From sequence record OQ921332.1: a DNA stretch of 64,000 nucleotides. One strand, given 5' to 3'. The stretch comes from Escherichia phage vB_EcoP_PAS59. Numbering within the stretch: position 1 is the first letter of the stretch; every line of letters starts with the position of its first letter. This document shows positions 1-64,000 of the stretch, piece after piece. A model generated the notes under the pieces. The model saw nothing but the letters and a program-made list of their open reading frames with translations, had not been told where the DNA came from and searched no databases. The position numbers and the translations under genes were made by a program.

Positions 1-120
1 ATGTATATCTAACCAGTGAATACATACCCGTATTTCTCTTACTCATGTTGAGAAGGGATGAAAGGCTAGACTCTGATGTACTGTACAGGCATACTGATAG
101 TGACTATAATAACTGACATA

Positions 121-205
121 ATAACCTATGATAACTAATGATAACCTATGTAAACTATATCAATCCTCACACTACCCCAAGTTTAATAGTGATAACCTAT
201 GTTAA
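121..205. repeat. direct repeats of ATAACCTATG (about 121-130, 141-150, 192-201; related copy 437-446)
   Basis: read from sequence; non-coding left end. Confidence 0.5.
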
Positions 206-393
206 TGTTTCATGAGTGGATTATTGATGTATGTATCATTAGACTGGTATTAGTTTCTTTTATCATTCTTTTAGGTCTGTTTCTTTTTCAGCGTGTCTTT
301 ATTCTTTTTCTTTTAGTTGTTTGAGTAAATTATTTGACTGGTAATTTACTACCGCATGGTCTGACCTGTTACCTGTAACTAACTTACATTATA

Positions 394-492
394 CCCTACC
401 CGTTTCCCCTTCCCCGTTAGGCTTCTTACCCATTGGCTAACCTATGCGGCACGTCTTACCCATCTATCTATCCCGTTGGTCTGCTACCCGTT
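394..492. repeat. iterated short motifs CCCGTT (x4) and TCTTACCCAT (x2)
   Basis: read from sequence; no ORF of 60 aa or more in bp 1-700. Confidence 0.4.
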
Positions 493-608
493 CTGTAAGT
501 GTTATAAAATTGTAAGCTGTATCTCTGAACAAGAAAGTTTAGTAAATTAAATTCTCTTTATATTCAGTGAGTTAGGATTATAAATCTAGATAGTTTGAAA
601 ATAAGTGG

Positions 609-636
609 TTGACATGTTTTTCCTTTAATGTATAGT
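609..636 (+). promoter_or_regulatory. sigma70-type promoter TTGACA-N16-TATAGT, overlapping a TAATGTATAG motif (626-635)
   Basis: consensus -35 at 609-614, -10 at 631-636. Confidence 0.45.
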
Positions 637-770
637 TGCAATCGTAGTTTGAATTATCGTTAATGAAGCAGTGATGTAAAGTAGTTAGCGGTGATAGTGA
701 GCAGTGAAGGTTGATCAGCCTAAGTAACTACACACGACAAACAATCTTTCATTTATCAGGAGTAGTAATA

Positions 771-1271
771 ATGGCTATCAAAGCAATGCAGGCTATCAAT
801 CTAGCGTCCTATGCACTGGTTGCAGCTATCGGTGTTAGTGCTATCGCTACCAATGTTCAGGCTAAAGATGATAAAGTGTTATCCGCTCCTACAGGTCTGC
901 AATCCTTTGTTAGCACGTTTAAGAATGCTCCTGATATGACTTGTCGTGACGTTGGTAGTGATGGTAATGATGCCTTCTGGCGTGTACACTTCAATGAAGT
1001 CACTACCGCTAATGTGCGTGTCACTCTTACCCCATTGGGCGAGAAATCTGGCACTCAGTCAGTCATTAAATTGAAACGTGCTGATAGTGATCATGACATG
1101 GTTACTTATTCTCTATATCAGAAGGTTGAGAAAGAAAAATTACAGTTTGTAACTAATCTCGTTAGTTATGGTGATGTGAGTGAAACCGTACTCGCTACTA
1201 CTGCATATCATGACGGTGTAGCAGTTTATACAACCTTTATTAACTTTGCTAATTGTGATATTGTTCAATGA
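771..1271 (+). CDS. secreted protein of unknown function
   Basis: ORF track 711..1271, start moved to ATG 771 behind AGGAG; N-terminal signal peptide MAIKAMQAINLASYALVAAIGVSAIATNVQA. Confidence 0.55.
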   Translation: MAIKAMQAINLASYALVAAIGVSAIATNVQAKDDKVLSAPTGLQSFVSTFKNAPDMTCRDVGSDGNDAFWRVHFNEVTTANVRVTLTPLGEKSGTQSVIKLKRADSDHDMVTYSLYQKVEKEKLQFVTNLVSYGDVSETVLATTAYHDGVAVYTTFINFANCDIVQ

Positions 1272-1364
1272 ATATGGTTTACCCTTTCTTGTTCTTTCTT
1301 GCAATCTTATTGTATGTTCGTAGTTGTATAGCCCTTGTTTCTCAAGCTATTAAGGATTAAACTA

Positions 1365-1613
1365 ATGAATGAGTCATACGCAACCGTAATAAATGCCTAT
1401 ATGTGCATTCAGCATGGTGATTTGGTTATCAGTGGTAAATATGGCCTTGTACTGATTCCTATCCGTGCTTTGGCTTCCTTGTCTTCAGCACATGCACGCA
1501 TGACTATTGCCCGATTGTCCGGCCTTGATCCGATGACCGCTAGCGAGTATCGCGATTTGCTGGTTAAGTCTGGTTTATCGCTGGAAGAACTGTTAACCGT
1601 CGAGGATAATTAA
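1365..1613 (+). CDS. hypothetical protein
   Basis: ORF track 1335..1613; internal ATG 1365 behind AAGGA. Confidence 0.45.
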   Translation: MNESYATVINAYMCIQHGDLVISGKYGLVLIPIRALASLSSAHARMTIARLSGLDPMTASEYRDLLVKSGLSLEELLTVEDN

Positions 1614-1615
1614 CG

Positions 1616-1888
1616 ATGGAAACTATTGCCATTATTGAAACACATAATTACGGCGTAGGCATTACACTGAATTATGACGCTATGGCTGACGTTGGTAATT
1701 TGTTATTGATCACCCCTAGCGATATGAAAATTATTGCCTTCACTGGTATTATGCTTATTGGTGCGGATTATCTTGAGCTGGCCCAATTCTTTGCCCGTAA
1801 TGGCCTACTATTGGACGTTGACGAGGTGCAAGCCATTTGTGAAACCTTTGATGACTATCTAGATAAGGTTGTAAGTGGTGATTCATAA
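1616..1888 (+). CDS. hypothetical protein
   Basis: ORF track; tightly packed after previous gene. Confidence 0.45.
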   Translation: METIAIIETHNYGVGITLNYDAMADVGNLLLITPSDMKIIAFTGIMLIGADYLELAQFFARNGLLLDVDEVQAICETFDDYLDKVVSGDS

Positions 1889-1980
1889 ATACTTCTTGCA
1901 TTGCCTGTTAGTAATTAGTATCATGTTATTTATCTATGACGTGATTTCTTATGTTGTTCGTTCCTTCTAAGGCTTGAATT

Positions 1981-2307
1981 ATGAAAATTAAATTAGCTGT
2001 ATGTGCTGCCTTGTTCGCTGTTTCTTCCGTGTCACATGCTGCCGTATTCAACGAGGCCAGTTTAGATGGTCTGCAATGCACCTATCTAATGGAAAACTAC
2101 GACACTGGCAAGAAGTCCAGCAAGGCAATATTGATTGACCTGAACGACTACGACAGCAAGATAGTTGATAGTAAGTCTGCAATGCTGGTCAATCAGACAA
2201 CAGGCAAGCAAATCACCATTGATCACATGATGCGATCTAGCATGACGTTGTTCGATGAGTCGATGAATGAAATAGCATCAGGTAACGGCACTTGCACCAA
2301 TCCGTAA
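1981..2307 (+). CDS. secreted protein of unknown function
   Basis: ORF track; signal peptide MKIKLAVCAALFAVSSVSHA. Confidence 0.55.
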   Translation: MKIKLAVCAALFAVSSVSHAAVFNEASLDGLQCTYLMENYDTGKKSSKAILIDLNDYDSKIVDSKSAMLVNQTTGKQITIDHMMRSSMTLFDESMNEIASGNGTCTNP

Positions 2308-2327
2308 CTAATCCGTAAGACTCTCTA

Positions 2328-2352
2328 AGCGCCCTTTTGAGGCGCTTTTTTC
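2328..2352 (+). terminator. rho-independent terminator
   Basis: AGCGCC-loop-GGCGCT stem followed by T-run. Confidence 0.6.
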
Positions 2353-2666
2353 ATTTCTAAGGTGATTGCACATCTTGCCCCTGTTTAGCTCGTTAGGATG
2401 CTTCCTATGTGCCTAGATTTCGATTATAGGGCTTGTTTTCTTCCTCCCTTGATGTTATTCGTGTGTGCGTTCCTTTATGCCTAAAAGAAAGTGAAATTAT
2501 TTTAGAAAAAGACTTGCAACGGTTTTAGGATAGTGTATATTGAATCTTGTCAGGACGTGATGCAGTAAGTTACCTCCTGATAGGCTAGATTCTTAGCCTT
2601 GCTCTTTAATAATTCGATTAGTGTATCTTGATAAACTCCCAACCATGCCATAATGAGGATTTATCA

Positions 2667-2867
2667 ATGAACGTGTATACCTTCTCAAGCAAAGACACGC
2701 AAATCACTTGCACTAGCATTAACGTTACTAACATGATTATGAGAATAGTCGGTAGTACATTACAGCAGGCAAAAGAGATGGTAGCCGATGCCGATAAAGG
2801 CAAAGCTATTGCGGTGTTATCGCTGGTAAGTACGGATAAAGATTTAACCTTTAAACGTATGAACTAA
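2667..2867 (+). CDS. hypothetical small protein
   Basis: ORF track 2628..2867; internal ATG 2667. Confidence 0.35.
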   Translation: MNVYTFSSKDTQITCTSINVTNMIMRIVGSTLQQAKEMVADADKGKAIAVLSLVSTDKDLTFKRMN

Positions 2868-2929
2868 GGTAAGGTTAGCGGCCTTAACGGTCGCTAGTTT
2901 ATCAAGATGCATTAATCGAAAAATAGTTG

Positions 2930-2957
2930 TTGACACATCGAATCATTATGATAAGAT
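2930..2957 (+). promoter_or_regulatory. sigma70-type early promoter (TTGACA ... TAAGAT)
   Basis: perfect -35 at 2930-2935; -10-like 2952-2957; GTTCAC follows as in the next promoter. Confidence 0.45.
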
Positions 2958-3003
2958 GTTCACACGGTCAGCGATGACATAAAACATCCGGCACTTAGTG
3001 CCC

Positions 3004-3023
3004 CGCTCTTTAACAATTTATCG
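3004..3023 (+). promoter_or_regulatory. boxA-like antitermination element CGCTCTTTAACAATTTATCG
   Basis: 18 of 20 nt identical to E. coli rrn boxA TGCTCTTTAACAATTTATCA as I recall it. Confidence 0.55.
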
Positions 3024-3089
3024 TCTTGCCCTTTCGCAAAGATTCACGCGAGATAAGGGAAGAGAATAAAAAGAAGACGATAAAAAGAG

Positions 3090-3117
3090 TTGACAAGGTG
3101 AAACGTTCTGATAGAAT
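3090..3117 (+). promoter_or_regulatory. sigma70-type early promoter TTGACA-N16-TAGAAT
   Basis: -35 at 3090-3095, -10 at 3112-3117. Confidence 0.55.
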
Positions 3118-3140
3118 GTTCACTAAGCAGTAAGAAACAC

Positions 3141-3156
3141 CGCTCTTTAAAAATAT
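3141..3156 (+). promoter_or_regulatory. degenerate boxA-like element CGCTCTTTAAAAATAT
   Basis: shares the GCTCTTTAA core with the 3004 and 3367 copies. Confidence 0.35.
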
Positions 3157-3256
3157 GAATCAGAAAGTTAAGCGCAACCGCTTACAATCTTGTTAATCCA
3201 ATGCGTGATTAACTGGTCATTCGAAAGAATAGACGAGAAAAAGATTAAAAAAGTGG

Positions 3257-3285
3257 TTGACACGCTAAACAGGATGATTCATAAT
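3257..3285 (+). promoter_or_regulatory. sigma70-type early promoter TTGACA-N17-CATAAT
   Basis: -35 at 3257-3262, -10 at 3280-3285. Confidence 0.55.
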
Positions 3286-3366
3286 GAGCACTCACTAGAC
3301 AACTAGTGAAACGCGAAACCACGGCGAACGGTGGCGGGAGGTGAGAAAGCACCTCGATAGATTTAC

Positions 3367-3386
3367 CGCTCTTTAACAATTTAAAC
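3367..3386 (+). promoter_or_regulatory. boxA-like antitermination element CGCTCTTTAACAATTTAAAC
   Basis: 17 of 20 nt identical to rrn boxA as recalled. Confidence 0.5.
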
Positions 3387-4198
3387 TTCTTCCTATATCG
3401 GTTGAACATGGCGAGCAATAATAACCATTGCAAGCTATGCCAGATAAAACGATGTAAGGCGCTCTAAAATATCAGAGGAAACCGCTTTATAATCCCTTAC
3501 TGGAAACGACACCACTGATAAATGAAGTTATTGAGTACATGCAAGGCTTAAGCTAATCGCCTACGGTTAAAGGGTAGCGGCGGCGGTGCTAGTAAAGTGC
3601 TACAATAATAGACGTTTATCGGGGTAGTCAAGTCCGACGAATTAACGCTCAATAGCGAGCGGCGGGAGGGGGTTAAAGAGTAGCAAATTGCTATTTAACA
3701 ATAAGGTTTAAGCGTGAGTATTTACTAAGTGAGTGTTTTGATACACATCAATAGCGATGTGAGTACATAAACATGTAGTGTAGTAAATCGTGAGAGAGAT
3801 AATCAAACGCCAAAGTATCAGGCGGTCAATGACTCTTTACCATATGCTTTCCCTTAGTAGGCGATAAGCAGGTTTAGAGAGTTGATATAAAAGGGTATCA
3901 CGAAGCGAAAGCAAAGTAGATAGTAATGCCATCGGCTAGAAATTTAGCTAATTAGAGATGGACGCGCTTGCCTTATTGTGATGATTGATCATCGCTGGCA
4001 AATCGGCTTTGTTTATAGCGATTAGTTGAATCCACCAGATGAAACATCACGGCAAGTTAGGCGGCAAGGTTAACTCCTGATAAGACCGCCTGATTTACCA
4101 CTGGTTACTAATGGTTAGTGATTAGTGTTAAGTCATAGTGACTTGAATAGCCCATAGAGGGCGGCGCATAGTGCGTTTATAATTGAAAGGTGAATATC

Positions 4199-5101
4199 AT
4201 GGCTAAAGTTTTTAATCTGGTTAACGAATCCGGCTTTAATGCACTGGCAAACAACATTCGTAGCAATAACGCGGCGATCAAACAAGATGTTTCTAACTTC
4301 CTGTTAGGGCATTTGCAGCACTTCCGCACCAACGGTAAGAAACTGGATGTATTGCAGGCGGCGGTTGATTTCTTGTTAACTGAACGTTATCGTGACTTAG
4401 ATGTGATTGCGGTTGCCATCTCTTTCTTAACTCCTATCAAATATAACACTGACGGGGCGAACGGTAAGAAGAAATGGATTAATCTGGAAGGTGAAGCGAA
4501 AGCTAAAGAAGATGCTAAACCGGAACAGGTTAAATCTAAAATGGAACAAAACCGCGCCCGCTGGTCGAATTCCTTTGAACGCTTTGCTAAAGGTGAAGAC
4601 GTGCAGGTTGATAACCCAGCATTCTACAAAGGTTGCAATGACAACGTTCCGGTAGCAAACCAGATCAACCAGAAGGTTAACGAAAACTTTAATCAGGATA
4701 TTTATGCACTGGTTGACCGTCTGGCTGCAATCCGTATTGAAGCGGCATTACTAGCAGATGAACGCAATGGCGCATCTTCTGATAACACTATCGCATTGAG
4801 TGAAGAAGTCGGCAAAGTTAAGAAAACTTTCGATTCACTCCTTAAGAAAGTGACCGCATCAACTGTATCTATCAGCGATGACTACCTGATTAATGCCTCG
4901 ACTAAAGAGCTTGAATCTCTGGACTCATACGCTGATGAAATGGAAAAAGCGATCAACGAAATGACTGAAAAATTGTCTAACCTTCGTGGTCGCATCTCAA
5001 ATGCTTCAACTATCAAAGCGAACGAGAAAGCTGCGCAGGAAGAAGAAGAAGTGTTGCGCAAAGCTGCCGAAATCATGGCAGCACGCCAACAAGCTGCATA
5101 A
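4199..5101 (+). CDS. early protein of unknown function (300 aa, acidic coiled-coil C-terminus)
   Basis: ORF track 4190..5101; ATG 4199; first long gene after the promoter and leader region. Confidence 0.6.
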   Translation: MAKVFNLVNESGFNALANNIRSNNAAIKQDVSNFLLGHLQHFRTNGKKLDVLQAAVDFLLTERYRDLDVIAVAISFLTPIKYNTDGANGKKKWINLEGEAKAKEDAKPEQVKSKMEQNRARWSNSFERFAKGEDVQVDNPAFYKGCNDNVPVANQINQKVNENFNQDIYALVDRLAAIRIEAALLADERNGASSDNTIALSEEVGKVKKTFDSLLKKVTASTVSISDDYLINASTKELESLDSYADEMEKAINEMTEKLSNLRGRISNASTIKANEKAAQEEEEVLRKAAEIMAARQQAA

Positions 5102-5120
5102 CCTATAATAAAACACATGA

Positions 5121-5154
5121 GGCGCTATTCGAAAGGGTAGCGCCTTTTTCTTTT
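5121..5154 (+). terminator. rho-independent terminator
   Basis: GGCGCTA-loop-TAGCGCC followed by TTTTTCTTTT. Confidence 0.6.
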
Positions 5155-5208
5155 ACTAGTGCATTGATTCAGTGTGCTAATCAAAGAAACTAAAAAGAGA
5201 TAAACACC

Positions 5209-5433
5209 ATGCCAAAACTGAAAACAGAAGTTAAGATGTATCGTAACATTCTCAACAACATGACCTATCGTAAAACCGATAAATACGGAATCGAATGCAA
5301 ATGCATTCTTACTGGCAAGTGGTATCCGTCGCCGATTCAAGAACAAGCATTGATTGAAAACTCTGTTACTTACACTATCACGCAGGAAACTAAGCTAGGC
5401 CGATTCCTTCGTAAGCTGGGGTTACGCAAATGA
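5209..5433 (+). CDS. hypothetical small protein
   Basis: ORF track. Confidence 0.45.
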   Translation: MPKLKTEVKMYRNILNNMTYRKTDKYGIECKCILTGKWYPSPIQEQALIENSVTYTITQETKLGRFLRKLGLRK

Positions 5434-5651
5434 TCTTAACTCAATCCCATTTGTGCCCTATCTGTAAGAAAGCACGTGCTAACAATAACCATCGCAAGTG
5501 TAGTAGAATCTTACAGCGTCGTCGTAATGATGCCGAGATGGATAAGATTCGAAAGAATCAGTATGAGCACGAAAGAAAACAAGCGGCGATTAGTGCATCT
5601 TCTGTAATGTATCGTCGTGTAAGAGCACTCCAATATAAAGAGGTTGTTTAA
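5430..5651 (+). CDS. small basic zinc-ribbon-like protein
   Basis: ORF track; CPICKK...HRKC; ATGA overlap with upstream gene. Confidence 0.45.
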   Translation: MILTQSHLCPICKKARANNNHRKCSRILQRRRNDAEMDKIRKNQYEHERKQAAISASSVMYRRVRALQYKEVV

Positions 5652-5861
5652 ATGACTAGTTTAAGCACGTTAGAGAAGAAAGCGACTCGACTGCTAGGAC
5701 GTCGTGTCCGCTACCACTACCTGAATAAAGGTAAGGCATTAACTGGACGTATTACCACGGTATCAAGTCGCTGCGGTAAACTAATCTCCGTAAGTGTTCT
5801 CTTTGATGGCGAACGTGTAGCAATTACACGTAGTTGGAAATCGTTTAGTTTAATTGATTAA
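5652..5861 (+). CDS. hypothetical small protein
   Basis: ORF track; abuts upstream stop. Confidence 0.45.
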   Translation: MTSLSTLEKKATRLLGRRVRYHYLNKGKALTGRITTVSSRCGKLISVSVLFDGERVAITRSWKSFSLID

Positions 5862-5931
5862 GTTATTTGGTTAAGCCTTGCTATGTGGTAAGGCTTGCAC
5901 GATATAATTTATCAGCGAAAGGAATAAAGCA

Positions 5932-6375
5932 ATGGCTAAATCTAAAATCAGCATGAAAGGCGGACGAGTGTTCTCTATGAGTGAGCTGGAAAAAGAAAAG
6001 CCAGCCGCTGTTAGTCATATTAGCAAACGTAGCCTTAAACGAAGAGCTATGAAACAGGCCGCTCAAGCACATAAAGAATCACCTGTACCAAAGGTGCTAG
6101 GTCGTCGTGTTCATCGTGCTGATGCGCTTCTTCTTGCTGATCACAAGCGTTCCTTGTTAACCAACGGGGCAGCAAAAACAGAACAAGAAAAACGTTTAGA
6201 AATCTTTTGTAATGGTCGCACTAAAGGTAAGCAGAAGAATAAAGGTAGCACTAAGCCACCGAAAGCATTTCCTACTACTAGTCAATGTGCACCGGATGTT
6301 TTCTACGCTGACAGTAAACACAAGTGGGGAGTTGAAAAATATATTGACCCAATCAAAACAGCAAGAGTTAAGTAA
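5932..6375 (+). CDS. highly basic (Lys/Arg-rich) protein, possibly nucleic-acid binding
   Basis: ORF track; composition only. Confidence 0.45.
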   Translation: MAKSKISMKGGRVFSMSELEKEKPAAVSHISKRSLKRRAMKQAAQAHKESPVPKVLGRRVHRADALLLADHKRSLLTNGAAKTEQEKRLEIFCNGRTKGKQKNKGSTKPPKAFPTTSQCAPDVFYADSKHKWGVEKYIDPIKTARVK

Positions 6376-6405
6376 GCCCCTTCTGTACCAGTGGTCAACT
6401 ACTAT

Positions 6406-6454
6406 GACGCTCTTCTTGAGCGTCTTTTGTCTGCCGCCTCTGTGCGGCTTTTTG
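6406..6454 (+). terminator. two tandem rho-independent terminators
   Basis: GACGCTC/GAGCGTC stem + T-run, then GCCGC/GCGGC stem + T-run. Confidence 0.55.
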
Positions 6455-6612
6455 CGTAGCTAGTGATGCCTAAAGGGAACTCCCTTTGTGAATCATTGGC
6501 ATGGTTCAATCCCTATTGGATGGTCATTTGACCGGGCCTTTAACGAGGCCGCTTTTTTAAGAGTCTTTGCGAGGATTTTTAAATGAGTGAGGTCATGTTC
6601 ACTTTTCAGGTC

Positions 6613-6639
6613 GCCCCGTCTTCGGATGGGGCTTTTTTA
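6613..6639 (+). terminator. rho-independent terminator
   Basis: GCCCCGTC-ttcg-GATGGGGC followed by TTTTTT. Confidence 0.55.
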
Positions 6640-6690
6640 TGCCCGTAAAACAGGGGGTAGTAAGTTCTGATAACGACAGCACAGCTACTT

Positions 6691-7077
6691 TTGACATTGA
6701 CTATTTATTATGAGGCAGGGAATCAGCCAACCGCTTGCAAAGCATTAGTAGCGGATACCGTAATAAACAGAATGTCACAACGAAAACTGACTGCCGAGCA
6801 GGTTATAAATCAACGAAACCAGTTCGAGTGGATACCCGTCCTATTAAAGAAGGAGAAACCTTTTAAGCGTTATGTAAAGCTGATTCGTGATGATAATCCT
6901 CTGACGAAGAAGTCAATCAGAGAGAGCGAGTGGCTTGCAAGGCGTGCACTGAAGAAAGGTTATGTGCCTTTGTACAGCGGTACATACTTTCAGAGTAAGA
7001 GCGAAGGGGTGCCAAAGTGGTATACCAATCCAATGTATTGTGGTGATTTAGTGTTCAATAATAGTGCCCGTGATTGA
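6691..7077 (+). CDS. possible SleB-like cell-wall hydrolase domain protein
   Basis: ORF track (TTG start, no clear RBS); EAGNQ...VADTVINR resembles the cell-wall hydrolase motif. Confidence 0.3.
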   Translation: MTLTIYYEAGNQPTACKALVADTVINRMSQRKLTAEQVINQRNQFEWIPVLLKKEKPFKRYVKLIRDDNPLTKKSIRESEWLARRALKKGYVPLYSGTYFQSKSEGVPKWYTNPMYCGDLVFNNSARD

Positions 7078-7278
7078 TTCATAGGTGCCAAGATTGACAA
7101 ACTAAATTTCCTTATAAATCACACACTTATGATTTTCTCTGCAAAAAGTGGAAGTGATTTGGGACCAGAGGTAATGACTGTATATAGACCTCTGAAAATT
7201 ATTGATAGAAATTAAGTTTAGAAATAATAAATTCTAAATAACATTTCTTATAATATCTTACTTTAAGAGGATAAAGAT

Positions 7279-7584
7279 ATGACTTTAGAGGTTTATAGAT
7301 TCCTTCTCGTACTCACCGTAACGATTTCTGTTCTAGGATTTATTGCGTTAAGTAATAAGTCAGCAAGCTGGAAGCGTCGTTATGAGTTCCTTCTTAAGCA
7401 AGAGGAAGTCTTTAATGCTGATGTTCGTTCCAAACTGCTCAAGATGCAGGAGCAAATTGAAGCACGTAATGATCGTTTGGCTTCTTTGGGTTGGGAGATT
7501 AAACGTATTCAAGATCTCAACAAGCAACTCGCTGAAGAAATTAAACGCCAGAATGAGGAAACAGAGGATGCGCTCAAAGGTTAA
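7279..7584 (+). CDS. membrane-anchored coiled-coil protein
   Basis: ORF track; N-terminal TM helix then charged helical region. Confidence 0.5.
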   Translation: MTLEVYRFLLVLTVTISVLGFIALSNKSASWKRRYEFLLKQEEVFNADVRSKLLKMQEQIEARNDRLASLGWEIKRIQDLNKQLAEEIKRQNEETEDALKG

Positions 7585-7744
7585 GTTTACCACTGGTAAC
7601 ACTGTTCGCCTTGTTGGCGGTACTCAAACAGGTGTTATTCGTCGGAGAACAACGATTGATGGTGTTCTCTGTTATCTTGTTCAGTGGAATGGTGAGTCTT
7701 CTCCTTCCTTCGAACGTCGTACTGATTTGGTGCTAGTCAAATGA
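7553..7744 (+). CDS. hypothetical small protein
   Basis: C-terminal part of ORF track 7382..7744; internal ATG 7553. Confidence 0.3.
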   Translation: MRKQRMRSKVKFTTGNTVRLVGGTQTGVIRRRTTIDGVLCYLVQWNGESSPSFERRTDLVLVK

Positions 7745-7974
7745 AGATAAACTTCGAAATCATCCCAAAGGTTAAAGAAAAGCAGCTAATCTTCAGTGAT
7801 CTCTCTAACGGGGATATTTTTAAATTTAAGAATGTTGATGCTGATACTTATCTTTGGATGAAAATTGACAAACGGTCTGCCATGAAGTTAAGTGACACTT
7901 CTGACATCACTGATGTATTTATCCATTCTGAAGTCTCTAAGTACAAATACAAAATTATCATTGAGGGTAAGTGA
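7741..7974 (+). CDS. small protein, GDxF paralog family
   Basis: ORF track; SNGDIFKF motif shared with 7974, 8735, 11249, 12306, 13948. Confidence 0.5.
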   Translation: MKINFEIIPKVKEKQLIFSDLSNGDIFKFKNVDADTYLWMKIDKRSAMKLSDTSDITDVFIHSEVSKYKYKIIIEGK

Positions 7975-8204
7975 TGAAAATTAATCTCTTCTCTGTAGTT
8001 GTTACTAAAAAGCTCAGTGAGTTACGTCCGGGCGATGTATTCCGTTTACCGACTAACTCTGAAAATGTCTACCTAAAGACAGACACTAGACTTAACGATA
8101 TGCATCGTGTGGTTGGTCTTAGTCAGGGGACACTGTTCCAATTACAGGAAGACCATGAAGTTATCCCTGTACCTGATGTTCAAGTAACTCATATCAATGG
8201 TTAA
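7974..8204 (+). CDS. small protein, GDxF paralog family
   Basis: ORF track 7971..8204; PGDVFR ... IPVP shared with 13948..14199. Confidence 0.5.
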   Translation: MKINLFSVVVTKKLSELRPGDVFRLPTNSENVYLKTDTRLNDMHRVVGLSQGTLFQLQEDHEVIPVPDVQVTHING

Positions 8205-8206
8205 GT

Positions 8207-8340
8207 AACATCGACTTATAGCCCTTGTGTTTATCAGAGGGCTATGTGAGGGTGTTCCTCAATTAACTATAATCTCAACGCCATATGGCTCACCGCTAGG
8301 GCGAGACTTGTCTCAAACATCCGGTGATAGACTAAAACCT
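8207..8340 (+). repeat. conserved intergenic element, copy 1 (perfect 8-bp hairpin 8218-8245 plus ~90 nt of conserved sequence)
   Basis: near-identical to 14201-14340, including ATAGCCCT-loop-AGGGCTATGTGAG and CTCAAACATCCG. Confidence 0.55.
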
Positions 8341-8510
8341 GTTAATTTTCGAACAGCTTTCCGATATGTAGGGGTATGTATCGGTTTGGGATAGAGAACA
8401 ATCTAGGGGTAGAGAGTTCTCGACAGTTAGTACAAGCGGAAGCCTTAACGTGTAGGGCTTCCCTTTATATTAACTGGCAAACCTGCCTCCACCAACAAAG
8501 AGAGAACGAT

Positions 8511-8651
8511 ATGAAGAAGACAACCAAACGTATGAACCGTCCTGAACGTATGGATGCAGTAGCAAATGGTGCTCTGAAGATTGAGTCTGCCATGCTTCGT
8601 CTGACAACTAACATCCGTAAGCGTCAAGGTGATTGGTTCTACGGTGGATAA
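8511..8651 (+). CDS. hypothetical small basic protein
   Basis: internal ATG of ORF track 8376..8651 behind AGAGAGAA. Confidence 0.3.
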   Translation: MKKTTKRMNRPERMDAVANGALKIESAMLRLTTNIRKRQGDWFYGG

Positions 8652-8734
8652 TTAATAATGGGCTGCCCTTCGGGGTGGCCTTTGTTGTTTTAATTAAGGG
8701 ACAACTCTTAATTAAACTAACAAGAGAGGTTGAT

Positions 8735-8986
8735 ATGTTCAATCGTTTATTTGACCGTAAAGGTCGCACTGACATACTGATACCCTCTATCGGTGTGCCA
8801 GCTAAGTTCGGTGAGATACGTGCTGGTGATTTCTTCATGGAATCAGGTCGTCTTCATCTGAAGATTAATCTTGAACACGCTGTAGAAATCCTCAGTGATG
8901 ATAAGCCAATCATTGGCACTTCGGTGTACAGTGCAAACCATACTGTATTTGTTGTCAACGTCCAGATTGAGATTAAAAAGCCATGA
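8735..8986 (+). CDS. small protein, GDxF paralog family
   Basis: ORF track 8633..8986, start moved to ATG 8735 behind AGAGAGG; AGDFF motif. Confidence 0.45.
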   Translation: MFNRLFDRKGRTDILIPSIGVPAKFGEIRAGDFFMESGRLHLKINLEHAVEILSDDKPIIGTSVYSANHTVFVVNVQIEIKKP

Positions 8987-9291
8987 CAATTTCATCTTCA
9001 ACTCGCTGCAATCCTAATGTAGATATCCGTGCTCAAATGTCTAAGATGCCCGGTGTTACTCATTTAGAGTTCACCTACAGTCACTCGCGGTATGAACCGG
9101 GCTTTACTGTGGTAATAAAATCTCCGTGGTTAACAATGACATTGTTCTCGGATGAAGTTGAGAAGGCGGTGAATGGTATTAAGTCAGGCGGACTTAAACT
9201 TTTATCCACTGAACTGGCTGATGAGTTCATGCCTCTTATCCGTAAAGGTGTGGCTAAAATGAACAAAATGATGGAGGCTGCAAAGCAATGA
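8983..9291 (+). CDS. hypothetical protein
   Basis: ORF track; ATGA overlap. Confidence 0.45.
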   Translation: MTISSSTRCNPNVDIRAQMSKMPGVTHLEFTYSHSRYEPGFTVVIKSPWLTMTLFSDEVEKAVNGIKSGGLKLLSTELADEFMPLIRKGVAKMNKMMEAAKQ

Positions 9292-9542
9292 CAAACTTCC
9301 GAGCAGCAGTTATTACGAAAGTAATAGCAGTTGGTGATGTAATGATGCAAGTTCCTCTGAACACTCGTTACATTGCCATTGACCGAATGGGTTATGTGTG
9401 GGCTTGGAAGTGGAAGCCTACTTACAATGAACTGTTCGACGAATACCAGTGCGCTGGGCCTTACATGCCAACGTTGGTTGGTGTGTATGAAGACGGTCCT
9501 TGTCGTACTCCTCAGTTAATTGAACTACCGGCGTGTGCTTAG
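9288..9542 (+). CDS. hypothetical protein
   Basis: ORF track. Confidence 0.45.
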   Translation: MTNFRAAVITKVIAVGDVMMQVPLNTRYIAIDRMGYVWAWKWKPTYNELFDEYQCAGPYMPTLVGVYEDGPCRTPQLIELPACA

Positions 9543-9543
9543 T

Positions 9544-9708
9544 ATGATTAAATGGTTCAAGCGTCTTGTGCATCTGCATGATTGGGTAATCCTTGAAAAA
9601 TATACGCTGAAGATTACTGACGATCACGGTGGGACAAAGCACAAAGGTCTTCGCTATATTATGCAGTGTAAAGTGTGTGGTCATGTTACCAAGCGTGACA
9701 TGATCTAA
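9544..9708 (+). CDS. small zinc-ribbon-like protein (tandem paralog 1 of 3)
   Basis: MIKWFKRL...CKVCGH; internal ATG of ORF track 9520..9708. Confidence 0.45.
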   Translation: MIKWFKRLVHLHDWVILEKYTLKITDDHGGTKHKGLRYIMQCKVCGHVTKRDMI

Positions 9709-9717
9709 GGGATCATT

Positions 9718-9882
9718 ATGATTAAATGGTTCAAGCGTCTCTTTCATTTCCATGAGTGGGAAGATCTTTCTACTTATGAATTGACGATCACAAATAAACT
9801 TACTGACAGAGAGCGACAAGGGTTGCGTATCTACTCTCGCTGTAAAGTGTGTGGTCTGCACAAGAAAACAGATTTGATCTAA
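9718..9882 (+). CDS. small zinc-ribbon-like protein (tandem paralog 2 of 3)
   Basis: 54-aa ORF below the track cutoff; MIKWFKRL...CKVCGL. Confidence 0.4.
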   Translation: MIKWFKRLFHFHEWEDLSTYELTITNKLTDRERQGLRIYSRCKVCGLHKKTDLI

Positions 9883-9890
9883 GGGGTGTT

Positions 9891-10100
9891 ATGTTCTTTC
9901 GTAAGAAAAAGCCCGAAGATTCTGGATGTAAACATGAATGGGTGGTCACTGAAAACTTACATATCACTCACGCTAAAGACACTCCAGTAGAGAGAAAAGA
10001 ATCTCGTGTATCTCGCATCTGTAAACACTGTTTGAAAATAGAACAGCATAAAGTTCCCGGTCATATCGGTCATGATGTGGCCTTGCGTATTTTCAGTTAA
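9891..10100 (+). CDS. small zinc-ribbon-like protein (tandem paralog 3 of 3)
   Basis: internal ATG of ORF track 9849..10100; H.W ... ICKHC. Confidence 0.4.
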   Translation: MFFRKKKPEDSGCKHEWVVTENLHITHAKDTPVERKESRVSRICKHCLKIEQHKVPGHIGHDVALRIFS

Positions 10101-10109
10101 ACAAATCCA

Positions 10110-10185
10110 GCACCCTTAGCTCAATGGACAGAGCAGCGACCTTCTAAGTCGTTGGTTACAGGTTCGAATCCTGTAGGGTGCACCA
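10110..10185 (+). tRNA. tRNA-Arg (anticodon TCT)
   Basis: hand-folded cloverleaf: acceptor GCACCCT/AGGGTGC, D-arm GCTC..GAGC, anticodon loop CTTCTAA, T-arm ACAGG-TTCGAATC-CTGT, encoded CCA. Confidence 0.85.
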
Positions 10186-10203
10186 ATCAACGTAGGAGGG
10201 TTT

Positions 10204-10344
10204 ATGACCCCTGAGTTTAATGAGTGGTTCGATGATATCTTTACTTCTCCTTTGTTCAGCGAAGAAGAAAGAGAAGAACTTAAAACCTACCTATGGATGG
10301 CTTGGCGAGATAGCCGCCGTAAGGCGCTTCAGGAGGGATCATGA
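10204..10344 (+). CDS. small protein (46 aa), paralog of 11879..12010
   Basis: EWF...EELKTY.W.AWRDSRRK shared; below the track cutoff. Confidence 0.4.
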   Translation: MTPEFNEWFDDIFTSPLFSEEEREELKTYLWMAWRDSRRKALQEGS

Positions 10345-10667
10345 GCTGGGGTGGTGTAATTACCTTAACCTGTATCTTTATCGCCTGTGTAGCTCTTACA
10401 GGCTGTGTACAGCATCGTCCTGATGGGTGGTGTGCATTATCTGTAGAAGGTGTCTGTGTTTCCCGTTGGCATAGTGGGGAGAAGGTTCCTAGCGGTGAAA
10501 TTGATATGCGTTATGCTGGCGCTTCTTGTTCTAATGGCGGTGCTGTTGACGAGAAAGCTTATGCAAAACGTGACATGGAAACACAAGGTGATTGGTCACG
10601 ATACGACTTCATCTCCCGTGGTGTACAGTGTAGTGGCTCTGTGACAACAACAGGTAAGGAGTGGTGA
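10341..10667 (+). CDS. Cys-rich secreted protein or lipoprotein
   Basis: ORF track; signal peptide with LTGC lipobox-like site. Confidence 0.4.
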   Translation: MSWGGVITLTCIFIACVALTGCVQHRPDGWCALSVEGVCVSRWHSGEKVPSGEIDMRYAGASCSNGGAVDEKAYAKRDMETQGDWSRYDFISRGVQCSGSVTTTGKEW

Positions 10668-10668
10668 T

Positions 10669-10923
10669 ATGTCTAGTCATTATTCTGATACGAAAGCTTT
10701 ACTGGAAACAGCGGCTCAGACTTCATGCCAACAGCAAGTAAAAATGTTGTTGGTTGATATTCGTAATCTGCGTTGGCTTATCAAAGAAGGTCATATCGGA
10801 AACGCTGCCTATTACAACGTTAAAGATATCCTTCGCCGCCAGCACTTTCTTATCCACGGAAACGTGGTCACTCGCAACTATCAGTGGAATGGTCAATGGT
10901 TACAGCAGCGTATGTCCTCCTGA
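10669..10923 (+). CDS. hypothetical protein
   Basis: ORF track. Confidence 0.4.
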   Translation: MSSHYSDTKALLETAAQTSCQQQVKMLLVDIRNLRWLIKEGHIGNAAYYNVKDILRRQHFLIHGNVVTRNYQWNGQWLQQRMSS

Positions 10924-11150
10924 TTTATGTTATTGGTTGGTGGTTAGCAGCCATCGTAGTTAAGTGGTGCTTCAAAACCAATACATTCTATAACTTCTTC
11001 CACAACCCGTGGAGTGGTAAGCCTGATGAATATTCTATCTGGATAGTAATATTCTTCTGGCCTATTTTGTTATTATTCCTCTTACTCATCCCTTTCATGC
11101 TCCTGTTAGGGTGGGTGTTGGACAAGATGACAATCTTTATTATACATTGA
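10896..11150 (+). CDS. small membrane protein (paralog of 11622..11870)
   Basis: two hydrophobic helices; shared F.WPI motif; internal ATG of ORF track 10884..11150. Confidence 0.4.
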   Translation: MVTAAYVLLIYVIGWWLAAIVVKWCFKTNTFYNFFHNPWSGKPDEYSIWIVIFFWPILLLFLLLIPFMLLLGWVLDKMTIFIIH

Positions 11151-11248
11151 AAGAAAGGATTAATAAAACCCACTTCATCATGTATGGTCGTACTAGAAGT
11201 TATATCAAGTATGACTTTTGGAACTCTTACTACGGTTAGGATGTTATT

Positions 11249-11470
11249 ATGAAACTGAATTCTAAACAGTGCCTTAAAACTGTTGAACTATCCTCCCTCT
11301 CTAATGGGGATGTTTTTGGGCACGATAAACATTTCTGGATTAAAACAGATTTCTTAAATGACGGGTACATCACCTGCGTCAATCTTTGGAATGGTTCGGT
11401 AGATGGTTATCGCCCTAGTGCACAAGTGGTTCCTCAGCCTGATGCAAAGGTTGTAGGTTTAGTCTACTAA
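11249..11470 (+). CDS. small protein, GDxF paralog family
   Basis: ORF track; SNGDVFGHDKHFWIKTD. Confidence 0.45.
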   Translation: MKLNSKQCLKTVELSSLSNGDVFGHDKHFWIKTDFLNDGYITCVNLWNGSVDGYRPSAQVVPQPDAKVVGLVY

Positions 11471-11479
11471 GGAATTCAT

Positions 11480-11653
11480 ATGGCTTGCTATGGTGGTGGT
11501 GAAGTGTGTGACGATGATGACATGGAATCCAACGGAGAGTGCCCTGACTGTGGGTGTGAGACGTGGAATGGTGTGTCAGTATATCCTGCCTGTAGTTATT
11601 CACCAGTGATTTGTAAAACATGTGGAGATCAACCTTGTGATCAGTCCTGTTAG
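11480..11653 (+). CDS. small Cys-rich protein (57 aa)
   Basis: ATG behind AAGGA; CPDCGC and CKTCGDQPCDQSC clusters; below the track cutoff. Confidence 0.4.
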   Translation: MACYGGGEVCDDDDMESNGECPDCGCETWNGVSVYPACSYSPVICKTCGDQPCDQSC

Positions 11654-11870
11654 TGTGTTAATAGTCTACCTGATAGGTATTGTGTTAACCTCAGCTCTGA
11701 TAAAATTCCTTGATGTAAAAGGTAGTGTCGAGTTCAGAGGATGGGGTAACGAACCAAACCTATCAAAGATAGCAATTATAGTTTTTCTATGGCCCATTGT
11801 TGCTGTGATGTTTATATCCCTTTGCTTGTGGGCAGGGCTGTGGGGTTTCATTCTTCCTAAAAAGGAGTAG
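11622..11870 (+). CDS. small membrane protein (paralog of 10896..11150); start uncertain
   Basis: ORF track; F.WPI motif. Confidence 0.4.
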   Translation: MEINLVISPVSVLIVYLIGIVLTSALIKFLDVKGSVEFRGWGNEPNLSKIAIIVFLWPIVAVMFISLCLWAGLWGFILPKKE

Positions 11871-11878
11871 GGGTATTT

Positions 11879-12010
11879 ATGACTAAAGAATTTTTAGAGT
11901 GGTTTGGAAATACCTTCAAAGAATATCTATTCTCTCCAGAAGACTTTGAAGAGCTGAAAACCTACACTTGGTTGGCTTGGAGAGATAGCCGACGAAAAAT
12001 GAATAAGTAA
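11879..12010 (+). CDS. small protein (43 aa), paralog of 10204..10344
   Basis: ATG behind AAAGGAG; EWF...EELKTYTWLAWRDSRRK. Confidence 0.4.
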   Translation: MTKEFLEWFGNTFKEYLFSPEDFEELKTYTWLAWRDSRRKMNK

Positions 12011-12305
12011 TATCGTGAAGGACTCTTACGAGAGTCCTTTGAGATAGGACTTCAGATCTTCTATCAAACTAACTTTCACGTAACTAGCCCATAAGGGCGT
12101 TACCCTTCAATAACCCAGCCCACTAAGGGGGCGGGAGTTTAGTGCTGGAAAAGCATAACGCTTATCCTACAAAGGCAACCGATTGTTAGATCTTACATGC
12201 AATATTAATTAATAGGATATGGGAGGATTCGTCCCCTCCCCCTATTTATGAAAGCATTCTCCCGAGAGTTCTCTCATAAATTGGTCCATAACTAAAGGTG
12301 GTAAA

Positions 12306-12560
12306 ATGAAAGTTAACAAACCAGCCAGTAAGAACGCAATACCACTCAGCGCTCTGCGTCTTGGGGATTGCTTCATGTACCCTAACAGTGAAGATGGTGA
12401 TTTGTATATCTTACTGTCTACAGAGTTCTCCACTCGTTTGTGCATTAAGGGTGCGGACGAGCACAGACTTGTAGCCTGTCTTAACACAGGCCGAGCGACA
12501 GCTCCTCGTAAAGATGTTGCTGTTATTCCTATTAAAGCTGAAGCAACTATTAAGGAGTAA
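12306..12560 (+). CDS. small protein, GDxF paralog family
   Basis: ORF track; LRLGDCFMYP. Confidence 0.45.
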   Translation: MKVNKPASKNAIPLSALRLGDCFMYPNSEDGDLYILLSTEFSTRLCIKGADEHRLVACLNTGRATAPRKDVAVIPIKAEATIKE

Positions 12561-12563
12561 GCA

Positions 12564-12827
12564 ATGGCTCTGACCATTAACAAAACTCGTATTGCGGATA
12601 TTCCTCTAATGGTGGCAGGTGTTTCTATCGGTTCTTTCTTTACTTTGAAAGAAGATAAAGAACAAACCATTTACATGAAAGTGAACAAAAGCTCTAATGG
12701 TTGTGAATACCACCGAGCTGTGTCTGTGCAGAGTGGATACGTTCGTAATATGGCATCCAATATGCCAGTTGGTGTTGTGTTTGAATCAGCAACTCTGGAT
12801 TTAGTGGAGAAGATCAGTGAAACATAA
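12564..12827 (+). CDS. small protein (divergent GDxF-family member?)
   Basis: ORF track. Confidence 0.4.
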   Translation: MALTINKTRIADIPLMVAGVSIGSFFTLKEDKEQTIYMKVNKSSNGCEYHRAVSVQSGYVRNMASNMPVGVVFESATLDLVEKISET

Positions 12828-13074
12828 AGACCATCCAAAGTATGTATCGCTATTGGATGCAGCCCTTCTCTGCACGTACTGGCTCCTTATTGTTATTGGG
12901 GTTGTGCTAATGATATGTGGTGTCGTACAGTTCTTTATGTATCTGCAAAGCGTGTTAGATACCACATTAGCTAACACTATAATCCTTGCAATTCTCGGTG
13001 TTATTGCTTTCTGTGTGATTGTCTTCTTCGTTTGGTTATCTATGAACGACGACTCTACACACACCTTCTATTGA
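12817..13074 (+). CDS. small membrane protein
   Basis: ORF track; two hydrophobic helices. Confidence 0.35.
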   Translation: MKHKDHPKYVSLLDAALLCTYWLLIVIGVVLMICGVVQFFMYLQSVLDTTLANTIILAILGVIAFCVIVFFVWLSMNDDSTHTFY

Positions 13075-13273
13075 CAGGAGAAAATCAGTGAGAAAACGTG
13101 CCTACTCTGAAGAAGAAATGGTTAACTTGAAAGGCTTCGGTCAACGACAGCCTGACGGTTCAGTTATCTGGTACATTAACGGACAGAAAAAGGCAAGTAA
13201 ATAAGCCCTCTTCTCTCCTCCTTTTAACTACTATGACGCCTCTCTTTTCGGCGCTGTTTTGGAGCTTCAAAAA

Positions 13274-13687
13274 ATGGCTGGGAAATTCCCCAACGTAAGC
13301 AAGAAATTGGCTTACCTCACGTATAAAGAAAACATTGATCTTCTGGTCAAGCTTTATCCGGCTTCATTCAACAAGCAATTCCCTCTTCCTTTGGAGCTTA
13401 ACATCCATAAGGAAATAGCCCGTAAGACCGGTTGGTCAGCGGAGAAAACAAGCATGGTGCTCAACATCTGGACTACTCGTATGGAGTATGTGATGATGGC
13501 CTGTAGCACTGGTAAACGCTTCAAGCTGCACTCTGTAGCTATGAAGATTCGTAGCCCTATCGACCCTGAGCCGATGGCTGGGTTCAGTAGCCGTTTGAAA
13601 TCTTTCCGTGATCGTGGTCGTGTAGTGAAATTCAAGCATGACTTCTCTTACAAGTTTGGATACGAAGCGTTCCAATTTGTTGTTTAA
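13274..13687 (+). CDS. ProQ/FinO-domain RNA-binding protein (putative)
   Basis: internal ATG of ORF track 13259..13687; pattern YPASFNKQFPLPLELNIHKEIARKTGWSAEKTSMVLNIWTTRMEYV aligns with the E. coli ProQ N-terminal domain as recalled. Confidence 0.45.
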   Translation: MAGKFPNVSKKLAYLTYKENIDLLVKLYPASFNKQFPLPLELNIHKEIARKTGWSAEKTSMVLNIWTTRMEYVMMACSTGKRFKLHSVAMKIRSPIDPEPMAGFSSRLKSFRDRGRVVKFKHDFSYKFGYEAFQFVV

Positions 13688-13714
13688 TCTCTCTTTAAAA
13701 TAAGGTAATAAAAC

Positions 13715-13948
13715 ATGTCTAAAGTTAGCGCAATTGATGCCATCCGTCAGCCGTTCCAGTTCCAGTCTAAATCAACTCAGACCCACAGCGAACCTAAACA
13801 GATTCGTCTGGGCGGTACAGAGAAGACTGTATTTGATATTGCGAAAAACAAAAGCGTAACCATCGTCGAAGGCGGCGAACTGGTTAATGTTTCCCACCGT
13901 ATTCGCACTGGCAAGACTGCCAAAGATCGTGCTAAGAAAGGTTTGTAA
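13715..13948 (+). CDS. hypothetical small protein
   Basis: ORF track; translation-initiation region AAGGTAATAAAnATGTCTAAAGT repeated at 34410. Confidence 0.45.
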   Translation: MSKVSAIDAIRQPFQFQSKSTQTHSEPKQIRLGGTEKTVFDIAKNKSVTIVEGGELVNVSHRIRTGKTAKDRAKKGL

Positions 13949-14199
13949 TGCAAATTTCCAATAAAACACCTCCTGAGCCTACTGTTCAAGTAAAAGATAT
14001 GACACCGGGAGATGTGTTTCGTTCGGTTGAATATCCGGGGGAATTCTTTATCCGAACCCCTTCTGCCTCTGTTGATGGTGTCACTAAGCCGGTAACAGCA
14101 GTTCAGTTGAGCACAGGTCATCTCTTCCGTTTAGAGCTTGACATGGCAGCTATTCCTGTTCCGACAGCAATCCTCCGCTTCGACGGAGACACAGAGTAA
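13948..14199 (+). CDS. small protein, GDxF paralog family
   Basis: ORF track; PGDVFR ... IPVP. Confidence 0.5.
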   Translation: MQISNKTPPEPTVQVKDMTPGDVFRSVEYPGEFFIRTPSASVDGVTKPVTAVQLSTGHLFRLELDMAAIPVPTAILRFDGDTE

Positions 14200-14200
14200 C

Positions 14201-14340
14201 ATCTATAGCCCTCGTGAGTATCAGAGGGCTATGTGAGCTATTCTGGCTCAACTAACCTAATCTTAATTTAATCTTACCCGTATGGGGCCGATGCTAGGGA
14301 GAGGAACAATCCTCAAACATCCGTCGGATAGAATATTTTA
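14201..14340 (+). repeat. conserved intergenic element, copy 2 (hairpin 14206-14231)
   Basis: near-identical to 8207-8340. Confidence 0.55.
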
Positions 14341-14604
14341 AGAGCAGGTTATCCACAGATATTGGGTGATATCTATTTAATTGGCCTTAAAGCTTGGCTC
14401 TCTTAGGAGAGTCCTTTTTTAAGTTCAAAGAAGAGGTTGTATGGATAATAAGTTGAAAGCTAAATTCTTATTGGCAGCAATCTTTATTTGCTTAGCCACT
14501 GTAGGGTTTGTCAGGATGTACTCTTTTGCATCTTGTGAATTAAGCAAGAATGATAGAGGGTCTTACAACTGGCTAACCAATCAATGTGACAAACAGGAGA
14601 AGTT

Positions 14605-14967
14605 ATGAACCTACGCCCCATTAAAGGCCATGTGAACCTGTCTACGCTTCATAAAGTAGCAAATGATTTAGGTGGTATGGATGAGAATGATTTGGAGCAG
14701 AATTTGCTCTGGATTGCTAATGGCATCAAGGCGGCAAAGGCCAAAATGGCTCGTGCACAAGGTAAACTAAAAGCGAATAAATATCTTATTCGTCGTCGTA
14801 ATGTCTTGCCTCAGGATGTGGTGAGTTTAGCTTTATCGGGATATAAAGCGGCAGAGTTAGAACTTCAGGAAGCTGAATTTGAAAAGATGCGCTTCCAAGA
14901 GAACTATCGAAACTTCCGTAGTATTGACTACATTCGCAAATCTCTGGGCCTTCTGGTATCAGAGTAA
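14605..14967 (+). CDS. hypothetical protein
   Basis: ORF track. Confidence 0.5.
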   Translation: MNLRPIKGHVNLSTLHKVANDLGGMDENDLEQNLLWIANGIKAAKAKMARAQGKLKANKYLIRRRNVLPQDVVSLALSGYKAAELELQEAEFEKMRFQENYRNFRSIDYIRKSLGLLVSE

Positions 14968-14977
14968 AGAGGTAAAA

Positions 14978-16195
14978 ATGTTCCCTGTAACACTTCAAAG
15001 CTGGAAAGAATCAGAAGACGTTGTAACTGTTTGGCCTCCTTGTTATGGTTTCCTGAAAGCAGGTTACTATCAGGGTGGTGATTATGATGAAGATGAAGAT
15101 GGTTATCCTGACTACTACAACGCATATGACAGCAATTTTGGCTGGAATATCCGTATTAAGGTGTGGAGTGAGGGTATGATGGTTCGTCAAGGCACTGCTG
15201 AAGAGAATGTTCTCGAAAACATGATGCCTATGTCCGAAATCAAGTACATCTGGAACTCTGGTACACACCTTCCCGCTTATGGTGTAAAACGTTATGGCGA
15301 TAAAGAGCCTATTACCACTCAGTATTTCCGCGAAGGGTTGGAGAATGGAGACCCTCGTCCTCCGTCTCATGTAGAAACATGGGCAGAAGAAAACAACCGT
15401 CCTGATATTACTGATCGCGCTGTAATGGAAACCTTTGAAGCATTCATGGATAAAGACCTCGATTCATGTCTGGTGTGGCATGAAGCAGGATTCATGGGTG
15501 TTTGTACTGATGGTTGTCCTGCTGATCGCGCTCTGTTCTATCTGATGCTGAATCGCACATTCTATACAGATGATGAAAAATCTGCTGTGTATGAAATGTT
15601 GAACAAGATGTATAAGAAGGGCTGGTCTCCTTTAGCCTCTCTTGCATTCAGCCGACTGATCAACTCTTCAGTGGATGTGTTCGGTAACGAACGTGTTGCT
15701 TTAACAGGGAATGATTACGATTCCTGTATCTTCCAAGCATCTCTGTATACAGTGGGTGTTGGCAGTACAATGGTTGAACCTCGCCAGACCAAGTGGCGAC
15801 AGTGTGAATACACCGAAGGTGAAGGGCATCTTCGTGATGAAGACTTCCCCAGTCTGCTCTACCGTAGTGAAGGTGTGCGAGACTGTCGAGTGAATAACTC
15901 AATGTTCTTACCAATCCTTCTTCCTCAGTATTGCAATCTGCCGAATGGTGAACGTCCGGTCATCACAGAGAAGTCACTCTTGGTTGAATTTATCCGAGAA
16001 GTAGCTGAATCTGAAACATCTTTTGATAAAATTGTGTTCGGTTATAACTGGAACAATGAAACAGCTTCAGCTCGAAGCTACAACACGTATAACATTATCA
16101 GTAGTATGTCCAATGGACTGACAGGTAGTAATTATACAGTACGTCCCTCAGAAGAGTGGGAAAACATTTTGGAAAAATTATTCTTCAATAAATAG
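14978..16195 (+). CDS. large acidic Trp/Tyr-rich protein of unknown function (first gene of the amide-ligase block)
   Basis: ORF track 14879..16195; ATG 14978 behind AAGAGG. Confidence 0.55.
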   Translation: MFPVTLQSWKESEDVVTVWPPCYGFLKAGYYQGGDYDEDEDGYPDYYNAYDSNFGWNIRIKVWSEGMMVRQGTAEENVLENMMPMSEIKYIWNSGTHLPAYGVKRYGDKEPITTQYFREGLENGDPRPPSHVETWAEENNRPDITDRAVMETFEAFMDKDLDSCLVWHEAGFMGVCTDGCPADRALFYLMLNRTFYTDDEKSAVYEMLNKMYKKGWSPLASLAFSRLINSSVDVFGNERVALTGNDYDSCIFQASLYTVGVGSTMVEPRQTKWRQCEYTEGEGHLRDEDFPSLLYRSEGVRDCRVNNSMFLPILLPQYCNLPNGERPVITEKSLLVEFIREVAESETSFDKIVFGYNWNNETASARSYNTYNIISSMSNGLTGSNYTVRPSEEWENILEKLFFNK

Positions 16196-16203
16196 AGGCG
16201 AAT

Positions 16204-17154
16204 ATGTCAATCTCCGCATCGATTGCTCCGGTAACACCGGCAGAGGATTTCGGTGAGTCAGTGTTTAAAGGAAGGGCTTGCTTTGGTACTTTTAACTGTA
16301 TGCACATGTACTCTGTTACAGACATTAATGGCGACAGTCTTAGACAAACAAACCTTCGTGATAGAACTTCAGAAATTGAAGTTATTAACTTCTGGCCTCA
16401 CAATTTTTATGGCGTACCGTCTAAAGATATCGAAAGAGCTTTAGTTGAAGCAACAGACATTTTTAACTCAATGTCTTGCTATAAAGATATGTTCTCTGTC
16501 ACTTCGGTGAACTCTATTGCCGTGAACCTTCGAAACCATCCAGCAGACAAGGTGTTTACTGGACTAATGACCATCCGTAGCTATTTGGATGGTGATTTTA
16601 ATGGAATGGAGTTCCTTCAGGAAGGCGTACAAGACAAGGAAGAGTTGCTTAAGCGACAACGAATCGGTTTAGCTCTACGCCTAGCTGGTTTAAGTCGTAA
16701 CTTCTTTGGTCGCTGGTGTTATAGTAATGACGTAGACTCAACTGATGAGTCAGCAGCGACTTATTTTGATGGTGACATGAGTGCAATTGCATTTCTGCCA
16801 CTAATTTGCACCACTGATGAATTTTCTGAAAACGTATGGGTTCAGAATGTGTTCGGTGTTGATGATAACCGAGATGGTTATGTACGAAACCATAATGATG
16901 GAGTTCTCCGTCGTATGGCACGTCGTCGTGACCAAGACCCTGACCATTATGAGAGTATGAGTGAGTGGTTGCGTCTCTGGTCAACTTGTGCAGGTCACAA
17001 GCGAGAAGTATTAGATCAGCGTATGGACAGAATTACTGTTCGCAGTTTTATTGAACGTCTGATGCAAGCAGTACCTTCCTCAATGACACCAGAAGAAGCT
17101 GGTGCCCGTGTTGTTTCCCTTTTTGATGAACTCGTGGAGTATTACAATGACTAA
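16204..17154 (+). CDS. protein of unknown function
   Basis: ORF track; stop overlaps next start. Confidence 0.55.
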   Translation: MSISASIAPVTPAEDFGESVFKGRACFGTFNCMHMYSVTDINGDSLRQTNLRDRTSEIEVINFWPHNFYGVPSKDIERALVEATDIFNSMSCYKDMFSVTSVNSIAVNLRNHPADKVFTGLMTIRSYLDGDFNGMEFLQEGVQDKEELLKRQRIGLALRLAGLSRNFFGRWCYSNDVDSTDESAATYFDGDMSAIAFLPLICTTDEFSENVWVQNVFGVDDNRDGYVRNHNDGVLRRMARRRDQDPDHYESMSEWLRLWSTCAGHKREVLDQRMDRITVRSFIERLMQAVPSSMTPEEAGARVVSLFDELVEYYND

Positions 17155-17953
17155 GCGCGCTTTCCTTATTGGCTCTGACCCTGAAATGTTTGTTCGTACT
17201 GCTTCCGGTATTATCACCTCTGTGGCTGGTAAGCTGGGCTGTTCTAAAGATAATAAAATTGATCTGGCTCCTGATGTTCGTCTTCAAGAAGACAACGTTC
17301 TGGCTGAATTCGATATTAACCCACAGAAAGGGTTTGAAGCGTTTGATGATAATATTCAGCGTGGTATTGATCTGACTAACAAAGTTCTCAATGAACGTGG
17401 CATGGAGGCAGCACTTGGGATTAGCTCTCATGTGTTCACTTCAGAAGAACTTGAATCATTCCACCCGTCAGCTTTTGTATTTGGCTGTACTCCTGATTTC
17501 AATGCCTTCACTGGACAAAAGAACCCTTCACCAGTCGCAACCGATAAGGGTTTGCGTACTGCTGGGGGTCATGTGCACCTTGGTGTCTCCGGGACTTTAG
17601 AGATTACTCGACAAACTCAAATGATGTTGGGTGTGTTATGTGATTACTTCCTGTCCTTGCCAGCTGTGATCATGGATAAAGACACTCGTCGTAAAGAGTT
17701 GTACGGAAAGGCTTCTGCCATTCGCTACAAAGATTACGGTATTGAATATCGTTCTCTTTCTAACTTCTGGATTGGTGATAAGTCCACTCGCAAGTTTGTT
17801 TACGAGCAAGTGGATAAGGTTGTTCAGGGTTGTGATATGGAAGTGTTGATGTCACTTCACTCTCGCCTTCCAATTGAAAAGCTTCATAACATCATCAACA
17901 GCAACGATGTTAAAGAAGCGGATAAATTCTCCTCTAAACTCCAGATTGTATAA
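17147..17953 (+). CDS. glutamine-synthetase/GCS-like carboxylate-amine ligase (amidoligase), putative
   Basis: internal ATG of ORF track 17102..17953; motifs GSDPEMF, GGHVHLG, GIEYRSL in the order of the E..E / H.H / E.R motifs of YbdK-type ligases. Confidence 0.4.
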   Translation: MTKRAFLIGSDPEMFVRTASGIITSVAGKLGCSKDNKIDLAPDVRLQEDNVLAEFDINPQKGFEAFDDNIQRGIDLTNKVLNERGMEAALGISSHVFTSEELESFHPSAFVFGCTPDFNAFTGQKNPSPVATDKGLRTAGGHVHLGVSGTLEITRQTQMMLGVLCDYFLSLPAVIMDKDTRRKELYGKASAIRYKDYGIEYRSLSNFWIGDKSTRKFVYEQVDKVVQGCDMEVLMSLHSRLPIEKLHNIINSNDVKEADKFSSKLQIV

Positions 17954-17962
17954 GGTGATATT

Positions 17963-18589
17963 GTGAGCTTGTTAAGAGATTTTCAACACTATTATTGTGG
18001 AACATGGATTGCTCAGCGATCACCTGATGGTAAAAACCTCCCTCTATATGTGCTTGATGTTCGTCAGCAAGGTAACTTTGATATCGACGACTACTCACAC
18101 GACGCTGAAAGGTCTTTAGTGTTTGAGGCGGAACGCTGGACTAAAAACTCTGAAGGTCAGTTTGAACGTCAGATTGTTAGTAATATCCCAGTGTTTGATC
18201 ACAGCCTCATTCTAGAGTCTCCAGATGTAGGATACCTTCAGCATGGTAATAACATGGTGAGCTGGACCCATATCAACCCTGTTCGTCAGCGAGCTAAAGG
18301 CTTGATGGGGAATAAACTTCGTGGTGCTGCACCTTCTCTCGGACGTTCGATTCCGGGTGATTTGGTGTACAACTTGTTTAATCCAGAGTTTGAAGGGTTG
18401 GTTACTCGTTTCATCTATATCAACCCTGTCGATGGAAAAGTGTATTACAAAGGGGCTTACGTTGGAAACGTGCTTCTTGAAGCTGGCTATGGCGACAACG
18501 GTCGCCAATCTTTAAACCTTCTGGAGAAGTTCAAGCACATTTCTTCAGACCTGTCATCATATAATGTAGAGTTGGTGGAATCACTATGA
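17963..18589 (+). CDS. protein of unknown function
   Basis: ORF track; RBS AAGGTGA. Confidence 0.5.
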   Translation: MSLLRDFQHYYCGTWIAQRSPDGKNLPLYVLDVRQQGNFDIDDYSHDAERSLVFEAERWTKNSEGQFERQIVSNIPVFDHSLILESPDVGYLQHGNNMVSWTHINPVRQRAKGLMGNKLRGAAPSLGRSIPGDLVYNLFNPEFEGLVTRFIYINPVDGKVYYKGAYVGNVLLEAGYGDNGRQSLNLLEKFKHISSDLSSYNVELVESL

Positions 18590-19686
18590 CAACCGTAGCA
18601 CAAGTTTTTGGATACCGTAACCCTCGCTTATCTGAACCGCATCCAAGCATTGCTTTTCAGTGTGGTGTTGGTATTGAGTTAGAAGTCGAAGGTACTACTG
18701 ACATTGACGTTGATATGTGGGTTTGTACTGAAGACGGCTCTCTTCGTGATGGTTGTGAGTTAGTGTGTTCACGACCTTACAACGGTGAAGAATTACTTCG
18801 TGCTATTAACAATCTGAGTGAAGCAGTACAGGATTCTGGAGCCGAGGGGACTTGGCGCTGCTCCACTCACGTTCATATGGATATGCGGGACGCTGATAGT
18901 AATATCCTTAAGAAAGTTATTCTTGGGTGGACGTTCTATGAAAAGATGATGTTCAAATGTTCTGGATATCATCGTTACCGTAGTAACTTCTGCCCAGCTT
19001 TTGCTGTTGTTCAAGCTCAAGTTATGAATGCTTCATCAGCGTTCAACCGAGATGGGGAAGATTTCTTCCGTACTCTTGTTAATAGCTGGGACAAGTATAC
19101 CTCCCTTAACCTGTTGCCTCTATCTCAGTTTGGTTCTGTTGAGTTTCGTATTTCAGAGCCGAAGTGGAAAAAGAGTCAGCTGCTAAATCTGGTCAATCGC
19201 TTCTTGGTTCTCAAGAAACTGGCTGTTGAATATGCAGATTTAGATAATGAAGCTTATGTTGAGAAGTTGAATGAGCTGCGCTTCGCTCCTATGATTCAAC
19301 ATCTACCTCTAGACTATACTCCAAGAGATAGCGATCTCACTGAAGGGTATCGTCTTGCCCGTGATATTCTGTTCTGTCGTGAGCAATCTGTAACTTTGGT
19401 TGGTCGTGTTCGTGTGCAACAGACTGGCCCTGATGGTGAAGTCCTTATCAACTTACGTGACATGAATGACTTCTATGGTTTCTTGGGATATGTGCGCGGT
19501 AATGCCAACACTGTCTATGAAGAGATCATGACCTACTACACCCCTCAGATTGAAAGCACTCGAATCGCAACGGTTCGTGAAATTCGTCACATGTTTGCAT
19601 TGATGCGTGAATCAGGTAGCAGTGATAATAACATCACTGATTACATTCCAGACCATCTGGAAATGCAATTAGAACGACTGCTGTAA
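18586..19686 (+). CDS. glutamine-synthetase/GCS-like carboxylate-amine ligase (amidoligase), putative
   Basis: ORF track; motifs GIELEVEG, CSTHVHMD, SVEFRISE. Confidence 0.45.
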   Translation: MTTVAQVFGYRNPRLSEPHPSIAFQCGVGIELEVEGTTDIDVDMWVCTEDGSLRDGCELVCSRPYNGEELLRAINNLSEAVQDSGAEGTWRCSTHVHMDMRDADSNILKKVILGWTFYEKMMFKCSGYHRYRSNFCPAFAVVQAQVMNASSAFNRDGEDFFRTLVNSWDKYTSLNLLPLSQFGSVEFRISEPKWKKSQLLNLVNRFLVLKKLAVEYADLDNEAYVEKLNELRFAPMIQHLPLDYTPRDSDLTEGYRLARDILFCREQSVTLVGRVRVQQTGPDGEVLINLRDMNDFYGFLGYVRGNANTVYEEIMTYYTPQIESTRIATVREIRHMFALMRESGSSDNNITDYIPDHLEMQLERLL

Positions 19687-19763
19687 CACAATGGGCGCTC
19701 TGATAAAGGGCGCATTTAAAGGTTAATTAGATGAAAGGGTTTACCCTTCAGGTGGATTAGAAA

Positions 19764-21797
19764 ATTTGTGGTATCGTATTAGCTGGCGGCAACATGACCT
19801 CAACAGATTTGGATATTTTCAACCAACTTCTGTATGCTGGTGTTTTCCGTGGACAGCACTCAACTGGTGTGTTTGGTCAGCGTAAAGGTGAAAAGCAAGT
19901 CTTCTCTTATAAAGAAGCTCTTCCTTCTTATGCTTTTATGCTCCAGACAGAATATACAAATATTACCAAAGGGCTTACGAACTACGTAGTTCCTCCTTCG
20001 TGGATTGTTGGTCACAGCCGACATGCCACTCGTGGGGCTGTCAATGCTCGAAATGCTCACCCATTTACTCACGGGGATATTACTCTGGTTCATAATGGAA
20101 CCCTGTTAGATCAAGATCTCCTTCCTGACAGTAAGCGTTTCGAAGTTGATAGTGAAAACATCTGCCACTCAATTAATACCATTGGAGCAGCAGAGACTAT
20201 CCAAAAACTGGATGGTGCATTCACTTTGATTTGGCATGATGCTAAAGACAACACGCTTCACATTATCCGTAATGATGAGCGTCCTTTCCACCTAGCCCGT
20301 TGTGGTTTAGATTGGTTTGGGGCTTCTGAAGAAGCTATGCTTATGTGGATTTTAGAGCGTTCTAAATCCCACAAGAACCGTATCAATGACCACTTCGAAT
20401 GTAAAGTGGGAACTGAGTATATCTTTGATGTGTCTAACAGTCGTATGACTCTGGTTCAAGAGGTGGAGCACAAGCTTCCGGTTTTTACGATAACGAGTCG
20501 CTGGGGCGGCTATTACTCGAACTCCTCTCTATATCAGAACCGACAGACAAACAAATCAAGCAGCAGCACAAGCGACATTTACGGAAACAAAGACGACAAG
20601 CCCGGCGTGACAAGCGGAGACATTCGTCGTCGTAAAGCGATTGAAGACCAGAACAAACTGGCTGCCGATCGTGGTCTTCCTTATCGTCGTGATGGTCGTG
20701 TGGATATTATTCCTCACGAGTTCCATGCTTATAACAACACAGATCGTGGTAAGATGGTTGGTTACATCTACGACGATAAAGCCCAAGAGTATGTCGAAGG
20801 GGATGTTCACAACGTAGCCAAAGATGAATATCTTAAGGCTCTTGAAAACCCAAAGGTAGTATATCGCGGGACGATTGCTTGTATCTCCGAAGTGGACAGT
20901 ATGATTCGCCTCGTACTAACTTCAGGGCTGTTTGTTGATGCTACAGATAAGGAGCCTCAAAGCACTACTGCTGATTTTGATGATGATATCCCTTTTGATG
21001 CAGAGGACTCCTTCATCACTAAAAATGGTGTAGAAGTCACTCGTAAGTTCTGGGAATCTCACTCTCATGGAGATTGTGGTGGCTGTGATAAGCACATTGA
21101 CTGGAAAGATGCTCGTAAGGCTGTGTTTGCTTACCAAGCGTACTGGCATCCAGAATGCTTCGAAGCGTTGTCTAAAACCTCTGAAGAGGAAGAAGACGTA
21201 CCTTTGGGTGTATGTGCTGTCTGTGGTGAAGTCAAGACTGATTTCGAGTTTGACAACGAAATGAGTAAACTTCGTGGTGAAGATATTTGTTATATCTGCT
21301 CCAAAGAAATCAAAGATAAAGTAAAAAATGTTACTCTGTCTGAAGGTTATATTTGGACTAAAGCAGTAGACACAACTAATCCGCGTCGTCCTGAAGTGGC
21401 TGTTCGTGTTGATGAACGTATGCTTAGCCGTATGATTGTAATGGTCAGCTCAGCAAAACGTTCAGGGGATATTACACTCGCAGATGTTCCTAACTCATAT
21501 TTGGAAAAACGTGGTGGCGATACTTATGCCATTTCCGTTTACGGTCCAAAGAATGCCCCAAAGGAGGTACCCGCTGAGAAAGCGGAGACATTTCCAGAAA
21601 AATCAACCTCTCTCCGAAAAACAGTTGTCAGTTATGACGGACAACGAACAGCTGAGTTCACAAAAGCCCTCTGGACTTCAATTGGGTTTTGTGCAGTCTG
21701 TTATAAACAAATTCCGTGGCGTGATGCAGAAACTTGCTCACTAAACAAAGAAAATAGAGTGATCTGTAATTCAGATTACTGTAAAGGTAAACACTAA
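19764..21797 (+). CDS. class-II (Ntn) glutamine amidotransferase with Cys-rich C-terminal extension; start proposed at ATT 19764
   Basis: ORF track gives 19794..21797, but the in-frame codons just upstream encode (I)CGIVLAGGN, the canonical N-terminal Cys of PurF/GlmS-type amidotransferases; RGQ motif; C-terminal CxxC clusters. Confidence 0.5.
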   Translation: MCGIVLAGGNMTSTDLDIFNQLLYAGVFRGQHSTGVFGQRKGEKQVFSYKEALPSYAFMLQTEYTNITKGLTNYVVPPSWIVGHSRHATRGAVNARNAHPFTHGDITLVHNGTLLDQDLLPDSKRFEVDSENICHSINTIGAAETIQKLDGAFTLIWHDAKDNTLHIIRNDERPFHLARCGLDWFGASEEAMLMWILERSKSHKNRINDHFECKVGTEYIFDVSNSRMTLVQEVEHKLPVFTITSRWGGYYSNSSLYQNRQTNKSSSSTSDIYGNKDDKPGVTSGDIRRRKAIEDQNKLAADRGLPYRRDGRVDIIPHEFHAYNNTDRGKMVGYIYDDKAQEYVEGDVHNVAKDEYLKALENPKVVYRGTIACISEVDSMIRLVLTSGLFVDATDKEPQSTTADFDDDIPFDAEDSFITKNGVEVTRKFWESHSHGDCGGCDKHIDWKDARKAVFAYQAYWHPECFEALSKTSEEEEDVPLGVCAVCGEVKTDFEFDNEMSKLRGEDICYICSKEIKDKVKNVTLSEGYIWTKAVDTTNPRRPEVAVRVDERMLSRMIVMVSSAKRSGDITLADVPNSYLEKRGGDTYAISVYGPKNAPKEVPAEKAETFPEKSTSLRKTVVSYDGQRTAEFTKALWTSIGFCAVCYKQIPWRDAETCSLNKENRVICNSDYCKGKH

Positions 21798-21808
21798 GAG
21801 GTATAGTT

Positions 21809-22042
21809 ATGGAAGTTCGTAAACTGATGTTGGATAACGTGGTAACTACCCGTCGTATTCCGATGACAAGCACAGGATGTGATAACCTCCGAGCAATTCA
21901 GAAGTGGATGCAAGAAGGTATTGGGAAGCTGGTTGACTCTCCAGTAGAAATCCCTTTTCCAACCGTTATCAATAACGTGTTGGCTGACTATGTTAAAATG
22001 AAGGGGATTAAAGTTGAGCCTCATGTCAAGCAAGGGAGCTAA
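21809..22042 (+). CDS. hypothetical small protein
   Basis: ORF track. Confidence 0.35.
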   Translation: MEVRKLMLDNVVTTRRIPMTSTGCDNLRAIQKWMQEGIGKLVDSPVEIPFPTVINNVLADYVKMKGIKVEPHVKQGS

Positions 22043-22244
22043 GCCTCACCTGACAATGCTGGAGTATCAACAACTCCGACTTCAACAACTGGTAACGGAG
22101 CAGCGAAAGCTGTATCCGTTTGCTTTTAACTTAATCGACTCTCCAAGTGATGCCCAAGAAGACGAAATGTTCGCCGAGTATTGGGCAATCGAAGCTAAAA
22201 TTCAATCCTGTCGTAACGAAATTCTTAAACTAAAAGGTATCTAA
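22014..22244 (+). CDS. hypothetical small protein
   Basis: ORF track. Confidence 0.3.
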   Translation: MSLMSSKGAKPHLTMLEYQQLRLQQLVTEQRKLYPFAFNLIDSPSDAQEDEMFAEYWAIEAKIQSCRNEILKLKGI

Positions 22245-22246
22245 AA

Positions 22247-23494
22247 ATGACTACTCGTATCCGTGTTCTTCCGTATGGCCCGTCTGATTCTGTTAACGCT
22301 CTGGTATCTGCTATCAGTGATACTATCCGTGATGAACGTATCAACGCTAACATAATGGGTCTTCTTTCAGAGAACAGTCGCTGGCGTTCTCGTGAGGATG
22401 ATGTGGTTGTGAACTACGGGAACCGTCGCTATCCTGAATCCTTCTTTGGTTCTGCAACTGTCCTTAACCGTACCGCAGCCTTACATATGGCAGCGAACAA
22501 ACGTCGTGCTTTCAGCGTGATGGACCAAGCAGGTGTTAAAACTGTTGAGTATACAGATGTTCAAGAGATTGCTCAGGAGTGGTCAAACTCTGGCAACATT
22601 GTGTATGAACGTCATGAACTGACTGGTCACTCTGGTTCGGGTATCGTTGTTGTTGAGCCTCGTGATTCAATTGGTCAAGCTGAACTGTACACCAAAGGTA
22701 TTCAAGGTCCACGTCGTGAATGGCGTGTCCATGTGTTCAAAGGTGTTATCACCTATGTTCAGAAGAAGATTCGTCGTAACGGCTATCGTGAAGACCCTAA
22801 CTATCGTGAAGATGTTCGTAACCATCACACTGGTTGGGTTTACTCAAGTTCCTTCACAGACGCTCCAAATGATGCATCTCTGATCAACGCAGTGAAGGCC
22901 GTTGAATCGATGGGTCTGGATTTTGGTGCAGTTGATATCATTACCAAAGGCCGAGAAGCATGGGTACTGGAAGTTAACACAGCACCGGGCCTGACTGGTA
23001 CAACTCTGGATATCTACCGTCACAACATCCTTGAGTTTGTTAAAGCTCAAAATCCTCTCTATACTCCTCAGTATAAAGTGGGTTACCAGACTCCTGTTGA
23101 AGCTCCAATCGAAGACGGAGATGGAGAGTTGGTAGATGACAGCGAAAGCGCTAATGATGAAAACTTTGCACTGGAAGGTCAGGTAGCACAGCCGGTTGAG
23201 TTGGTAGATGTAGTTCCTGAAGAGATGCAACTGGAAGGTCAGATGAATACTCAAACTATTCGTAATGCACCTACTGGTTACACTTTATCTCGTGGTTATT
23301 GGATTGCAGATATCCGTCATGTCCATAACAACCTGCAACCGAATGCAATGTCTTCCAATGTCATTTTGTTCTGTGATGGTCGTAACTTCTACCGTAGTGG
23401 CTGGAACGTTCCGGTCAATCCAGTCCAGATTCATAACCCTCGCAAGTTAGAATCTGTCAATGTTGAAGGTAGCGAAGTAGCAGTAACTCTGTAA
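22247..23494 (+). CDS. ATP-grasp ligase (RimK-like) with acidic C-terminal extension
   Basis: ORF track; ERHELTGHSGSGIVVVEP, EWRVHVFKG, DFGAVDII...WVLEVNTAPG. Confidence 0.55.
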   Translation: MTTRIRVLPYGPSDSVNALVSAISDTIRDERINANIMGLLSENSRWRSREDDVVVNYGNRRYPESFFGSATVLNRTAALHMAANKRRAFSVMDQAGVKTVEYTDVQEIAQEWSNSGNIVYERHELTGHSGSGIVVVEPRDSIGQAELYTKGIQGPRREWRVHVFKGVITYVQKKIRRNGYREDPNYREDVRNHHTGWVYSSSFTDAPNDASLINAVKAVESMGLDFGAVDIITKGREAWVLEVNTAPGLTGTTLDIYRHNILEFVKAQNPLYTPQYKVGYQTPVEAPIEDGDGELVDDSESANDENFALEGQVAQPVELVDVVPEEMQLEGQMNTQTIRNAPTGYTLSRGYWIADIRHVHNNLQPNAMSSNVILFCDGRNFYRSGWNVPVNPVQIHNPRKLESVNVEGSEVAVTL

Positions 23495-23520
23495 TTAAAT
23501 TAAACAAAAAGGAATTTGTA

Positions 23521-23763
23521 ATGTTGTCTATCGAAGATTTGATCAGCCGTGGAATGACCGAAGAAAAAGAGCCTCTGATTGTAGGCTCTCGTAAAGCTAT
23601 CAACCAACTCTGTGAAGAGTTCGGTATCACAAATAAGAGAATGATTGGTAATCAGTTCTCTGCAATCATCACCTTCCTCAAACGAGGTGATAAATATTCA
23701 ATGGAAAGTGCTGAGCGTATCATCGCAATTGCACAAGCAGATAAGGGAGTAACAAGTCTGTGA
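23521..23763 (+). CDS. hypothetical small protein
   Basis: ORF track. Confidence 0.4.
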   Translation: MLSIEDLISRGMTEEKEPLIVGSRKAINQLCEEFGITNKRMIGNQFSAIITFLKRGDKYSMESAERIIAIAQADKGVTSL

Positions 23764-23945
23764 ATAAATATACAATCATGTTTCGTACAGTAACATCAGA
23801 AGGGAATATTCAATCTCTGGATATTCAAGCAGACCGCTTTGAATCACTTGGAACAAATGTCAATTTCTTCCGAGGCGCAGAGCTAGTAGGTACGTTCCAA
23901 TCTGATGTATTAACTGGTGTGATCAAACACTTCGAAGTAGAATAA
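23760..23945 (+). CDS. hypothetical small protein
   Basis: ORF track; followed by hairpin AGCCTC...GAGGCT. Confidence 0.4.
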   Translation: MNKYTIMFRTVTSEGNIQSLDIQADRFESLGTNVNFFRGAELVGTFQSDVLTGVIKHFEVE

Positions 23946-24011
23946 TTTGCTTTAGCCTCTTCGAAAGAGGAGGCTAGTTCGAATTTAACTGAAACACTAA
24001 AAGGTAATATA

Positions 24012-24443
24012 ATGTCTGATAAAGTACTAGTTGCAACTTACGGAAGCTTGAGAAAAGGTCAACACAACCACGCTATCAATGCTCGTGCAGGTGGTGTGTC
24101 TATTGGTGAAGGGTGGACAGTAAACAACTGTAACCTGTATCAGTATTGCACAGCATACTTCCCAAGTGTATCTTTGGAGCATGACAGCAATGGTAAGCCT
24201 GTTCGTGTAGAAGTCTTTGAAACAACCCAAGCTGGTCTGGAAGGTCCGTATGACGGTCTGGAAGGTCATCGTGGTAATGATAACCCATACACCTTTTATA
24301 AGCGTACACTGATTCCAGTATTATTGGACAGCGGTGAAACTGTGGAAGCGTGGATTTATCACATCGACGAAGAACAAGATGTTCTGGTTGAATCGGGTGA
24401 CTGGACAGCATATCTGGCAGGTGAGAAGGATGACAGTAACTGA
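24012..24443 (+). CDS. gamma-glutamyl cyclotransferase-like (GGCT/AIG2 fold) protein
   Basis: ORF track; N-terminal YGSLRKG motif. Confidence 0.5.
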   Translation: MSDKVLVATYGSLRKGQHNHAINARAGGVSIGEGWTVNNCNLYQYCTAYFPSVSLEHDSNGKPVRVEVFETTQAGLEGPYDGLEGHRGNDNPYTFYKRTLIPVLLDSGETVEAWIYHIDEEQDVLVESGDWTAYLAGEKDDSN

Positions 24444-24636
24444 CAGGCAGAAGTTAAGAAAGCTTGAATCTGACTACTTAAAGATGCGGTGGAAGATTAA
24501 TCGCTATGAAAAGTTTGTCAGTATGCTCACACCTGATAAGCACTCTGAAGAGTTTATTCACAGAACAAAGCAAACCTTGCAGGGTTTTCGAAACTTGCAA
24601 GATGACGTGTGGGAAGAAATACGATCGTTTTATTAA
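24430..24636 (+). CDS. hypothetical small protein
   Basis: internal ATG of ORF track 24334..24636. Confidence 0.35.
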   Translation: MTVTDRQKLRKLESDYLKMRWKINRYEKFVSMLTPDKHSEEFIHRTKQTLQGFRNLQDDVWEEIRSFY

Positions 24637-24671
24637 GAAGATTGCTCAAGGAATTCCAAGGAGGATAGAGC

Positions 24672-26462
24672 ATGTCAAAGATCATTTTGGGAGACACAGG
24701 CTGTAAAGAGTGCATCTCTCATGGTCGTGATAAGACCCATAATCACATGATTCTCTTCCGAAATGAAGAGTCCGGTGAGGAGTGGGGTTCATGTAACAGA
24801 TGTGGTGCGTATGAAATCTTCGAGAAAGGAACGACGCCCACTCCTAATGAAAAGAAAGAGCTGTCCCCTGAAGAACTTCGAGAAGTCTTAGACGATTGCT
24901 TAGAGCTTCCTCAGGGAGAGTTGACTCGTCGCTTAATCCCTAAAGCTGTGTCTGAACGCTATGGATGCCGTATTGGTTTAAGTCAAACAGACGGTCAAAC
25001 TCCTGACAGCTACTTCTTCCCTCGTGAACGTGATGGGAATATTGTTGGATATGAAGTAAAACTTCTAGACAGCAAGAAATTCTATTATGTAGGTAATGTG
25101 AAAGAAGCCGACTTATTTGGTATGGCTCAAGCACAACGTGGTGACGTATACAACAAGAAACTCTTCATCTTTGAAGATCCTCTCTCTTGTATGTCTGGGT
25201 TCCACGTACTTACCGCGTTTACAAACGCAACTAACATCAAACCTGCTTGCGTCTCTCTTCCGTTCGGTGCAGGTTCAATCTCTTCTGTCTTATCAAGAAA
25301 CCGTGATTTTATTAATGGTTTCGAGGAGATTGTACTCTGCATGGACAATGATGATGCAGGTGAGATTGCTTTAACTAAGGGTCGTTCTCTGTACCCGCAT
25401 GTTAAGTTTTCAAGGATTCCAAAAGGTACGTTCACTTATAACGGACAAGAAAAGGAAATCAAAGATGCAAACGACATGTTACTGGCAGGGAGAGGTCAAG
25501 AGCTTTTCAATAATCTTAAGTATTCAGCTAAGCGGGAATCTCCTGCTGGAGCTGTTACAGTTTTTGATTGCCTCGAAGATGCTCTGAAGAAAGCGGAATG
25601 GGGTATTCCTTATCCGTGGAAAACTCTTAACGACATGACCTTTGGTATTCGTTGGGGAGAGATGGTTGCAATCGGCGGTGGTGTTGGTTCAGGTAAAACC
25701 TTAATCGCACACGAACTGGTAGCATGGCTTTGCCTTGAGCATGGTTTTAATGGTGGTGGCTTCTTCTTGGAAGAGAAGGTAGGCATGTCTGTTAAGAACA
25801 TTGCTGGTAAGTCTGCATCTGTTCCATTTCACCGACCAGATGTTGAGTATGAAGAAAGCCAGCTACGAGATGAAGCACTTCGATACGCTGATAAGTTTTT
25901 CTTATACGACAACTTTGGACAGAATGAGTGGGAAGACATTAAGCAGTGTATTCGCTTTTGGGTAGTTGAGAATCAATGTAAGTTTATCATCCTTGATAAC
26001 ATCACTGCATTGGTATCTCACTTAACTCCATCCGAAGTGAATACAGAAATCAGTAAGATTGCTTCAGAGCTTGCTGGTATGTGTAAGGAATTAGACTTCA
26101 CTGCTTTTGTGTTATCTCACTTGAATGCTCCGGCGGGCGGTGCCCCTCACGAAGAAGGTGGTCAGGTTAAAGAAGTACAGTTTACTGGCTCACGTTCATT
26201 AATGCGCTGGTGTCAATGTATTATCGGTTTCGAACGTAATAAACAAGCGGATGGGTTAGGTAAAAACTTGTCAATCATACGTCTGCTCAAAGAGCGTAAC
26301 TATGGACAGACGGGGGTTTGCTATACCAAATATATTAACGAAACAGGTCGTCTTGTAGAACGAGAAGATCATGAAGTTGATGAAGATAATCCGTTTACAG
26401 TCACCAACGGAGAAGATGCAGCTTCCTTACTCTCACAAGAAGGGGAGGCGCGTCCGTGGTAA
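24672..26462 (+). CDS. T7 gp4-like primase-helicase
   Basis: ORF track; RBS AGGAGG; zinc ribbon CKEC...CNRC; Walker [10 protein letters not shown]. Confidence 0.85.
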
Positions 26463-27004
26463 AGAAACTGTATGCGTTTGATATTGAAGGTGATAACCTC
26501 TATGACGGTATTCAGAATGTCTGGTGTATATGGATATTTGATGTACTGTCTGGAGAACGGTGGGGGTATCGCCCTCACCAAATTGAAGAAGCACTACACA
26601 AACTGAAAGAAGCTGATGTAGTAATAGGTCACAATATTATTGATTTTGACCTTCCTGCTTTGTTTAAATTCTATTCTCATGTGATACCTTTTCGTTTTAA
26701 TGTCTTTGATACTCTGTGCCTGAGTCGATACCTCAAGCCTGACCGTATTGGTGACAGTCCAGAATACCCCAAAGGCGACCCTAGACATGGCCCTCGCGGT
26801 CATGGCCTCAAGCAATGGGGTGAATTTCTGGGAGAGCTGAAGGGTGATTATGGTGAACAGGAAGAAGCATGGGACGCATTCACTGAAGACATGTTCACAT
26901 ATTGTGAGCAAGACGTTAACTTGACAGTTAAGGTTTACATGTGTCTTTGCCAAATGGCAGGATTTGATTATAAGAATCCCCCATCTCTCAACTGGAAAAT
27001 GTAG
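26456..27004 (+). CDS. family-A DNA polymerase, N-terminal 3'-5' exonuclease domain (separate ORF)
   Basis: ORF track; Exo I motif FDIEG; [38 protein letters not shown] align with T7 gp5 residues ~1-190 as recalled; ends at a stop. Confidence 0.8.
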
Positions 27005-27006
27005 AA

Positions 27007-28479
27007 ATGATTAAGATTCCATTATCTGAATTGAACCTTCAAGAAGGAGAAGCCCTCAGTGTAGGGCTTGACCTGATTCGTAATTTGATCAGAGATAACG
27101 TAGTCCCTGATGGCATCTATCCTGTTATTGCAGGTGGTGCTATCCGTGATACGTTCTTTCAAAATAGAACTCCGAATGATGTTGATATCTTCCTAGTTCA
27201 AGGAGGATTACGTTGGAACGCTCGTCAGGAAAATAGCCCTGCTAACGTAGGTAATGCTGCACTTTTCCTTGACAACTTCTTATCTTGGACAGAAAGTAAA
27301 GGGCTTCAGGTTACATCTCGACTAATTCAGCCTGTTAACGGGACAACCTATGCTGAAGCGCTTTTCACTTTCCAAGAGATTCTGGAAATCGAGATTGATC
27401 AAGTTAAAATCCAGATGATGATTAATCTACCTTTGGATATGGATACTTTAAGCCGTCGCTTCCCTATGATCTGTCAAGGGTTTATGACTCTTGGTAATCT
27501 GTATGTGTCAAACGAAGGTTTGTTTGCAATGTCATACACTCGTGACATTCCTGTGGTGTCCAGTCGTGAAATGAAGTATGTTCACAAGAAGTGGCCTGAA
27601 GCAACTGTTGCAGTTTATAGCAGTTCTACCGAATATATGCACCTTGCAATGGGAGCTTTCGGTGAGCCAGAAGTTCACCTGATTAGTGATTTAGTTGGAC
27701 CTATGGCTGGTGTAAATTTATATCAGAATCAGCGTCGTCATTATACCCTGAAGATGATGGAAACTACATTAAACATTCCTCAGGAAAGGGGTCGTAGTTA
27801 TCTGGACGAGGAAGTTAACCTACAGACAGAATGGTCTAGTGGATTAACCACTATAGGTGCTGAAGCAATTACACGACCTTGGACTCCGGGAACTAACAGA
27901 CGAGATCTTCAAGCTTTTAATGAAGAAACTTCTCGAACTGTTCGAGGAGGTGTTGTAGGGTATAACGTACAACCTCATGAAAGACCTCGTGATACTTTCA
28001 CTGGTAGTTTTGGTAGTGCACACTCTTCTGGAATGGATACTCGTACATGGCATGTCCAAGGAGGAACTGCTCGTCCTATTCCCTCTCCGTCAATGGATGA
28101 TTTGCAGCGTTCTCGTCGTTCATGGGAAACAGTAAGCTCTGTTGTTCAGGGTCTACGTGCTAGTGATATTGAACGTGTAGAAGTTGGTGATTTGCCAACC
28201 TCTACAGAAGATCGAGTATCAGCTATAGCGGCTCGTGAAGCTGCTCATATTGGTTTTGCATCATTAGCTAATGACGCTAACGAAGCTCCTCGACCTGTTG
28301 GTCGTCGTAATGGTCTAGCTCACTCTGACACTGCACTTGGTGCAGAACTACGAGCAGCAGCTCGTGAGCTATCTGGTGAGCTTCACAACAACCTGGCAGG
28401 TGTTACACTATCTCGTGAAACAGCTCGTAATATGATTAATAATTTGGCATCATCTGTACAAGGAAACAGAAACTCATGA
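27007..28479 (+). CDS. Pol-beta superfamily nucleotidyltransferase (CCA-adding/poly(A) polymerase-like head) with low-complexity C-terminal half
   Basis: ORF track; GGAIRDTFFQNRTPNDVDIF matches the GGxVRD...DxD signature. Confidence 0.5.
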   Translation: MIKIPLSELNLQEGEALSVGLDLIRNLIRDNVVPDGIYPVIAGGAIRDTFFQNRTPNDVDIFLVQGGLRWNARQENSPANVGNAALFLDNFLSWTESKGLQVTSRLIQPVNGTTYAEALFTFQEILEIEIDQVKIQMMINLPLDMDTLSRRFPMICQGFMTLGNLYVSNEGLFAMSYTRDIPVVSSREMKYVHKKWPEATVAVYSSSTEYMHLAMGAFGEPEVHLISDLVGPMAGVNLYQNQRRHYTLKMMETTLNIPQERGRSYLDEEVNLQTEWSSGLTTIGAEAITRPWTPGTNRRDLQAFNEETSRTVRGGVVGYNVQPHERPRDTFTGSFGSAHSSGMDTRTWHVQGGTARPIPSPSMDDLQRSRRSWETVSSVVQGLRASDIERVEVGDLPTSTEDRVSAIAAREAAHIGFASLANDANEAPRPVGRRNGLAHSDTALGAELRAAARELSGELHNNLAGVTLSRETARNMINNLASSVQGNRNS

Positions 28480-29009
28480 GTCTTTTAGGTTCTCAAGAAT
28501 TACACAGCGTTATTGATAATGGCTTTTTAGATGCGGAGCATAAATATGTTAACGCTGCTAGTGTGGATATCCGTATTGGTGATACTATCCTTGTTGAAGA
28601 GCAGGCTGATGGTATTGTTGACATTGATGCTAAAGAAAACCTCAAGTGGAAAGAAGTAAAAATCCCTGAAGATGGTATCGTTATCACTCCGGGACAGTTC
28701 TTCTTAGCTCACTCAATGGAAGAGTTTAACCTTCCAGACAATATTTCAAGTCTGTTTGTACTCCGCTCCTCAATGGCTCGTTGTGGTTTAAACCATCTCC
28801 ATGCTGGTTGGGCTGATGCAGGGTTTAATAACAGTAAGCTGACCTTTGAGTTCCATAACGTTACTCACAATCACAGCTTACGAGTTCGTGCTGGGATGCG
28901 TGTCGGTCAAATGGTTATGTTTGAACACTCTCACGCTGGTGATGATTCCTATGCAGTGAAGGGTCGTTATAACAACTCCGATGGGGTTGTTGCTTCTAAA
29001 GGTGTATAA
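28476..29009 (+). CDS. dcd: dCTP deaminase / dUTPase-superfamily protein
   Basis: ORF track; AASVDIRIGD and RSSMARCGL resemble Dcd motifs. Confidence 0.6.
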   Translation: MSLLGSQELHSVIDNGFLDAEHKYVNAASVDIRIGDTILVEEQADGIVDIDAKENLKWKEVKIPEDGIVITPGQFFLAHSMEEFNLPDNISSLFVLRSSMARCGLNHLHAGWADAGFNNSKLTFEFHNVTHNHSLRVRAGMRVGQMVMFEHSHAGDDSYAVKGRYNNSDGVVASKGV

Positions 29010-29027
29010 CTGATGGAGTTTGGAACA

Positions 29028-29225
29028 ATGAAAAGACGTTGGGTTGTTCGTGTTCACTGGAGCAGTGGTACAGAATCAATGGGTATCAGAAACACTCGTC
29101 AAGAAGCTCGCGCTCATAAGAAGTTCCTATTAAGCTGCGAAAGTACTATTGACAAGATCACTATCCACAAAGCTCAGGACTTTAAATCAGGTCGTTTCTA
29201 TATCAGCGGAAAGGTACATTACTAA
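29028..29225 (+). CDS. small protein (tandem paralog 1, ends KVHY)
   Basis: internal ATG of ORF track 29013..29225; W.VRV.W...TRQEAR shared with next gene. Confidence 0.4.
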   Translation: MKRRWVVRVHWSSGTESMGIRNTRQEARAHKKFLLSCESTIDKITIHKAQDFKSGRFYISGKVHY

Positions 29226-29431
29226 TGGCTAAATTATGGGCAGTTCGTGTTAAATGGGCTAACAAAGATCTCGGTGGTGACTGTCTTAAATTATTCGACA
29301 CACGACAAGAAGCTCGTCTTGCTAAGAAAGCTACAAAAGCTTTAGGACTCGCTGAAAAAGTGGATATTCATCGCTGGTTTCAAAATGATAATAACAGTGC
29401 TGGGTCCTTGACTAGCAAGGTCCACTACTAG
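29225..29431 (+). CDS. small protein (tandem paralog 2, ends KVHY)
   Basis: ORF track. Confidence 0.4.
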   Translation: MAKLWAVRVKWANKDLGGDCLKLFDTRQEARLAKKATKALGLAEKVDIHRWFQNDNNSAGSLTSKVHY

Positions 29432-29501
29432 TTGGTAGTAGATATGATAACTCTCAAATGTATATACAGTATAAGAATATTGTATGAAACAGGAGAGAGT
29501 T

Positions 29502-29831
29502 ATGTTAGATTTGAGTAAAGTGGCCCCGCCATCTGAAGAGATTAGCAAAGCTAAAGTTATGCAGCAGTTCTATCATCGTGACATGCTTGGTCGTTATATC
29601 AAGAATCGTGATGTTGTTGCATGGTCTATTGGAAACCAAGGCTATCTTCTCAAAGTGTTGCAAGTTACTGGCTCAACAGCCAAGCGAGTCAAAGTCTATG
29701 ACCCTGAGATGGGGCGTTCTAAATCGGTAGACCCACAGAATTGCATTGTTATTACACAGCAGGTCATGGATAACATTGCTCGTAATGTAGCTAATTCAAC
29801 TAACTTAGAAGGGGATGCACCTAATGCATAA
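29502..29831 (+). CDS. hypothetical protein
   Basis: internal ATG of ORF track 29484..29831 behind AGGAGAGAG. Confidence 0.4.
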   Translation: MLDLSKVAPPSEEISKAKVMQQFYHRDMLGRYIKNRDVVAWSIGNQGYLLKVLQVTGSTAKRVKVYDPEMGRSKSVDPQNCIVITQQVMDNIARNVANSTNLEGDAPNA

Positions 29832-29919
29832 TAATGTCTTCGACTTACCAGAACTAACAAGAGTGGGTTCTAGTAATCCATTCTCTACTACTGATTCTTC
29901 TATCTCTCGTCTTGAGGGA

Positions 29920-30390
29920 ATGAATAAACTGATTAGCAGTAACAGCCTAGAGCACATTCTTTGTGGTGTGCAGGCTAACCTTGAACTTCTACACATCAAA
30001 GCAAAGAACTACCACTGGAACGTCTCTGGAGCTGGTTTCCAAGGTGTTCATGGGATGTTCGATGAGTTAGAAGATTATGCTCGTGAGGCAGGCGACCGAA
30101 TAGCAGAGCGTATGCGCTTCCATTGTGTTAAGGTGGATGCCACTGCTAGTAACTATTTAGGTCACGCTTGGTTCCGAGAAGGTAACGCTGATCTCGACAT
30201 GGACGGTATGCTTTCCGACATGTGCATGACTCTTATGTGTATCATTGAGAAGATGGACGAGTTTGATTCAGACTTGTGCACCTATCCAGTTGATCAGAGT
30301 ATGCTTCAAGAAATTAATGAAGGTCTTGGCAAGTTCTGTTACTTTGTCAAGAGCAACATGTCCCACTCTGGTGGTGATGTGTCTTACTAA
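29920..30390 (+). CDS. Dps-like ferritin-fold protein (start could be as early as 29815)
   Basis: ORF track 29815..30390; HIKAKNYHWNVSGAGFQGVHGMFDE...DRIAERMRF aligns with the Dps ferroxidase region. Confidence 0.5.
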   Translation: MNKLISSNSLEHILCGVQANLELLHIKAKNYHWNVSGAGFQGVHGMFDELEDYAREAGDRIAERMRFHCVKVDATASNYLGHAWFREGNADLDMDGMLSDMCMTLMCIIEKMDEFDSDLCTYPVDQSMLQEINEGLGKFCYFVKSNMSHSGGDVSY

Positions 30391-30453
30391 TCAAACCTCC
30401 GCCCTGTCTCGTTTGTTCAAGAGGTGGGGCGAACTTTTTATAAGGATGTGAAT

Positions 30454-30633
30454 ATGTTTTCAGCAATCGTATGGTCTGTGTGGGCAATTCTTGTTGGCGG
30501 TATCGTTTATCTGGCTCAGAAGCAGATGCTTAAAGAGAATCCGAATGATGCCAAACCTATTAAACATGGTAGCATTGCTCTGGTAGTTTTCTCTGTTGTC
30601 ATTCCTTTCCTTCTCCACCTGTTGACTGCATAA
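30454..30633 (+). CDS. small membrane protein (tandem paralog 1)
   Basis: internal ATG of ORF track 30424..30633; IVW.VW.I.VG.VIY...KENP. Confidence 0.4.
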   Translation: MFSAIVWSVWAILVGGIVYLAQKQMLKENPNDAKPIKHGSIALVVFSVVIPFLLHLLTA

Positions 30634-30642
30634 GGGTTTGAT

Positions 30643-30828
30643 ATGATTTCACTGATTGTGTGGGCCGTGTGGTCGTTAATAGTTGGTACTGTTATATATA
30701 AAGCTCGAAATTTAGCAATTAAAGAAAACCCAGCAGAAGAGGATGTTAAAGCTATCAAGCTAGGTAGTGTTGTTCTGGTACATTTTGCTATAACACTACC
30801 TCTTGTTATTATTCTTTGTATGCTATAA
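30643..30828 (+). CDS. small membrane protein (tandem paralog 2)
   Basis: ORF track. Confidence 0.4.
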   Translation: MISLIVWAVWSLIVGTVIYKARNLAIKENPAEEDVKAIKLGSVVLVHFAITLPLVIILCML

Positions 30829-31018
30829 GGAACCCAAAGAGTGAAACTAAACCTACCTGAAGAATTACAAGCACATGCCATTATCGTTAGTGGCTGTGTG
30901 ATGGGTCTTGGTCAGACAAAGAAGATTGCTCATGACTTAGCAAAAGGTCAGTATAAATCTTTTATTGTTGTTCCTGCTACCCAGCGTCATATCAATCTGT
31001 TTATTAACAAGGAATAGA

Positions 31019-31294
31019 ATGAGTAAAGTAATTAAGTTTTATAGTGATCAGTGTGCTCCATGTAAAGCAATGGCTCCTACCTTTGAGAAGGTTGTTAAGG
31101 AGTTTGATGTAGAAGTGGAAGAGATTAACATCCTTGAAGGTGATGGTCGTGAACAAGCTGTTAAGTATGGTGTACGAAGTATCCCTGCTTTCGTTGTGCC
31201 TGACCGTAACAGTGGTGCACACTACAGCCTCTCCGGTATGCAGACTGAAGCAAACCTGAAAGCATTTTTGGATACAGCTCTAGGCAATAAATAA
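31019..31294 (+). CDS. thioredoxin
   Basis: internal ATG of ORF track 30965..31294 behind AAGGA; CAPCK active site; YGVRSIPAFVV and LKAFLDTALG align with E. coli TrxA. Confidence 0.75.
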   Translation: MSKVIKFYSDQCAPCKAMAPTFEKVVKEFDVEVEEINILEGDGREQAVKYGVRSIPAFVVPDRNSGAHYSLSGMQTEANLKAFLDTALGNK

Positions 31295-31309
31295 TAAGGG
31301 TATTCACGG

Positions 31310-31801
31310 ATGAATAATATTGACCCGTCAATAAAAGAAGCTCTTGATTACGACCCTTTGACTGGAGATTTCCGATGGGTTAAAACTTATGGAAAAGGAC
31401 ACAAAGGGTCTATAGCTGGTTCTGTAAATACCAATGGGTATTTGAGAATCGTTTATAAAGGTGCTAGATACTACGCTCATCGACTTGCTTACTGGTGGGA
31501 CACTGGATTGCTTCCTGAAGAAGTAGATCACATAGACCGCAACAGGATAAACAACAAAAGAGAGAATCTTAGGGGGACTACTAGATCAGGAAATGGCCTA
31601 AACAAAGTAGCTCAGAGTAATAATTTATCAACCGGAGTGATTGGAGTGACTGTCCATAGAAGGAAAAGTGGCTCTATTGCTTACCGGGCGGTATTTAAAT
31701 CTAAGCACATAGGACTCTTCTCAACCATAGAAGAAGCCTCTAGGGAATATAATAAAGTCAAGGAGACTTACATAAATGACAATCAAAGCTTCATTAATTG
31801 A
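31310..31801 (+). CDS. HNH homing endonuclease (HNH + AP2-like)
   Basis: ORF track; AHRLAYWWDTGLLPEEVDHIDRNRINNKRENLR; paralogous to 42242, 45226, 46618; overlaps ThyX start. Confidence 0.7.
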   Translation: MNNIDPSIKEALDYDPLTGDFRWVKTYGKGHKGSIAGSVNTNGYLRIVYKGARYYAHRLAYWWDTGLLPEEVDHIDRNRINNKRENLRGTTRSGNGLNKVAQSNNLSTGVIGVTVHRRKSGSIAYRAVFKSKHIGLFSTIEEASREYNKVKETYINDNQSFIN

Positions 31802-32423
31802 TAACTTCGGTTCAGATCTTACAGTAGTCAATGCTGCTCGTGTAACTATGGGGGTAGAAAGGGAAGAATTAAAAGAAAGTGACACTCGTCTAATAAATTT
31901 TCTAGCTCGGGAACGGCACGTAAGTCCTTTTCGTCACCCACAAGCGAGCTTCAGATGCGAAGCTCCTATAGCAATTGCACGACAGTTACAGAAGCATCAA
32001 GTTGGTTTTTCTTGGAACGAGATGAGTCGTAGATATAAAGATGGAGCAGTGGATATTTTCATACCTAAAGAAATCTTCTCCCGTCCAGATGATCTACATT
32101 CTGGTTCTGGAATACTTCTTGAAGGGGAGGAAGAGGCAAAAGCTTTAGCTTTGTTTAACTCTGCGTACGAGGCATCTCTTGCTAGTTATGACGAATTGAT
32201 TAAGTTCGTAGCTCCTGAACAAGCTAGATTTGTTTTACCTCAAGGTATGGTAACTACTTGGTACTGGACTGGTAGCTTGTATGGCTGGTTTGAATTGTGT
32301 CGTCAACGACTATCATCCCATGCTCAATATGAAGTTCGACTATTTGCTCAGTCATTAGATGAAGAGATGGCTAAACTCTATCCAATCTCATGGGCAGCTT
32401 TGAAGAAAACTTTGGAGAGTTAA
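31776..32423 (+). CDS. thyX: flavin-dependent thymidylate synthase (ThyX-like)
   Basis: ORF track; RBS AAGGAGA; RHPQASFR and RLSSHAQYEVR motifs. Confidence 0.6.
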   Translation: MTIKASLIDNFGSDLTVVNAARVTMGVEREELKESDTRLINFLARERHVSPFRHPQASFRCEAPIAIARQLQKHQVGFSWNEMSRRYKDGAVDIFIPKEIFSRPDDLHSGSGILLEGEEEAKALALFNSAYEASLASYDELIKFVAPEQARFVLPQGMVTTWYWTGSLYGWFELCRQRLSSHAQYEVRLFAQSLDEEMAKLYPISWAALKKTLES

Positions 32424-32568
32424 TTTTGGAAGAAAACGATGATGATGTTTTCTGTACACGGTGCGGTATGACAGTTGATGATGCTTACGACCCTACAGTA
32501 GAGATTTGTCCTTGCTGCGGAGTTTGTGAGTATTGTTGTAGTCACAATTCAGATGAATAGGTAAAACT

Positions 32569-32754
32569 GTGGACTTATACAAAACATGTAGCTTCTGTCA
32601 AAAGCAGAAGCTTCTTATCAACTTCAAGCTGAACGAGGAAACAGGTTTGGGTCATGCTTTTTGTCATGATTGCAGACACTACCTTGAACAGAAACAATAT
32701 ATAAACTGGTTGCATTATTTCAACCCCAGCATCTACGAGCACAAGGTTATCTAA
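32569..32754 (+). CDS. small Cys/His zinc-finger-like protein
   Basis: ORF track. Confidence 0.35.
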   Translation: MDLYKTCSFCQKQKLLINFKLNEETGLGHAFCHDCRHYLEQKQYINWLHYFNPSIYEHKVI

Positions 32755-33075
32755 ATGATCAACGATAGTACATTTAGGACTGGTAACGGAAATGAAATCA
32801 GTCCTGCTGAAGTGATTAAACGACACAGAACACAGATGCTTATCCACTCCTATTTGTATTATTGGTTGGATGACCCAATCTGGTCTGACGATAAGTGGCA
32901 ACAAGTGGCTGATGACTTAACCACCTTGCAAGAGATGTATCCTGAGCCTATTGGATTCTTCGATTCAGAGTTCAATGGATGGAATGGCTCCACTGGTATG
33001 CATCTTCCTCATGACGAGCGTATAGCTTGTATGGCTACTGAAGTATACCGTTTACATAAGGACAAATCAATCTGA
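32755..33075 (+). CDS. hypothetical protein
   Basis: ORF track. Confidence 0.45.
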   Translation: MINDSTFRTGNGNEISPAEVIKRHRTQMLIHSYLYYWLDDPIWSDDKWQQVADDLTTLQEMYPEPIGFFDSEFNGWNGSTGMHLPHDERIACMATEVYRLHKDKSI

Positions 33076-33257
33076 AATGTTTTAAATGTGAATCAACTCT
33101 TCTCCATTTGGACTCGAAAGTAATACGGGAGCTTGCCAAAGGCTCCCCGACTAAAGGGAAGAATAAGAAGTTTGTCGAAATTAAGGTTATAGGTATCCAT
33201 TGCTCAGAGTGTAAATCCTGTAGCTTCTTATATGAAGAACACGGAGGTAGGAAATGA
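33072..33257 (+). CDS. candidate zinc-ribbon protein with no canonical start codon (CTG 33072 or ATC 33066 proposed)
   Basis: open frame 33060-33257 encodes CFKC...CSECKSC; stop overlaps the PhoH ATG; AAGGA 9 nt upstream of CTG. Confidence 0.3.
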   Translation: MKCFKCESTLLHLDSKVIRELAKGSPTKGKNKKFVEIKVIGIHCSECKSCSFLYEEHGGRK

Positions 33258-33991
33258 GTCGTAGAGAATCTCGGAAAGCATCACGGAGAGAATTACGTCG
33301 TGAAGCTCTCGTCACCAAGAAAGGAAAGCGGGAATTTGAAGAAGTAGTTCTTGCTAAGCCGGTAGTACCTCAGAACCAATTCCAGAGTGAGCTGCTTGAT
33401 GCAATTAAAACCAAACAGGTTGTATTCACAGATGCTCCTGCTGGCTGTGGTAAGACATTCGTAATCACTTCTACAGTGATCGATGCTCTGAAGAGTGGGA
33501 AGATTGAGAAGATTATCCTAAGCCGACCTGCTGTTGGTATGGGTAACAGTCTAGGATTACTTCCCGGTGGGCTTCGTGAGAAATTTGAACCATACCTGAT
33601 GCCAATTGTTGATGTTATCACTCAGCGTTATGGTAAAGGCTTCTATGAGTGTCAAATTGGTAATGGTAACATTGAGTTTGTACCTCTGGAATACCTCCGT
33701 GGCCGTTCATTCAACGATGCTATTGTGATTGTTGATGAGTTCCAGAATACCACTCCTGATGAAGCATATTCAATTATGACTCGTCTTGGTGAAACCTCTC
33801 AGATGTTCTGTATGGGGGACACCAATCAGCACGATATGCGTGGTGAGAGTGGTCTAGATTGGGCTACTGATTTCATATACCGTCACAAATTGTTTGAATT
33901 TGCCGCTCTAGTAGATGGTGAATCGGATGATATTGTTCGTTCAGGTTTCTGTAAAGCTATTGTCAAAGCAATGGAATCTGAAAAATCATAA
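33254..33991 (+). CDS. phoH: PhoH-like ATPase
   Basis: ORF track; Walker A AGCGKTF; Walker B VIVDEFQN. Confidence 0.8.
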   Translation: MSRRESRKASRRELRREALVTKKGKREFEEVVLAKPVVPQNQFQSELLDAIKTKQVVFTDAPAGCGKTFVITSTVIDALKSGKIEKIILSRPAVGMGNSLGLLPGGLREKFEPYLMPIVDVITQRYGKGFYECQIGNGNIEFVPLEYLRGRSFNDAIVIVDEFQNTTPDEAYSIMTRLGETSQMFCMGDTNQHDMRGESGLDWATDFIYRHKLFEFAALVDGESDDIVRSGFCKAIVKAMESEKS

Positions 33992-33993
33992 AC

Positions 33994-34004
33994 ATAATGT
34001 ATAC
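33994..34004 (+). promoter_or_regulatory. candidate phage-sigma promoter motif ATAATGTATAC
   Basis: member of the recurring TAATGTATA motif set; ~32 nt upstream of ATG 34036. Confidence 0.4.
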
Positions 34005-34035
34005 TCCTTAGTGTACACTGATATATTAAGGAGTT

Positions 34036-34353
34036 ATGATGACCGATAAGGCGAAAAGAGATTATGCACAAGAACGAAGAACTGCAATCAAACGTGGGGA
34101 GACAGGTGTTGGTAGCAAGAGCGGAGATGCTCAGCGCCACCGTGCACGTCGCATCGTTGAAAAACGCGATGGAAAAGCTGCTGTCCGAGGTAAAGATGTT
34201 GGACACAAACGATCAATCAAGTCGGGAGGTTCTAATGCGTCAAGTAACTTACGTGTTGAATCAGTCTCTCGAAATCGCTCGAACGGCGGCAAAAGTGGAG
34301 ATCGTGCTGGAAAATCAGCAGGCGGTCGCAAAGGAGCTTTAAGCTCAAGCTAA
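34036..34353 (+). CDS. highly basic Lys/Arg/Gly/Ser-rich protein (an alternative helical ORF exists in another frame, 34064..34342)
   Basis: ORF track; RBS AAGGAG before ATG 34036. Confidence 0.4.
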   Translation: MMTDKAKRDYAQERRTAIKRGETGVGSKSGDAQRHRARRIVEKRDGKAAVRGKDVGHKRSIKSGGSNASSNLRVESVSRNRSNGGKSGDRAGKSAGGRKGALSSS

Positions 34354-34357
34354 TATA

Positions 34358-34388
34358 AGGCTACCCATTTCGGGTGGCCTTTTCTTTT
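34358..34388 (+). terminator. rho-independent terminator
   Basis: AGGCTACCC-loop-GGGTGGCCT followed by TTTTCTTTT. Confidence 0.6.
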
Positions 34389-34409
34389 ATGTAACCTAAG
34401 GTAATAAAT

Positions 34410-34661
34410 ATGTCTAAAGTAACTTATATCACTGTAACTGATTTCCTTCCTTCTCTGAACACAACTGAGAGTTATACTTTTCCTGTAGAAAATGTTACAA
34501 GCTCTGTTGAGATGATTCAGTTTAACAAAACAACAGCTCGTACTAATGTAACCCTTCGTGGCCCTGATGGCAAGTTCATCTCCTTCCGTGATAAGGGTGT
34601 TCCTAAGCGTATTGCTAAATCTATTGAAAATCTGAAACCTTTCCCCAACTTTGGTGCATAA
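34410..34661 (+). CDS. small protein (tandem paralog 1; KTARTNV...NLKPFP family)
   Basis: ORF track. Confidence 0.45.
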   Translation: MSKVTYITVTDFLPSLNTTESYTFPVENVTSSVEMIQFNKTTARTNVTLRGPDGKFISFRDKGVPKRIAKSIENLKPFPNFGA

Positions 34662-34662
34662 T

Positions 34663-34920
34663 ATGAAGATTAGCTTAATCCAAATTCGTGATCATCTCTT
34701 TAATGGTGACGCTCAGACTCATGACTACAAGGTTAATCAAGGACAACACCCTACCAATCACCTGATTGGAGGGATTTCTTTATTGCCTAATAAAACAGCA
34801 CGGACTAATGTAATGATTCGTGGTAAGGATGGTAAATTCCTCTCTTATCGTGACCCTGAAATCTGTGCTATTGTTCGTACAGCCATGAACAACCTAAAAC
34901 CATTCCCGACAGTGGAGTAA
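34663..34920 (+). CDS. small protein (tandem paralog 2)
   Basis: internal ATG of ORF track 34651..34920. Confidence 0.45.
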   Translation: MKISLIQIRDHLFNGDAQTHDYKVNQGQHPTNHLIGGISLLPNKTARTNVMIRGKDGKFLSYRDPEICAIVRTAMNNLKPFPTVE

Positions 34921-34923
34921 GTT

Positions 34924-35274
34924 ATGCCAGTACCTCAACGCCTAGAACGTCACTGCGTTCTCAAATGGGACAATATTCATGACAACCTCTCTAGTCAAGA
35001 GTTTCGTCAGTTTATTGAATTGACAGCGAAGATTAACCGAAACCGACCAGCTCGAAATTATGTGGTGGTTAGTGACAAGTATCCAGAGCTGTATGAGCAG
35101 GTGTGGGGTATGAAACTTGCACAAGTTCAGAGGAACAGTAACGAACGGAGAGAAGCTCGTAGACAGAGAGCAGAAGATATTCCAGCAGTCTTTTATGTGG
35201 ATGAAGCGGAATCCTACGAACAGTTAGATATTGTTGAGGATAACCAAGCGTTCACTGATTTAATATACCGATAA
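34924..35274 (+). CDS. hypothetical protein
   Basis: ORF track. Confidence 0.45.
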   Translation: MPVPQRLERHCVLKWDNIHDNLSSQEFRQFIELTAKINRNRPARNYVVVSDKYPELYEQVWGMKLAQVQRNSNERREARRQRAEDIPAVFYVDEAESYEQLDIVEDNQAFTDLIYR

Positions 35275-35290
35275 CTATAAGGAGTGGGTG

Positions 35291-37012
35291 ATGGATAACC
35301 CTGATAAGTTACCTTTCATAACGGAGATGACAGTCGCTGATATAATCTCAAAACAGGCGAAGCATGGAGTCAACTTCAACAGAAGAAACGCTCGGTGGTT
35401 TGTTCATCTTCTCAAAGAGATTATTGTCAATATTGATAAAGAACTGATTCCTCTCCTCCCCAAAATGCGGGTGGATGGTTCAACTTATTCTAAACCTTTT
35501 AAGAAATCAGGTGCTTTACAGAAGTGGCCTCAGCTCTATTGCGATAGGGTTGGTCTTAAAAGAGAAGATATCGGTGGGGCGTTTACTTGCGTTGAGTATG
35601 TAGATTTTGACCCATCAAAAGATGCACGTATTAAAGAAGCCTTGATGGATGAAGGTTTTATACCTCCAGAGTGGAATTATTCTAAGAAACCTTGGAATAC
35701 TTTTGAAATTCGTAAAGCTATGAAGAAGTATGGTACATACTCTGCATGGTATTCTGCTTGGATTCGAGGTAACGCTAAAGAGAAACAGACAGCAGAGATG
35801 ATAGATGCTGATATCCGAAGGTTTTTGGATAAGCACTTCCGTTATCACACTGTCAATTATATGAAAGCCTATGTCAGCGGTTTAGGTCTTAACCCTAACA
35901 GGAAGAAGCCTGTAACCTTTGATGAAATCAAAAAAGCTTTGGCTACATCAAACAAGTGGCCTACAGCCCCTACAAACCTTGAGGAGACTCTTGAAGAGGG
36001 GCTTGGGGGTGAACTAGGGGGTGTAGGAAGTTTGCTTAAGAGACGCGTTGTAGCGGCTCACAGGCTAGGTTTGATTAGCGGGCTTATCGACAAGGAACGT
36101 AAAGATGGTAAACTGTCCGCCGAAGCTAATAGCTGCGCTACTCCGACATTTCGTTTTAAACATCGCATTGTTGTTAATATTCCTTCTCGCGGTTTGTTTG
36201 GTCACGAGTGCCGCAGTCTTTTTCAATCTGACTATTCCTCAGACGATAGTCATAACCATCCTTTCATCATTACCAACCATATCCCTGATGGGTGTTACGT
36301 ACGAAAGGGTACTAACATTATCTACGAAATGGGAAAACCGGGCAAGAAAGACAAACCAATAGGTGCTTATAAATTTTATGTACCTGCTGGTCGTGAAGTC
36401 TTCTTAGGTTATGATGGCTCTGGTCTTGAGCTGAGGATGCTTGCTCATTACCTTATCAAAGAGTGTCGTGAGATGCTCGCTGAAGCAGAGCGGGAAAACA
36501 ACCCAGCTAAGAAACGGGAAGCTGAACGCGGTCTAGCTTCTGCTGTTATGTACAGAGATATTCTTTTAGAAGGGGATATTCACTCACATAACCAAAAACT
36601 TGCTGGCCTTCCTACTCGTGATAATGCTAAAACGTTTATCTACGCATTCAACTACGGAGCTGGTGACGCTAAGTTAGGAAGCATCGTAGGTGGTGGCTCT
36701 GATGAAGGGGCTGTCATGAGGGCAAGATTCTTAGCAGAGAATCCTTGTATTGCAATTCTTATTGAACGTATGACAGAGAAAGCACAAAGTGGATACATCT
36801 ACGGTGTGGATGGACGTCGTATTACAATGAGGAGGGATGCAACTGGAAAGGTTATGGTTCATAAAGCCTTAAACACCCTCTTACAGAGCGCTGGGGCGAT
36901 TGTTATGAAGTATGCAATGCTATTCCTTAATAAATGGATTGAGCGTGATGGTGTTCGTTGTGCGAAGGTTATTGACATGCATAAACTTCATTGTGCATGT
37001 AAAAGTTGGTGA
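35291..37012 (+). CDS. family-A DNA polymerase, polymerase domain (separate ORF, ~8.3 kb downstream of the exonuclease ORF)
   Basis: ORF track 35288..37012; motif A GYDGSGLELRMLAHY; motif B RDNAKTFIYAFNYGAG; NTLLQSAGA; collinear with T7 gp5 from about residue 200. Confidence 0.85.
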   Translation: MDNPDKLPFITEMTVADIISKQAKHGVNFNRRNARWFVHLLKEIIVNIDKELIPLLPKMRVDGSTYSKPFKKSGALQKWPQLYCDRVGLKREDIGGAFTCVEYVDFDPSKDARIKEALMDEGFIPPEWNYSKKPWNTFEIRKAMKKYGTYSAWYSAWIRGNAKEKQTAEMIDADIRRFLDKHFRYHTVNYMKAYVSGLGLNPNRKKPVTFDEIKKALATSNKWPTAPTNLEETLEEGLGGELGGVGSLLKRRVVAAHRLGLISGLIDKERKDGKLSAEANSCATPTFRFKHRIVVNIPSRGLFGHECRSLFQSDYSSDDSHNHPFIITNHIPDGCYVRKGTNIIYEMGKPGKKDKPIGAYKFYVPAGREVFLGYDGSGLELRMLAHYLIKECREMLAEAERENNPAKKREAERGLASAVMYRDILLEGDIHSHNQKLAGLPTRDNAKTFIYAFNYGAGDAKLGSIVGGGSDEGAVMRARFLAENPCIAILIERMTEKAQSGYIYGVDGRRITMRRDATGKVMVHKALNTLLQSAGAIVMKYAMLFLNKWIERDGVRCAKVIDMHKLHCACKSW

Positions 37013-37073
37013 ACTCGGTGAAACCCGACCATTAAGTTGAGGGCAATACCGAGCTAAGCTATTAGGAGGTGAT

Positions 37074-37469
37074 ATGGCTAAGAAAGATCTAGTGTTAGAA
37101 ACTACTGACACAGGATGTATCATCCCTATCTCACACAAACTTAATAAAGATGGTTACTTCAGAAAGGTAATAGATGGCAAATGGGTCATGTATCACCGAT
37201 ACGTCATGGAAGAAAAGTTTGGAAAGATTCCTGATGGGTTTGAAGTAAACCATAAATGCAAGAACAGAGCTTGCTGTAACACAGACCACCTAGAGATTCT
37301 ATGGGGGAGTGCTCATGCAATAGAATCCAATACAGGTAGAAACAGAGAAAGACAGGAAGCTGCTAAAGAATTCTGGCTTAATAATGAATGTACCGGTGTT
37401 GCTCTTGCGGAAAGATTTGGTGTGAGCTTTGGAATCGCTTGTAGATGGATTCGAAAGTGGAAAGTGTAG
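37074..37469 (+). CDS. HNH homing endonuclease inserted in the DNA polymerase gene
   Basis: ORF track; RBS AGGAGG; EVNHKCKNRACCNTDHLEILWGSAHAIESNTG. Confidence 0.75.
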   Translation: MAKKDLVLETTDTGCIIPISHKLNKDGYFRKVIDGKWVMYHRYVMEEKFGKIPDGFEVNHKCKNRACCNTDHLEILWGSAHAIESNTGRNRERQEAAKEFWLNNECTGVALAERFGVSFGIACRWIRKWKV

Positions 37470-37586
37470 AGACTATCCTTTGGGAGTAGGGGGTTAACAG
37501 GGAAACCCTCGAAGCGCCAACAACAGCAAATTAGCTATGCTGTTATGATATAGTCCGATACCCGAAGTAATTTGGGAATAACATAA

Positions 37587-37742
37587 ATGGATGAAGGTCA
37601 GTTCACTGTACATCGTGATGATGTTAACAAACTTCGTACCCTCACTGAAGAGTGTGTTCGTAAAGCAGGAGAGTACCTCAAGATGGAATGTCCTCTGGCA
37701 TCTGATTGCAAAATTGGATTAAACTGGAATCACACCCACTAA
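37587..37742 (+). CDS. DNA polymerase C-terminal segment (51 codons), separate mini-ORF or 3' exon
   Basis: translation MDEGQFTVHRDDVNKLRTLTEE...CKIGLNWNHTH aligns with the T7 gp5 C-terminus (...GKMGPNWAICH); in-frame TAA immediately precedes the ATG. Confidence 0.5.
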   Translation: MDEGQFTVHRDDVNKLRTLTEECVRKAGEYLKMECPLASDCKIGLNWNHTH

Positions 37743-37759
37743 TTTGTAGTGGAGGAATA

Positions 37760-37951
37760 ATGACTAGACATGTACATGAAACATGGGCCATTACGGGAGC
37801 AAAAGATGCAATTGTTTGCTGTAATGGACATTTCTGCATCTATAACACAGAAAGAAAAGCTATTCAAGAAGCGGCTGAGTTAATGGAAGAGTTTCCTGAT
37901 AAAGATTTCTCCATTAAGAATTTAACCATCAATCTCCCGTGGAAGAGCTGA
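37760..37951 (+). CDS. hypothetical small protein
   Basis: internal ATG of ORF track 37706..37951 behind GGAGG. Confidence 0.35.
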   Translation: MTRHVHETWAITGAKDAIVCCNGHFCIYNTERKAIQEAAELMEEFPDKDFSIKNLTINLPWKS

Positions 37952-38306
37952 ATCGTATTACGAAATGAACTAGTCTTATTGATTAGTTCTTTTTAAGGAG
38001 ACAAGGAAGTGGAAGAAGTAAAAAGTTCTGAATGGTGCTTGAAGCAACAAAAACTCGCACAGGAAGAAGGACGTTTTGATGATGCCAAAGTGTATGGGGA
38101 GCTTTTCCGTACATGGGTTGAACGAGAGGAGAAAGATCAATGATGGATTTGATTCGTAAACCTGCTCCAAAATGGAATGTATATTTCCAAGATGCTACAG
38201 GAAAATTTCACAACCAACTGGTTTATTCTGACGAAGAACGCGATGAAGTCGCTGCTCAGATTAAAGCAGGCGGTGGTACAGTTCTCAAAATTTATGAAAG
38301 GGAGTA

Positions 38307-38552
38307 ATGATGACTTTAACATCTAAAGAATTAAAAGAGACTTTGGAAACAACTGAAGGTAAGCAATTCTTTGTTGCACAGATTCATTCTATGGGCAAAG
38401 ATTCACTACGTCAGGCTTTGTATGAACTAACTACTGCGGTTCTTCAAACAGAAGCTGACGCTGAAGAAGCTCTAATTAAGCTAGAAGCCGCTCAGGCTGA
38501 AATTAATGGTTTGAAAGTTCGTATCAGTGAACTGGAAACACAGAATAAATAA
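38307..38552 (+). CDS. hypothetical helical protein
   Basis: ORF track. Confidence 0.4.
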   Translation: MMTLTSKELKETLETTEGKQFFVAQIHSMGKDSLRQALYELTTAVLQTEADAEEALIKLEAAQAEINGLKVRISELETQNK

Positions 38553-38576
38553 GCTACCTTCGGGTGGCTTTTCTTG
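38552..38576 (+). terminator. rho-independent terminator
   Basis: AGCTACC-ttcg-GGTGGCT followed by TTTTCTT. Confidence 0.55.
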
Positions 38577-38590
38577 TCTAAGAGGCTAGT

Positions 38591-38983
38591 ATGAATATTG
38601 GTTTAGATTATGATGATACTTTTACAGTGGACAAGGAGATGTGGACCCACATTGTAGGTCTTATGAAATCTCGTGGACATGATGTTCGTATCGTCACTTA
38701 TCGTTTTGCTCAGCCCAATGGGTATTCAAATGAAGAGCTTCTAGCAGATGCAGCAAGTCTAGATATTCCTGTTATCTTTTGCAACGGTGTTCAGAAGGAT
38801 TCTGTCACTCAGAGCTTGGGTTTCTTTGTGGATGTTTGGATTGATGACTTCCCTGTCGGTATCCCTAAAATGGACCACCTAGATGGAATGCTAAAGGGTG
38901 TAAGACTTAATGACCTTAAAGCAGCACCTCCGGTAGAAATAGCCTCTCCTGTGTACTCTGAAGAGCCTCTGGTGATACGATGA
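38591..38983 (+). CDS. HAD-superfamily hydrolase-like protein (possible nucleotidase)
   Basis: ORF track; motif I GLDYDDT; later VWIDDF. Confidence 0.4.
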   Translation: MNIGLDYDDTFTVDKEMWTHIVGLMKSRGHDVRIVTYRFAQPNGYSNEELLADAASLDIPVIFCNGVQKDSVTQSLGFFVDVWIDDFPVGIPKMDHLDGMLKGVRLNDLKAAPPVEIASPVYSEEPLVIR

Positions 38984-39155
38984 AGAAGTTTCTAATCTGG
39001 TCTATTGTAATTGCTCTGTTTCTTTGGGTGATGGATGCTCTTGGAGATTATAGCAAAGAAGACTGTGAGACTCGAATCTCTCAAGAGTTTAAATCAGAGA
39101 CCAAGTGGGTTGATGGTCGCTGTTACATCAAGGATTGGGGAAGGGTCTTATCAAG

Positions 39156-39335
39156 ATGAAGAAATACAGCGTGTGGTTCAATGAGGTAGAAGAGGGTTTT
39201 GATGAAGTTGGTGGTTGGGTTAATATCCTAAACACAGACGACATAGAAGAGGCCGAGAAATGCGCCCTAAACTACAACTCTGGATATTATGAAAGAAATT
39301 GGGAGCACGATGAAATACTACAAAGTAGTTTATAA
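39156..39335 (+). CDS. small acidic protein (paralog of 39903..40070)
   Basis: internal ATG of ORF track 39135..39335; Y.VW..E...GW..IL.TDD.EEAE. Confidence 0.4.
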   Translation: MKKYSVWFNEVEEGFDEVGGWVNILNTDDIEEAEKCALNYNSGYYERNWEHDEILQSSL

Positions 39336-39495
39336 GTTAAATTTATACCTTCGTGGAACAGGCAGTCTTGAAGTGTCAGGGTGTAAAGTTGTAGAAGAAG
39401 AAAACCCTATTAAAGCTGTTGAGAAGGTTAAAGAGACTATTAAGCTTGAAGAAATAGGAAGTTTTGAATTAGTTGATATTGAGGAAGTTAAATGA
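39310..39495 (+). CDS. hypothetical small protein
   Basis: internal ATG of ORF track 39289..39495. Confidence 0.35.
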   Translation: MKYYKVVYKLNLYLRGTGSLEVSGCKVVEEENPIKAVEKVKETIKLEEIGSFELVDIEEVK

Positions 39496-39716
39496 TTTGG
39501 GTTCATACTTATAAGATTGGAAAGAAAATAGTTGACCGAATTCACTATGATGAAGCAGAAGCTCAGGCTTCTCTGGCAGTTCTTGGTGGTAAGGTGAGGA
39601 ATTATGTAGAGGCTGGTAAGCCAGTTAACAATCCACCTGTTCTAGAGTATCTCGGAACAAACAATCCAATCACAGCAATGTCAATCATCAACAATAAACA
39701 AAGGGAGTTGTTATAA
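39492..39716 (+). CDS. hypothetical small protein
   Basis: ORF track. Confidence 0.4.
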   Translation: MIWVHTYKIGKKIVDRIHYDEAEAQASLAVLGGKVRNYVEAGKPVNNPPVLEYLGTNNPITAMSIINNKQRELL

Positions 39717-39919
39717 TGACTAATGAATATATTATTAAAAATGATGCGACAGGTTTGTTTCAATTCATCACAGATGCGACAGACTATGGACAACTTATCA
39801 ATTTCGTAGAACTTGCAAAGCTCAAGGAAGAAATTGATGCTCTATATGCCGACGAGCAATCTAAACTCCTACAAGAGTCTCTAAGTGGAGATTACATCTG
39901 TGATGGTTGCACAATCTAA
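39716..39919 (+). CDS. hypothetical small protein
   Basis: ORF track. Confidence 0.4.
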   Translation: MTNEYIIKNDATGLFQFITDATDYGQLINFVELAKLKEEIDALYADEQSKLLQESLSGDYICDGCTI

Positions 39920-40070
39920 ACGATATAAAGTCTGGCTAGATGAAGGAGCTGAGTATCCTGAAGGTTTTGGCTGGAAAGTTATTCTGGAAACAGATGATAT
40001 GGAGGAGGCTGAAACGAAAGCTGAATCTTTCAACTACTCATATTATGAGGACACATACGAGAATGGCTGA
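39903..40070 (+). CDS. small acidic protein (paralog of 39156..39335)
   Basis: internal ATG of ORF track 39885..40070. Confidence 0.4.
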   Translation: MVAQSKRYKVWLDEGAEYPEGFGWKVILETDDMEEAETKAESFNYSYYEDTYENG

Positions 40071-40569
40071 AGTTTATTTTGCAGGTGATGGTCACCTAGG
40101 CCATCGTAATATTTGTAACTTTAGAAAGAAGTTTAGTAGTATTGAAGAGCATGACAAAGCTATCTTAGCAGCGTTTGATCATGTTACTAAACGTGATAAA
40201 ACTTTCTTTACAGGTGACTGGGTGTTTGAGAAGTATGCACTTGATATTATCGCTGAAGTAAAAGGAGAGAAGCATCTTGTCTTAGGGAACCATGACAGAT
40301 TAGAACTTCTCCCTGATATGATGAAAGTCTTTAGACACATCAGTGGTGATTATAAGTACAAAGAGTTTTGGGTAACTCATATTCCTATTCACTCTGATGA
40401 AATGAGAGGAAAGTATAATATCTATGCTCATACTCATAATCATGTGATTGATGATTGGAGATACTTCTGTACTTCGATGGAACAAATCAACTTTAAAGCT
40501 GTATCTCTGCAAGAGATTAGGAAGACCTTTGATGAAAGAAGAAAAGAACAAAGTATCATCACTATTTAA
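40063..40569 (+). CDS. calcineurin-like metallophosphatase
   Basis: internal ATG of ORF track 39940..40569; motifs GDGHLGH, LGNHD, AHTHNH. Confidence 0.6.
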   Translation: MAEVYFAGDGHLGHRNICNFRKKFSSIEEHDKAILAAFDHVTKRDKTFFTGDWVFEKYALDIIAEVKGEKHLVLGNHDRLELLPDMMKVFRHISGDYKYKEFWVTHIPIHSDEMRGKYNIYAHTHNHVIDDWRYFCTSMEQINFKAVSLQEIRKTFDERRKEQSIITI

Positions 40570-41045
40570 ACCACCTGTTGTTTATAAAGATAGTCTCAGA
40601 GATCAATACAGTAAGATGTTAAAAGATCAAGCTGAATCTAACTTACTTTATCAGCGAATAGTAGAAGAATCTAGATTAAAAGGAATGATGGAGTGGTAAC
40701 TTATGTTCTTTACTTCTTAGCTTTCTTAGGAATAATCTTTTTATCTATTATTATTGAATTTGGTTTAAGTAAGTTAGTTAACTATTTAGGTAGTAAGTAA
40801 TTAATATTCTTTTAAATAGAGAATCAAAGTCCCTAGGAGTCCCCACAACCTAAATCAAGGATTCCTTAATTCTCTATTTTTATCTCGCAGGTGTCTCCTG
40901 CCCTTCGGTACTTGCAAGGGTTACAATGATTGCCCAATATACAAGCCTGCAATAGCTTTACTAGCTATACCATATATACATTACTACTTGTCATTATCTA
41001 CTACCAAAAAGGTTATAGTATAATAGAACCTTATCTGTATAGGTG

Positions 41046-41057
41046 TAATGTATATAG
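41046..41057 (+). promoter_or_regulatory. candidate phage-sigma promoter motif TAATGTATATAG
   Basis: ~57 nt upstream of the SSB-like gene; same motif on the minus strand upstream of the 1481-aa gene. Confidence 0.45.
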
Positions 41058-41113
41058 TATACAAACCGCTCAAAGAGAGCAACAATCTTAAATCTATATA
41101 AGGAAATATTAAT

Positions 41114-41854
41114 ATGTCTATGATCCCTGAACTGTCTGTATCCCGTAAATCCAACTACGATGTAATCCCTGATGGTGAGTACGAAGCACGTATTGTTCGT
41201 GTTGTAGGTTTGGGTGTTCACAATCGTGACCCTTGGATTGACCCTAAGACCAAAGCAGTTACCCCTAAGAACCCAGCTTTCCGTATGGACTTAGCTTTTG
41301 AGCTGATTGGCGTAGATGCAACAGGGACTGATAATGAAGGCAAACCTCTGGACCCTCGTCCTGCTTGCCAGTTTAAATCTTTCGATGTAAACCCACGAGC
41401 TAAGAACTCTGGTATTCTAAATCTGATTAAAATGATCGACCCAAGTGTTCAAGCACTGAAAGGTGATTTGGGTTGGTTTAAAGATATGCTGTTAGGTCAG
41501 CCTGTTAACATTCTGGTTAACTCTTACACCAATAAAGCTGGTGAGAAGAAAAACTCCATTAAAAGCATCACTCCAATCCCGACTAAATATCGTGACGCGG
41601 TAGGTGCTCCTCGTAGTGAGTTGATCTTCTTCGAACCGTATGCTGAGACTGACGCTAACTTAGCTGCTTATCAAGCAATCTTCCCATTCCAACGTAACCT
41701 CTTGACTCAAGCTAACGATGCTAAGAATATCCCTCTGGCTGGTCGTGAAGTTACTAAAGCTTCTGATACTGAACAGAAAGATGCTACTCCAAGCATCCCT
41801 ACCATTAATGAAGAGCCGCAATCAACCTTTGAAGAGGATGATTCGCCTTTCTAA
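41114..41854 (+). CDS. single-stranded DNA-binding protein (T7 gp2.5-like), putative
   Basis: ORF track; acidic C-terminal tail ending FEEDDSPF; position in the replication module. Confidence 0.45.
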   Translation: MSMIPELSVSRKSNYDVIPDGEYEARIVRVVGLGVHNRDPWIDPKTKAVTPKNPAFRMDLAFELIGVDATGTDNEGKPLDPRPACQFKSFDVNPRAKNSGILNLIKMIDPSVQALKGDLGWFKDMLLGQPVNILVNSYTNKAGEKKNSIKSITPIPTKYRDAVGAPRSELIFFEPYAETDANLAAYQAIFPFQRNLLTQANDAKNIPLAGREVTKASDTEQKDATPSIPTINEEPQSTFEEDDSPF

Positions 41855-41876
41855 GAATCTCTCCTTGTAACAGCTT

Positions 41877-41900
41877 AGCCACCTTCGGGTGGCTTTTTTC
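41877..41900 (+). terminator. rho-independent terminator (overlaps the GTG/ATG region of the next gene)
   Basis: AGCCACC-ttcg-GGTGGCT followed by TTTTTTC. Confidence 0.5.
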
Positions 41901-41912
41901 GTTGGAGTTAAA

Positions 41913-42254
41913 ATGGAAAAGCTTCAAAACAATATAGGTTTTTTAATCTTCACAGCTCTGGTTTTCTTTGGTGGTGTCAAGTTTGAGCAATACAGAAGTG
42001 ATAGTAATGCTCTTGACCATGAGAAGAAACAGCAAGAGATTGAGGTTGAGAGAGCTAAGGCTGCTGATGAAGTGGCTCAGAAAGTTCTGACTGGTTTATC
42101 TAACTGGAAGAAGAACACGGAAACTATTTACAAAGAGATGCATTATGAAAAGACTAAGCCAGTTTTTTACAATGTGTGTGCTAGTGATGAGTATGTAGGA
42201 CTTTTCAATGAACGACAGCAACAAGCAGCGGAGGCACTGAAATTAAAGAATTAG
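41913..42254 (+). CDS. i-spanin-like protein (N-terminal TM helix plus periplasmic coiled coil), putative
   Basis: internal ATG of ORF track 41889..42254; its C-terminal GLFNERQQQAA is repeated at protein level at 42743-42775. Confidence 0.4.
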   Translation: MEKLQNNIGFLIFTALVFFGGVKFEQYRSDSNALDHEKKQQEIEVERAKAADEVAQKVLTGLSNWKKNTETIYKEMHYEKTKPVFYNVCASDEYVGLFNERQQQAAEALKLKN

Positions 42255-42736
42255 TTAAATATCTATCTTACAATGAGGTTTCTGGTCTTCTCTGCTGGAA
42301 ACAGTCTGAGGATAAGAGCGCTCAGTGGAATTCAAGATTCGCTGGAAAGGTGGCAGGTTGTAAAGCCACAGATGGCTATACAGTGATTACCTATCAATAT
42401 AAACAGTACAAAGCTCATAGAATTGCTTGGTATATCAAAACTGGAGAGATTCCTGATTTTCAAATAGACCATAAAGATTTAGACAAATCTAATAATTCTT
42501 GGAGCAATCTAAGAAGAGCAACACCTGTCCTTAATAATGCCAACAAAATAGTTCAAAAGAACTCTTTAACTGGAATAAAAGGTGTAGGGTACAGGTCGGA
42601 TATTAACAAATGGAGTGCTCGCATCGGATATCAAAACAAAGTAATTTGGCTTGGTTATCACAGCACTCAAGATGGTGCAGAAAATGCTTACAAAGAAAAA
42701 GCAAAAGAGTTGTTTGGTGATTTTTCTCGCTTCTAG
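42242..42736 (+). CDS. HNH homing endonuclease; start proposed at ATT 42242
   Basis: ORF track gives 42350..42736, but the conserved N-terminal region (KELVKYLSYNEVSGLLCWK, aligning with LKRLLKYDPNSGQFTWK of 45226) lies upstream in frame with no ATG/GTG/TTG; GGAGG 7 nt before the ATT. Confidence 0.55.
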   Translation: MKELVKYLSYNEVSGLLCWKQSEDKSAQWNSRFAGKVAGCKATDGYTVITYQYKQYKAHRIAWYIKTGEIPDFQIDHKDLDKSNNSWSNLRRATPVLNNANKIVQKNSLTGIKGVGYRSDINKWSARIGYQNKVIWLGYHSTQDGAENAYKEKAKELFGDFSRF

Positions 42737-42950
42737 TTTGATGGCTTGTTCAACGAGCGACAACAGCAGGCAGCTAATGCCCTTACCAACAAACCTAAAA
42801 GCTGAATGTGATGTAGACCTCCCTTTACTTCAGAGTGGACAGGGAGTAGCACTTGCAACAACACTCGAGTGGTATCAGGACAATTATACAACCTGTGCCG
42901 CTAACCACAACGGTTTGCTTAAAGCTCTCAAGGAGAGAGGAATACAATGA
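42672..42950 (+). CDS. o-spanin-like lipoprotein, putative
   Basis: internal ATG of ORF track 42651..42950; KKKQK n-region, hydrophobic core, LMAC lipobox-like site; overlaps the remnant i-spanin 3' end in another frame. Confidence 0.4.
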   Translation: MVQKMLTKKKQKSCLVIFLASSLMACSTSDNSRQLMPLPTNLKAECDVDLPLLQSGQGVALATTLEWYQDNYTTCAANHNGLLKALKERGIQ

Positions 42951-43171
42951 TCAGAGCGGAACTTACAATACCAGAAGGTGTTACTCAGTTTCATGCAGTA
43001 TGGGAACACAATAACCAAATCTTTGGTTGTACCTTCAAGTTCTTTATTAATGAAAATGGGTCTTATTGGGCTTATTATGTCCCTGAAGATGATATATGGT
43101 CTCGGATTGGGCATCCAAGTCAACACATTCCTTGCCCTGAAACAGCAATGTATTTATTCTGCGTAGTTTAA
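42947..43171 (+). CDS. hypothetical protein
   Basis: ORF track. Confidence 0.4.
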   Translation: MIRAELTIPEGVTQFHAVWEHNNQIFGCTFKFFINENGSYWAYYVPEDDIWSRIGHPSQHIPCPETAMYLFCVV

Positions 43172-43195
43172 TATAAAGTAAGTTAAGGATGACTT

Positions 43196-43846
43196 ATGAA
43201 GAAAAAGACAACACCCACACGCTATCGTATTCATGGCATACCTATTAAATACTACCCAACCTTCGATGAATTCTATCGAGAGAATTGGAAAGTTGTGCAT
43301 AAGTATTTTATGTACGACATTAAAGATTATCACGAAGCAGAGGATGTTGCTCAGGAAGTGTTACTGAACTCTTGGCGTTTTGTATTTGCAAAGCAAGAAG
43401 AACTGCTGCTTACCGATGAAAAAGATATTGAACACATGACTTATCGTGTGAAGAATATCATCTGGTCGATTCGTTCTAATCGACAGACAGTTGGAGACAG
43501 ACGTATCTATTCTATTCCAGAGGCTGATATGTTTAGACCTCCCGAGATGAATTCATGGGAAAGTCCTTTAGAGATTGCTATGGATAAGCATGATTCTACT
43601 GGAGACCCATTCTTGGAATCTAGAATCTTTTTCTTCTTCCAAGACCTAAGTGATATTATGGAAAACCGCAAGATGGCAAGTATGTTCTCAATGCTCTTCC
43701 TCGGTATTCCTCATGATCACATCCAACAAGAGCTGGGAATTTCACACGGAACCTTCTATCGCCGTTATTCGGAGAATCGTGATCTGTATGAAGCGGTAGT
43801 AGAGAAGCACTTTGATAAAGAAGATCTTCAAGGGATGATTCAATAA
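43196..43846 (+). CDS. ECF-like sigma factor (phage-encoded), putative
   Basis: ORF track; region-2-like [15 protein letters not shown]; C-terminal HTH-like [19 protein letters not shown]. Confidence 0.5.
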
Positions 43847-44442
43847 TGAGTAAACCTTTAGTAGTAATCCTAAATGGACCTCCGGGTTGTGGTAAAGATA
43901 CAATCGCTAATGCTTGGTTAGAGAAGACAGCTGGTAACACTGAGTTTAGACCGCATGTAAAGGCTTTTAAGGAGCCTATGTATCGGGTGGCTGCTGCTGC
44001 ATTAGGTCTCCCTCTTTATGAGTTCATGGAGCTGTACAACGACCGTGAGTGGAAAGAACTTGTCCGTCCTGAATGGGGAGGTAAGTCAGTTCGAGATTTG
44101 ATGATTGCAACTAGCGAGAATTATCTGAAGCCTATGTTTGGTGAGACCTGCATGGGTAAACTTGCTGTTAGCAGTATCCAACAACATATCCCATCACAGA
44201 ATGATGTTATCGTCTTCTCTGATGGTGGTTTTAGAGCAGAAGTTGAAGAACTAGAGAGACACTTCCATGTTCGAGTAGTTCAGGTTCTCCGCGATGGCTG
44301 CTCCTTTGAAGGAGACTCCCGTTCTTATATTGAAGGAACAAACCTACCAACCTACCTCCTCTTTAATGACCGTTCTGTAGAAGAGGCAGTTGAGGATTTA
44401 GAGTGGATTATTGAAGGGACACGGAGAGATCTCTATGTCTGA
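43846..44442 (+). CDS. P-loop nucleotide kinase (dNMP kinase-like)
   Basis: ORF track; Walker A ILNGPPGCGKDT. Confidence 0.55.
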   Translation: MSKPLVVILNGPPGCGKDTIANAWLEKTAGNTEFRPHVKAFKEPMYRVAAAALGLPLYEFMELYNDREWKELVRPEWGGKSVRDLMIATSENYLKPMFGETCMGKLAVSSIQQHIPSQNDVIVFSDGGFRAEVEELERHFHVRVVQVLRDGCSFEGDSRSYIEGTNLPTYLLFNDRSVEEAVEDLEWIIEGTRRDLYV

Positions 44443-45253
44443 TGTAATCTATCCTGAAGTGGCAATTGTGGATGCAGATGTTCTACGATATGAAGTCGGT
44501 GCTCTTACACAAGAGCATCCTTTTCTAGACACAGGTCGTGTTCCAGTTGATTATGGATTCTTGATTGAACGACTTCAACATAAAATAGATGTAATCATTG
44601 CAAGGTCTGGTTGCGAGAAAACAATCTTTTACTTCAGCGAAGGTGGTAATTTTCGGTTTGATATTGCTAAGCAGCAAGGCTATAAAGCTAATCGACCACC
44701 GGGAGAAAGACCTCACCACTGGCAAAATGTCAGTGATTACATTAAAGAGAATTACGAATACGTAGAAGTTTTTGGGAGAGAGGCGGATGATGCCCTAGCT
44801 GAAAGACAGAGACGTGATAAGAACACTATCATTTGCACCCGTGATAAAGATTTGTTAATCACTCCCGGATGGCATTACCGTTGGGCTTGCGGGGAGAGAC
44901 AGAAAGAAGTACCTCCTCACTATGTATCAGAGGAAGTAGCATGGCAGAACTTCTTCTACCAGATGCTGATCGGGGATAGCACAGATAACATTCCCGGATG
45001 CGGTGAGAAGGTTGAAATGATGTGGGGTGGCAATCTAGTAATGCGTCGTAAAGGCATTGGTAGTAAGGCTGCAATCAAACTTATTGAGAAGGTATTCGAT
45101 AAGTGGACTCTTTATCATATTATACGAATGGAATACTATAAAAGGTTCGAGGAAGAAGCAGAAGCTAAGATGTTAGAAAATGCTCGATTGCTCTTCGTTG
45201 GACAAGCTGAAGGTGACCTCTTTGATTGGTCATGGTTAAACAAGGAATGGTGA
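44435..45253 (+). CDS. 5'-3' exonuclease (T7 gp6-like)
   Basis: internal ATG of ORF track 44411..45253; GYKANRP, CTRDKDLL, IGDSTDNIPG align with T7 gp6 motifs as recalled. Confidence 0.65.
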   Translation: MSDVIYPEVAIVDADVLRYEVGALTQEHPFLDTGRVPVDYGFLIERLQHKIDVIIARSGCEKTIFYFSEGGNFRFDIAKQQGYKANRPPGERPHHWQNVSDYIKENYEYVEVFGREADDALAERQRRDKNTIICTRDKDLLITPGWHYRWACGERQKEVPPHYVSEEVAWQNFFYQMLIGDSTDNIPGCGEKVEMMWGGNLVMRRKGIGSKAAIKLIEKVFDKWTLYHIIRMEYYKRFEEEAEAKMLENARLLFVGQAEGDLFDWSWLNKEW

Positions 45254-45741
45254 TCTTGGATAGAGAAGAGTTAAAAAGGCTTCTCAAGTATGATCCAAAT
45301 AGTGGTCAGTTTACTTGGAAAGTTAAGAAAGGTAGGAAGAATGTTGGAGATGCGGCTGGATGCTTTTATGGAAAACATAGATACCGCTGCATCAAGTTAA
45401 ATCAAATATTGTATCAATCTCATAGACTTGCATACCTTTACATGGAAGGTTACATTCCTGATTGTGTAGACCACATAGACGGAGACCCTTCTAATAACAA
45501 GTGGTGCAATCTAAGAGAAGCAACTTTAAGTCAGAATCAGTGGAACAGAAAGATCTCTATAAACTGCACTTCCGGAATCAAGGGAGTCTCTTTCCATAAA
45601 AGAGCTAATAAGTGGAGAGCTATTATTGGAGTGTCTGGGAAATCTATCCATCTAGGGTATTATGCAACTAAAGAAGAGGCTGAAGAAGCCCTGAGACTGA
45701 AAAGAGAAGACCTACACTTAGGCTTTCATCGTCACAAATAA
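45226..45741 (+). CDS. HNH homing endonuclease (HNH + AP2-like)
   Basis: ORF track; SHRLAYLYMEGYIPDCVDHIDGDPSNNKWCNLR. Confidence 0.7.
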   Translation: MVMVKQGMVILDREELKRLLKYDPNSGQFTWKVKKGRKNVGDAAGCFYGKHRYRCIKLNQILYQSHRLAYLYMEGYIPDCVDHIDGDPSNNKWCNLREATLSQNQWNRKISINCTSGIKGVSFHKRANKWRAIIGVSGKSIHLGYYATKEEAEEALRLKREDLHLGFHRHK

Positions 45742-45764
45742 AACTTGGGAATAAGGATATTATA

Positions 45765-45956
45765 ATGGGTAAATTTGACTATCGTTCGTATGATGAAAAC
45801 TTCTCTACTCGCGAATCTCGTAAAGATCAAAAGATTAAGCACCAAGCATTTGATCGTCGCACAGGTCGTATCCCTCGTGCTGATAAAGAATCACACCGAG
45901 TCAATAAACGCATTTGGGAAGACGCTGATATGGATGTAGGTTATGGCGAAAGCTGA
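45765..45956 (+). CDS. hypothetical small protein
   Basis: ORF track. Confidence 0.4.
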   Translation: MGKFDYRSYDENFSTRESRKDQKIKHQAFDRRTGRIPRADKESHRVNKRIWEDADMDVGYGES

Positions 45957-46347
45957 GAAGACAAGATGCTCTGGTCAGTGGACTGAAGCACGTTATAACT
46001 CCTTCATTAAGTCAGGGATTCGTTCTCTGACTAGGAAATGGAAACCTATGTTTGATTCTCTCAAAGAGGCTCAGACAGAACGTAAAATCAACCCTAAAAC
46101 TGGCAAACTGGCAATGCACTATAAGTGTGCTATGTGTGGTAATGATTCTCCTCTTAAAGACGTAGCAGTAGACCATATAGAGCCTATTGTTCCAGTGGAC
46201 CATGAAGCTACTTGGGATGAAATCATCGAGAGGGCTTTAGTTGAGAAAGATGGTTTTCAAGTCTTATGCAAAGAGCCTTGCCATAAGATAAAAACTAAGG
46301 AAGAGAATGATGCAAGACGTGAATTTAAAAAATCTAGAGACTCCTGA
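45943..46347 (+). CDS. HNH-family nuclease, putative
   Basis: ORF track; CAMCGNDSPLKDVAVDHIEPIV ... LCKEPCH. Confidence 0.5.
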   Translation: MAKAEKTRCSGQWTEARYNSFIKSGIRSLTRKWKPMFDSLKEAQTERKINPKTGKLAMHYKCAMCGNDSPLKDVAVDHIEPIVPVDHEATWDEIIERALVEKDGFQVLCKEPCHKIKTKEENDARREFKKSRDS

Positions 46348-46609
46348 AGAAAAGGAAGTCTTTGAATCCATGAACAAGGAAAGCACAAATGATCAAGTAT
46401 CTACGAAACAAGTTCTTCGCTTTAGCTATCGTAATTGGAGAGGCGAGATTGCAGACCGCTCCGTTATTCCTATACGAACCTCAGTTGCTTCTTCCCGTTA
46501 TCATAATGGGGGCAAACCTTGTTGGATAATGACCGCTTGGGACAATGACAAGAATGACATTCGAGAGTTTAAGCTCTCTGATATTATTAAGTATTATGAT
46601 TTAATCTAG
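46307..46609 (+). CDS. hypothetical protein (start uncertain)
   Basis: ORF track. Confidence 0.35.
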   Translation: MMQDVNLKNLETPEEKEVFESMNKESTNDQVSTKQVLRFSYRNWRGEIADRSVIPIRTSVASSRYHNGGKPCWIMTAWDNDKNDIREFKLSDIIKYYDLI

Positions 46610-46617
46610 GAGGTCTT

Positions 46618-47121
46618 ATGAATGAAGAGAAGTGGACCCATTTTCTATACTCCTCTGAATCTCCTTCTGGATTTCTCTGGAGGAGTAAACCAGCCCCTTT
46701 TGTAAAAATAGGAAGCGTGGTAGGTACGAAAAACAAGAAAGGTTATTGGGAAATCAACACCAAAAACTCTGGAAGAATTAAAGCTCATCGGTTGGTTTGG
46801 GAGTACCATAATGGACCTATCCCAGAAGGGTTTTTGGTAGACCACATAGATAATAACCTAGACAACAATACAATAGAAAATCTTAGACTTTGTAATGCGA
46901 AGGAAAGTGCTAGGAATACTAGAGGTTGGAGCAGTAAAAGAGATTCTTTACCTAAAGGTATTCATGACAACTCTCATGGAGGAAAGAATCCGGGATACTA
47001 CCAAGCTCGAATTTACATATCAGGTAAATCTTACACGAAATCTTCATACGATATCTTATATTTACACAGATGGCTTAAGAGTAAAAGAGAGGAACATCAT
47101 GGAGAGTTTAAAAAAGATTGA
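46618..47121 (+). CDS. HNH homing endonuclease
   Basis: ORF track; AHRLVWEYHNGPIPEGFLVDHIDNNLDNNTIENLR. Confidence 0.65.
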   Translation: MNEEKWTHFLYSSESPSGFLWRSKPAPFVKIGSVVGTKNKKGYWEINTKNSGRIKAHRLVWEYHNGPIPEGFLVDHIDNNLDNNTIENLRLCNAKESARNTRGWSSKRDSLPKGIHDNSHGGKNPGYYQARIYISGKSYTKSSYDILYLHRWLKSKREEHHGEFKKD

Positions 47122-47155
47122 TGAATTCGATGGATTCTAACATCTAGAAATAAAG

Positions 47156-47190
47156 AAGCCCCCTTCCTTTTCAGGTTGGGGGCTTTTCTC
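47156..47190. terminator. bidirectional rho-independent terminator between convergent transcription units
   Basis: AAGCCCCC-loop-GGGGGCTT with T-rich tracts on both strands. Confidence 0.6.
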
Positions 47191-47193
47191 GTT

Positions 47194-50100
47194 TTACTCC
47201 TTAGCTCGAACTCTAACACGGAGTTTAGCTTGACGCTTACTTCTCTCCAACTTGTCAGACAGAGAACCACGTTTGACTTTCAACTCTCCCTCGTCATTAT
47301 ACTTCTCCAAGAACTGTAAATACTCTTGTCGAGTAGTTGTCTTGTAAGAAGGAATCTTAGCATTAGGATTCGCTTCAATCACACGTCTAATCTTAGCTAC
47401 ATCATCCCTCCCTAAAAGTTTCCCTTTAGCTTGTTCTGCTGTAGAACCAAAGATCTTCTCAAGTGCTCGAGATTTGTTACCACCTGCCGAAGCAGCACCA
47501 AGTTTCGCAATAGCAGAATAATCATCAGCACTAAACCAAGCCACTGGATTATCTCCATAACGTTTCTTGTTCTCAGCAGCAGTCTGTAGAGCACGCACAA
47601 ATCGACGGTTGTTACCAGCCTTATCTGCACCATGAACCCTATCTAGAACCTCTGCAACACTCGCCAACTCCTGCAAGTCTTTCCCTTCAATAAAAGCTTT
47701 CTCTGCTTTGTTAGCAAAGTCGTCTTCCTGCTTCTTAATACTTTCAAGAATATCAGAGTTAGCCTGAGATCTTTCATCCTCAGGTAGAGCCGAACGAATC
47801 TTCTCCATTTCTTTCTCTTCATCTAAAAGTTTCTTAAAGTCAGAATCAACTTTACGAGCATCTTCGATAGCTTTTGATGTTTCTGCATCAAGGTCAGAAG
47901 TTTTCCCATCTGCATCACCAGTTGCCTTAGCAATCTCTCTTTCGATTGGAGTAGCTGTTTCATACTTCTTAACAAACTTCTCTACGTCAGATTCGATACG
48001 AGCACGAGCATTCTGATGTTCCACTGGAGTCATAGGTTTCTCTAACAAAGCATACCGATTGTCCATATAAGAACCAGCATACGCTTCAGCATCCTCCCTA
48101 GAAACCCCCTTCTCTTCCAAAGTGTTGACTAAACGCTTATGAATGTCGTCACGTTGACGTTGAACTGCCATTAGGTCATTCTCTCGTTCCTGAGCTTCTT
48201 TCAGAGCCTTATCTCTCTTCACTCTAGAATCAATATCAAACCTACGGTTCATTTCCTCAGCCTGTTCATACATCCTATTCCACTTAGCCTCACGAGCATC
48301 TTCCTCTGCTTCGGTCAAACGACGTTTGCGATCGAGGTAATCACTCTCAGCGTTGTGAATACGTTCAATAATACTACGGAAACGCTCTGGTGGTACTGGA
48401 GAGTTTTTATCATGGTGAGCAGCAAGCTGCTTCAAAGTACGACCTTCCTGAGCTTCTCTGACACTTTCAGGCAATTCTTTGAACATCTTCTCCATCTCGG
48501 ACTTCTGAGCCGCTATAGCTTCCAAGGACTGCTTTTCAGCTTCCATAGCTGCCTTGGCATCATTACGAGCCTTAGCTCTGTTACGGAGCGTCTCAAGACG
48601 TTCTTGACGTGCTTGCAAGTGTTTAGCCGCTGCTTCGTATTGAGAGTTCTTGTTAGCCTTGTTGAACATGTTAACTTCTCGGTTATATGTATTGATAAAC
48701 CCATCCCACACATCCTTCATTTGACCAACTTCCAAAGCCTCAACCCTTCCAGCTTTCTCTGAAGATTTAAACTTACTCTCCACGAAGTCTTCCATAATCC
48801 TACGCATAGCATCTTTCTGAGCAGGACGTAACGGTTCTGCATCAAGCAGTGTACCAATTTCATCCTGAAGCTCTTTCTTCTGATCTACCAGTTTAGGAGC
48901 ATCTTTCTTGTCAAAAGCTTTATTCTCTTCCAGAGCCTCTCGATAGAGACGGTCAAATTCATCATCTCTCTGTTTCTGATATAAACGCTCAGCTCTTCGT
49001 TTCAGTGAGTCTAGACTTGTGACGTTTCCACCCAAACCCTTCTCTTCAGCACGTAAAGCCTTAGTAGCAATATCAGAAGGCAACCCACGCTCTTTTACCC
49101 AATCAGCAAAAGAAGAACGAACATGTTGAGACTTAGCAGAAGCAATACCTTGCTGTGAAGCTAGCTGGTTTCTAGCCATCTCTTCATGACGCTGTGTGTT
49201 GTTTGCTTGGTCTTCCTGACGGATACGACGCATAAGCTCTTTAGGGTCTCCTTTATAAGAAAGGAAGTTTTCCGCAGTAGCTTTGGCTTTAGCAGCAGCC
49301 GAATACAAAGAACGAGCAAATCGGTCAGCACGATCTTTTGTTGCCTGACGGGCAGCAGTTGACATAGAAGCCAGACGCTCTACACCGAGTGATGGTTTAA
49401 CAGGCTCAGGAGCCTTCTCAGGAGCTTTGGGCGCACGAGCAGGTAATGGCTCAGGTTTCTCTTGAGGTTCCTCTACGGTCTTCTCAGGAGCTTCTTTAGC
49501 ACGTTCTGCTTCCTCTGCTTCTTGACGTTTCTTCGCTTCTGCTACAGCTCTGCGCTGAGCTACTAGTTCTCTTGCTGTCAGTGCTTCTTGCTGTGGTTCA
49601 GGTTCTGGAGTAGTGCTTTCTTGAGCCTGAGCAGCTTCCGCTTCTTGACGTCTAAGTTCTGCTTGTTGTAGAGCACGTCTTTGAGCAACTAAATCTCTTG
49701 CCGTAAGAGGTGTTTCAGTAGGAGCTGGAGAGGAAGGAATTTCTTCCGTCACAGTAGTAGCAGAAGGCTCCTCACGAACCGGTTCGGAAGGGGCATCATT
49801 TTGGGTACGGAATTTGATGTCTTCTGTGGTTGGTTCTTCTTCCATTTTTGCTCTTGCTTCTTCGGCTTGAGTTCTAGCTCGTTGTACTTCTAAATCCGCT
49901 CTAGCCAAAGAACGAATAGCTTCACTATTAGCTGACTGTTGTTTCTCTCGTTGAGCACGAGCACGATCAGAAGTGAAACGATTAAGTACATACTTAGCCG
50001 CACCAAGAGGATTCTTAACCAAGACAGGAGCTGGAGCTTCACGGAAACCATCATCAGTCAGAGAGGTCCAACCGCGATCTTGGTTGCTCATGAACTTAGC

Positions 50101-51639
50101 CGTGTTATTTAAAGTGAAAGCATCTTGAATAGGATTAAACCCTTCAGGCATACCTTTCAGTTTCTTCAACCCACCAATAGCCTTCTTCATCTCTGGAGAA
50201 ACATTATCAGAGAGCTTCTGCAACTGAGTAGCTTTCTCAATGAAGTTATTTAGATCTTCGCCATCACGAGCTTTGAAACGATTTGCTTCGCTGTAGAAGG
50301 TCTTGTAGGCATCAATAAAGTCACGGTCAGCTTGTGTACGGTTCTTAATGTCAATAGCACTACCAGTAAAGTCACCACTCGCTCGGAGAGCTACTAACTC
50401 TCGGTCTAGGTTGTCTAGAACATCAGTAAGAGCCTTGGTGTTGTCTTTAGTGTAGTCAGCCATCGCATCTTTCATTGCTACAGCTTGTTTCTGGTTATAC
50501 TCATTGTCAGCAAAAGCTTTACCTTGAGTCTTCTTAGGAGAAGCTAAAGGATTGAGACCGGGAACGTTAGAACTGTCTTTCTGAACAGTAGCAGCCTTCT
50601 CTGCACGACTTTGGTCTGTATTTAAGATGCGCTGAACAGCAGGAGAATCCATAGCAACTGCATCAGTGATACGGAAACCATTTTCATCTAGAAGATTTAA
50701 AGCAGAAGCAGCATTAGCATTCTCAGCTTTAGAGTAGGCTTCACGAAGTTCATCAGCATTAGCAGCTTTACGAATAGCTTCATCTTCAGCAGCAATATCA
50801 GTTTTAACATGCTCAGGAGTACGGTCAAATACTTGAGGGCTAGAACGACTTATCAATCCATGAACCCCACCAATTGCCCCACCATAAGCAGCACCAAGTG
50901 CACCCTCTTCAATAGCCCCTTCTAAGACATTAGCGAGAGTAGTATCATCCCCATATTTGTTCTGAGCTTCAGCAGCACCTACAATAGCACCACCCTTAGC
51001 ACCCGCAACTGCGTTGGAAGCTACGCTCTGTCCTACACGACCAAGAGTCGTAGAAGCTGTACCAGTCATACCCGGAAGGATTTTCTGAGCAGCGTAGTTA
51101 GCACCACCAACAAGAGCAGCATCCAGAACTGACTTGTCTTCGTCTTCTTTTGGAGTTTGGTCAGCATATGCACGACCTGTTTCACGAGCCGCAATAACAG
51201 CAGCAGCAACAGCAGGGTTTGCAACTGTCAAACCAATATCAGCAGCAACTCCAGCATACTGACCAGCTGTTTTACCAAAACCATCTTCTATTTTAGATAA
51301 GCGCTCTTCTAACAATTGCTTGGAGTTCTCTTGAATACGCTTACCGTAGCTTGTTTCTGAACCAGTTAAGTTTTCACCAATCTCTACCAGCCCACCTATA
51401 CCCCTAGCAGCACTAGCTGCAATGTTAGCACCACCAGATTGAAGAGCGTTAGACACACCTTGAGCAAACTCCCCAATAGCACCTCGTTCTTCTTGTTGTG
51501 GTTGCTCTTGTGGTTGAGTCTCAGGAATAGTGCCCCCTGCTGCCTTGTATTGTTCTCTCATTTGAGCCTGTTGCTCTGGAGAGGCATTCAGATACGCAGG
51601 AGCTTTGGAAGCTTCTTCCCACGATTTTAAATTAGCCAT
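47194..51639 (-). CDS. large virion protein (1481 aa; Ala/Glu/Lys/Gln-rich, long helical regions)
   Basis: ORF track; RBS AAGGAG on the minus strand; function inferred from size, composition and position. Confidence 0.55.
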   Translation of the reverse strand: MANLKSWEEASKAPAYLNASPEQQAQMREQYKAAGGTIPETQPQEQPQQEERGAIGEFAQGVSNALQSGGANIAASAARGIGGLVEIGENLTGSETSYGKRIQENSKQLLEERLSKIEDGFGKTAGQYAGVAADIGLTVANPAVAAAVIAARETGRAYADQTPKEDEDKSVLDAALVGGANYAAQKILPGMTGTASTTLGRVGQSVASNAVAGAKGGAIVGAAEAQNKYGDDTTLANVLEGAIEEGALGAAYGGAIGGVHGLISRSSPQVFDRTPEHVKTDIAAEDEAIRKAANADELREAYSKAENANAASALNLLDENGFRITDAVAMDSPAVQRILNTDQSRAEKAATVQKDSSNVPGLNPLASPKKTQGKAFADNEYNQKQAVAMKDAMADYTKDNTKALTDVLDNLDRELVALRASGDFTGSAIDIKNRTQADRDFIDAYKTFYSEANRFKARDGEDLNNFIEKATQLQKLSDNVSPEMKKAIGGLKKLKGMPEGFNPIQDAFTLNNTAKFMSNQDRGWTSLTDDGFREAPAPVLVKNPLGAAKYVLNRFTSDRARAQREKQQSANSEAIRSLARADLEVQRARTQAEEARAKMEEEPTTEDIKFRTQNDAPSEPVREEPSATTVTEEIPSSPAPTETPLTARDLVAQRRALQQAELRRQEAEAAQAQESTTPEPEPQQEALTARELVAQRRAVAEAKKRQEAEEAERAKEAPEKTVEEPQEKPEPLPARAPKAPEKAPEPVKPSLGVERLASMSTAARQATKDRADRFARSLYSAAAKAKATAENFLSYKGDPKELMRRIRQEDQANNTQRHEEMARNQLASQQGIASAKSQHVRSSFADWVKERGLPSDIATKALRAEEKGLGGNVTSLDSLKRRAERLYQKQRDDEFDRLYREALEENKAFDKKDAPKLVDQKKELQDEIGTLLDAEPLRPAQKDAMRRIMEDFVESKFKSSEKAGRVEALEVGQMKDVWDGFINTYNREVNMFNKANKNSQYEAAAKHLQARQERLETLRNRAKARNDAKAAMEAEKQSLEAIAAQKSEMEKMFKELPESVREAQEGRTLKQLAAHHDKNSPVPPERFRSIIERIHNAESDYLDRKRRLTEAEEDAREAKWNRMYEQAEEMNRRFDIDSRVKRDKALKEAQERENDLMAVQRQRDDIHKRLVNTLEEKGVSREDAEAYAGSYMDNRYALLEKPMTPVEHQNARARIESDVEKFVKKYETATPIEREIAKATGDADGKTSDLDAETSKAIEDARKVDSDFKKLLDEEKEMEKIRSALPEDERSQANSDILESIKKQEDDFANKAEKAFIEGKDLQELASVAEVLDRVHGADKAGNNRRFVRALQTAAENKKRYGDNPVAWFSADDYSAIAKLGAASAGGNKSRALEKIFGSTAEQAKGKLLGRDDVAKIRRVIEANPNAKIPSYKTTTRQEYLQFLEKYNDEGELKVKRGSLSDKLERSKRQAKLRVRVRAKE

Positions 51640-51672
51640 AACGTCTCCTTATAAATAAAAATGTCCTACCTC

Positions 51673-51684
51673 CTATATACATTA
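51673..51684 (-). promoter_or_regulatory. candidate phage-sigma promoter motif TAATGTATATAG (minus strand)
   Basis: reverse complement of plus-strand CTATATACATTA, ~35 nt upstream of ATG 51639. Confidence 0.45.
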
Positions 51685-51709
51685 TAAGAGATAGGACTTA
51701 GGTCTTAGA

Positions 51710-53377
51710 TTACTGTAACATCCAACTTGTGTCCGCTGGAGCAGAAGAAAGAGCACCTGTTAATCGAGGATTTGTAGCATCCCCACCAACAGCTGCTTCA
51801 GCTTCACTCTCAAACGTACCGAATGGGTCATAGAAACCAGCAGAAGGAATAGCACGGTTGACAAGAGCTGTCGCTCGTTTCTTATCCATACCAGAGCCAA
51901 TATACGCTTCGATCGTTGCTTTCTTAGCATCCTTAACACCCTTCTCAGCGGAAGTAGCACCAACAGTTGCCTGCTTACGAGCATATGACAGAGCAGCATC
52001 AGAGGGACGATAACCTGCTTTAAGTGACCATGTATTACCCAACTTAACAAAGATGGACGGGTCTTCTGCAAAGTGGGCTAAGTCATCAGCTTGGAGAGAA
52101 CGGTTAGCACCGATTTCTGCCCTTGCGGAGTTCATAATAGCCTGCATGTAAGCAGAACGAGCAGTTTGGTAATCCTTATCCTTAACAGCTTTGTCTGCCA
52201 AATCCAAGTCCTTATGAGACTGGTTGAACAGACCTGCTTTCTCTGCCCACTGCTTAGCAACTGTACCTTCTGCTGTGTTCTGAGCCAGACGAACTTCTTT
52301 CGGATTGAAAGTAAAGCTCTGAGCAGCTTTCTCTGCACGATCTGCTTTAACTTGATCACGATATCCAATAAGTTCTTTCTGTTTCTCAAACTGAGCATTA
52401 GCACGTTCTTCAGCAGCACGGCGAGTTTCAGCAGCACGCTCCCGCATAGAGTTCTCTTGAATCTGCTGACGTCTATCCCATTCACGGTTAGCACGTTCTT
52501 CATCTTGAGCAGCAAGAGCCATTTTCTCCTGAGGACTAATTTGACGCATTTTAAGAAGAGAAGGATCTCCTGAAGCAATTGCAGCAGCAACCGAGTCTTG
52601 AGAGTAGCCTTGCTCTAACAGAGCGTCACGATTAGCTTCTAACTGTTGTTTAGTTTCATCCTGAGCAGCCAAACCAGAGCCAATCTGGAAAGCTTCAATA
52701 GGGGACTTACCAGACATAATAGAAAGACCAACACCCATCAACCCTGTATAGAAACTAGACTTCTGATAGAAAGGTTGTTTTTGAAGTTCATTCCAAGCTT
52801 GAGCTGGGTCTTTGGCTTTAGCAACTTCCATAATATCATTATTGATACGCTCTTGATCTTTAGCACGGGTAGCACCAGCCATACCTTCAGGAGCAGGATT
52901 ACTATTAGCTAGAGTATTAATAACGTTCTGAGCCTGTTCCACCTGAACTGGAGAAAACTCTTTATCTGTTTCTTCCAGAGGTTTACGAGGGGGGGTAACA
53001 GGAAGAGGATCACTAGGCATTAATCCAGCAGCCTGTAAACCTTCATCAGAGGAAAGATCTGGATTAGCCACAGCAGGAGCTGGTTCACCGATATCAATAC
53101 CCTGAAGGCTCGTAGGGGTTCCTTGATTCTCTGATTCCAGAAGTCTCTGTCTGAATCCTGGGTTTAACATAGCCTCTTGATCTTCCTGAGCAGTAGCAAC
53201 AAGAGAAGATAAACCTACAGGAGAGGCAGGAGGTCTCTGACTATACATTGAAACATCAGCAGCTGGGTAAGCAGGTCTTGCCATGTATGGAGAGGCCGAA
53301 GCGGCCCCTTGTTTAACACCATAAATCTGATTTCTTGGGTCTTGACTGCGAAGATACGCATAAGAAGTTTGTTGCAT
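51710..53377 (-). CDS. virion-associated protein of unknown function (555 aa)
   Basis: ORF track; position in the structural operon. Confidence 0.55.
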   Translation of the reverse strand: MQQTSYAYLRSQDPRNQIYGVKQGAASASPYMARPAYPAADVSMYSQRPPASPVGLSSLVATAQEDQEAMLNPGFRQRLLESENQGTPTSLQGIDIGEPAPAVANPDLSSDEGLQAAGLMPSDPLPVTPPRKPLEETDKEFSPVQVEQAQNVINTLANSNPAPEGMAGATRAKDQERINNDIMEVAKAKDPAQAWNELQKQPFYQKSSFYTGLMGVGLSIMSGKSPIEAFQIGSGLAAQDETKQQLEANRDALLEQGYSQDSVAAAIASGDPSLLKMRQISPQEKMALAAQDEERANREWDRRQQIQENSMRERAAETRRAAEERANAQFEKQKELIGYRDQVKADRAEKAAQSFTFNPKEVRLAQNTAEGTVAKQWAEKAGLFNQSHKDLDLADKAVKDKDYQTARSAYMQAIMNSARAEIGANRSLQADDLAHFAEDPSIFVKLGNTWSLKAGYRPSDAALSYARKQATVGATSAEKGVKDAKKATIEAYIGSGMDKKRATALVNRAIPSAGFYDPFGTFESEAEAAVGGDATNPRLTGALSSAPADTSWMLQ

Positions 53378-53391
53378 AATTATTCTCCTAA

Positions 53392-54363
53392 TTAAGAGCT
53401 AGCTAAGCCACCGATAACACCGCCAGCTAAAGCACCCCAAGGGCCAAAAGCTGAACCAGCAGCAGCACCACTCGCAGCACCGCCTAGGAAGCCTCCACTA
53501 CCACCAGATGTTTTAGTAGTTGTGGTTGTTCCCAAAGCCCCGTTAAGAACCCCGGCAGCACCTAGTTGATTGTTAATATCCTGCCAACCCCAATTAGCAG
53601 CATTCTGAGCATTCTCATAAGCATTGTTCAAATCAGACTGCTGTTGTTGCTGCTGTTGCAGTCCTGCATTCCACTGATTCATCATTTGCTGTTGTGATAG
53701 CTGACCAGCTTGGTTTCCTAGATTAGCAAGGTTGGAGCCAATGTTAGATAAACCACCTAAAGCAGATGCTTGTGTTTGTCTATTACCAGAAAGAATGTTC
53801 TGTGCTTGAGTTAGAGCAGAGTCATAGGCACTATTAGTAATATTAGTTGCTGTGTTCTGCATCTGGTTCAGAGCATCACCCTGAGCAAAAGATTTAGCCA
53901 TACGTGCACCAGAACCTTGCTGACCAGCAAACTGCTGAGAGATTTGAGGAAGTGCATTCCTAGCCAAACTCTGTTGGGTTTGTTCATTATTCGCTGCAAT
54001 AGCTGCTTGCACAGCCTCGTCGTCATAGAGCTGGCCTGCAAGAGCCCCAATCTGTTCTCCAGTGATTTGACCAGAGTTTGCAAGGTTGTTATATCCAGAG
54101 TATGTGTTATCTAGATACCCTAAACCAGATTGAGCAGCATCCATGTATTGAGAAGAAAGTGCACCTAATGCACCAGATTGTGATAGGTTGTTCAGAGCCT
54201 CTTGCTGGTTTTGATTAAGTCCAACATTTTCTCGATACACATAATCGCCTGAACTAGTGTTATTAACCTGATTGACCAGCTGATCAATATAGGATTGAAT
54301 GTAGTCAGGTCTTGTCATTTTAGAAGTAGTCTTGCTACTCCCACCACCAAATAAACCTGCCAT
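53392..54363 (-). CDS. Gln/Asn/Gly-rich structural protein (paralog of 54822..55874)
   Basis: ORF track; shared LFG..S.KTT N-terminus and Q/N-rich repeats. Confidence 0.5.
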   Translation of the reverse strand: MAGLFGGGSSKTTSKMTRPDYIQSYIDQLVNQVNNTSSGDYVYRENVGLNQNQQEALNNLSQSGALGALSSQYMDAAQSGLGYLDNTYSGYNNLANSGQITGEQIGALAGQLYDDEAVQAAIAANNEQTQQSLARNALPQISQQFAGQQGSGARMAKSFAQGDALNQMQNTATNITNSAYDSALTQAQNILSGNRQTQASALGGLSNIGSNLANLGNQAGQLSQQQMMNQWNAGLQQQQQQQSDLNNAYENAQNAANWGWQDINNQLGAAGVLNGALGTTTTTKTSGGSGGFLGGAASGAAAGSAFGPWGALAGGVIGGLASS

Positions 54364-54812
54364 TATTTACCTCCTCGCAGATATTTAATTGCATTTTCTA
54401 GGTTTTCTGGTGAATCTTTAAAAAGACCTAAACCAGTGTTACAACTAGAACACAGCAAACCTCTAATGTGAAGACCTTCATGACAATGATCGACAGCAAG
54501 TCTCTTAACAACCCCTTTCAGGGTTGCTGTCTCTGGTTGACCACAGATTGCACAAAGTCCTTCTTGCTTTTCAAACAGTGCATCATATTCTGCAAGAGTT
54601 ATTCCATAAAGTCTTCTCAGGTTTCGGTCTGTTATATTCTCAACAGGTTCACCATAGAGTTTTTTATAGTATGACGGACTGGTTGTTTCTAAACCAGAGC
54701 TTTTGAGTTTTCTTTTTTCTTTCTCTCTCTGGCGGCTAGCCAGATATTTAGATACATCCCTATAACCTTTCTTACGAGCAGCAGCTATAGTGGATTCTGA
54801 GTATTCTTCCAT
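54363..54812 (-). CDS. HNH endonuclease (endonuclease VII-like) between two paralogous structural genes
   Basis: ORF track; CAICGQPE...LAVDHCHEGLHIRGLLCSSCNTGLGLF. Confidence 0.7.
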   Translation of the reverse strand: MEEYSESTIAAARKKGYRDVSKYLASRQREKEKRKLKSSGLETTSPSYYKKLYGEPVENITDRNLRRLYGITLAEYDALFEKQEGLCAICGQPETATLKGVVKRLAVDHCHEGLHIRGLLCSSCNTGLGLFKDSPENLENAIKYLRGGK

Positions 54813-54821
54813 AGCTCCTCC

Positions 54822-55874
54822 TTAATTTGCTCCAAAGGCTCCTAGAACACCACCTAAGATATTACTCCCTGCGGTAGATAGCCAGTTGCTCTGACCGTTC
54901 TGTTGAGACAGGTTTGAGCCACCAATCATAGGACCAGCCATCCCAGCTTGACCTCCAGAAGCATTGTACGAATTCCAAGCATTAGTAGTTTGCTGGTTAG
55001 GGGTAAAAGCACCTAGACGACCAGCAATACCAAGACCAGTAATCCCAGCACCAAGGATTTGTTGTGAAGCATTAGGGGCAGCACCTCTATTAGTAATAGT
55101 GTACCCAGCCATTGGACTTACTGAGTTTAATACATTAAGCTGATTGTTAAGCTGATTCCAACCATACTGCTGACTACCAATAGCATTCTCCCAATTGTTG
55201 TTAGCTTGGAGTTGATCTTGCTGCTGTTGAAGGTTTCCAGCAATGAGCTGATTCTGTATTGCCTGTTGACCAGCTTGTACTCCAGCAGCACCTAGATTCA
55301 AGTTCTGACCTGCTAAACCAGATTGAGCATTTAGCAAACCTTGCTGATAAGAGTTGTTATTCAGAAGATTACTAACACCCATATTTTTACCCTGAATAGA
55401 GCGAGAGAGGTTAGTATTCGCTGAAGAAAGAGCAGCACCTTGGGCAGCAGCACGTCTCAGAGAACCTGAGTCAGATCCATTGCCAAGGGATACATTAGCA
55501 GCAGCTTTACCTGTAGACTTAGCTAGTGCAGAATTATTCAATCCAGAACTAAAGTTATTAACATCCTGAGCAGAGATACCACCTTTATTAACTAGGTTTT
55601 GGTATTTCTGAGCCAACTCATTCATCTGGTCTAGCCCTTGTTGAGTTCGAGGAGTATACATCTGACTAAGTTGGTTAAGTGTATTAGAGTTTGCTAAATT
55701 AGAAAGAGCTGCCGTTTGGCCTTCATTAAAGCCCGCTATATTACGACTGATGAACCCTTGGTCATTTTGATTCATAGCTTGGGCATTGGCTACAATCTGT
55801 TTCAGAAGAGCATCAACCTGAGAAGACGGAGCTACCGTAGTCTTAGATTTAGGAGCAGAACCGAAAAGAGACAT
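54822..55874 (-). CDS. Gln/Asn/Gly-rich structural protein (paralog of 53392..54363)
   Basis: ORF track. Confidence 0.5.
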   Translation of the reverse strand: MSLFGSAPKSKTTVAPSSQVDALLKQIVANAQAMNQNDQGFISRNIAGFNEGQTAALSNLANSNTLNQLSQMYTPRTQQGLDQMNELAQKYQNLVNKGGISAQDVNNFSSGLNNSALAKSTGKAAANVSLGNGSDSGSLRRAAAQGAALSSANTNLSRSIQGKNMGVSNLLNNNSYQQGLLNAQSGLAGQNLNLGAAGVQAGQQAIQNQLIAGNLQQQQDQLQANNNWENAIGSQQYGWNQLNNQLNVLNSVSPMAGYTITNRGAAPNASQQILGAGITGLGIAGRLGAFTPNQQTTNAWNSYNASGGQAGMAGPMIGGSNLSQQNGQSNWLSTAGSNILGGVLGAFGAN

Positions 55875-55883
55875 ATGTCCTCC

Positions 55884-56681
55884 TTATCTGTAAATGTCAG
55901 TGCCTATGCTAGACAGACGTCTAAGCACGGCTTGTGTTTGTGGACTATATCGAGAACCTGCCTGAGTGGGAGCATGTGCTCTTTGCACAGTTTGAGAGTT
56001 AGGTTGCTTTCCTGCAAGCATAGAGGCAGCTGCCAATACAGCATTACCAAAATTCTGTTGAGGTTTTTGATCCTCTCCGGAAGATTGTTCGTCAGAGTAA
56101 AACTCTACAGGACTACCACCTAAAGCTCCAGCCTTACTTGCAGCTATCTCTGCCTGAGTTGGAGCATTAGCAGCTCCTTCTTTAGTAAGTGTGTTAGAGC
56201 CGAATTGGTCTACAGGTTGTGCTGCTTTCAAAGCACCGACAGGGTTAGCCACTTGAGATGCTGCTGTATTCTTATCAAAGAATGGTAGGAACAGTTTGTT
56301 ATTCATCGAATCCAAAGCCTGAGGCGTAAACCCCTTCTTACCAGAGAACATCTGTTTAGCACCGCCAGTCCCTTCTGAATATCCCACCAAAGCCTTCCTC
56401 ACATCGCCATCAAAAGCTTTTAGATTATCTCTTAAATATCTAGCACCCATGTCAATATTCTTTGCAGGGTCTAGCCTATCTTCAAGTTTGTACCCATAAT
56501 CTTTAGCCAACCCCTTACTAATTTGCATTAAACCTACTGGCCCTGTACCTGATGCAACAGAGGGTCTACCACTAGACTCCCTCTGGATAACTGCATGGAT
56601 AAGAGCAGCAGGAATGCCGTACTTCTTAGAAGCTTGCTGGACCATAGGATCTAGCTCAGACACTCCCATTCTTATTGTCAT
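55884..56681 (-). CDS. lytic transglycosylase (SLT-domain) virion protein
   Basis: ORF track; QRESSGRP...GLMQI motif. Confidence 0.7.
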   Translation of the reverse strand: MTIRMGVSELDPMVQQASKKYGIPAALIHAVIQRESSGRPSVASGTGPVGLMQISKGLAKDYGYKLEDRLDPAKNIDMGARYLRDNLKAFDGDVRKALVGYSEGTGGAKQMFSGKKGFTPQALDSMNNKLFLPFFDKNTAASQVANPVGALKAAQPVDQFGSNTLTKEGAANAPTQAEIAASKAGALGGSPVEFYSDEQSSGEDQKPQQNFGNAVLAAASMLAGKQPNSQTVQRAHAPTQAGSRYSPQTQAVLRRLSSIGTDIYR

Positions 56682-56693
56682 ACGTCCTCCTTG

Positions 56694-57728
56694 TTATATA
56701 CTTGCAAAAACTTTAGTTGCATCTAATACAGGAACGGAGATCCCTATAGTTGAGTTAGAGCCTAGGTCGTAGGAGTTATCCCACTGGAACATATACCTCC
56801 CATACCCTGTACCAAAAGAAGAACCATTCATAGTGTGTGACCTAGCATGTTGGAAATACCAACCACTACCACTACCTCGGATAGCACCTACACCAGAAGA
56901 TAAAGGTATCATTGGGTATGAGATTCCTGTATTCCCACCACTATAAGGCATGAAATTGTGAATCATCATTGGTGTTCTGTAAGTAGAGAATACACACTGA
57001 GAGCCGTTAGGAGAATAAATGTTTAGTCCTCCATTGTGAGTAGGGACACTACCACCATCACAGAATACTGCAACCCTAACTGTTCCAATGTTACCACCTG
57101 CGTTGTTGTTTCCGTTATTGTAAGATCTGTTCTGATACACACGGATAGTTCTATCACCAGCTGTGTAGAGAAGACCTGCACCACTATTTGACCAGTTAGC
57201 AAATACCATGTATCTATTTGAGTCAAACCCGCTAATTGCTGGTATTTGCATAGAGCCGTTGATTGTTCCCTCCCAAGCATAGATACACTGACCAACTGTA
57301 CCACTATCAGAGATGGAGAAATAGTCAGCTGTGTTTGAAAAAGTAATACCGTAATTTCTATTAGCTCTAGGCCAAATCTGATATACGTTAAACCCACAAT
57401 CAAACAAAGGGTTGCTTCCGGGGTTTTGATTGATACTGACCCTAAAGGTAGAATTGTTAACCACAGATATTCCGGTGACACAATAAACATCAGGAACCAA
57501 GTTAGGAGGGACTTCCCATTGCCAACACAAACTACCAATCGGAGCAATAACAATCTGACCTGAACCATCCCAGCCAGATATAGGAAAATCTCTACTCCCA
57601 CCATTGAAGTTGTAATTACCACTTACTCTGTTCTTAAACTGAGGGAATGTTGAATCGCTATCAATATATAAGTCAGCTGGAGAAGCTGGTCCCGGACCTA
57701 CCGGAGTTGTCCAAATCCCATATGCCAT
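56694..57728 (-). CDS. tail fibre distal / receptor-binding protein, putative
   Basis: ORF track; Gly/Asn/Ser-rich; start 1 nt after the stop of 57730..58743. Confidence 0.45.
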   Translation of the reverse strand: MAYGIWTTPVGPGPASPADLYIDSDSTFPQFKNRVSGNYNFNGGSRDFPISGWDGSGQIVIAPIGSLCWQWEVPPNLVPDVYCVTGISVVNNSTFRVSINQNPGSNPLFDCGFNVYQIWPRANRNYGITFSNTADYFSISDSGTVGQCIYAWEGTINGSMQIPAISGFDSNRYMVFANWSNSGAGLLYTAGDRTIRVYQNRSYNNGNNNAGGNIGTVRVAVFCDGGSVPTHNGGLNIYSPNGSQCVFSTYRTPMMIHNFMPYSGGNTGISYPMIPLSSGVGAIRGSGSGWYFQHARSHTMNGSSFGTGYGRYMFQWDNSYDLGSNSTIGISVPVLDATKVFASI

Positions 57729-57729
57729 A

Positions 57730-58743
57730 TTACCATGTCCCTATTCTGATTCTCAAAACACCATTACCGTCATAGAAATCTATACGGCTTCCATTCATCC
57801 ACAGCCTGTTACCACCAGAGCTTGGACCTAGTTGGAAATCTCCACCAACTGTAAGTCTCCAGTTAGTTCCGCTCATTGCACCAGCAGTGATTTTATTAGC
57901 TGCCAAGTTTTGAATCTGAGCATTACTAACAGACACATTATCAATTTGTGCCCATTGGATTCTAGCATTTGCTATCATTGCTGTCGTTATATTGACATTC
58001 TTGATGTCCGCAAATTCCATCCTAGCTCGACCGTTCTCAAAAACAAAAGGAGTGTTACCTGTTGTTCCGTTACCAACTATAAACTTGTTAGCAGTAACTT
58101 GAAATTGGCTATTAGTTCCGTTGTTGGTCAGCTTAACACCAGCATACTGACCGTTGACAGAAGAGTTGACACCCCAAGTAGCCTCATATGAAGAAAGTTT
58201 CATATATTGAGATAAAGAGTTCTGAACTGTAGTAACTTTACCATCTACCGTTGCTATCTGTTGACCTTGAGCGGTAAGCTCTGTTTGAACTAAAGCAATC
58301 TCTTGACCTTGGTCATTTACAATACCTTCTACCGTTTGAATCTTAAGATTAGCCCCTTCAATAGAGGTCTTGAAGCCTGCTACCGTCCCATCTAGTTTGG
58401 TAGGAGGAACAGTTGAGTTATCCCAAATATCTTCAGTGGACAGATTACCCATTTGTGTCTGGATATCAGCAATAGCTGTTTCAATCTCTGTAGTAATTCT
58501 ATTCTCAAGTTCGTCAAATTGAAGATTCATTGCATTAAGAGCTTTGATTCGAACATCAATCTCATCATGTATCTCATCAATTGCTTGGAACATTTGGTTT
58601 GTAGCGGTGCTGACTTTCTGGAGTTCATCATAAACCGCAACGTTGTATTTATCCGTATCCTCTACATTGTTGAGAAAGCCAACGTTGTAGGGAAGCGTGG
58701 TGTTGTTTCTTCCAGTATTCTTACGAAAACCTCCAGCACCCAT
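57730..58743 (-). CDS. tail fibre protein (N-terminal coiled coil)
   Basis: ORF track; helical N-terminus then beta-rich C-terminus. Confidence 0.5.
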   Translation of the reverse strand: MGAGGFRKNTGRNNTTLPYNVGFLNNVEDTDKYNVAVYDELQKVSTATNQMFQAIDEIHDEIDVRIKALNAMNLQFDELENRITTEIETAIADIQTQMGNLSTEDIWDNSTVPPTKLDGTVAGFKTSIEGANLKIQTVEGIVNDQGQEIALVQTELTAQGQQIATVDGKVTTVQNSLSQYMKLSSYEATWGVNSSVNGQYAGVKLTNNGTNSQFQVTANKFIVGNGTTGNTPFVFENGRARMEFADIKNVNITTAMIANARIQWAQIDNVSVSNAQIQNLAANKITAGAMSGTNWRLTVGGDFQLGPSSGGNRLWMNGSRIDFYDGNGVLRIRIGTW

Positions 58744-58790
58744 AAGTACCTCCCATTATAAACAATAAAAGGGGCCGAAGCCCCTTGTCG

Positions 58791-61790
58791 TTACCTTCGA
58801 CCGCCAACAGCAAACTCTATAGTGAGTCCATTCATAGAGGCATTACTATTAACATCATTATCTATAACATTATAGAATAGGTATGGATGGTTCAATCTGA
58901 CCGATACGTGACGATCTACACCAACCCTAAACTCTTTAGTTGAGTGATTATGTCCATACTCATTAGAGAATTGACTTCCACCTGCTTCGAACACATAAGT
59001 ACCTGTTCCAGTTACTTGTGGTCTAAACTTGTTGATGTGTTTTTGATTCCATTCATTAGTGACATTATCAAAGTCAATACCAGTCCTCTCTAGCCTCATT
59101 TCTAAAGGCCTTTCTATAACTGTATCATTTGATCTGTCATAAAAATAATCTAAAGCACCAACATCTACTTGATAGAACCCTCTCAAGAAAGAACCTACTA
59201 TTGTAACCCTCTGACGGAAGTTTGTTGCATCCTTTCTCCAGACAAGTTTGTCAATAGATGGATCATCCCAAGTGACTTCTTGAAAGTCTGCCCAAATAGG
59301 ACCACGCTCAAGAACAGGAGGATCAACCAAACCAATACAGTAAGAGTATGGAATAGTACGGAAAGACCAAGTATCAAATTCGTAGTTCCAAACAGCAGCT
59401 TTGGTACAAGCGAAACTCTCTTTTGGCTCTCCCGGTCCTACATATAGAATCCAAACTTCTTTCTTATCTTGATGTAGATGGACTTTGGTAGCTATAGGAT
59501 TTACTAGGCATATTTCATTGATTAGCATATTCTTAACACGGTTAGAAGCAATAGACTTCTTAGATGCCCCATTATGAAGAATAACATCGTTCTGAGTAAC
59601 TACAAAATGACCACCCTCTACTTCCACAACACATTCGGGAGCAAGAATTCCTGAATCGTTAAACAACTTCTTAAACATCAGAGGTTGATATGTGTTATTA
59701 GTGGGTGACCCAATGTATGTCTCAAATTCAGTGTAAACAAACAAATAGTCCTTCAGAGGTAACACTTCTATAAGACTACCGTTCGAATCTGCAAGATCAA
59801 TATACCCTGCATACCCATTCTCAAGAGCTTCAGTCTGTCCGACAATATTAGCAGCAAGATCAGAGCTGACAGCCCTATCATATGCATAATCATCCCACAG
59901 CTCTGGAGCCTTGTTCTCTTCTGCAAAATTAGACCAACGAAGACGCAACGGGTAATGTGTTGTAACGCCAGAAGCATTAGATTCTCTCATATTCAGAGCA
60001 AACAATCTGTTGTTAAATGCACGAATGCGCTCACACTTCCAGTTATACTTCTTAACAGAAGGGTTCCCTGATGCATCTACTACTGTCTGTTCACCCCATC
60101 CCGGCAAGTCAACAAAGTATTCAGAATCAAACTCTTTAACTTGAGGAGTTTCATAATGGGTGGTTGCAACTGCACAGTTAGAGATGATAGTATGATACCA
60201 CGGGTAATCTTCAAAAGCATCGTAGTCTTTTTGAACCATCTGACTTACAGTGCAGGTAACTTTCACTTCACCCTTACGGAGAGCTGTGAGCTTGAGAGTA
60301 GGACTACTGGTGTTGGTAGTAGACACATAACCACTCTTATCTACGGTCCATTTATAGGAATAGTTACCAGTCGGAGAAGCTGTTGCTGTCAATACAATCT
60401 CTTCACCAACATCCAGAGAGGCATCTATAATATCCAAAGTCACGCCACTTAAAGGAGGATCATTAGCTAGAAGAGCAGCTCTGCCAAAACCTTCAAGGTC
60501 CATTACGTTAGAGTAGTCATAGAAATTGTTACCTTCTGCCATACCTGTTGTATCAATTCCAGTGTTCTCTGATGCAAAATATACCACATCTTCTTTCTCA
60601 ATCACAGGCTCTTCTACCGGAGCTTCAGGAGTAATAGAGTAAGACAAAGAACGAGCCATTCTAGAAGCCAAACCAACTTGAACTTCACAAGTAGCGGTAC
60701 GATTACCTTCTACAGTTGTTGCTGTAATTTGAGTATACCCCGCTACTAAACCAGTAATAGTTGCTTCTGTACTAGAACCACTAACAGTAGCAATGTTGGG
60801 GTTAGAACTTGTCCAAGTGATTGCTTTGTTAGGGGCATTGGCTGGATTAACCGTAGCTGTTAGTATGTACTGAGTCCCTCTATTCATTGTTACATTCTCT
60901 TGACTTAGAGAGATGCTATCAATCTGAGGAATTGCAGAAACTACACAAGATGCAGTTTTTGTCCCATTATCAGCTGTAATGGTTACGTTACCTTCTCCTG
61001 AAGCCCTCAATACTGCGGTTAAAGAGTTTGAGTTAGGTGTGACTGACACAATACTTGGGTTAGAGCTTGTCCAAGTGACGCTTGGTTTTCCTGTAATAGC
61101 AGTAAGTGTTGAAGTTCCTCCTTTTCTCACTGTCAATGTATCCTGACTTAAGAAGATTCCAGAATCTCCATCAATAATGTTAACAGCAATCTGAGTGGAC
61201 ACAGATTCATCTGCTGTTCGAACTGTAACTACTAGATTTCCTTCAACAGCTTTAGAAGTAAGTGTTGCTTTTTTGGAATCTGTAGGGTCAACAACAATGC
61301 TACCATATGCTGAATTACTTACTGACCAAACTAGATTAGTATTCTGTGCATCTTCCGGGGTTATACTGACTTCTAAAACCTTTGTCTTGTTGAAAGTCAT
61401 TGAGACAGAAGACTCTTTAGGGGTAATAGAAGATACAACCGGATAGATCTTGAGTGTCGCTGTTGCTTTCTTAGTTGCCGTAGCAACCTTGCGGCTGATA
61501 TCAGTAAGCCCTTCATCAGTTAATTTGTACAACTTCTTGTCTGTACCAACTACAAGGAAACTATTGCCAGCACTGTAATAATCAAAAGGCATAGAGATAA
61601 AAGAAAGAGGGGTTAGGTCTTTATCTTCATCAACGTAAGAAAGAGGGGCATTGCCCCCCGTCTTAAATACCCTCTGCTCTACAAAGCGAGCATTAATAGC
61701 GTTAGTGAAAGCATTTGGTGCTAAGTCAGTAGGTGCTTGGTCAGCGATAACCCCAACTGCCCCTAATGATTTTATTGGATATAAAGCCAT
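58791..61790 (-). CDS. large structural protein with tandem bacterial Ig-like (Big_2) domains
   Basis: ORF track; three or four ~80-aa repeats of the type ...TSSNP.IATVS... between residues ~130 and 370. Confidence 0.55.
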   Translation of the reverse strand: MALYPIKSLGAVGVIADQAPTDLAPNAFTNAINARFVEQRVFKTGGNAPLSYVDEDKDLTPLSFISMPFDYYSAGNSFLVVGTDKKLYKLTDEGLTDISRKVATATKKATATLKIYPVVSSITPKESSVSMTFNKTKVLEVSITPEDAQNTNLVWSVSNSAYGSIVVDPTDSKKATLTSKAVEGNLVVTVRTADESVSTQIAVNIIDGDSGIFLSQDTLTVRKGGTSTLTAITGKPSVTWTSSNPSIVSVTPNSNSLTAVLRASGEGNVTITADNGTKTASCVVSAIPQIDSISLSQENVTMNRGTQYILTATVNPANAPNKAITWTSSNPNIATVSGSSTEATITGLVAGYTQITATTVEGNRTATCEVQVGLASRMARSLSYSITPEAPVEEPVIEKEDVVYFASENTGIDTTGMAEGNNFYDYSNVMDLEGFGRAALLANDPPLSGVTLDIIDASLDVGEEIVLTATASPTGNYSYKWTVDKSGYVSTTNTSSPTLKLTALRKGEVKVTCTVSQMVQKDYDAFEDYPWYHTIISNCAVATTHYETPQVKEFDSEYFVDLPGWGEQTVVDASGNPSVKKYNWKCERIRAFNNRLFALNMRESNASGVTTHYPLRLRWSNFAEENKAPELWDDYAYDRAVSSDLAANIVGQTEALENGYAGYIDLADSNGSLIEVLPLKDYLFVYTEFETYIGSPTNNTYQPLMFKKLFNDSGILAPECVVEVEGGHFVVTQNDVILHNGASKKSIASNRVKNMLINEICLVNPIATKVHLHQDKKEVWILYVGPGEPKESFACTKAAVWNYEFDTWSFRTIPYSYCIGLVDPPVLERGPIWADFQEVTWDDPSIDKLVWRKDATNFRQRVTIVGSFLRGFYQVDVGALDYFYDRSNDTVIERPLEMRLERTGIDFDNVTNEWNQKHINKFRPQVTGTGTYVFEAGGSQFSNEYGHNHSTKEFRVGVDRHVSVRLNHPYLFYNVIDNDVNSNASMNGLTIEFAVGGRR

Positions 61791-61801
61791 TATAGCCCTC
61801 C

Positions 61802-62605
61802 TTAGCTAATACGTCTCCAAATGTGTGCTGCTCGGAACGGCGGCAATGTGTTAATAGGTTGGCGAGATGTATCATCACGACCAAAACTAACAGAACCTGT
61901 GATTGTGTGTGAGTGAGTATTAGTGTCAGTCACCTGAGTGTAACCACTACCCGGACTATACCAGTTAGGGCTGCTGTTATGACCACTTGCATCACCTCGT
62001 CCCATTCTGATATTGTGTGAGTGGGAATAAGAACTAACTTGGAAGCTAGAGCCATTGATTGTGGTTAGAGGTATGTTATCAGCACGAATCGTATTGAATA
62101 CGCGACCACCTGTACCACCTGCTTGAAATTCTACACGTTGGGCGTTAGGAACAGACCCATCAGGGTTAACAACACCAGTACCCATAATAACACCTGTTAC
62201 TTTAGCCCAAGAGCCAAAACCAAGAGATGCAGAATCACCGGGGTTAATATCTTCTTCAGTGATGTAATAAGAACCAATACGGTACAACTTATTCTGCATC
62301 CAGTTCAACATGAAAGCTTCCATCTGACCTTTTGTTACAGCATCCCTATCCCCGGTTCCCGGAGTAAGGTTCTTAATCATGAGATTACCAACATCCATAG
62401 CATCACCAGTAAAAGTGATCTTCTCTGATAGAGCTTTAAAAGATTCAGAAGAAAGGTTTACTGGTTCTGTAATATTTGGGAATGTGTTAATCAAAACCTG
62501 CTTAATAAGGCGGAGTTGAGCCGCCCCTTCATAAATGTAATCTCTGTCTCTAGGGTACAGAGGGTTTAAATCGGTAGTCACTACCGCAGTTGTTTCGATA
62601 GCCAA
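61802..62605 (-). CDS. tail/virion protein of unknown function
   Basis: ORF track; position between the Big_2 protein and the endolysin. Confidence 0.45.
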   Translation of the reverse strand: MAIETTAVVTTDLNPLYPRDRDYIYEGAAQLRLIKQVLINTFPNITEPVNLSSESFKALSEKITFTGDAMDVGNLMIKNLTPGTGDRDAVTKGQMEAFMLNWMQNKLYRIGSYYITEEDINPGDSASLGFGSWAKVTGVIMGTGVVNPDGSVPNAQRVEFQAGGTGGRVFNTIRADNIPLTTINGSSFQVSSYSHSHNIRMGRGDASGHNSSPNWYSPGSGYTQVTDTNTHSHTITGSVSFGRDDTSRQPINTLPPFRAAHIWRRIS

Positions 62606-62617
62606 AAGGCACCTCCA

Positions 62618-63142
62618 TTAATATTTTCCTGTGGTGTATAGGTCTGCTTCTGCAACCCTACGATTGTGAAGTCCCGGACTCTGTTGTTTTACACCCTTAA
62701 CAGTTATCTTATCCCAACGCAAGAATTCTGAATAAACATCACCCTTTACGTCCCCGTTAATCACTTTCCTAAGTTTTGAGGTTGATAGAGCACCACCACC
62801 AACATTAAAGTTGAACGAGGTGACAGCATCAAACTCATGAGCTAACATAGGAACTCTTATGTTTTTCTGAGTAGCACGAACAGAGTCTTGTGTGTCTCTA
62901 TCTAGCAGAGCTAGACAATCCTCTATAGAATACGTTAATCCTTGTCTTACTGGATACCCATTCATATCGCGCGTAGCCCCTACACATATTGTCCAGATTC
63001 CAGCGGAGTCTTTATAGGCTTTAGTTCTCATGCCTTCATGTTTCATGATAAACTCCATACCGTCCGGACTCAGGCTCATTTGTACAGGTGGCAATGCGAT
63101 AGCGTCCATCTTGACCTCCTTTTTGTTATTATGATAGGTCAA
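62618..63142 (-). CDS. endolysin, GH24 (T4-lysozyme-like) muramidase
   Basis: ORF track; catalytic-region pattern HEG...YKDSAGIWTICVG. Confidence 0.75.
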   Translation of the reverse strand: MTYHNNKKEVKMDAIALPPVQMSLSPDGMEFIMKHEGMRTKAYKDSAGIWTICVGATRDMNGYPVRQGLTYSIEDCLALLDRDTQDSVRATQKNIRVPMLAHEFDAVTSFNFNVGGGALSTSKLRKVINGDVKGDVYSEFLRWDKITVKGVKQQSPGLHNRRVAEADLYTTGKY

Positions 63143-63361
63143 TTAAGGAAGAATTTTTCTCAGAGCTGAAGATTGAGCATCTGGGCAAATAACAACCAAA
63201 TTATTTTGAATGGTCCTTTGTTTACATTGAGAACTAAGCTTCTCTACGGGAGCTTCTATAACAGAATGAGAGCTTACCGCATTTACAGGCACTGCCGTAG
63301 AAATCACAAAACCAGTCCCTAAGCAAGCAAGACCATAAGTTACTTGTTTCATCATTTTCAT
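63143..63361 (-). CDS. small secreted or membrane protein next to the endolysin (possible lysis accessory)
   Basis: ORF track; N-terminal signal or anchor MKMMKQVTYGLACLGTGFVISTAVPVNA. Confidence 0.35.
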   Translation of the reverse strand: MKMMKQVTYGLACLGTGFVISTAVPVNAVSSHSVIEAPVEKLSSQCKQRTIQNNLVVICPDAQSSALRKILP

Positions 63362-63452
63362 TTTCTTCTCCTTTTCGTTTTCCTTTTGGATATAATAGTT
63401 TCATTACTTATTCATCAGTTTCACTCCTAAAAGCCCCCGAAGGGGCTGTTAA

Positions 63453-64000
63453 TCATTTAGCAGCTTTCAGCGTAGCAACCTCCTTCTTCAACTCATCAAC
63501 CTGCTTCATCAACTCTAAAATAGCTTCATGATGAAGTGCCGCAGCAACACCATAAGTGTCTACAGACTTTGTATCTTTAACAATCGAACCATCTTGAAGC
63601 TCTGTATCCCCGGTAACTTTGACAGCATCAGGGAAGATTTTTTCCACATCTTGTGCAATAAACCCATAACCCACTTTATCACCGGATGTTTTAAGTTTCC
63701 AAGAAACACCTTTTATCTCTTTCATCTTGTCCAAAGGTTTTTCTATTCTAGAAATATCATCTTTTATTCTTTCATCAGAATCAGTGCTCCAACCACCCGG
63801 GCAAACAGCTCTTCCATCCTTGAGAAATTGAAAATGTTTTAGATTAGTTCCGGCTGTAGATGTTGATATGGTAACGTCACCATCACGCTCTGTGTAAAGT
63901 CTTCCATATATAGCAGTGTTAGCGCTGTTTTTAAATTCAATGAAAGATTGATTATTGTTGTTACCTACAAAAGTTGCTTTACCTTCACGAGAAATTAACT
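63453..64000 (-). CDS. tail fibre/spike C-terminal part with intramolecular-chaperone (peptidase S74-like) domain; 5' end lies beyond the window
   Basis: minus-strand frame open from 64000 to the stop at 63453; ...GWSTDSDERIKDDISRIE... and GFIAQDVEKIFPDAV match the autoproteolytic chaperone motif. Confidence 0.55.
   Translation of the reverse strand, partial: LISREGKATFVGNNNNQSFIEFKNSANTAIYGRLYTERDGDVTISTSTAGTNLKHFQFLKDGRAVCPGGWSTDSDERIKDDISRIEKPLDKMKEIKGVSWKLKTSGDKVGYGFIAQDVEKIFPDAVKVTGDTELQDGSIVKDTKSVDTYGVAAALHHEAILELMKQVDELKKEVATLKAAK

Follow-up and report, generated by a model that had tools for sequence, protein, structure and literature searches.

Two repeated modules of a strongly folded non-coding RNA in kuravirus-like phages, one complementary to the host nrdD leader

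In this Gordonclarkvirinae (phiEco32/SU7-like) coliphage the two intergenic repeats form the 5′ domain that two larger modules of non-coding RNA have in common. Module A covers 8205-8510 and module B 14196-14420; each starts at the stop codon of one of two paralogous genes and ends in a terminator or terminator-like hairpin preceding the next gene. The element is a strongly folded, previously undescribed non-coding RNA. Our preferred reading, which we hold tentatively, is that A and B are paralogous structured RNAs and that B regulates, as an antisense RNA, the host gene nrdD for the anaerobic class III ribonucleotide reductase.

A repeated RNA domain behind two paralogous genes

Inspection of the 64 kb window (the whole stretch of DNA that was analyzed) found both copies where the original prediction had placed them, each after a gene of the GDxF family. 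The two upstream genes are indeed paralogs (34% identity, E 4e-8; PGDVFR motif in both), and the hairpin motif ATAGCCCT-N12-AGGGCTAT with GTGAG behind it is present at exactly two places (8218-8245 and 14205-14232), against 0 expected from 100 shuffles of the window. Copies A and B were 91% identical across 34 nt in a repeat search (family D13), and have in common the blocks GCTAGGG(C/A)GAG ... CTCAAACATCCG ... GATAGA. A covariance model (R1) built from homologs of the element matched these two copies and nothing else in the window (8207-8333, 116.6 bits; 14194-14334, 143.5 bits). Some predicted details needed correction: in copy B the hairpin starts 5 nt past the stop codon, not ~14 nt; the sequence of copy B is TGCTAGGG, not CGCTAGGG; and conservation and structure go far beyond the proposed ~130 bp, extending to ~8510 in A and to the intrinsic terminator in B (Table 1). 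This first hairpin (P1) was correctly judged not to be a classic terminator, having no T-run and being followed by GUGAG; it is one helix of a multi-helix RNA.

In the shared domain a hairpin is followed by a linker lacking G, a hairpin of 3 bp, and two stems, P4 (6 bp) and P5 (3-5 bp), that flank an invariant 7x7 internal loop; the P3 and P4/P5 hairpins lie 0-1 nt apart. Read from the sequences, the single-stranded linker is free of G and 19-32 nt long in every lineage. The pairing holds in 99.6% of cells across 22 distinct sequences (RNAalifold and pair counts) and in 99.1% across 33, where 13 of the 23 pairs have changed on both sides; none of 500 shuffles scored as high for covariation, and shifting the partners by 1-3 columns lowers pairing to 27-50%. 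In a Citrovirus-like copy (L059) the helix sequences are all different but still pair, and the internal loop is the same. Compensatory changes and G.U pairs are confined to the sense strand; because many U.G pairs would turn into A.C mismatches if the opposite strand were read, the structure is that of the sense strand, and hence of RNA. The internal loop is itself structured: the last base on its 5′ side and the first on its 3′ side change together, though not as Watson-Crick pairs (A/G 19, C/A 9, A/A 4, C/G 0; Fisher 2.5e-5, uncorrected for phylogeny).

Rfam 15 at gathering thresholds found a tRNA-Arg alone in the window, with no family fitting either copy. Searching both regions at E up to 10 gave sub-threshold matches only (miRNA models, TarB, STnc100), which we rejected as caused by generic hairpins or the terminator, and we found no description of the element in the literature.

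Beyond the shared domain the modules differ. P6, P7 and P8 of module A contain covarying pairs (RNAalifold, 17 distinct A-type sequences). A terminator scan reported 8438-8462 and 14396-14413 only. The first of these belongs to module A, which begins from the stop codon at 8204; its tail, CUUUAUAUU, is weak, and in most genera this hairpin has no U-tract. The second carries a terminator annotation in SU7, 4E8 and 7-11, its stem covaries across relatives, and the next start codon follows 20 nt later. The gene upstream of A matches solely PHROG families of unknown function, and the gene downstream of B opens the block leading to an amidoligase / COOH-NH2 ligase cluster.

Conservation in related phages, proposed in the original prediction as a check, was found in ~100 phage records (kuravirus-like), in which both copies are 84-100% identical. 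Salmonella 7-11-like phages carry one copy, and Citrovirus phages carry a more divergent form. Over 15 kb compared between the window and Salmonella phage 7-11, a member of a different family, element B is the sole nucleotide similarity apart from enzyme genes. The genes downstream are fixed partners, while the upstream gene can differ, as in LAMP and Bas93; between different lineages the downstream genes are unrelated.

Table 1. Features of the two modules and their flanking genes, with positions in the window.
Feature	Position	Strand	Remarks
Upstream gene, copy A	7971..8204	+	77 aa, GDxF/PGDVFR family; ORF list; paralog of 13948-14199
Copy A shared 5′ domain	8205..8331	+	Alignment, RNAalifold, covariance model
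Copy A GUAAC leader	8205-8209	+	
Copy A P0	8208-8212/8251-8255	+	
Copy A P1	8217-8226/8237-8246	+	
Copy A P2 (alternative hairpin)	8248-8260	+	
Copy A G-free linker	8261-8279	+	
Copy A P3	8280-8289	+	
Copy A P4	8290-8295/8322-8327	+	
Copy A internal loop	8296-8302/8315-8321	+	CUAGGGC/AAACAUC
Copy A P5	8303-8314	+	
Copy A UAGA	8328-8331	+	
Copy A own 3′ domain	8332..8510	+	RNAalifold, terminator scan
Copy A P6	8361-8384	+	GGGG loop
Copy A P7	8394-8421	+	CUAGGGGUAG loop
Copy A P8, terminator-like hairpin	8434-8466	+	Weak tail CUUUAUAUU 8463-8471
Copy A P9	8476-8487	+	
Copy A SD-like AAAGAGAGA	8497-8505	+	Directly before ATG 8511
Downstream gene, copy A	8511..8651	+	46 aa, phiEco32 gp112-like; constant follower of copy A in relatives
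Upstream gene, copy B	13948..14199	+	83 aa, GDxF family; stop codon within GUAAC
Copy B shared 5′ domain	14196..14332	+	Alignment, covariance model
Copy B GUAAC	14196-14200	+	Stop TAA 14197-14199 inside
Copy B P1	14204-14213/14224-14233	+	
Copy B P2	14235-14249	+	
Copy B G-free linker	14250-14276	+	Holds 5′ strand of long-range helix PL
Helix PL, 5′ strand	14253-14258 and 14261-14266	+	
Helix PL, 3′ strand	14338-14343 and 14346-14351	+	
Copy B P3	14277-14286	+	
Copy B P4	14288-14293/14322-14327	+	
Copy B internal loop	14294-14300/14315-14321	+	CUAGGGA/AAACAUC
Copy B P5	14301-14314	+	
Copy B AUAGA	14328-14332	+	
nrdD-complementary stretch AUAUUUUAAGAGCAGGUUAUCCACAGAUAUUGGG	14333..14366	+	Host genome matches; overlaps PL 3′ strand, DnaA-box 9-mer 14349-14357 and 5′ half of small hairpin 14357-14374
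Copy B intrinsic terminator	14396..14420	+	GGCUCUC-UUAG-GAGAGUC then CUUUUUU (U6); 7-bp, G+C-rich stem
Downstream gene, copy B	14441..14608	+	55 aa, gp90-like, hydrophobic N-terminus

Complementarity of module B to the host nrdD leader

Directly after its shared domain, copy B carries a stretch (14333-14366) with a counterpart in 5423 of 5426 E. coli genomes that is identical at 32 of 34 bases. It occurs at one site per genome, in the spacer between treC and nrdD, where it directly precedes the nrdD ATG and is antisense to nrdD. The duplex of B with the nrdD leader has 33 bp, spans about -43 to -10 and adjoins the Shine-Dalgarno sequence; at -58.2 kcal/mol it is more stable than the duplexes formed by shuffles (-22.9 +/- 4.1; z -8.6). 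By eye the stretch is identical in all aligned B sequences from E. coli phages, whose loops elsewhere vary. The target core CUGUGGAUAACCUGUUCUUA is kept in the nrdD leaders of Salmonella and Citrobacter, with which all B variants pair (runs of 11-28 bp, -31 to -53 kcal/mol), and B copies from Salmonella phages and metagenomes have retained the complementarity. The E. coli leader is fitted best by E. coli phages, and the Salmonella-phage versions show weak host specificity. Comparison of the leaders with an oligonucleotide carrying the NrdR boxes of the nrdDG promoter (PMC12176259) puts those boxes well upstream of the target, which thus lies within the transcribed leader. This homology to the host was not seen in the original prediction, and we rate it the most informative feature of the element.

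Antisense action leaves the repeated domain itself unexplained, because copy A has no detectable complement in E. coli and the Citrovirus copies lack the nrdD stretch. Also counted against it are the perfect DnaA box within the match and the two in the nrdD leader, which leave a DNA-level explanation some probability. Moreover, the terminator of B needs read-through for ~20 kb of downstream genes, which indicates a cis role as well. Scanning 10 large ORFs of the phage, we found no ribonucleotide reductase, and given this the motive for repressing that of the host is not obvious.

Possible alternative roles in cis and at the DNA level

Lambda nut and HK022 put are cis-acting antitermination signals in nascent early transcripts, and it is conceivable, if unlikely, that the element is a transcription-elongation signal of this type. 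The nascent RNA, possibly with a boxA-like CUCAUUAAC beside the hairpins, would modify RNA polymerase, directly or via a phage or Nus protein on the invariant internal loop, and the modified enzyme would cross the terminator and the long untranslated spacer to reach the next gene block. As with nutL/nutR and putL/putR there are two paralogous copies per genome, right behind the stop codon of an early gene and ahead of a terminator or terminator-like hairpin, with adjacent stem-loops, closely spaced, that show compensatory changes between copies. B's strong terminator stands just ahead of the next gene and the kilobases after it contain no promoter-like site (on the + strand TAATGTATA, the phage-sigma motif, occurs at 626, 33995 and 41046 only), so the downstream early genes need read-through. 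The position upstream of a terminator, typical of put, holds for B and for SU7-type A; in most genera, however, the A hairpin has no U-tract, so the association of element and terminator is not universal. Read from the sequences, the linker resembles boxA (CUCAUUAAC vs CUCUUUAAC), but the best such stretch, CCUCAUUAACUU, scores 8/12, about chance level across 300 nt, and the lambda combination of boxA consensus (CGCUCUUA / GCUCUUUAACAA) with a GNRA-like boxB pentaloop was not found: the P1 stem GCCCU/AGGGC resembles boxB, but the loops, of 4-12 nt and variable, do not. In HK022 22000-30500, which ends at replication gene O and which we take from the lambdoid map to hold putL/putR (they are unannotated in the record), R1 with filters off found nothing better than E 1.6, and Rfam found no family. 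The phage element is also two to four times larger than nut or put, and an elongation role does not account for the nrdD complementarity.

We consider an intercistronic processing and stability element improbable. Here P1 would shield the upstream message from 3′ exonucleases, RNase E would cut in the A/U-rich linker that lacks G, and the stem/internal loop/stem would be a site of the RNase III type known from the early region of T7, giving neighboring blocks different half-lives. P1 is indeed a stable hairpin without a U-run directly past the stop codon, and every lineage has the linker. T7 RNase III sites have a two-stem-plus-bubble layout, which the repeated intercistronic stems of the element, with compensatory changes and a bubble sequence kept among paralogous copies, may recall. 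RNase III requires, however, a coaxial, largely double-stranded helix of ~20 bp, or two turns, around the internal loop, much longer than the stems of 3-7 bp found here; just two sites occur in the ~25 kb early region; and the additional helices, three-way junction, invariant loop bases and non-Watson-Crick covariation exceed the needs of a cleavage site. The host match, too, would go unexplained.

There is little to commend a leader or attenuator, riboswitch-like or a protein-binding aptamer, controlling the terminator or ribosome-binding site of the gp112-like and gp90-like genes. The order of parts is that of riboswitch leaders, an aptamer-like multi-helix junction with invariant unpaired bases followed by terminator, ribosome-binding site and ATG; the downstream genes are the constant partners; and UCCUC (8256-8260) can pair with the SD-like AGAGAGA (8500-8505), a pairing that is uninformative because it is invariant. 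Against this, Rfam at E up to 10 gave no recognizable aptamer class, and we found no conserved, covarying, mutually exclusive antiterminator: by inspection, PL and the terminator are linked by 4-6 nt of non-covarying complementarity only (AGAG/CUCU, AAGAG/CUCUU). The genes that would be controlled are unrelated between lineages.

Least probable is a DNA-level site, a host-derived fragment whose DnaA box TTATCCACA would act as origin or transcriptional roadblock with the remainder of the element incidental: the box (14349-14357) is perfect and kept in 7-11-like phages, and the two perfect boxes of the nrdD leader are kept in Salmonella and Citrobacter, but it stands alone, with no cluster or AT-rich repeats (a one-mismatch site at 14440-14448, the sole one nearby, varies among kuraviruses), identity to the host runs 12-16 bp either side of it and takes in E. 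coli-specific flanks superfluous for DnaA, the box is missing from copy A and from the copies in Citrovirus, and the shared repeat has sense-strand RNA covariation with G.U pairs.

A proposed small-RNA model for the two modules

From the range of functions listed in the original prediction, an element at the RNA level is supported, given the sense-strand compensatory changes and G.U pairs; RNase III processing is weakened by the short stems; and a small RNA is the best fit, given the stop-to-terminator layout and the 34-nt nrdD antisense match of B. CpxQ, SroC and DapZ are 3′UTR-derived, terminator-ended small RNAs of enterobacteria, and DicF is an antisense small RNA of phage/prophage origin. 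Small RNAs of the 3′UTR class accumulate as discrete species and control their targets in trans, often with Hfq or ProQ. Like these, copy B lies between a stop codon (in GUAAC) and a U-tailed intrinsic terminator (U6), has an A/U-rich single-stranded region ahead of that terminator, and bears a conserved complement to a target mRNA leader beside the ribosome-binding site; in A the tail is weak and such a complement was not found. Unlike them, B pairs over 33 bp, far above typical seeds; it has a large covarying 5′ domain in common with a paralog whose 3′ part is different; and the phages that encode it are virulent and belong to at least two families.

We return to the antisense reading as a working model. 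Both modules would be 3′UTR-type phage small RNAs on the sense strand of the early operon, built on a common scaffold. Their order, GUAAC at or inside the stop codon, P0/P1 (with P2 as an alternative), the G-free A/U/C linker, the junction with P3 and P4/7x7 loop/P5, and last a copy-specific 3′ domain closed by a terminator or terminator-like hairpin, is the one seen in small RNAs that originate in 3′ untranslated regions. The 3′ end of B would be released by its terminator and the 5′ end generated by processing in or before the element, giving a discrete RNA of ~225 nt. The shared 5′ domain may serve as a scaffold that stabilizes the RNA, directs its processing or binds a protein, and copy A may carry a different effector domain.

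Half of the antisense stretch is paired within B, in PL, so access to the target would require a toehold and strand displacement. In trans, the exposed toehold AUCCACAG of B would initiate pairing with nrdD mRNA, and this pairing would displace PL, whose 5′ strand mimics the target. The duplex would block ribosome entry and/or form an RNase III substrate, resulting in less NrdD/NrdG; less likely, B would remodel the nrdD leader and activate synthesis. A 34-base, near-perfect complement of the nrdD leader in B probably reflects use by the phage against a gene of its host.

A covarying RNA in two copies

The window is the genome of a Gordonclarkvirinae podophage of the phiEco32-like group (closest records SU7, EK010 and E20-1), whose + strand carries the early genes and the tRNA-Arg gene; both repeats lie within the early region, which holds many small ORFs of unassigned function. 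The 64 kb hold exactly two occurrences of the hairpin ATAGCCCT-N12-AGGGCTAT with GTGAG after it, where shuffles are expected to give none, and the blocks GCTAGGG(C/A)GAG, CTCAAACATCCG and GATAGA are common to both regions, which align over ~130 nt. The genes ahead of the two copies, assigned to one family in the original prediction, are indeed paralogues (34% identity, E 4e-8). Two details needed revision: the hairpin does follow a stop codon, but the distance, put at about 14 nt, is 5 nt in copy B, with the stop inside a conserved GUAAC; and the shared alignment bears out a ~130-bp repeat, but the conserved unit reaches well past 130 bp in both copies. An obligatory tie of copy A to the upstream GDxF gene was dropped because a different gene precedes it in LAMP and Bas93, as was a common function for the downstream genes, which are unrelated.

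The two regions fold far better than shuffled sequence (z -4.6 and -3.8), with the same architecture in both. Using homologues drawn from phage records, IMG/VR and metagenomes, RNAalifold predicted four helices from 22 distinct sequences: P1, which is the originally flagged hairpin; P3, a 3-bp hairpin with a RUAU loop; P4, a 6-bp stem; and P5, GAG/CUC with 0-2 more pairs. Between P4 and P5 lies a 7x7 internal loop of 5'-CUAGGG(A/C) and (A/G)AACAUC-3'. In a MAFFT alignment of the 22 sequences 99.6% of cells pair, with double changes at 8 pairs; when 33 distinct sequences were aligned with the model, the paired fraction of cells is 99.1%, both sides have changed in 13 of 23 pairs, the covariation score was reached by 0 of 500 shuffles, and sliding the partners by 1-3 columns lowered pairing to 27-50%. 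The independent MAFFT result weighs more, because the 33-sequence alignment leans towards its model. On a Citrovirus-like contig (L059) the sequences of P1, P2 and P4 are entirely different yet all pair, and the internal loop is unchanged. On the opposite strand the many U.G pairs would turn into A.C mismatches, so the structure belongs to the sense strand, in keeping with the RNA-level options among those of the original prediction. The loop base adjoining P5 on the 5' side co-varies with the base opposite in non-Watson-Crick combinations (A/G 19, C/A 9, A/A 4, C/G 0), with the switch seen in several lineages; the loop is thus a structured motif of non-canonical type rather than a flexible bubble. 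We conclude that this is a new covarying RNA family with two paralogous copies, each placed between a stop codon and a terminator or terminator-like hairpin. Rfam returned no family for either element at gathering or permissive thresholds, and R1, a covariance model of the shared domain, found no further copies in the window or in the right arm of phage 7-11.

Coordinates of the RNA copies and other features (window positions, + strand, unless another record is named)
Feature	Position	Description
Four-hairpin spacer	6400-6640	Terminator-like hairpins at 6406, 6433, 6535 and 6613 in one 315-nt spacer, 3' of a gp120-like gene and near the early-region start
GDxF gene before copy A	7971-8204	
Copy A	8205-8510	Same 5' domain as copy B, then covarying hairpins P6 and P7, both with UAGGGGUA loops; at the 3' end P8 (covarying, terminator-like, poor U-tail), P9 and a ribosome-binding site
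P1, copy A	8218-8245	
ORF over copy A	8227-8394	
UCCUC, copy A	8256-8260	P2 3' arm
TATAAT	8268-8273	
G-run loops	8371-8374, 8406-8409, 14364-14366	GUAGGGGUA, CUAGGGGUAG, UUGGGU
AGAGAGA	8500-8505	Shine-Dalgarno-like, of the gp112-like gene
Direct-repeat pairs	9543-9617/9717-9791, 10263-10322/11938-11997, 34527-34591/34789-34853	72-78% identity, inside small ORFs
Third long non-coding spacer of the early operon	12002-12305	Opens with terminator-like hairpin GGACTCTTACGAGAGTCC then TTTGAG; several G+C-rich hairpins, among them GTAACTAGCCCATAAGGGCGTTAC and GGGAGGATTCGTCCCCTCCC
GDxF gene before copy B	13948-14199	
Copy B	14196-14420	GUAAC overlapping the stop codon, P1, P2 (its GUUAU segment able to pair alternatively with the GUAAC leader), then a G-free linker
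P1, copy B	14205-14232	
PL, copy B	14253-14266 and 14338-14351	UAACCU..UCUUAA and UUAAGA..AGGUUA; closes the junction holding P3 and P4/P5; followed by single-stranded UCCACAG and a small hairpin with a GGG loop
nrdD-complementary stretch	14333-14366	
DnaA box, copy B	14349-14357	Perfect 9-mer TTATCCACA
Terminator, copy B	14396-14420	Strong, intrinsic; 20 nt 5' of the next ATG
B copies in EcoN5	7481-7612, 8999-9130	Identical, ~1.5 kb apart
Divergent shared domains	L059 3018-3143, L071 2639-2788, L070 2337-2453	Citrovirus (Zobellviridae) phages and a contig binned as a Flavobacterium MAG
DnaA boxes, E. coli nrdD leader (L075)	1519-1527, 1595-1603	Both perfect, same orientation

The long-range helix PL covaries between the kuravirus and 7-11 groups. 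G-runs flanked by UA recur in the hairpin loops, in the internal loop (CUAGGG) and in Klyazma and L059; to judge from the sequence they could be a protein-recognition or tertiary-contact motif. G-quadruplex potential was also noted in the elements. In copy A, UCCUC can pair with the Shine-Dalgarno-like AGAGAGA, which covariation neither supports nor refutes because all pairs are invariant. In many deposited genomes (e.g. Bas86, Bas87, Bas88, UKE3) copy A is overlaid by one to three annotated 'hypothetical protein' ORFs; since 4-nt indels separate the relatives and stem changes are compensatory, we rejected coding and regard these annotations as probable false gene calls. Also rejected were a sigma-70 promoter (the TATAAT has no -35 partner, is not kept in kuraviruses and is absent from the promoter scan output) and an RfaH ops-like site, GGGGUAG in the P7 loop, which agrees at 7 of 10 positions, without the key ones, with the ops consensus. 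The phage-sigma promoter TAATGTATA is in neither copy. Elsewhere, the direct-repeat pairs point to tandem or dispersed paralogous early genes, and the hairpin that opens the third non-coding spacer resembles the B terminator, with no R1 detection in that spacer.

Distribution across phage families

Conservation in relatives, which the original prediction had made a check, is extensive: ~100 Escherichia and Shigella phage records from three genera carry both copies at 84-100% identity, and most genes flanking the copies fail to align across those records. Salmonella phages of the 7-11 group, from a different family (Grimontviridae), have one B-type copy at the syntenic position with its terminator kept; between 15 kb of the window and 24 kb of 7-11, nucleotide-level similarity is confined to two enzyme genes and element B. 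Copies that diverge even further than that of L059 occupy the equivalent spacer in Klebsiella phage Klyazma and Citrobacter phage CVT22. Across phage families no other nucleotide segment of the early region is as conserved as the shared domain, which therefore probably contacts host machinery that is itself conserved. When viral, metagenome and genome collections were scanned with the core pattern, the other matches lacked the flanking helices and resembled chance matches in coding DNA; we rejected these, sparing the kuravirus-like, the 7-11-like and one Citrovirus-like contig. In phage EcoN5 the genes on either side of the two B copies are also present twice (gp97/96-B-gp95/94/93 and gp92/91-B-gp90/89), pointing to a recent tandem duplication in which the element was included. 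Every phage group with the RNA also has, further downstream in that operon, an amidoligase / COOH-NH2 ligase / glutamine amidotransferase cluster. The searchable part of the literature on phiEco32, Kuravirus and Gordonclarkvirinae, combined with RNA, antitermination, small RNA or nrdD, does not mention the element.

Complementarity of copy B to the nrdD leader

Copy B has extensive, conserved complementarity to the leader of host nrdD, which encodes the anaerobic class III ribonucleotide reductase. Among 5426 complete E. coli genomes, 5423 have one site each, with 32 of 34 positions matching; BLAST gave an E-value of 4e-4, which refers to 28 Gb of highly redundant genomes and would be several orders of magnitude smaller for a single genome. 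Copy A matched nothing in E. coli, with E allowed up to 10. The site lies in the treC-nrdD spacer directly 5' of the nrdD start codon, and it is the antisense strand of nrdD that the phage + strand matches. RNA B is the sense strand of the early operon and can therefore pair with the nrdD mRNA leader, at about -43 to -10, in a predicted region that adjoins the Shine-Dalgarno sequence, GGAG. The duplex consists of 33 bp and a single mismatch, and of the two positions at which copy B departs from E. coli one is G.U-compatible; the energy is -58.2 kcal/mol, against -22.9 +/- 4.1 for shuffles. These RNAduplex figures are for local segments, since with full-length RNAs the very large loops that the program permits made the output uninformative. 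In the nrdDG promoter the NrdR boxes are placed ~150-200 nt 5' of the ATG (oligonucleotide of PMC12176259 compared with the leader sequence), well upstream, so the target should fall within the transcribed leader.

The nrdD leaders of Salmonella and Citrobacter rodentium, located through their TreC neighbours, keep the core CUGUGGAUAACCUGUUCUUA and differ in the flanks. All B variants, including those of Salmonella phages, pair with all three leaders (runs of 11-28 bp, -31 to -53 kcal/mol); the closest fit to the E. coli leader comes from E. coli phages, since these match its specific AAAUUGGG flank too. By eye, the antisense stretch appears identical among the E. coli-phage B sequences compared, while loops elsewhere vary; Citrovirus copies lack it. 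The 5' strand of PL, UAACCUAAUCUUAA, is like the target, UAACCUGUUCUUAA, at 11 of 14 positions, so PL amounts to an intramolecular mimic of the RNA:target duplex. Both DnaA boxes of the E. coli nrdD leader are kept in Salmonella and Citrobacter rodentium; we found no DnaA control of nrdDG in the literature searched.

Possible functions

Our preferred reading, which we hold tentatively and at slightly under an even chance, is that the units are 3'UTR-type small RNAs with a shared scaffold and that B acts in trans on nrdD mRNA, where it might block translation, direct RNase III cleavage, or both. Three points temper it: PL masks half of the antisense stretch; antisense action leaves the shared domain, the part that is actually repeated, unexplained; and the match also holds a perfect DnaA box, two of which occur in the nrdD leader. 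The strongest competing account is that the element acts in cis on transcription elongation, in the manner of nut or put; the strong mid-operon terminator of copy B, with no promoter-like site after it, supports this. Two results speak against membership of those families: R1 has no similarity in the HK022 stretch examined, presumably the site of the put elements, and the resemblance to boxA is at chance level. The cis and trans roles do not exclude each other. A processing or stability element, a leader or attenuator, and a DNA site are less well supported.

A broader reading, which we consider rather unlikely, would make these RNAs a new class of modular phage riboregulators. RNA polymerase, or a protein of the host or the phage, would recognise the scaffold, a three-way junction with the invariant non-canonical internal loop, and exchangeable effector domains would be fused to this scaffold; the effector of B would be the long nrdD-leader antisense, masked by its internal target mimic PL. 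Virulent gut coliphages and Salmonella phages might thereby shut off or sense the host anaerobic ribonucleotide reductase during early takeover, and the same RNA might in addition control read-through into the early gene block that follows.

Phage-encoded riboregulators are known as a kind; we rate this family, the fold of its scaffold and the proposed target as new. In the shared domain we see a new RNA fold, and its covariation is strong. To our knowledge, virulent-phage small RNAs aimed at defined host mRNAs are rare. Kuraviruses are in use in phage-therapy cocktails, which gives practical interest to an element that may alter host nucleotide metabolism or early gene timing. If the nrdD reading is true, phage takeover would be tied to the oxygen-free gut, where these coliphages multiply, by a deeply conserved RNA directed against anaerobic ribonucleotide reductase.

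Follow-up and report, generated by a model that had tools for sequence, protein, structure and literature searches.

A minimal FinO-domain protein with an apparently altered RNA-binding surface, encoded by an accessory gene of a Suseptimavirus-like coliphage

The gene considered here lies at positions 13274-13687 (+ strand, stop codon included) of the window, viz. the whole stretch of 64,000 nucleotides of Escherichia phage vB_EcoP_PAS59 (OQ921332.1) that was analysed. It begins with an ATG at 13274 and is closed by a TAA ending at 13687, giving 137 codons and a stop; these are exactly the coordinates and the length of 137 aa given in an earlier note on this DNA, in which the product was described as a possible ProQ/FinO-domain RNA chaperone. 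A Shine-Dalgarno sequence, GGAG, is present at 13261-13264 (+ strand), 9 nt before the ATG; it shows no variation across 10 phages, and in the record of Escherichia phage vB_EcoP_SU7 (SU7) a ribosome-binding site is annotated at the equivalent position. A longer reading from a TTG at 13259 is mechanically possible; ATG is the start in every annotated orthologue. When the gene is compared with its nine orthologues, dN/dS values of 0.035-0.083 are obtained and most of the substitutions fall at third codon positions (e.g. 5/2/22 for UKE3). Based on this substitution pattern and these dN/dS values, it is a real and constrained protein-coding gene, which is under strong purifying selection. Its product is strongly basic, with 24 Lys and Arg residues, 11 Asp and Glu residues and a computed pI of 10.0. 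The 69-nt spacer upstream of the gene (13205-13273) is almost unchanged in the 10 phages, where only four columns vary, one of these through an indel in a run of A, unlike the synonymous sites of the gene, which diverge (dS 0.07-0.33). Phage phiEco32, which lacks the gene, shares the first ~49 nt of this spacer, in which a CU-rich tract and a small hairpin (CGCC/GGCG) are found.

The region from 12000 to 15000 of the window is 93% identical to SU7 and 90-93% identical to ECBP2, EK010, E20-1, Bas86-88 and others, these relatives being phiEco32-like podoviruses of the genus Suseptimavirus within the Gordonclarkvirinae. Some part of the 3 kb surrounding the gene is matched by 137 records, and the FinO-like gene itself is found in 21 phage records. 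It is absent from phiEco32 and other Kuravirus phages, is present in one genus of the subfamily only, and is dispensable for the lineage as a whole. In a blastn comparison of the window with phiEco32, homology stops at 13253 and restarts at 13715, which is the ATG of the homologue of phi32_93. Due to these clean breaks in homology, and to the presence of its own ribosome-binding site, the gene can be regarded as a clean accessory cassette (13254-13714, + strand), placed between the homologues of phi32_94 (a 38-aa gene upstream) and phi32_93, where phiEco32 has instead ~60 nt with a hairpin. No second FinO-like gene was found in the 64,000-nt window.

The gene is part of a series of small genes on the + strand, between hairpins at 12221-12240 and 14396-14419. 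The latter, detected by a pattern scan, is a terminator-like hairpin with a T6 run (+ strand), the nearest of its kind downstream of the gene; a terminator is annotated at its equivalent in the SU7 record, and it is probably the 3' end of the transcript that carries the FinO-like gene. In phiEco32 the early gene cluster is thought to serve host takeover, and the consensus recognised by the phage sigma factor is tAATGTAtA (PMC8948821). From synteny only, we infer that the FinO-like gene presumably belongs to this early, host-takeover cluster. The exact phage-sigma motif TAATGTATA does not occur on the + strand between 626 and 33995, and the FinO-like cluster is located, in the order of transcription, upstream of the next exact copy on this strand, at 33995. 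Other exact copies are present at 41046 (+), 40975 (-) and 51676 (-), and the copy at 626-634 is overlapped by a near-consensus sigma-70-like promoter (609-636; TTGACA-16-TATAGT). Three further promoters of the TTGACA type are clustered at 2930, 3090 and 3257 (2930-3285). Terminator-like hairpins are enriched in positions 1-20000 of the window, where 27 are found, mostly on the + strand, in comparison to 13.9 +/- 3.9 in shuffled sequences; transcripts ending in a hairpin and a U-tail, the canonical ligand of FinO domains, should therefore be plentiful. Several of these hairpins stand in tandem (6406, 6433, 6535 and 6613). The early region also contains a tRNA gene at 10110-10182 (Rfam RF00005, 73 bits), and in the SU7 record a tRNA-Arg is annotated in the early region upstream of the FinO-like gene. 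Further, three ORFs of ~84 aa near the gene (12306-12560, 12564-12827 and 13948-14199) are paralogues of each other, with cross-matches to phrog_7832, 12612 and 6570, and direct repeats of 72-78% identity (9543-9617/9717-9791 and 10263-10322/11938-11997) reveal more pairs of paralogous small early genes.

FinO-domain proteins form the third major class of bacterial sRNA-associated RNA-binding proteins. The sequence of the phage protein by itself gives a borderline match to the Pfam ProQ family PF04352 (27.2 bits, E 4e-6, residues 18-87 on profile positions 5-78 of 109), barely over the gathering score of 27.0, and no other significant Pfam domain was found in the 137 residues; weak matches to DUF7343 (E 6e-4) and Ribosomal_L31 (E 0.067) fall under their own cut-offs and were dismissed, and an NCBIfam match to L31 is likewise sub-threshold noise. 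A word-indexed search for homologues recovered its own cluster only, and an exhaustive HMMER search of 1.84 billion representatives was needed to obtain 45 proteins at E <= 1e-3, of which 39 were aligned and used as the family alignment and profile. All 39 of these aligned relatives match PF04352 (best 1.7e-20), which is also the precomputed Pfam assignment of the representative of the 97%-identical cluster, and the protein matches phrog_18901 (9e-63). A search of the PDB sequences with the single sequence gave chance matches only (E > 1), and here too the family profile was required: with it, the N-terminal domain of E. coli ProQ (5nb9) was retrieved at 1.2e-15, Legionella RocC (7rgu) at 1.6e-12, FinO (1dvo) at 5.4e-11, Lpp1663 (6s10) at 6.6e-10 and NMB1681 (3mw6) at 5.8e-7, the first match after the FinO domains having an E of only 0.47. 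On these profile comparisons, the similarity to the ProQ/FinO family is well beyond chance. The motif on which the earlier note relied agrees in its spacing; in its residues the agreement is only partial, as the protein has YPASF and not FP..F, PLELNI and not PL.IGI, and W66..R69..Y72 and not Y..S..Y.

Structure prediction, which the earlier note had suggested as a check, returned a FinO fold and not an unrelated one, and the domain assignment therefore stands. The AlphaFold2 model built from the family alignment is confident (pLDDT 93.2, pTM 0.86); in a Foldseek search of the PDB, the top 26 chains were all FinO-domain chains with probability 1.00, followed by a jump to E >= 1, and ~97 residues of the phage protein superpose on the solved FinO domains. 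The model has the FinO fold, viz. a helical domain with a beta-hairpin: its canonical core consists of residues 10-110 (13301-13603, + strand), with helices at 10-27, 44-52, 56-68 and 70-79, a beta-hairpin at 81-83/93-95, and a helix at 98-110. The call of a ProQ/FinO-domain protein is thus borne out by Pfam, by the family profile against the PDB, and by AlphaFold2 with Foldseek. However, as the protein is a single compact domain of 137 aa, whereas in the host's own homologue, ProQ (232 aa), the FinO domain is followed by a basic linker and a Tudor-like C-terminal domain, neither of which is present here, it should be interpreted as a minimal FinO-domain protein and not as an orthologue of ProQ. 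This classification is already known from public databases, in which proteins of 96-99% identity carry it. In the GenBank records of Suseptimavirus the orthologue is a "hypothetical protein" throughout, while in UniProt/UniRef the orthologues of SU7, PAS59 and IME267/UKE3 are named "ProQ/FinO domain-containing protein". The occurrence of FinO/ProQ homologues on bacteriophages has been noted in a review (PMC9977716). Phage FinO-domain proteins are a recognised group, and the classification adds nothing new beyond correcting the GenBank label to the existing UniProt name.

Members of the subfamily are found by tblastn, at 28-36% identity (E 4e-11 to 5e-7), in other virulent phages, viz. the Salmonella phages 7-11, SE131 and pSal-SNUABM-01, Aeromonas Lahexavirus, and Kolesnikvirus-like phages of Erwinia (phiEa21-4-like), Hafnia, Enterobacter and Salmonella, and metagenomic members are located on contigs of phage-like size (up to 100 kb). 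Minimal FinO domains encoded by virulent phages of several lineages are recorded in the databases, and are mentioned in the review cited above. The window protein and its virulent-phage relatives share a signature, W..R.EY...R, and BFVD models of these relatives match at TMq 0.63-0.79. Some of the relatives are labelled 'ProQ/FINO family protein', 'sRNA-binding protein', 'proQ: RNA chaperone' or 'putative RNA chaperone'; in the literature searched, no functional study, RNA ligand, expression data or phenotype was found for a FinO protein of a virulent phage. The proteins of the 7-11 type differ in having an additional C-terminal domain of ~100 aa that is absent in the window protein. Phage FinO-domain proteins of 227-250 aa with an extra conserved C-terminal domain include that of pSal-SNUABM-01 (L002 2477-3205) as well as P0012, P0014, P0018, P0027 and P0030, and a note in the pSal-SNUABM-01 record ties the extra domain to the T4 'uncharacterized 12.8 kDa protein in cd-pseT intergenic region'. 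A second, unannotated FinO-fold protein (G0X575, 125 aa, Foldseek E 5e-6) is apparently encoded by phage 7-11 in addition to G0X555, and a FinO-fold protein of Cronobacter phage GAP52 (K4F7Y7) is also among the BFVD matches. In two unrelated phages, Salmonella pSal-SNUABM-01 (L002 4166-5345) and Erwinia Harbringer (L003 523-2355), the FinO-like gene adjoins genes of NAD salvage, encoding nicotinamide or nicotinate phosphoribosyltransferase and in pSal-SNUABM-01 also ribose-phosphate pyrophosphokinase, which may be a coincidence. A plasmid origin of the gene was rejected, as tblastn gave no match at E <= 1e-3 among 72,556 PLSDB plasmids; in this respect too the phage protein stands apart from plasmid FinO and FopA.

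For comparison of the binding sites, the window protein, ProQ and RocC were aligned to the family HMM by hmmalign, and the roles of the residues were taken from earlier studies (PMC9674577 and PMC10168233). According to these studies, Y70/R80 of ProQ and Y87/R97 of RocC form a pocket for the 3'-terminal nucleotide, with the arginine at its base, and the N-cap serine (RocC S70, ProQ S53) contacts consecutive phosphates of the hairpin stem. The equivalent residues are all kept in the phage protein: Tyr72 (codon 13487-13489, + strand) and Arg82 (codon 13517-13519, + strand) are invariant in 39/39 members of the subfamily, and Ser55 aligns with the helix N-cap, where Ser or Thr is found in 29 of the 39 relatives. 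Further residues that are kept include T67 (ProQ T65), the aromatic W66 (ProQ Y64, RocC F81), K58 (RocC K73) and R107 (RocC K119), and within the subfamily P29, F32, L40, W66 and R69 are, like Y72 and R82, invariant, with E71 nearly so.

In contrast to this pocket, the basic row of helix 3 is lost. Within codons 55-64 (13436-13465, + strand), which begin with the retained N-cap Ser55, residues A56, S60 and N64 replace K54, R58 and R62 of ProQ, the first two also standing for K71 and R75 of RocC (7rgu, bound to the RocR terminator), and elsewhere K35 and R32 of ProQ have become E41 and L38. The position of ProQ R58/RocC R75, which together with K54 and R62 contacts the hairpin stem (PMC10168233, PMC9674577), is ~80% Arg and otherwise Lys in the family, whereas in the phage subfamily it is Arg in merely 6/39. 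These residues matter for binding: of the five positions of ProQ that affect it strongly or moderately, K54, R58 and R62 make up three. With the change R58A, none of the seven RNAs tested was bound any longer, and the defects of K54A and R62A were moderate (PMC10168233), while R75D in RocC led to a >100-fold loss of binding (PMC9674577). The turn glycine of the PLxIGI motif (ProQ G37, RocC G52) is also changed, being Asn43 here and in each of the nine orthologues compared, and Gly in 35/39 of the wider subfamily. Asparagine is able to take the same turn conformation as glycine, and N43 may thus be structurally conservative. The window protein departs from its own subfamily in two other positions, K84 (Asp in 23/39) and S87 (Gly in 32/39), whereas in most phage relatives the glycine of the turn is retained, as is the D/G of the RxDLxG motif. 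It has, in addition, a three-residue insertion, K91-R93, in the beta-hairpin, and a subfamily-specific basic C-terminal extension, residues 111-137 (13604-13684, + strand), which is predicted confidently by AlphaFold2 (pLDDT 94-98) as an extra basic helix (114-128) with a hydrophobic tail, FGYEAFQFVV, and lies outside the ~97 residues aligned to solved FinO domains. Its pattern F120/F124/F128-G129/A132-F133 is common to about half of the subfamily and to the protein of Salmonella phage 7-11 (TMq 0.79, 123 columns). The minimal ProQ of N. meningitidis, NMB1681, a chromosomal global RNA binder with ~20% identity, differs from the phage protein in these two features as well, viz. the beta-hairpin insertion and the extra basic helix. 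As far as can be told, the altered RNA-binding surface of the phage subfamily has apparently not been described before.

If the loss of these basic residues and of the turn glycine reflects a loss of RNA binding, then the FinO fold could have been re-used for a non-RNA role, e.g. the binding of another protein or of DNA, with Y72 and R82 kept for structure only; the pocket tyrosine of RocC is buried and the change Y87F leads to misfolding (PMC9674577), so that conservation of the tyrosine could be structural. However, the invariance of R82 together with the frequent N-cap Ser/Thr is characteristic of the site for RNA 3' ends, the protein has a pI of 10, and no characterised FinO-domain protein has a non-RNA function (PMC9977716). 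We therefore consider a non-RNA role highly unlikely. The conserved pocket and the high pI speak instead for the binding of structured RNA by the phage protein, as we infer from its sequence.

The reading that we favour, and to which we give about even chances, is that the phage protein protects hairpin-terminated 3' ends early in infection, mostly those of the phage's own early RNAs. In this model, a minimal single-domain FinO protein would be made from the early cluster of a virulent Suseptimavirus-like coliphage and would, shortly after infection, bind RNAs that end in a hairpin at their 3' ends; there the kept Tyr/Arg pocket and the N-cap serine would clamp the 3'-terminal nucleotide and, at the foot of the intrinsic-terminator hairpin, the backbone, as in RocC and ProQ. 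Burial of the 3' end would shield the bound transcripts from polyadenylation and from 3'-to-5' exonucleolytic decay, and the most plausible clients would be the many terminator-ended early RNAs of the phage itself. There is precedent for such a role in the host protein, as the ligands of ProQ include terminator hairpins and 3' ends are protected by it (PMC10168233, PMC12086684), those of its mRNA targets being kept from decay (PMC12086684). Due to the replacement of the K54/R58/R62 ridge by A56/S60/N64, the contacts to the hairpin stem must differ from those of ProQ; other basic residues may substitute for the ridge, viz. those of helix 44-52, K84, K91 and R93 of the beta-hairpin, and those from R107 to K127 in the C-terminal helix. 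Against 3'-end protection speak the non-basic equivalents of K54, R58 and R62, the Asn at the turn glycine, a Pfam score barely above its threshold, and the absence of the gene from phiEco32 and the other Kuravirus phages.

A more far-reaching reading of the same changes, which we hold to be quite improbable, is that the Suseptimavirus protein, with much of its phage subfamily, represents a functionally distinct kind of FinO domain, in which the 3'-end pocket was kept, the stem ridge dropped and a basic C-terminal helix gained, and which follows a different rule of 3'-end recognition, with an early role in shielding against, or disarming, a host process. Such proteins might recognise e.g. 3' tails with or without a hairpin, or structures of a different class, and could shield transcripts from, or disarm, decay by PAP I/PNPase, regulation by host ProQ, or RNA-based toxin-antitoxin triggers.

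If the clients were host RNAs, then the protein could act as a host-directed takeover factor which competes with ProQ, or replaces it, on host RNAs. It could hold ProQ-dependent sRNAs, including type I antitoxin sRNAs, after shut-off of host transcription, or strip ProQ from its targets. This would be in keeping with the role in host takeover thought to be served by the early cluster (PMC8948821), and with the presence of the accessory cassette in one genus of the subfamily only, which is typical for host-interaction genes. With a 3'-end pocket like that of ProQ, the same class of RNA ends could be recognised, and SibA and SibB are bona fide ligands of ProQ (PMC10168233). However, the stem-binding ridge of ProQ is not conserved, making an overlap of the two ligand sets uncertain, no match to the PADLOC models of defence and anti-defence was found, and the relevance of antitoxin RNAs to infection by this phage is speculation; we accord this explanation little likelihood. 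If either 3'-end protection of phage transcripts or interference with ProQ holds true, the protein would provide an example of post-transcriptional takeover of the host through RNA 3' ends, and its altered binding surface would constitute a natural experiment on the choice of ligands by FinO domains.

Those FinO-domain proteins of mobile elements that have been characterised are encoded on plasmids and specialised for one or two RNAs (PMC9977716, PMC9674577), and the phage protein is, like them, a minimal FinO domain. It could thus be a dedicated matchmaker, which binds one or two small or antisense RNAs of the phage and promotes their pairing with phage or host mRNA, serving as a timing switch and not for general stabilisation. 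The models for such a function are FinO (FinP/traJ), FopA (Inc/repZ) and RocC (RocR). RocC, a chromosomal repressor of competence (230 aa), has only one sRNA as its partner; in plasmid FinO a long N-terminal helix is present and the target is the cis-antisense RNA FinP, and no RNA of this kind was found for the phage gene. A terminator-like hairpin with T6 is present on the minus strand at 13294-13277, covering the start codon and codons 2-7 of the FinO-like gene. A FinP-like cis-antisense RNA at this site was rejected, as there is no minus-strand promoter-like site nearby; the hairpin carries two uncompensated changes in its stem in UKE3, HC-25922 and Bas87, one such antisense hairpin is within chance expectation, and its occurrence is probably due to chance.

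The operon is also flanked by long and unusually conserved non-coding blocks, which could be taken to favour a matchmaker: block 12000-12249 is 94.4% identical to phiEco32, whereas the nearby genes are 82-86% identical. However, it would be incorrect to interpret these blocks as dedicated RNA partners of the protein, as phiEco32 carries the same blocks without the gene and Rfam detected no RNA family in 11900-14600; being equally present in phiEco32, the blocks are independent of the FinO-like gene. Further, no conserved synteny or partner gene was found in the distant phage relatives. As no candidate RNA was found that co-varies in its presence with the gene, the matchmaker explanation is weakened and we regard it as unlikely, and protection of hairpin-terminated 3' ends is retained as the preferred reading. 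Block 12000-12249 also matches Salmonella phage PKM.Hi.22.6 (84%), and matches of 60-140 nt (78-81%) to it occur in the unrelated-looking 72-kb coliphages nithesis, Bas96, PBM-3 and UE-M6. The second block, 14195-14436, is 84.7% identical to phiEco32 and 71% identical to Salmonella phage 7-11, in which it is annotated as 'terminator'. Both blocks could be regulatory cassettes, recombination linkers or non-coding RNAs. A hairpin-forming sequence of 34 nt, TATAGCCCT...AGGGCTATGTGAG, occurs with 91% identity at 8217-8250 and at 14204-14237, in each case just after a different gene cluster.

Follow-up and report, generated by a model that had tools for sequence, protein, structure and literature searches.

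What do the amide-bond-forming enzymes encoded by Escherichia phage vB_EcoP_PAS59 build, and on which acceptor? The question is raised by a block at positions 14978 to 24443 of the window, the whole stretch of 64,000 nucleotides analyzed here (sequence record OQ921332.1). The phage is a Gordonclarkvirinae (phiEco32-like) coliphage, placed in the Suseptimavirus branch by its 95-97% identity to phages EK010 and SU7. The block comprises 12 ORFs, all on the plus strand and tightly packed, with overlapping or near-abutting junctions at 17147/17154, 18586/18589, 22014/22042, and 23760/23763. A terminator-like hairpin followed by a T-run (14396..14413, plus strand) is probably the 5' limit of the transcription unit; SU7 has an annotated terminator at the equivalent place. 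Just upstream of X1, the first gene of the block, lies a conserved plus-strand ORF of 120 aa (14605..14967) without a match in the Pfam search, with 62% identity to phiEco32 and 33% to the metagenomic locus L004, and its position is syntenically kept in these distant relatives. No transmembrane segments were predicted in any cassette protein, which fits ATP-dependent chemistry in the cytoplasm.

The family calls that an earlier note on this DNA had based on motifs were confirmed by profile searches (Pfam, PHROG, PDB, and NCBIfam). The two glutamine-synthetase-like ligase domains are a COOH-NH2 ligase type 2 (17147..17953; PF14395 COOH-NH2_lig, E 2e-8; PHROG 3815, 1e-112), with the motifs GSDPEMF, GGHVHLG, and GIEYRSL in its translation, and the carboxylate-amine ligase Amidoligase_2 (18586..19686; PF12224, E 1e-8; PHROG 7469, 6e-142), with GIELEVEG, STHVHMD, and SVEFRISE. 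The D/E/H/H/R/E/R set was invariant in an alignment of type-2 ligase homologues, and relatives of Amidoligase_2, the start of which overlaps the X3 stop codon (ATGA), are carried by 293 GenBank phage records. The PDB search returned no solved relative of either amidoligase, and no biochemical study or solved structure of either was found in the literature.

The predicted ATP-grasp ligase (22247..23494; PHROG 2599, 2e-170), of 415 aa, is of the RimK/MptN alpha-L-glutamate-ligase type. RimK/MptN/CofF ligases are its best family and PDB matches (NCBIfam MptN 4e-9 and rimK_fam 6e-7; RimK in the PDB at 1e-3), and the Mg/ATP-binding E-x-N region is conserved. However, it scores far under the equivalog cut-offs (36 versus 350 bits), the Pfam RimK match (E 3e-4, 20.8 bits) falls just under the curated cut-off of 21 bits, and the ATP-grasp core at about residues 70-255 is followed by an extra C-terminal domain at about 340-406 (PHROG 20552 on the C-terminus). 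The gamma-glutamyl cyclotransferase-like protein was likewise borne out as a GGACT/AIG2-like gamma-glutamyl(amine) cyclotransferase with a YGSLRKG motif (24012..24443; PF06094, E 9e-16).

For the class-II (Ntn) glutamine amidotransferase, the family proposed earlier stood (GATase_6, E 3e-14; NCBIfam glmS-type), but its start had been set 30 nt too far downstream. The start of this 677-aa protein (19764..21797) was assigned to ATT 19764 and not to ATG 19794, because only the ATT supplies the N-terminal catalytic Cys, in the sequence (M)CGIVLAGG. The ATT is preceded by the plus-strand Shine-Dalgarno sequence AGGTGGA (19750..19756), and the glmS-type model aligns from residue 2 of the ATT-started protein. 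ATT-TGT is kept in the 8 closest IMG/VR loci, among them phiEco32, which thus shares this start with the window, and ATG-TGT is found in 67 other loci. The Cys-rich C-terminal extension noticed earlier is lineage-specific, spans about 450 aa, and carries three zinc-ribbon-like motifs, with a weak LIM match.

Three large ORFs, X1 (14978..16195, 405 aa), X2 (16204..17154, 316 aa), and X3 (17963..18589, 208 aa, GTG start), had no match among Pfam or NCBIfam families or PDB sequences, in line with the earlier note, which had recognized no family for them. X1 matched no known fold; its invariant residues are C22-Y-G-F, D183-R184 (PADR), R193, W273, Q275, H284, and R286. X2 belongs to a narrow phage-specific family, for which 1.84 billion representative proteins yielded only 22 relatives. 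Both X1, which is also phage-specific, and X2 have an N-terminal C-[YF]-G motif, and they share in the same order C-F-G (C-Y-G in X1), PADK (PADR in X1), R, W.Q, and GY.RN. The hhalign comparison of the two was not significant (E 0.07-0.09), yet the invariant residues line up, and X1 and X2 are probably distant paralogues, as judged from these motifs. X1, the fastest-evolving member of the block, is 41% and X2 54% identical to the phiEco32 orthologue, versus 81-93% for the type-2 ligase and primase/helicase. X3 consists of small SH3/Tudor/Sm/KOW-like beta-barrels with a flexible, basic loop of near-universal R-Q-x-[KR]-[KRQ]-G sequence, and is non-catalytic-looking. Many homologues have Arg or Gln in place of the lysine of this loop, so this lysine is no obvious acceptor site. 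In 77 of 79 loci, the two ligase genes flank an open frame of 120 aa or more (median 213), which in the window is X3. X1, X2, and X3 are conserved cassette members, which adds to the published descriptions (PMC5498523, PMC6256558), where seven cassette genes are reported and only the enzyme genes are named.

Across phages, the enzymes occur together almost without exception. IMG/VR loci were counted if the type-2 ligase was followed by 7 kb or more of sequence; in all 70 of these, Amidoligase_2, the amidotransferase, and the ATP-grasp ligase were detected alongside it, and in 45 also GGACT, which was not detected in about a third. LUZ24, Proteus phage 3H10_20, and distant metagenomic phages share the gene order of the window. 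In Pseudoalteromonas phage HP1 and Pseudomonas phage O4, the amidotransferase lies upstream of a retained ligase-X3-ligase-ATP-grasp core. Outside phages, the type-2 ligase family is essentially absent: 100,044 species genomes yielded only 15 loci, nearly all on MAG contigs of 1-68 kb and three on named strain or isolate contigs, and most of the longer contigs hold further cassette genes.

The block is the amidoligase cassette of phiEco32 type, a predicted system already on record, which the earlier note did not identify as such. The computational prediction, made for coliphage phiEco32, is that of Iyer et al. 2009 (cited in PMC10580990, PMC6256558, and PMC5498523), and to the extent of these citations the literature agrees with the earlier statement that such combinations are predicted without biochemical characterization. 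The name "peptidoglycan modification cassette" came later (Hardies 2013; Duhaime 2017). Genes and order in phiEco32 are as in the window, the window proteins are 41-84% identical to their orthologues, PF14395 itself is named after this system ('Phage phiEco32-like COOH.NH2 ligase-type 2'), and nothing essential differs. In LUZ24/PaP3 (Bruynoghevirus), gp14-gp22 start with two proteins of about 320 aa with N-terminal C-F-G, the counterparts of X1 and X2, and continue in the window order with the type-2 ligase, X3-like gp17, Amidoligase_2, amidotransferase, small protein, ATP-grasp ligase, GGCT, and primase/helicase. There, however, the enzymes are only 30-40% identical to those of the window, homology to X1 and X2 is detectable through motifs only, the amidotransferase (510 aa) lacks the long Cys-rich extension, and the ATP-grasp ligase (294 aa) lacks the C-terminal domain.

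We consider it fairly likely that the cassette is a phage-specific, cytoplasmic, ATP-driven pathway for gamma-glutamyl or peptide assembly and trimming in the infected cell. The multi-enzyme pathway for a gamma-glutamyl or peptide-like modification suggested by the earlier note is thus supported, every domain call having been verified and the co-occurrence being near-obligate. The analysis establishes the gene content, the enzyme families, the catalytic N-terminal Cys of the amidotransferase, the co-occurrence, and the restriction to phages; the order of steps, the gamma-glutamyl chemistry, and what X1, X2, and X3 do are inferred. The three ATP-dependent ligases (type-2 COOH-NH2, Amidoligase_2, and RimK/MptN-like) would make successive amide or peptide bonds on one acceptor, and by analogy at least some of these bonds are likely gamma-glutamyl. 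The Ntn amidotransferase would transfer ammonia from glutamine to amidate a carboxylate, or hydrolyze a gamma-glutamyl amide, and the GGACT-like enzyme may release gamma-glutamyl from an amine as 5-oxoproline in a trimming or deprotection step. Speculatively, X3 would be a non-catalytic subunit, the R-Q-x-[KR]-[KR]-G loop of which holds an anionic substrate or docks the ligases, and X1 and X2 in the window lineage could be conserved-Cys specificity or transfer factors facing a variable host component. We lean toward an acceptor that is a macromolecule- or precursor-linked amine rather than a free metabolite, and we take the likeliest purpose to be conflict with the host or competing phages, not housekeeping.

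RimK/MptN/CofF glutamate ligases are a precedent for such chemistry. In the BtrJ/BtrG, PuuA/PuuD, and EgtA/EgtC pathways, a GS/GCS-like or ATP-grasp ligase installs a gamma-glutamyl amide, which is removed by an Ntn/amidotransferase-fold hydrolase or a GGCT-fold cyclotransferase; butirosin BtrJ/BtrG pairs an ATP-grasp ligase with a gamma-glutamyl cyclotransferase removing the protecting group. For these three pathways, no sequence-level orthology with the window was found (the EgtC match reached only 16 bits), and the butirosin, putrescine, and ergothioneine pathways have carrier proteins or tailoring enzymes, whereas the block has neither.

Other acceptors were weighed against the assembly and trimming pathway. 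In the hypothesis of Iyer et al. 2009 and Hardies et al. 2013 (cited in PMC6256558, PMC5498523, and PMC10580990), the acceptors would be peptidoglycan precursors: cytoplasmic UDP-MurNAc-peptide or lipid II would receive extra residues or amidation through the ligases and amidotransferase, making the wall of the infected cell resistant to host autolysins or to the lysins of superinfecting phages. We regard this as unlikely, although the cassette proteins are all cytoplasmic, as precursor-modifying steps need, and a cell-wall hydrolase gene lies in the same early region (6691-7077). Chemical precedents are the ATP-grasp D-aspartate ligase Aslfm and the class-II amidotransferase enzymes LtsA and AsnB1, which amidate mDAP or iso-Asp; however, the asparagine-synthase model hits the amidotransferase domain only, at 19 bits versus a cut-off of 267. 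Neither a Mur-ligase, Fem, or transpeptidase-like component nor a membrane protein was found in the block (Pfam and NCBIfam searches; transmembrane prediction), a strictly lytic short-cycle phage would alter newly inserted murein only, and the substrates of GGACT enzymes are L-gamma-glutamyl amines, not D-iso-glutamate. Equally doubtful is the tagging or editing of one protein with peptides, either of the host (ribosomal protein S6, RNA polymerase, or a defence protein) or of the phage, with the ATP-grasp ligase and amidoligases adding glutamate or other residues, GGACT providing reversibility, and X1 and X2 acting as target adaptors. GGACT enzymes cleave epsilon-(gamma-glutamyl)lysine, and RimK, the closest relative of the ATP-grasp ligase on this reading, glutamylates ribosomal protein S6; the closest NCBIfam match, however, is MptN, which acts on a small molecule. 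The rapid divergence of X1 and X2 would be expected at a host interface, and the amidotransferase and ATP-grasp ligase carry extra non-catalytic domains. In directed evolution of a Pseudomonas aeruginosa phage, moreover, the amidoligase and amidotransferase genes had both acquired missense changes in each of two evolved phages (PMC11450229), which speaks for the assembly and trimming pathway as well. Against a protein target, no candidate acceptor was found: the X3-loop lysine varies as described, and none of the small ORFs of the block has an acidic C-terminal tail like that of S6 or LysW.

A free gamma-glutamyl peptide or polyamine-like metabolite, such as an analogue of glutathione or gamma-glutamyl-amines that would aid redox or osmotic balance, act as a signal, or inhibit functions of the host or of competitors, is distinctly unlikely. 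The enzyme set does mirror glutathione metabolism (GCS-like and ATP-grasp ligases with gamma-glutamyl cyclotransferase), PuuA/PuuD, and EgtA/EgtC, MptN-type ligases act on cofactors, and larger relatives have nucleotide/NAD salvage and Ter genes just upstream of the cassette. But no transporter or tailoring enzyme (methyltransferase, oxidoreductase, or PLP enzyme) lies beside the core in the lineages examined, the NCBIfam search gave no GshA or GshB equivalog match, and a near-constant inter-ligase open frame, here the non-enzymatic-looking X3, is unusual for a simple metabolite pathway. Placement of an amino-acid or amide side chain on a base of phage DNA or on nucleotide precursors would explain why Gordonclarkvirinae were remarkably restriction-resistant without any known modification pathway in the BASEL study (PMC11990801). 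The window has EcoRI (15) and EcoRV (21) sites, and resistance to these two enzymes is therefore not a matter of lost sites. In many lineages, the cassette is directly upstream of primase/helicase and polymerase-exonuclease genes, much as thymidine-hypermodification clusters (Lee et al. 2018, 2021) place phage biosynthetic enzymes near replication genes, and on metagenomic contigs amidoligase and amidotransferase genes sometimes co-occur with thymidine-hypermodification genes (PMC8989533). The X3 barrels and basic loop and the zinc-ribbon-like motifs of the amidotransferase are also typical of nucleic-acid binders. We nevertheless judge this very unlikely. The 5-hmdU kinase, aGPT-Pplase, and hydroxymethylase domains that define thymidine-hypermodification clusters, as well as a glycosylase-like transferase and a TET/JBP domain, were absent from the block in Pfam and NCBIfam searches. 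Sites are strongly avoided in the window (CCWGG, 2 observed versus 91 expected; GATC, 125 versus 277; PstI, SacI, BamHI, NcoI, and SphI, all 0 versus 10-20), which speaks for DNA that restriction enzymes can reach rather than for global protection. Furthermore, BamHI cuts the DNA of Pseudomonas phage Delta (PMC8540360), which is itself among the Amidoligase_2 matches in GenBank phages and belongs to Bruynoghevirus, whose members LUZ24 and PaP3 carry the cassette.

All the ORFs listed in the earlier note were present on the plus strand with the same coordinates in the ORF list of the window, and its description of tightly packed same-strand genes held, but its count of ten did not. The ORFs beyond that count are small and conserved, except that the 61-aa ORF at 23760..23945 is poorly conserved in relatives. 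The DUF7195 protein of 77 aa (21809..22042; PF23825, E 3e-19; 84% identity to phiEco32) was detected in 22 of 70 loci, being kept in large-genome and LUZ24-like lineages and not universal. The following ORF of 73-76 aa (22014..22244; PHROG 13464, 6e-42) is annotated in Bas86, SU7, and EK010, and its true start is probably ATG 22023. The 80-aa ORF at 23521..23763 (PHROG 8339) is 41-75% identical in three of four relatives compared. HNH homing-endonuclease insertions, from which the block in the window is free, occur in relatives (Bas86, SU7, and EK010 compared).

The 9.5-kb block (window 14978-24443, + strand) was matched by 98 phage records in nucleotide comparison. Sixteen Escherichia phages, including EK010, E20-1, SU7, and the BASEL isolates Bas86 and Bas87, were 95-97% identical over the entire interval, a further 6 phages were ~90% identical, and 76 more distant records, among them phiEco32-like Kuravirus phages such as SU10, matched it partially at roughly 75%. 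Because of these matches, the window was assigned to the Gordonclarkvirinae podophages, Suseptimavirus type. Gene order is the same in the annotated relatives, where small early genes are followed by the block and then by genes for a primase/helicase, a polymerase exonuclease subunit, a 'nucleotidyltransferase', and a dCTP deaminase.

The ORFs listed in the earlier note are present on the + strand, with several junctions overlapping or almost abutting, and the motifs quoted there were found in the translations; ten ORFs had been claimed, but the interval contains twelve. The COOH-NH2 ligase type 2 (17147-17953, +) matched PF14395, titled 'Phage phiEco32-like COOH.NH2 ligase-type 2' (E 2.2e-8, 34 bits versus a cut-off of 25), and PHROG 3815 (1e-112). 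It is accompanied on the same strand by a glutamine synthetase (GS)-like Amidoligase_2 (18586-19686; PF12224, E 1e-8, 35.8 bits versus a cut-off of 22), a class-II (Ntn) amidotransferase (19764-21797; GATase_6/7/4 matches, GATase_6 at 53.8 bits), the Pfam family DUF7195 (21809-22042), and a GGACT/AIG2-like gamma-glutamyl cyclotransferase (24012-24443; PF06094, E 9e-16). The RimK-type ATP-grasp ligase (22247-23494, +) was marginal in Pfam (RimK, 20.8 versus 21 bits) and was further backed by PHROG 2599 (2e-170), by the NCBIfam models MptN (4e-9) and rimK_fam (6e-7), and by RimK as the best PDB relatives (1e-3). In the PDB, no solved relative of the type-2 ligase or Amidoligase_2 was found. The three ORFs starting at 14978, 16204, and 17963, here X1 (14978-16195), X2 (16204-17154), and X3 (17963-18589), had been described as belonging to no recognized family, which held in Pfam, NCBIfam, and PDB-sequence searches; they matched solely PHROGs of unknown function.

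All the gene content tested for a phiEco32-type cassette was thus found, namely, two GS-like ligases, an amidotransferase, an ATP-grasp ligase, and a GGACT protein, in same-strand order in the early/middle region of a virulent podophage beside replication genes. The block is a near-identical copy of the system described computationally in 2009, to the extent that this description is reflected in the literature searched, and the system is the namesake of the Pfam family. It was therefore already known, as a prediction, and the additions made here are incremental: the ATT start of the amidotransferase, X1, X2, and X3 as cassette members, a putative new fold of X1, and the phage restriction of the module. 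A terminator-like hairpin lies upstream of the block (14396-14413) and no convincing intrinsic terminator was found within it; the block is therefore probably cotranscribed with the downstream replication genes.

Translated from ATG 19794, the amidotransferase lacks the N-terminal Cys of Ntn amidotransferases. In frame and 30 nt upstream, the sequence ATT-TGT-GGT-ATC-GTA reads (M)CGIV from an ATT at 19764, which is preceded at suitable spacing by the strong Shine-Dalgarno sequence AGGTGGA (window 19750-19769). From this ATT, the Cys is residue 2 and aligns to position 2 of the glmS-type NCBIfam model, and HNG and DSE motifs were seen in the amidotransferase sequence. Among 78 IMG/VR loci in which the amidotransferase was detected, 67 start with ATG-TGT and 8 with ATT-TGT; the 4 of these 8 that were listed are the nearest relatives of the window, phiEco32 among them. 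Given this recurrence, the window's closest relatives are read as keeping a rare AUU initiation codon on the amidotransferase gene, which, by analogy with infC, suggests translational down-tuning. The GenBank annotations of SU7 and EK010 place the start at the downstream ATG, so that the catalytic Cys is lost, and the corrected start is needed for construct design.

With an alignment of the type-2 ligase, over 540 related stretches were retrieved from IMG/VR, and 80 of these loci were scanned with profile HMMs built from six lineages. Wherever 7 kb or more of sequence followed the type-2 ligase (70 loci), Amidoligase_2, the amidotransferase, and the ATP-grasp ligase were all detected as well, with few exceptions in the order ligase, Amidoligase_2, amidotransferase, ATP-grasp, so the four core enzymes co-occur obligately; GGACT was detected in 45 of these 70. 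In 77 of 79 loci, the two ligase genes are separated by an open frame of 120 aa or more (median, 213), the position held by X3 in the window's lineage. The same gene order occurs in LUZ24 gp14-gp22, in Proteus phage 3H10_20 (Grimontviridae), and in distant metagenomic phage contigs of 30-100 kb, where X1 identity is merely 27-32%. In Pseudoalteromonas phage HP1 and Pseudomonas phage O4 (Zobellviridae), the core is kept, but the amidotransferase lies upstream of it. A tblastn search with Amidoligase_2 matched 293 GenBank phage records, with hosts including Pseudomonas, Escherichia, Aeromonas, Vibrio, Proteus, Salmonella, Cronobacter, and Pseudoalteromonas.

Among 100,044 bacterial and archaeal species, represented by one genome each, the type-2 ligase was found in just 15 loci, nearly all on metagenome-assembled genome (MAG) contigs of 1-68 kb; further cassette genes accompany it on most of the longer contigs. 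Given this rarity, the module, restricted to phages, looks like a phage invention and not a borrowed host pathway. Bacterial genomic context was set aside as a clue to function, as the 15 loci are mostly MAG contigs with other cassette genes. Cassette-bearing contigs (L100, L107, and L108) were binned into archaeal MAGs (Halobacteriales, Altiarchaeales, and Aenigmatarchaeota) and candidate-phyla-radiation MAGs. A true archaeal virus among them would speak against murein as the target; this argument was given no weight, since the 'Halobacteriales' contig, at 32% GC, is evidently misbinned. Insertions were seen in close relatives: in Bas86 and SU7, an HNH homing-endonuclease gene sits close to the 5' end of the COOH-NH2 ligase gene, the Bas86 CDS being annotated as a join of two pieces, and another lies just upstream of the GGCT (GGACT) gene in EK010. 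Neither insertion is present in the window (17147-17953 and 23945-24012).

X1, X2, and X3 belong to the cassette, and their recognition as members matters for construct design. X1 and X2 are the fastest-evolving genes of the block, with 41% and 54% identity to their phiEco32 orthologues, compared to 81% for the type-2 ligase, 70% for Amidoligase_2, and 93% for the primase/helicase. A profile search of 1.84 billion representative proteins yielded only 22 relatives of X2, none of which connects it to a known family. The hhalign comparison of X1 with X2 was not significant (E 0.07-0.09, probability <1%). Both carry the same invariant residues in the same order, namely, an N-terminal C-[YF]-G, PAD[RK], an Arg at +10 residues, W.Q, and G[HY].R[DN], and an N-terminal C-[YFW]-G is also found in LUZ24 gp14 and gp15, both Proteus proteins, and HP1 gp38. 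From these shared motifs we infer that X1 and X2 are a paralogue pair of a new fold with a conserved Cys, a relationship not established statistically. The C-[YFW]-G motif was present in upstream ORFs of 22 of 63 IMG/VR loci versus 17 of 668 other large (background) ORFs, and the pair would accordingly occur in about a third of cassette lineages. For X3, a role as a carrier with an acceptor Lys in a loop, like EF-P, lipoyl domains, and LysW, was rejected, since this Lys is replaced by Arg or Gln among 72 homologues, where R108 and G113 are the loop's only near-universal residues.

The block was compared with other pathways of related chemistry. In the LysW/LysX system, a small carrier protein with an acidic C-terminal tail (LysW) is encoded beside a RimK-type ligase, whereas the small ORFs of the block end in ...HVKQGS, ...LKLKGI, ...KGVTSL, and ...HFEVE, none of them similar, and no block ORF matched a LysW or LysX family in NCBIfam. 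In graspetide clusters of the microviridin type, the ATP-grasp ligase gene always adjoins one for a precursor peptide. In the window, DUF7195 and a 76-aa ORF precede the ATP-grasp gene; DUF7195 was detected in just 22 of the 70 cassette loci, many loci have no space for a small ORF, and no graspetide-like core-peptide repeat was evident. No GshA or GshB match in NCBIfam pointed to glutathione-type synthesis in any block ORF. In AsnB1/LtsA and MurT/GatD the amidotransferase is fused to or paired with an Asn-synthetase or Mur-ligase, unlike in the block, where the asn_synth model matches the amidotransferase domain only (18.8 versus 267 bits). Aslfm is a Ddl-like D-aspartate ligase, and Ddl models scored 18-21 bits against the block, far from their cut-offs of ~245.

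GS/GCS-like ligases such as PuuA, GshA, and EgtA form gamma-glutamyl-amine or other carboxylate-amine bonds, and RimK/MptN/CofF ligases extend with alpha-glutamate. Ntn amidotransferase folds deliver ammonia or hydrolyze gamma-glutamyl amides (EgtC), and GGACT/BtrG-type enzymes free amines of gamma-glutamyl groups, which leave as 5-oxoproline. During butirosin synthesis, this removal is a deprotection that follows installation of the group by an ATP-grasp ligase. Three predicted ATP-dependent ligase families are represented in the cassette, together with an Ntn amidotransferase whose nucleophile is intact and an enzyme of the GGACT fold. Its proteins are soluble; no hydrophobic segment long enough for a membrane span was found in the block proteins scanned, and ATP-dependent chemistry in the cytoplasm fits with this. 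Taken together, the family chemistry and the gene set moderately favor an assembly-and-trimming pathway as the general picture, in which the ligases would build up an adduct, gamma-glutamyl or short peptide, on one acceptor and trimming would follow, with X3 as a possible substrate-holding or docking subunit and X1 and X2 as candidate specificity or transfer factors in the window's lineage. The proposal of the earlier note, a pathway building or editing a gamma-glutamyl or peptide-like modification, was judged sound and the finding real.

Several targets or products were considered. The name 'peptidoglycan modification cassette', in use for more than 10 years, has been applied to the genes conserved in RIO-1, phiEco32, 7-11, PA11, tf, MR299-2, LUZ24, PaP3, and CW02 (PMC5498523), and a role in preventing superinfection has been proposed (PMC10580990). 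Peptidoglycan precursors are an unlikely target on the present evidence: chemical precedents exist, but no feature of the block points specifically to murein. Tagging of a protein is likewise unlikely, and a free metabolite as the product is rather more doubtful. The addition of an amino-acid or amide side chain to phage DNA or nucleotide precursors, with X3 and the zinc-ribbon extension of the amidotransferase binding nucleic acid, appears improbable. It would agree with the adjoining replication genes and with the remarkable restriction resistance reported for Gordonclarkvirinae, which have no known modification pathway (BASEL, PMC11990801). The defining hypermodification enzymes are absent from the block, however: the Pfam and NCBIfam searches of its ORFs found no 5-hmdU DNA kinase, aGPT-Pplase, dUMP hydroxymethylase, or TET/JBP oxygenase of thymidine hypermodification, and X1 had no fold match to such enzymes. 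DNA of Pseudomonas phage Delta, whose genus includes members with the cassette, is moreover cut by BamHI (PMC8540360).

Restriction sites in the 64-kb window bear on the DNA target in both directions. CCWGG occurs 2 times versus 91 expected and GATC 125 versus 277, BamHI, PstI, SacI, NcoI, SphI, and SalI sites are missing where 4-20 are expected, and KpnI has 1 site versus 12. Such strong avoidance, extending to many 6-bp palindromes, suggests that the phage DNA is exposed to restriction enzymes and speaks against its modification, whereas the 15 EcoRI and 21 EcoRV sites retained speak for it. Sites of EcoRI and EcoRV, as well as those of EcoKI (5) and EcoP1 (110), show no depletion. Site loss was rejected as the full explanation of restriction resistance, as the EcoRI and EcoRV sites stay. 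The remaining sites and the resistance reported in BASEL therefore indicate that some anti-restriction mechanism exists in Gordonclarkvirinae. If the DNA target were true, DNA hypermodification would gain a new class, based on amidoligases, and this resistance would be accounted for.

Within the literature searched, the only experimental hint on the cassette comes from directed evolution of a Pseudomonas aeruginosa phage: each of two evolved phages had missense changes in its amidoligase and amidotransferase genes (PMC11450229). Neither a biochemical nor a genetic test of the cassette was found in that literature, outside of which lie Iyer 2009, Savalia 2008, Pavlova 2012, and Hardies 2013. 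The cassette is among the most widespread phage-specific enzyme modules without known function, and some of its carriers (Kuravirus and Bruynoghevirus) are candidates for therapy against E. coli and Pseudomonas. Knowing what it makes would bring new phage biochemistry to light, and the product could prove to be a new mechanism of host takeover, superinfection exclusion, or anti-restriction. The question is now tractable, because isolates infecting E. coli K-12 (BASEL Bas86-Bas93) carry the cassette.

Neighboring genes were also inspected. Upstream of the cassette, the early region codes for an SleB-like cell-wall hydrolase (PF07486, window 6691-7077), a phage lipoprotein (PF24052, 10341-10667), and a ProQ/FinO-like RNA-binding protein (PF04352, 13259-13687), all annotated as hypothetical in the relatives. 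In five larger metagenomic relatives (L004-L006, L008, and L009; positions ~1-9500), genes for TerD, vWA-TerF-like, TerC, NAMPT/NAPRTase, and PRPP synthetase lie directly upstream of the cassette, with a NUDIX gene as well in L009, and the Proteus phage has a 'tellurite resistance protein' nearby. Downstream, the 490-aa 'nucleotidyltransferase' (27007-28479) beside the dCTP deaminase had no Pfam or NCBIfam match and is 33% identical to its phiEco32 counterpart, in comparison to 93% for the adjacent primase/helicase; it has been suggested that it might act in DNA modification (BASEL, PMC11990801). The top sigma-70-like promoter match in the region (TTAACT, 17-nt spacer, TATAAT; 23985-24013) overlies the GGCT start codon (24012). 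Because its transcript would begin inside the GGCT gene, this promoter probably drives the replication genes downstream. A promoter is annotated at the equivalent place in SU7.
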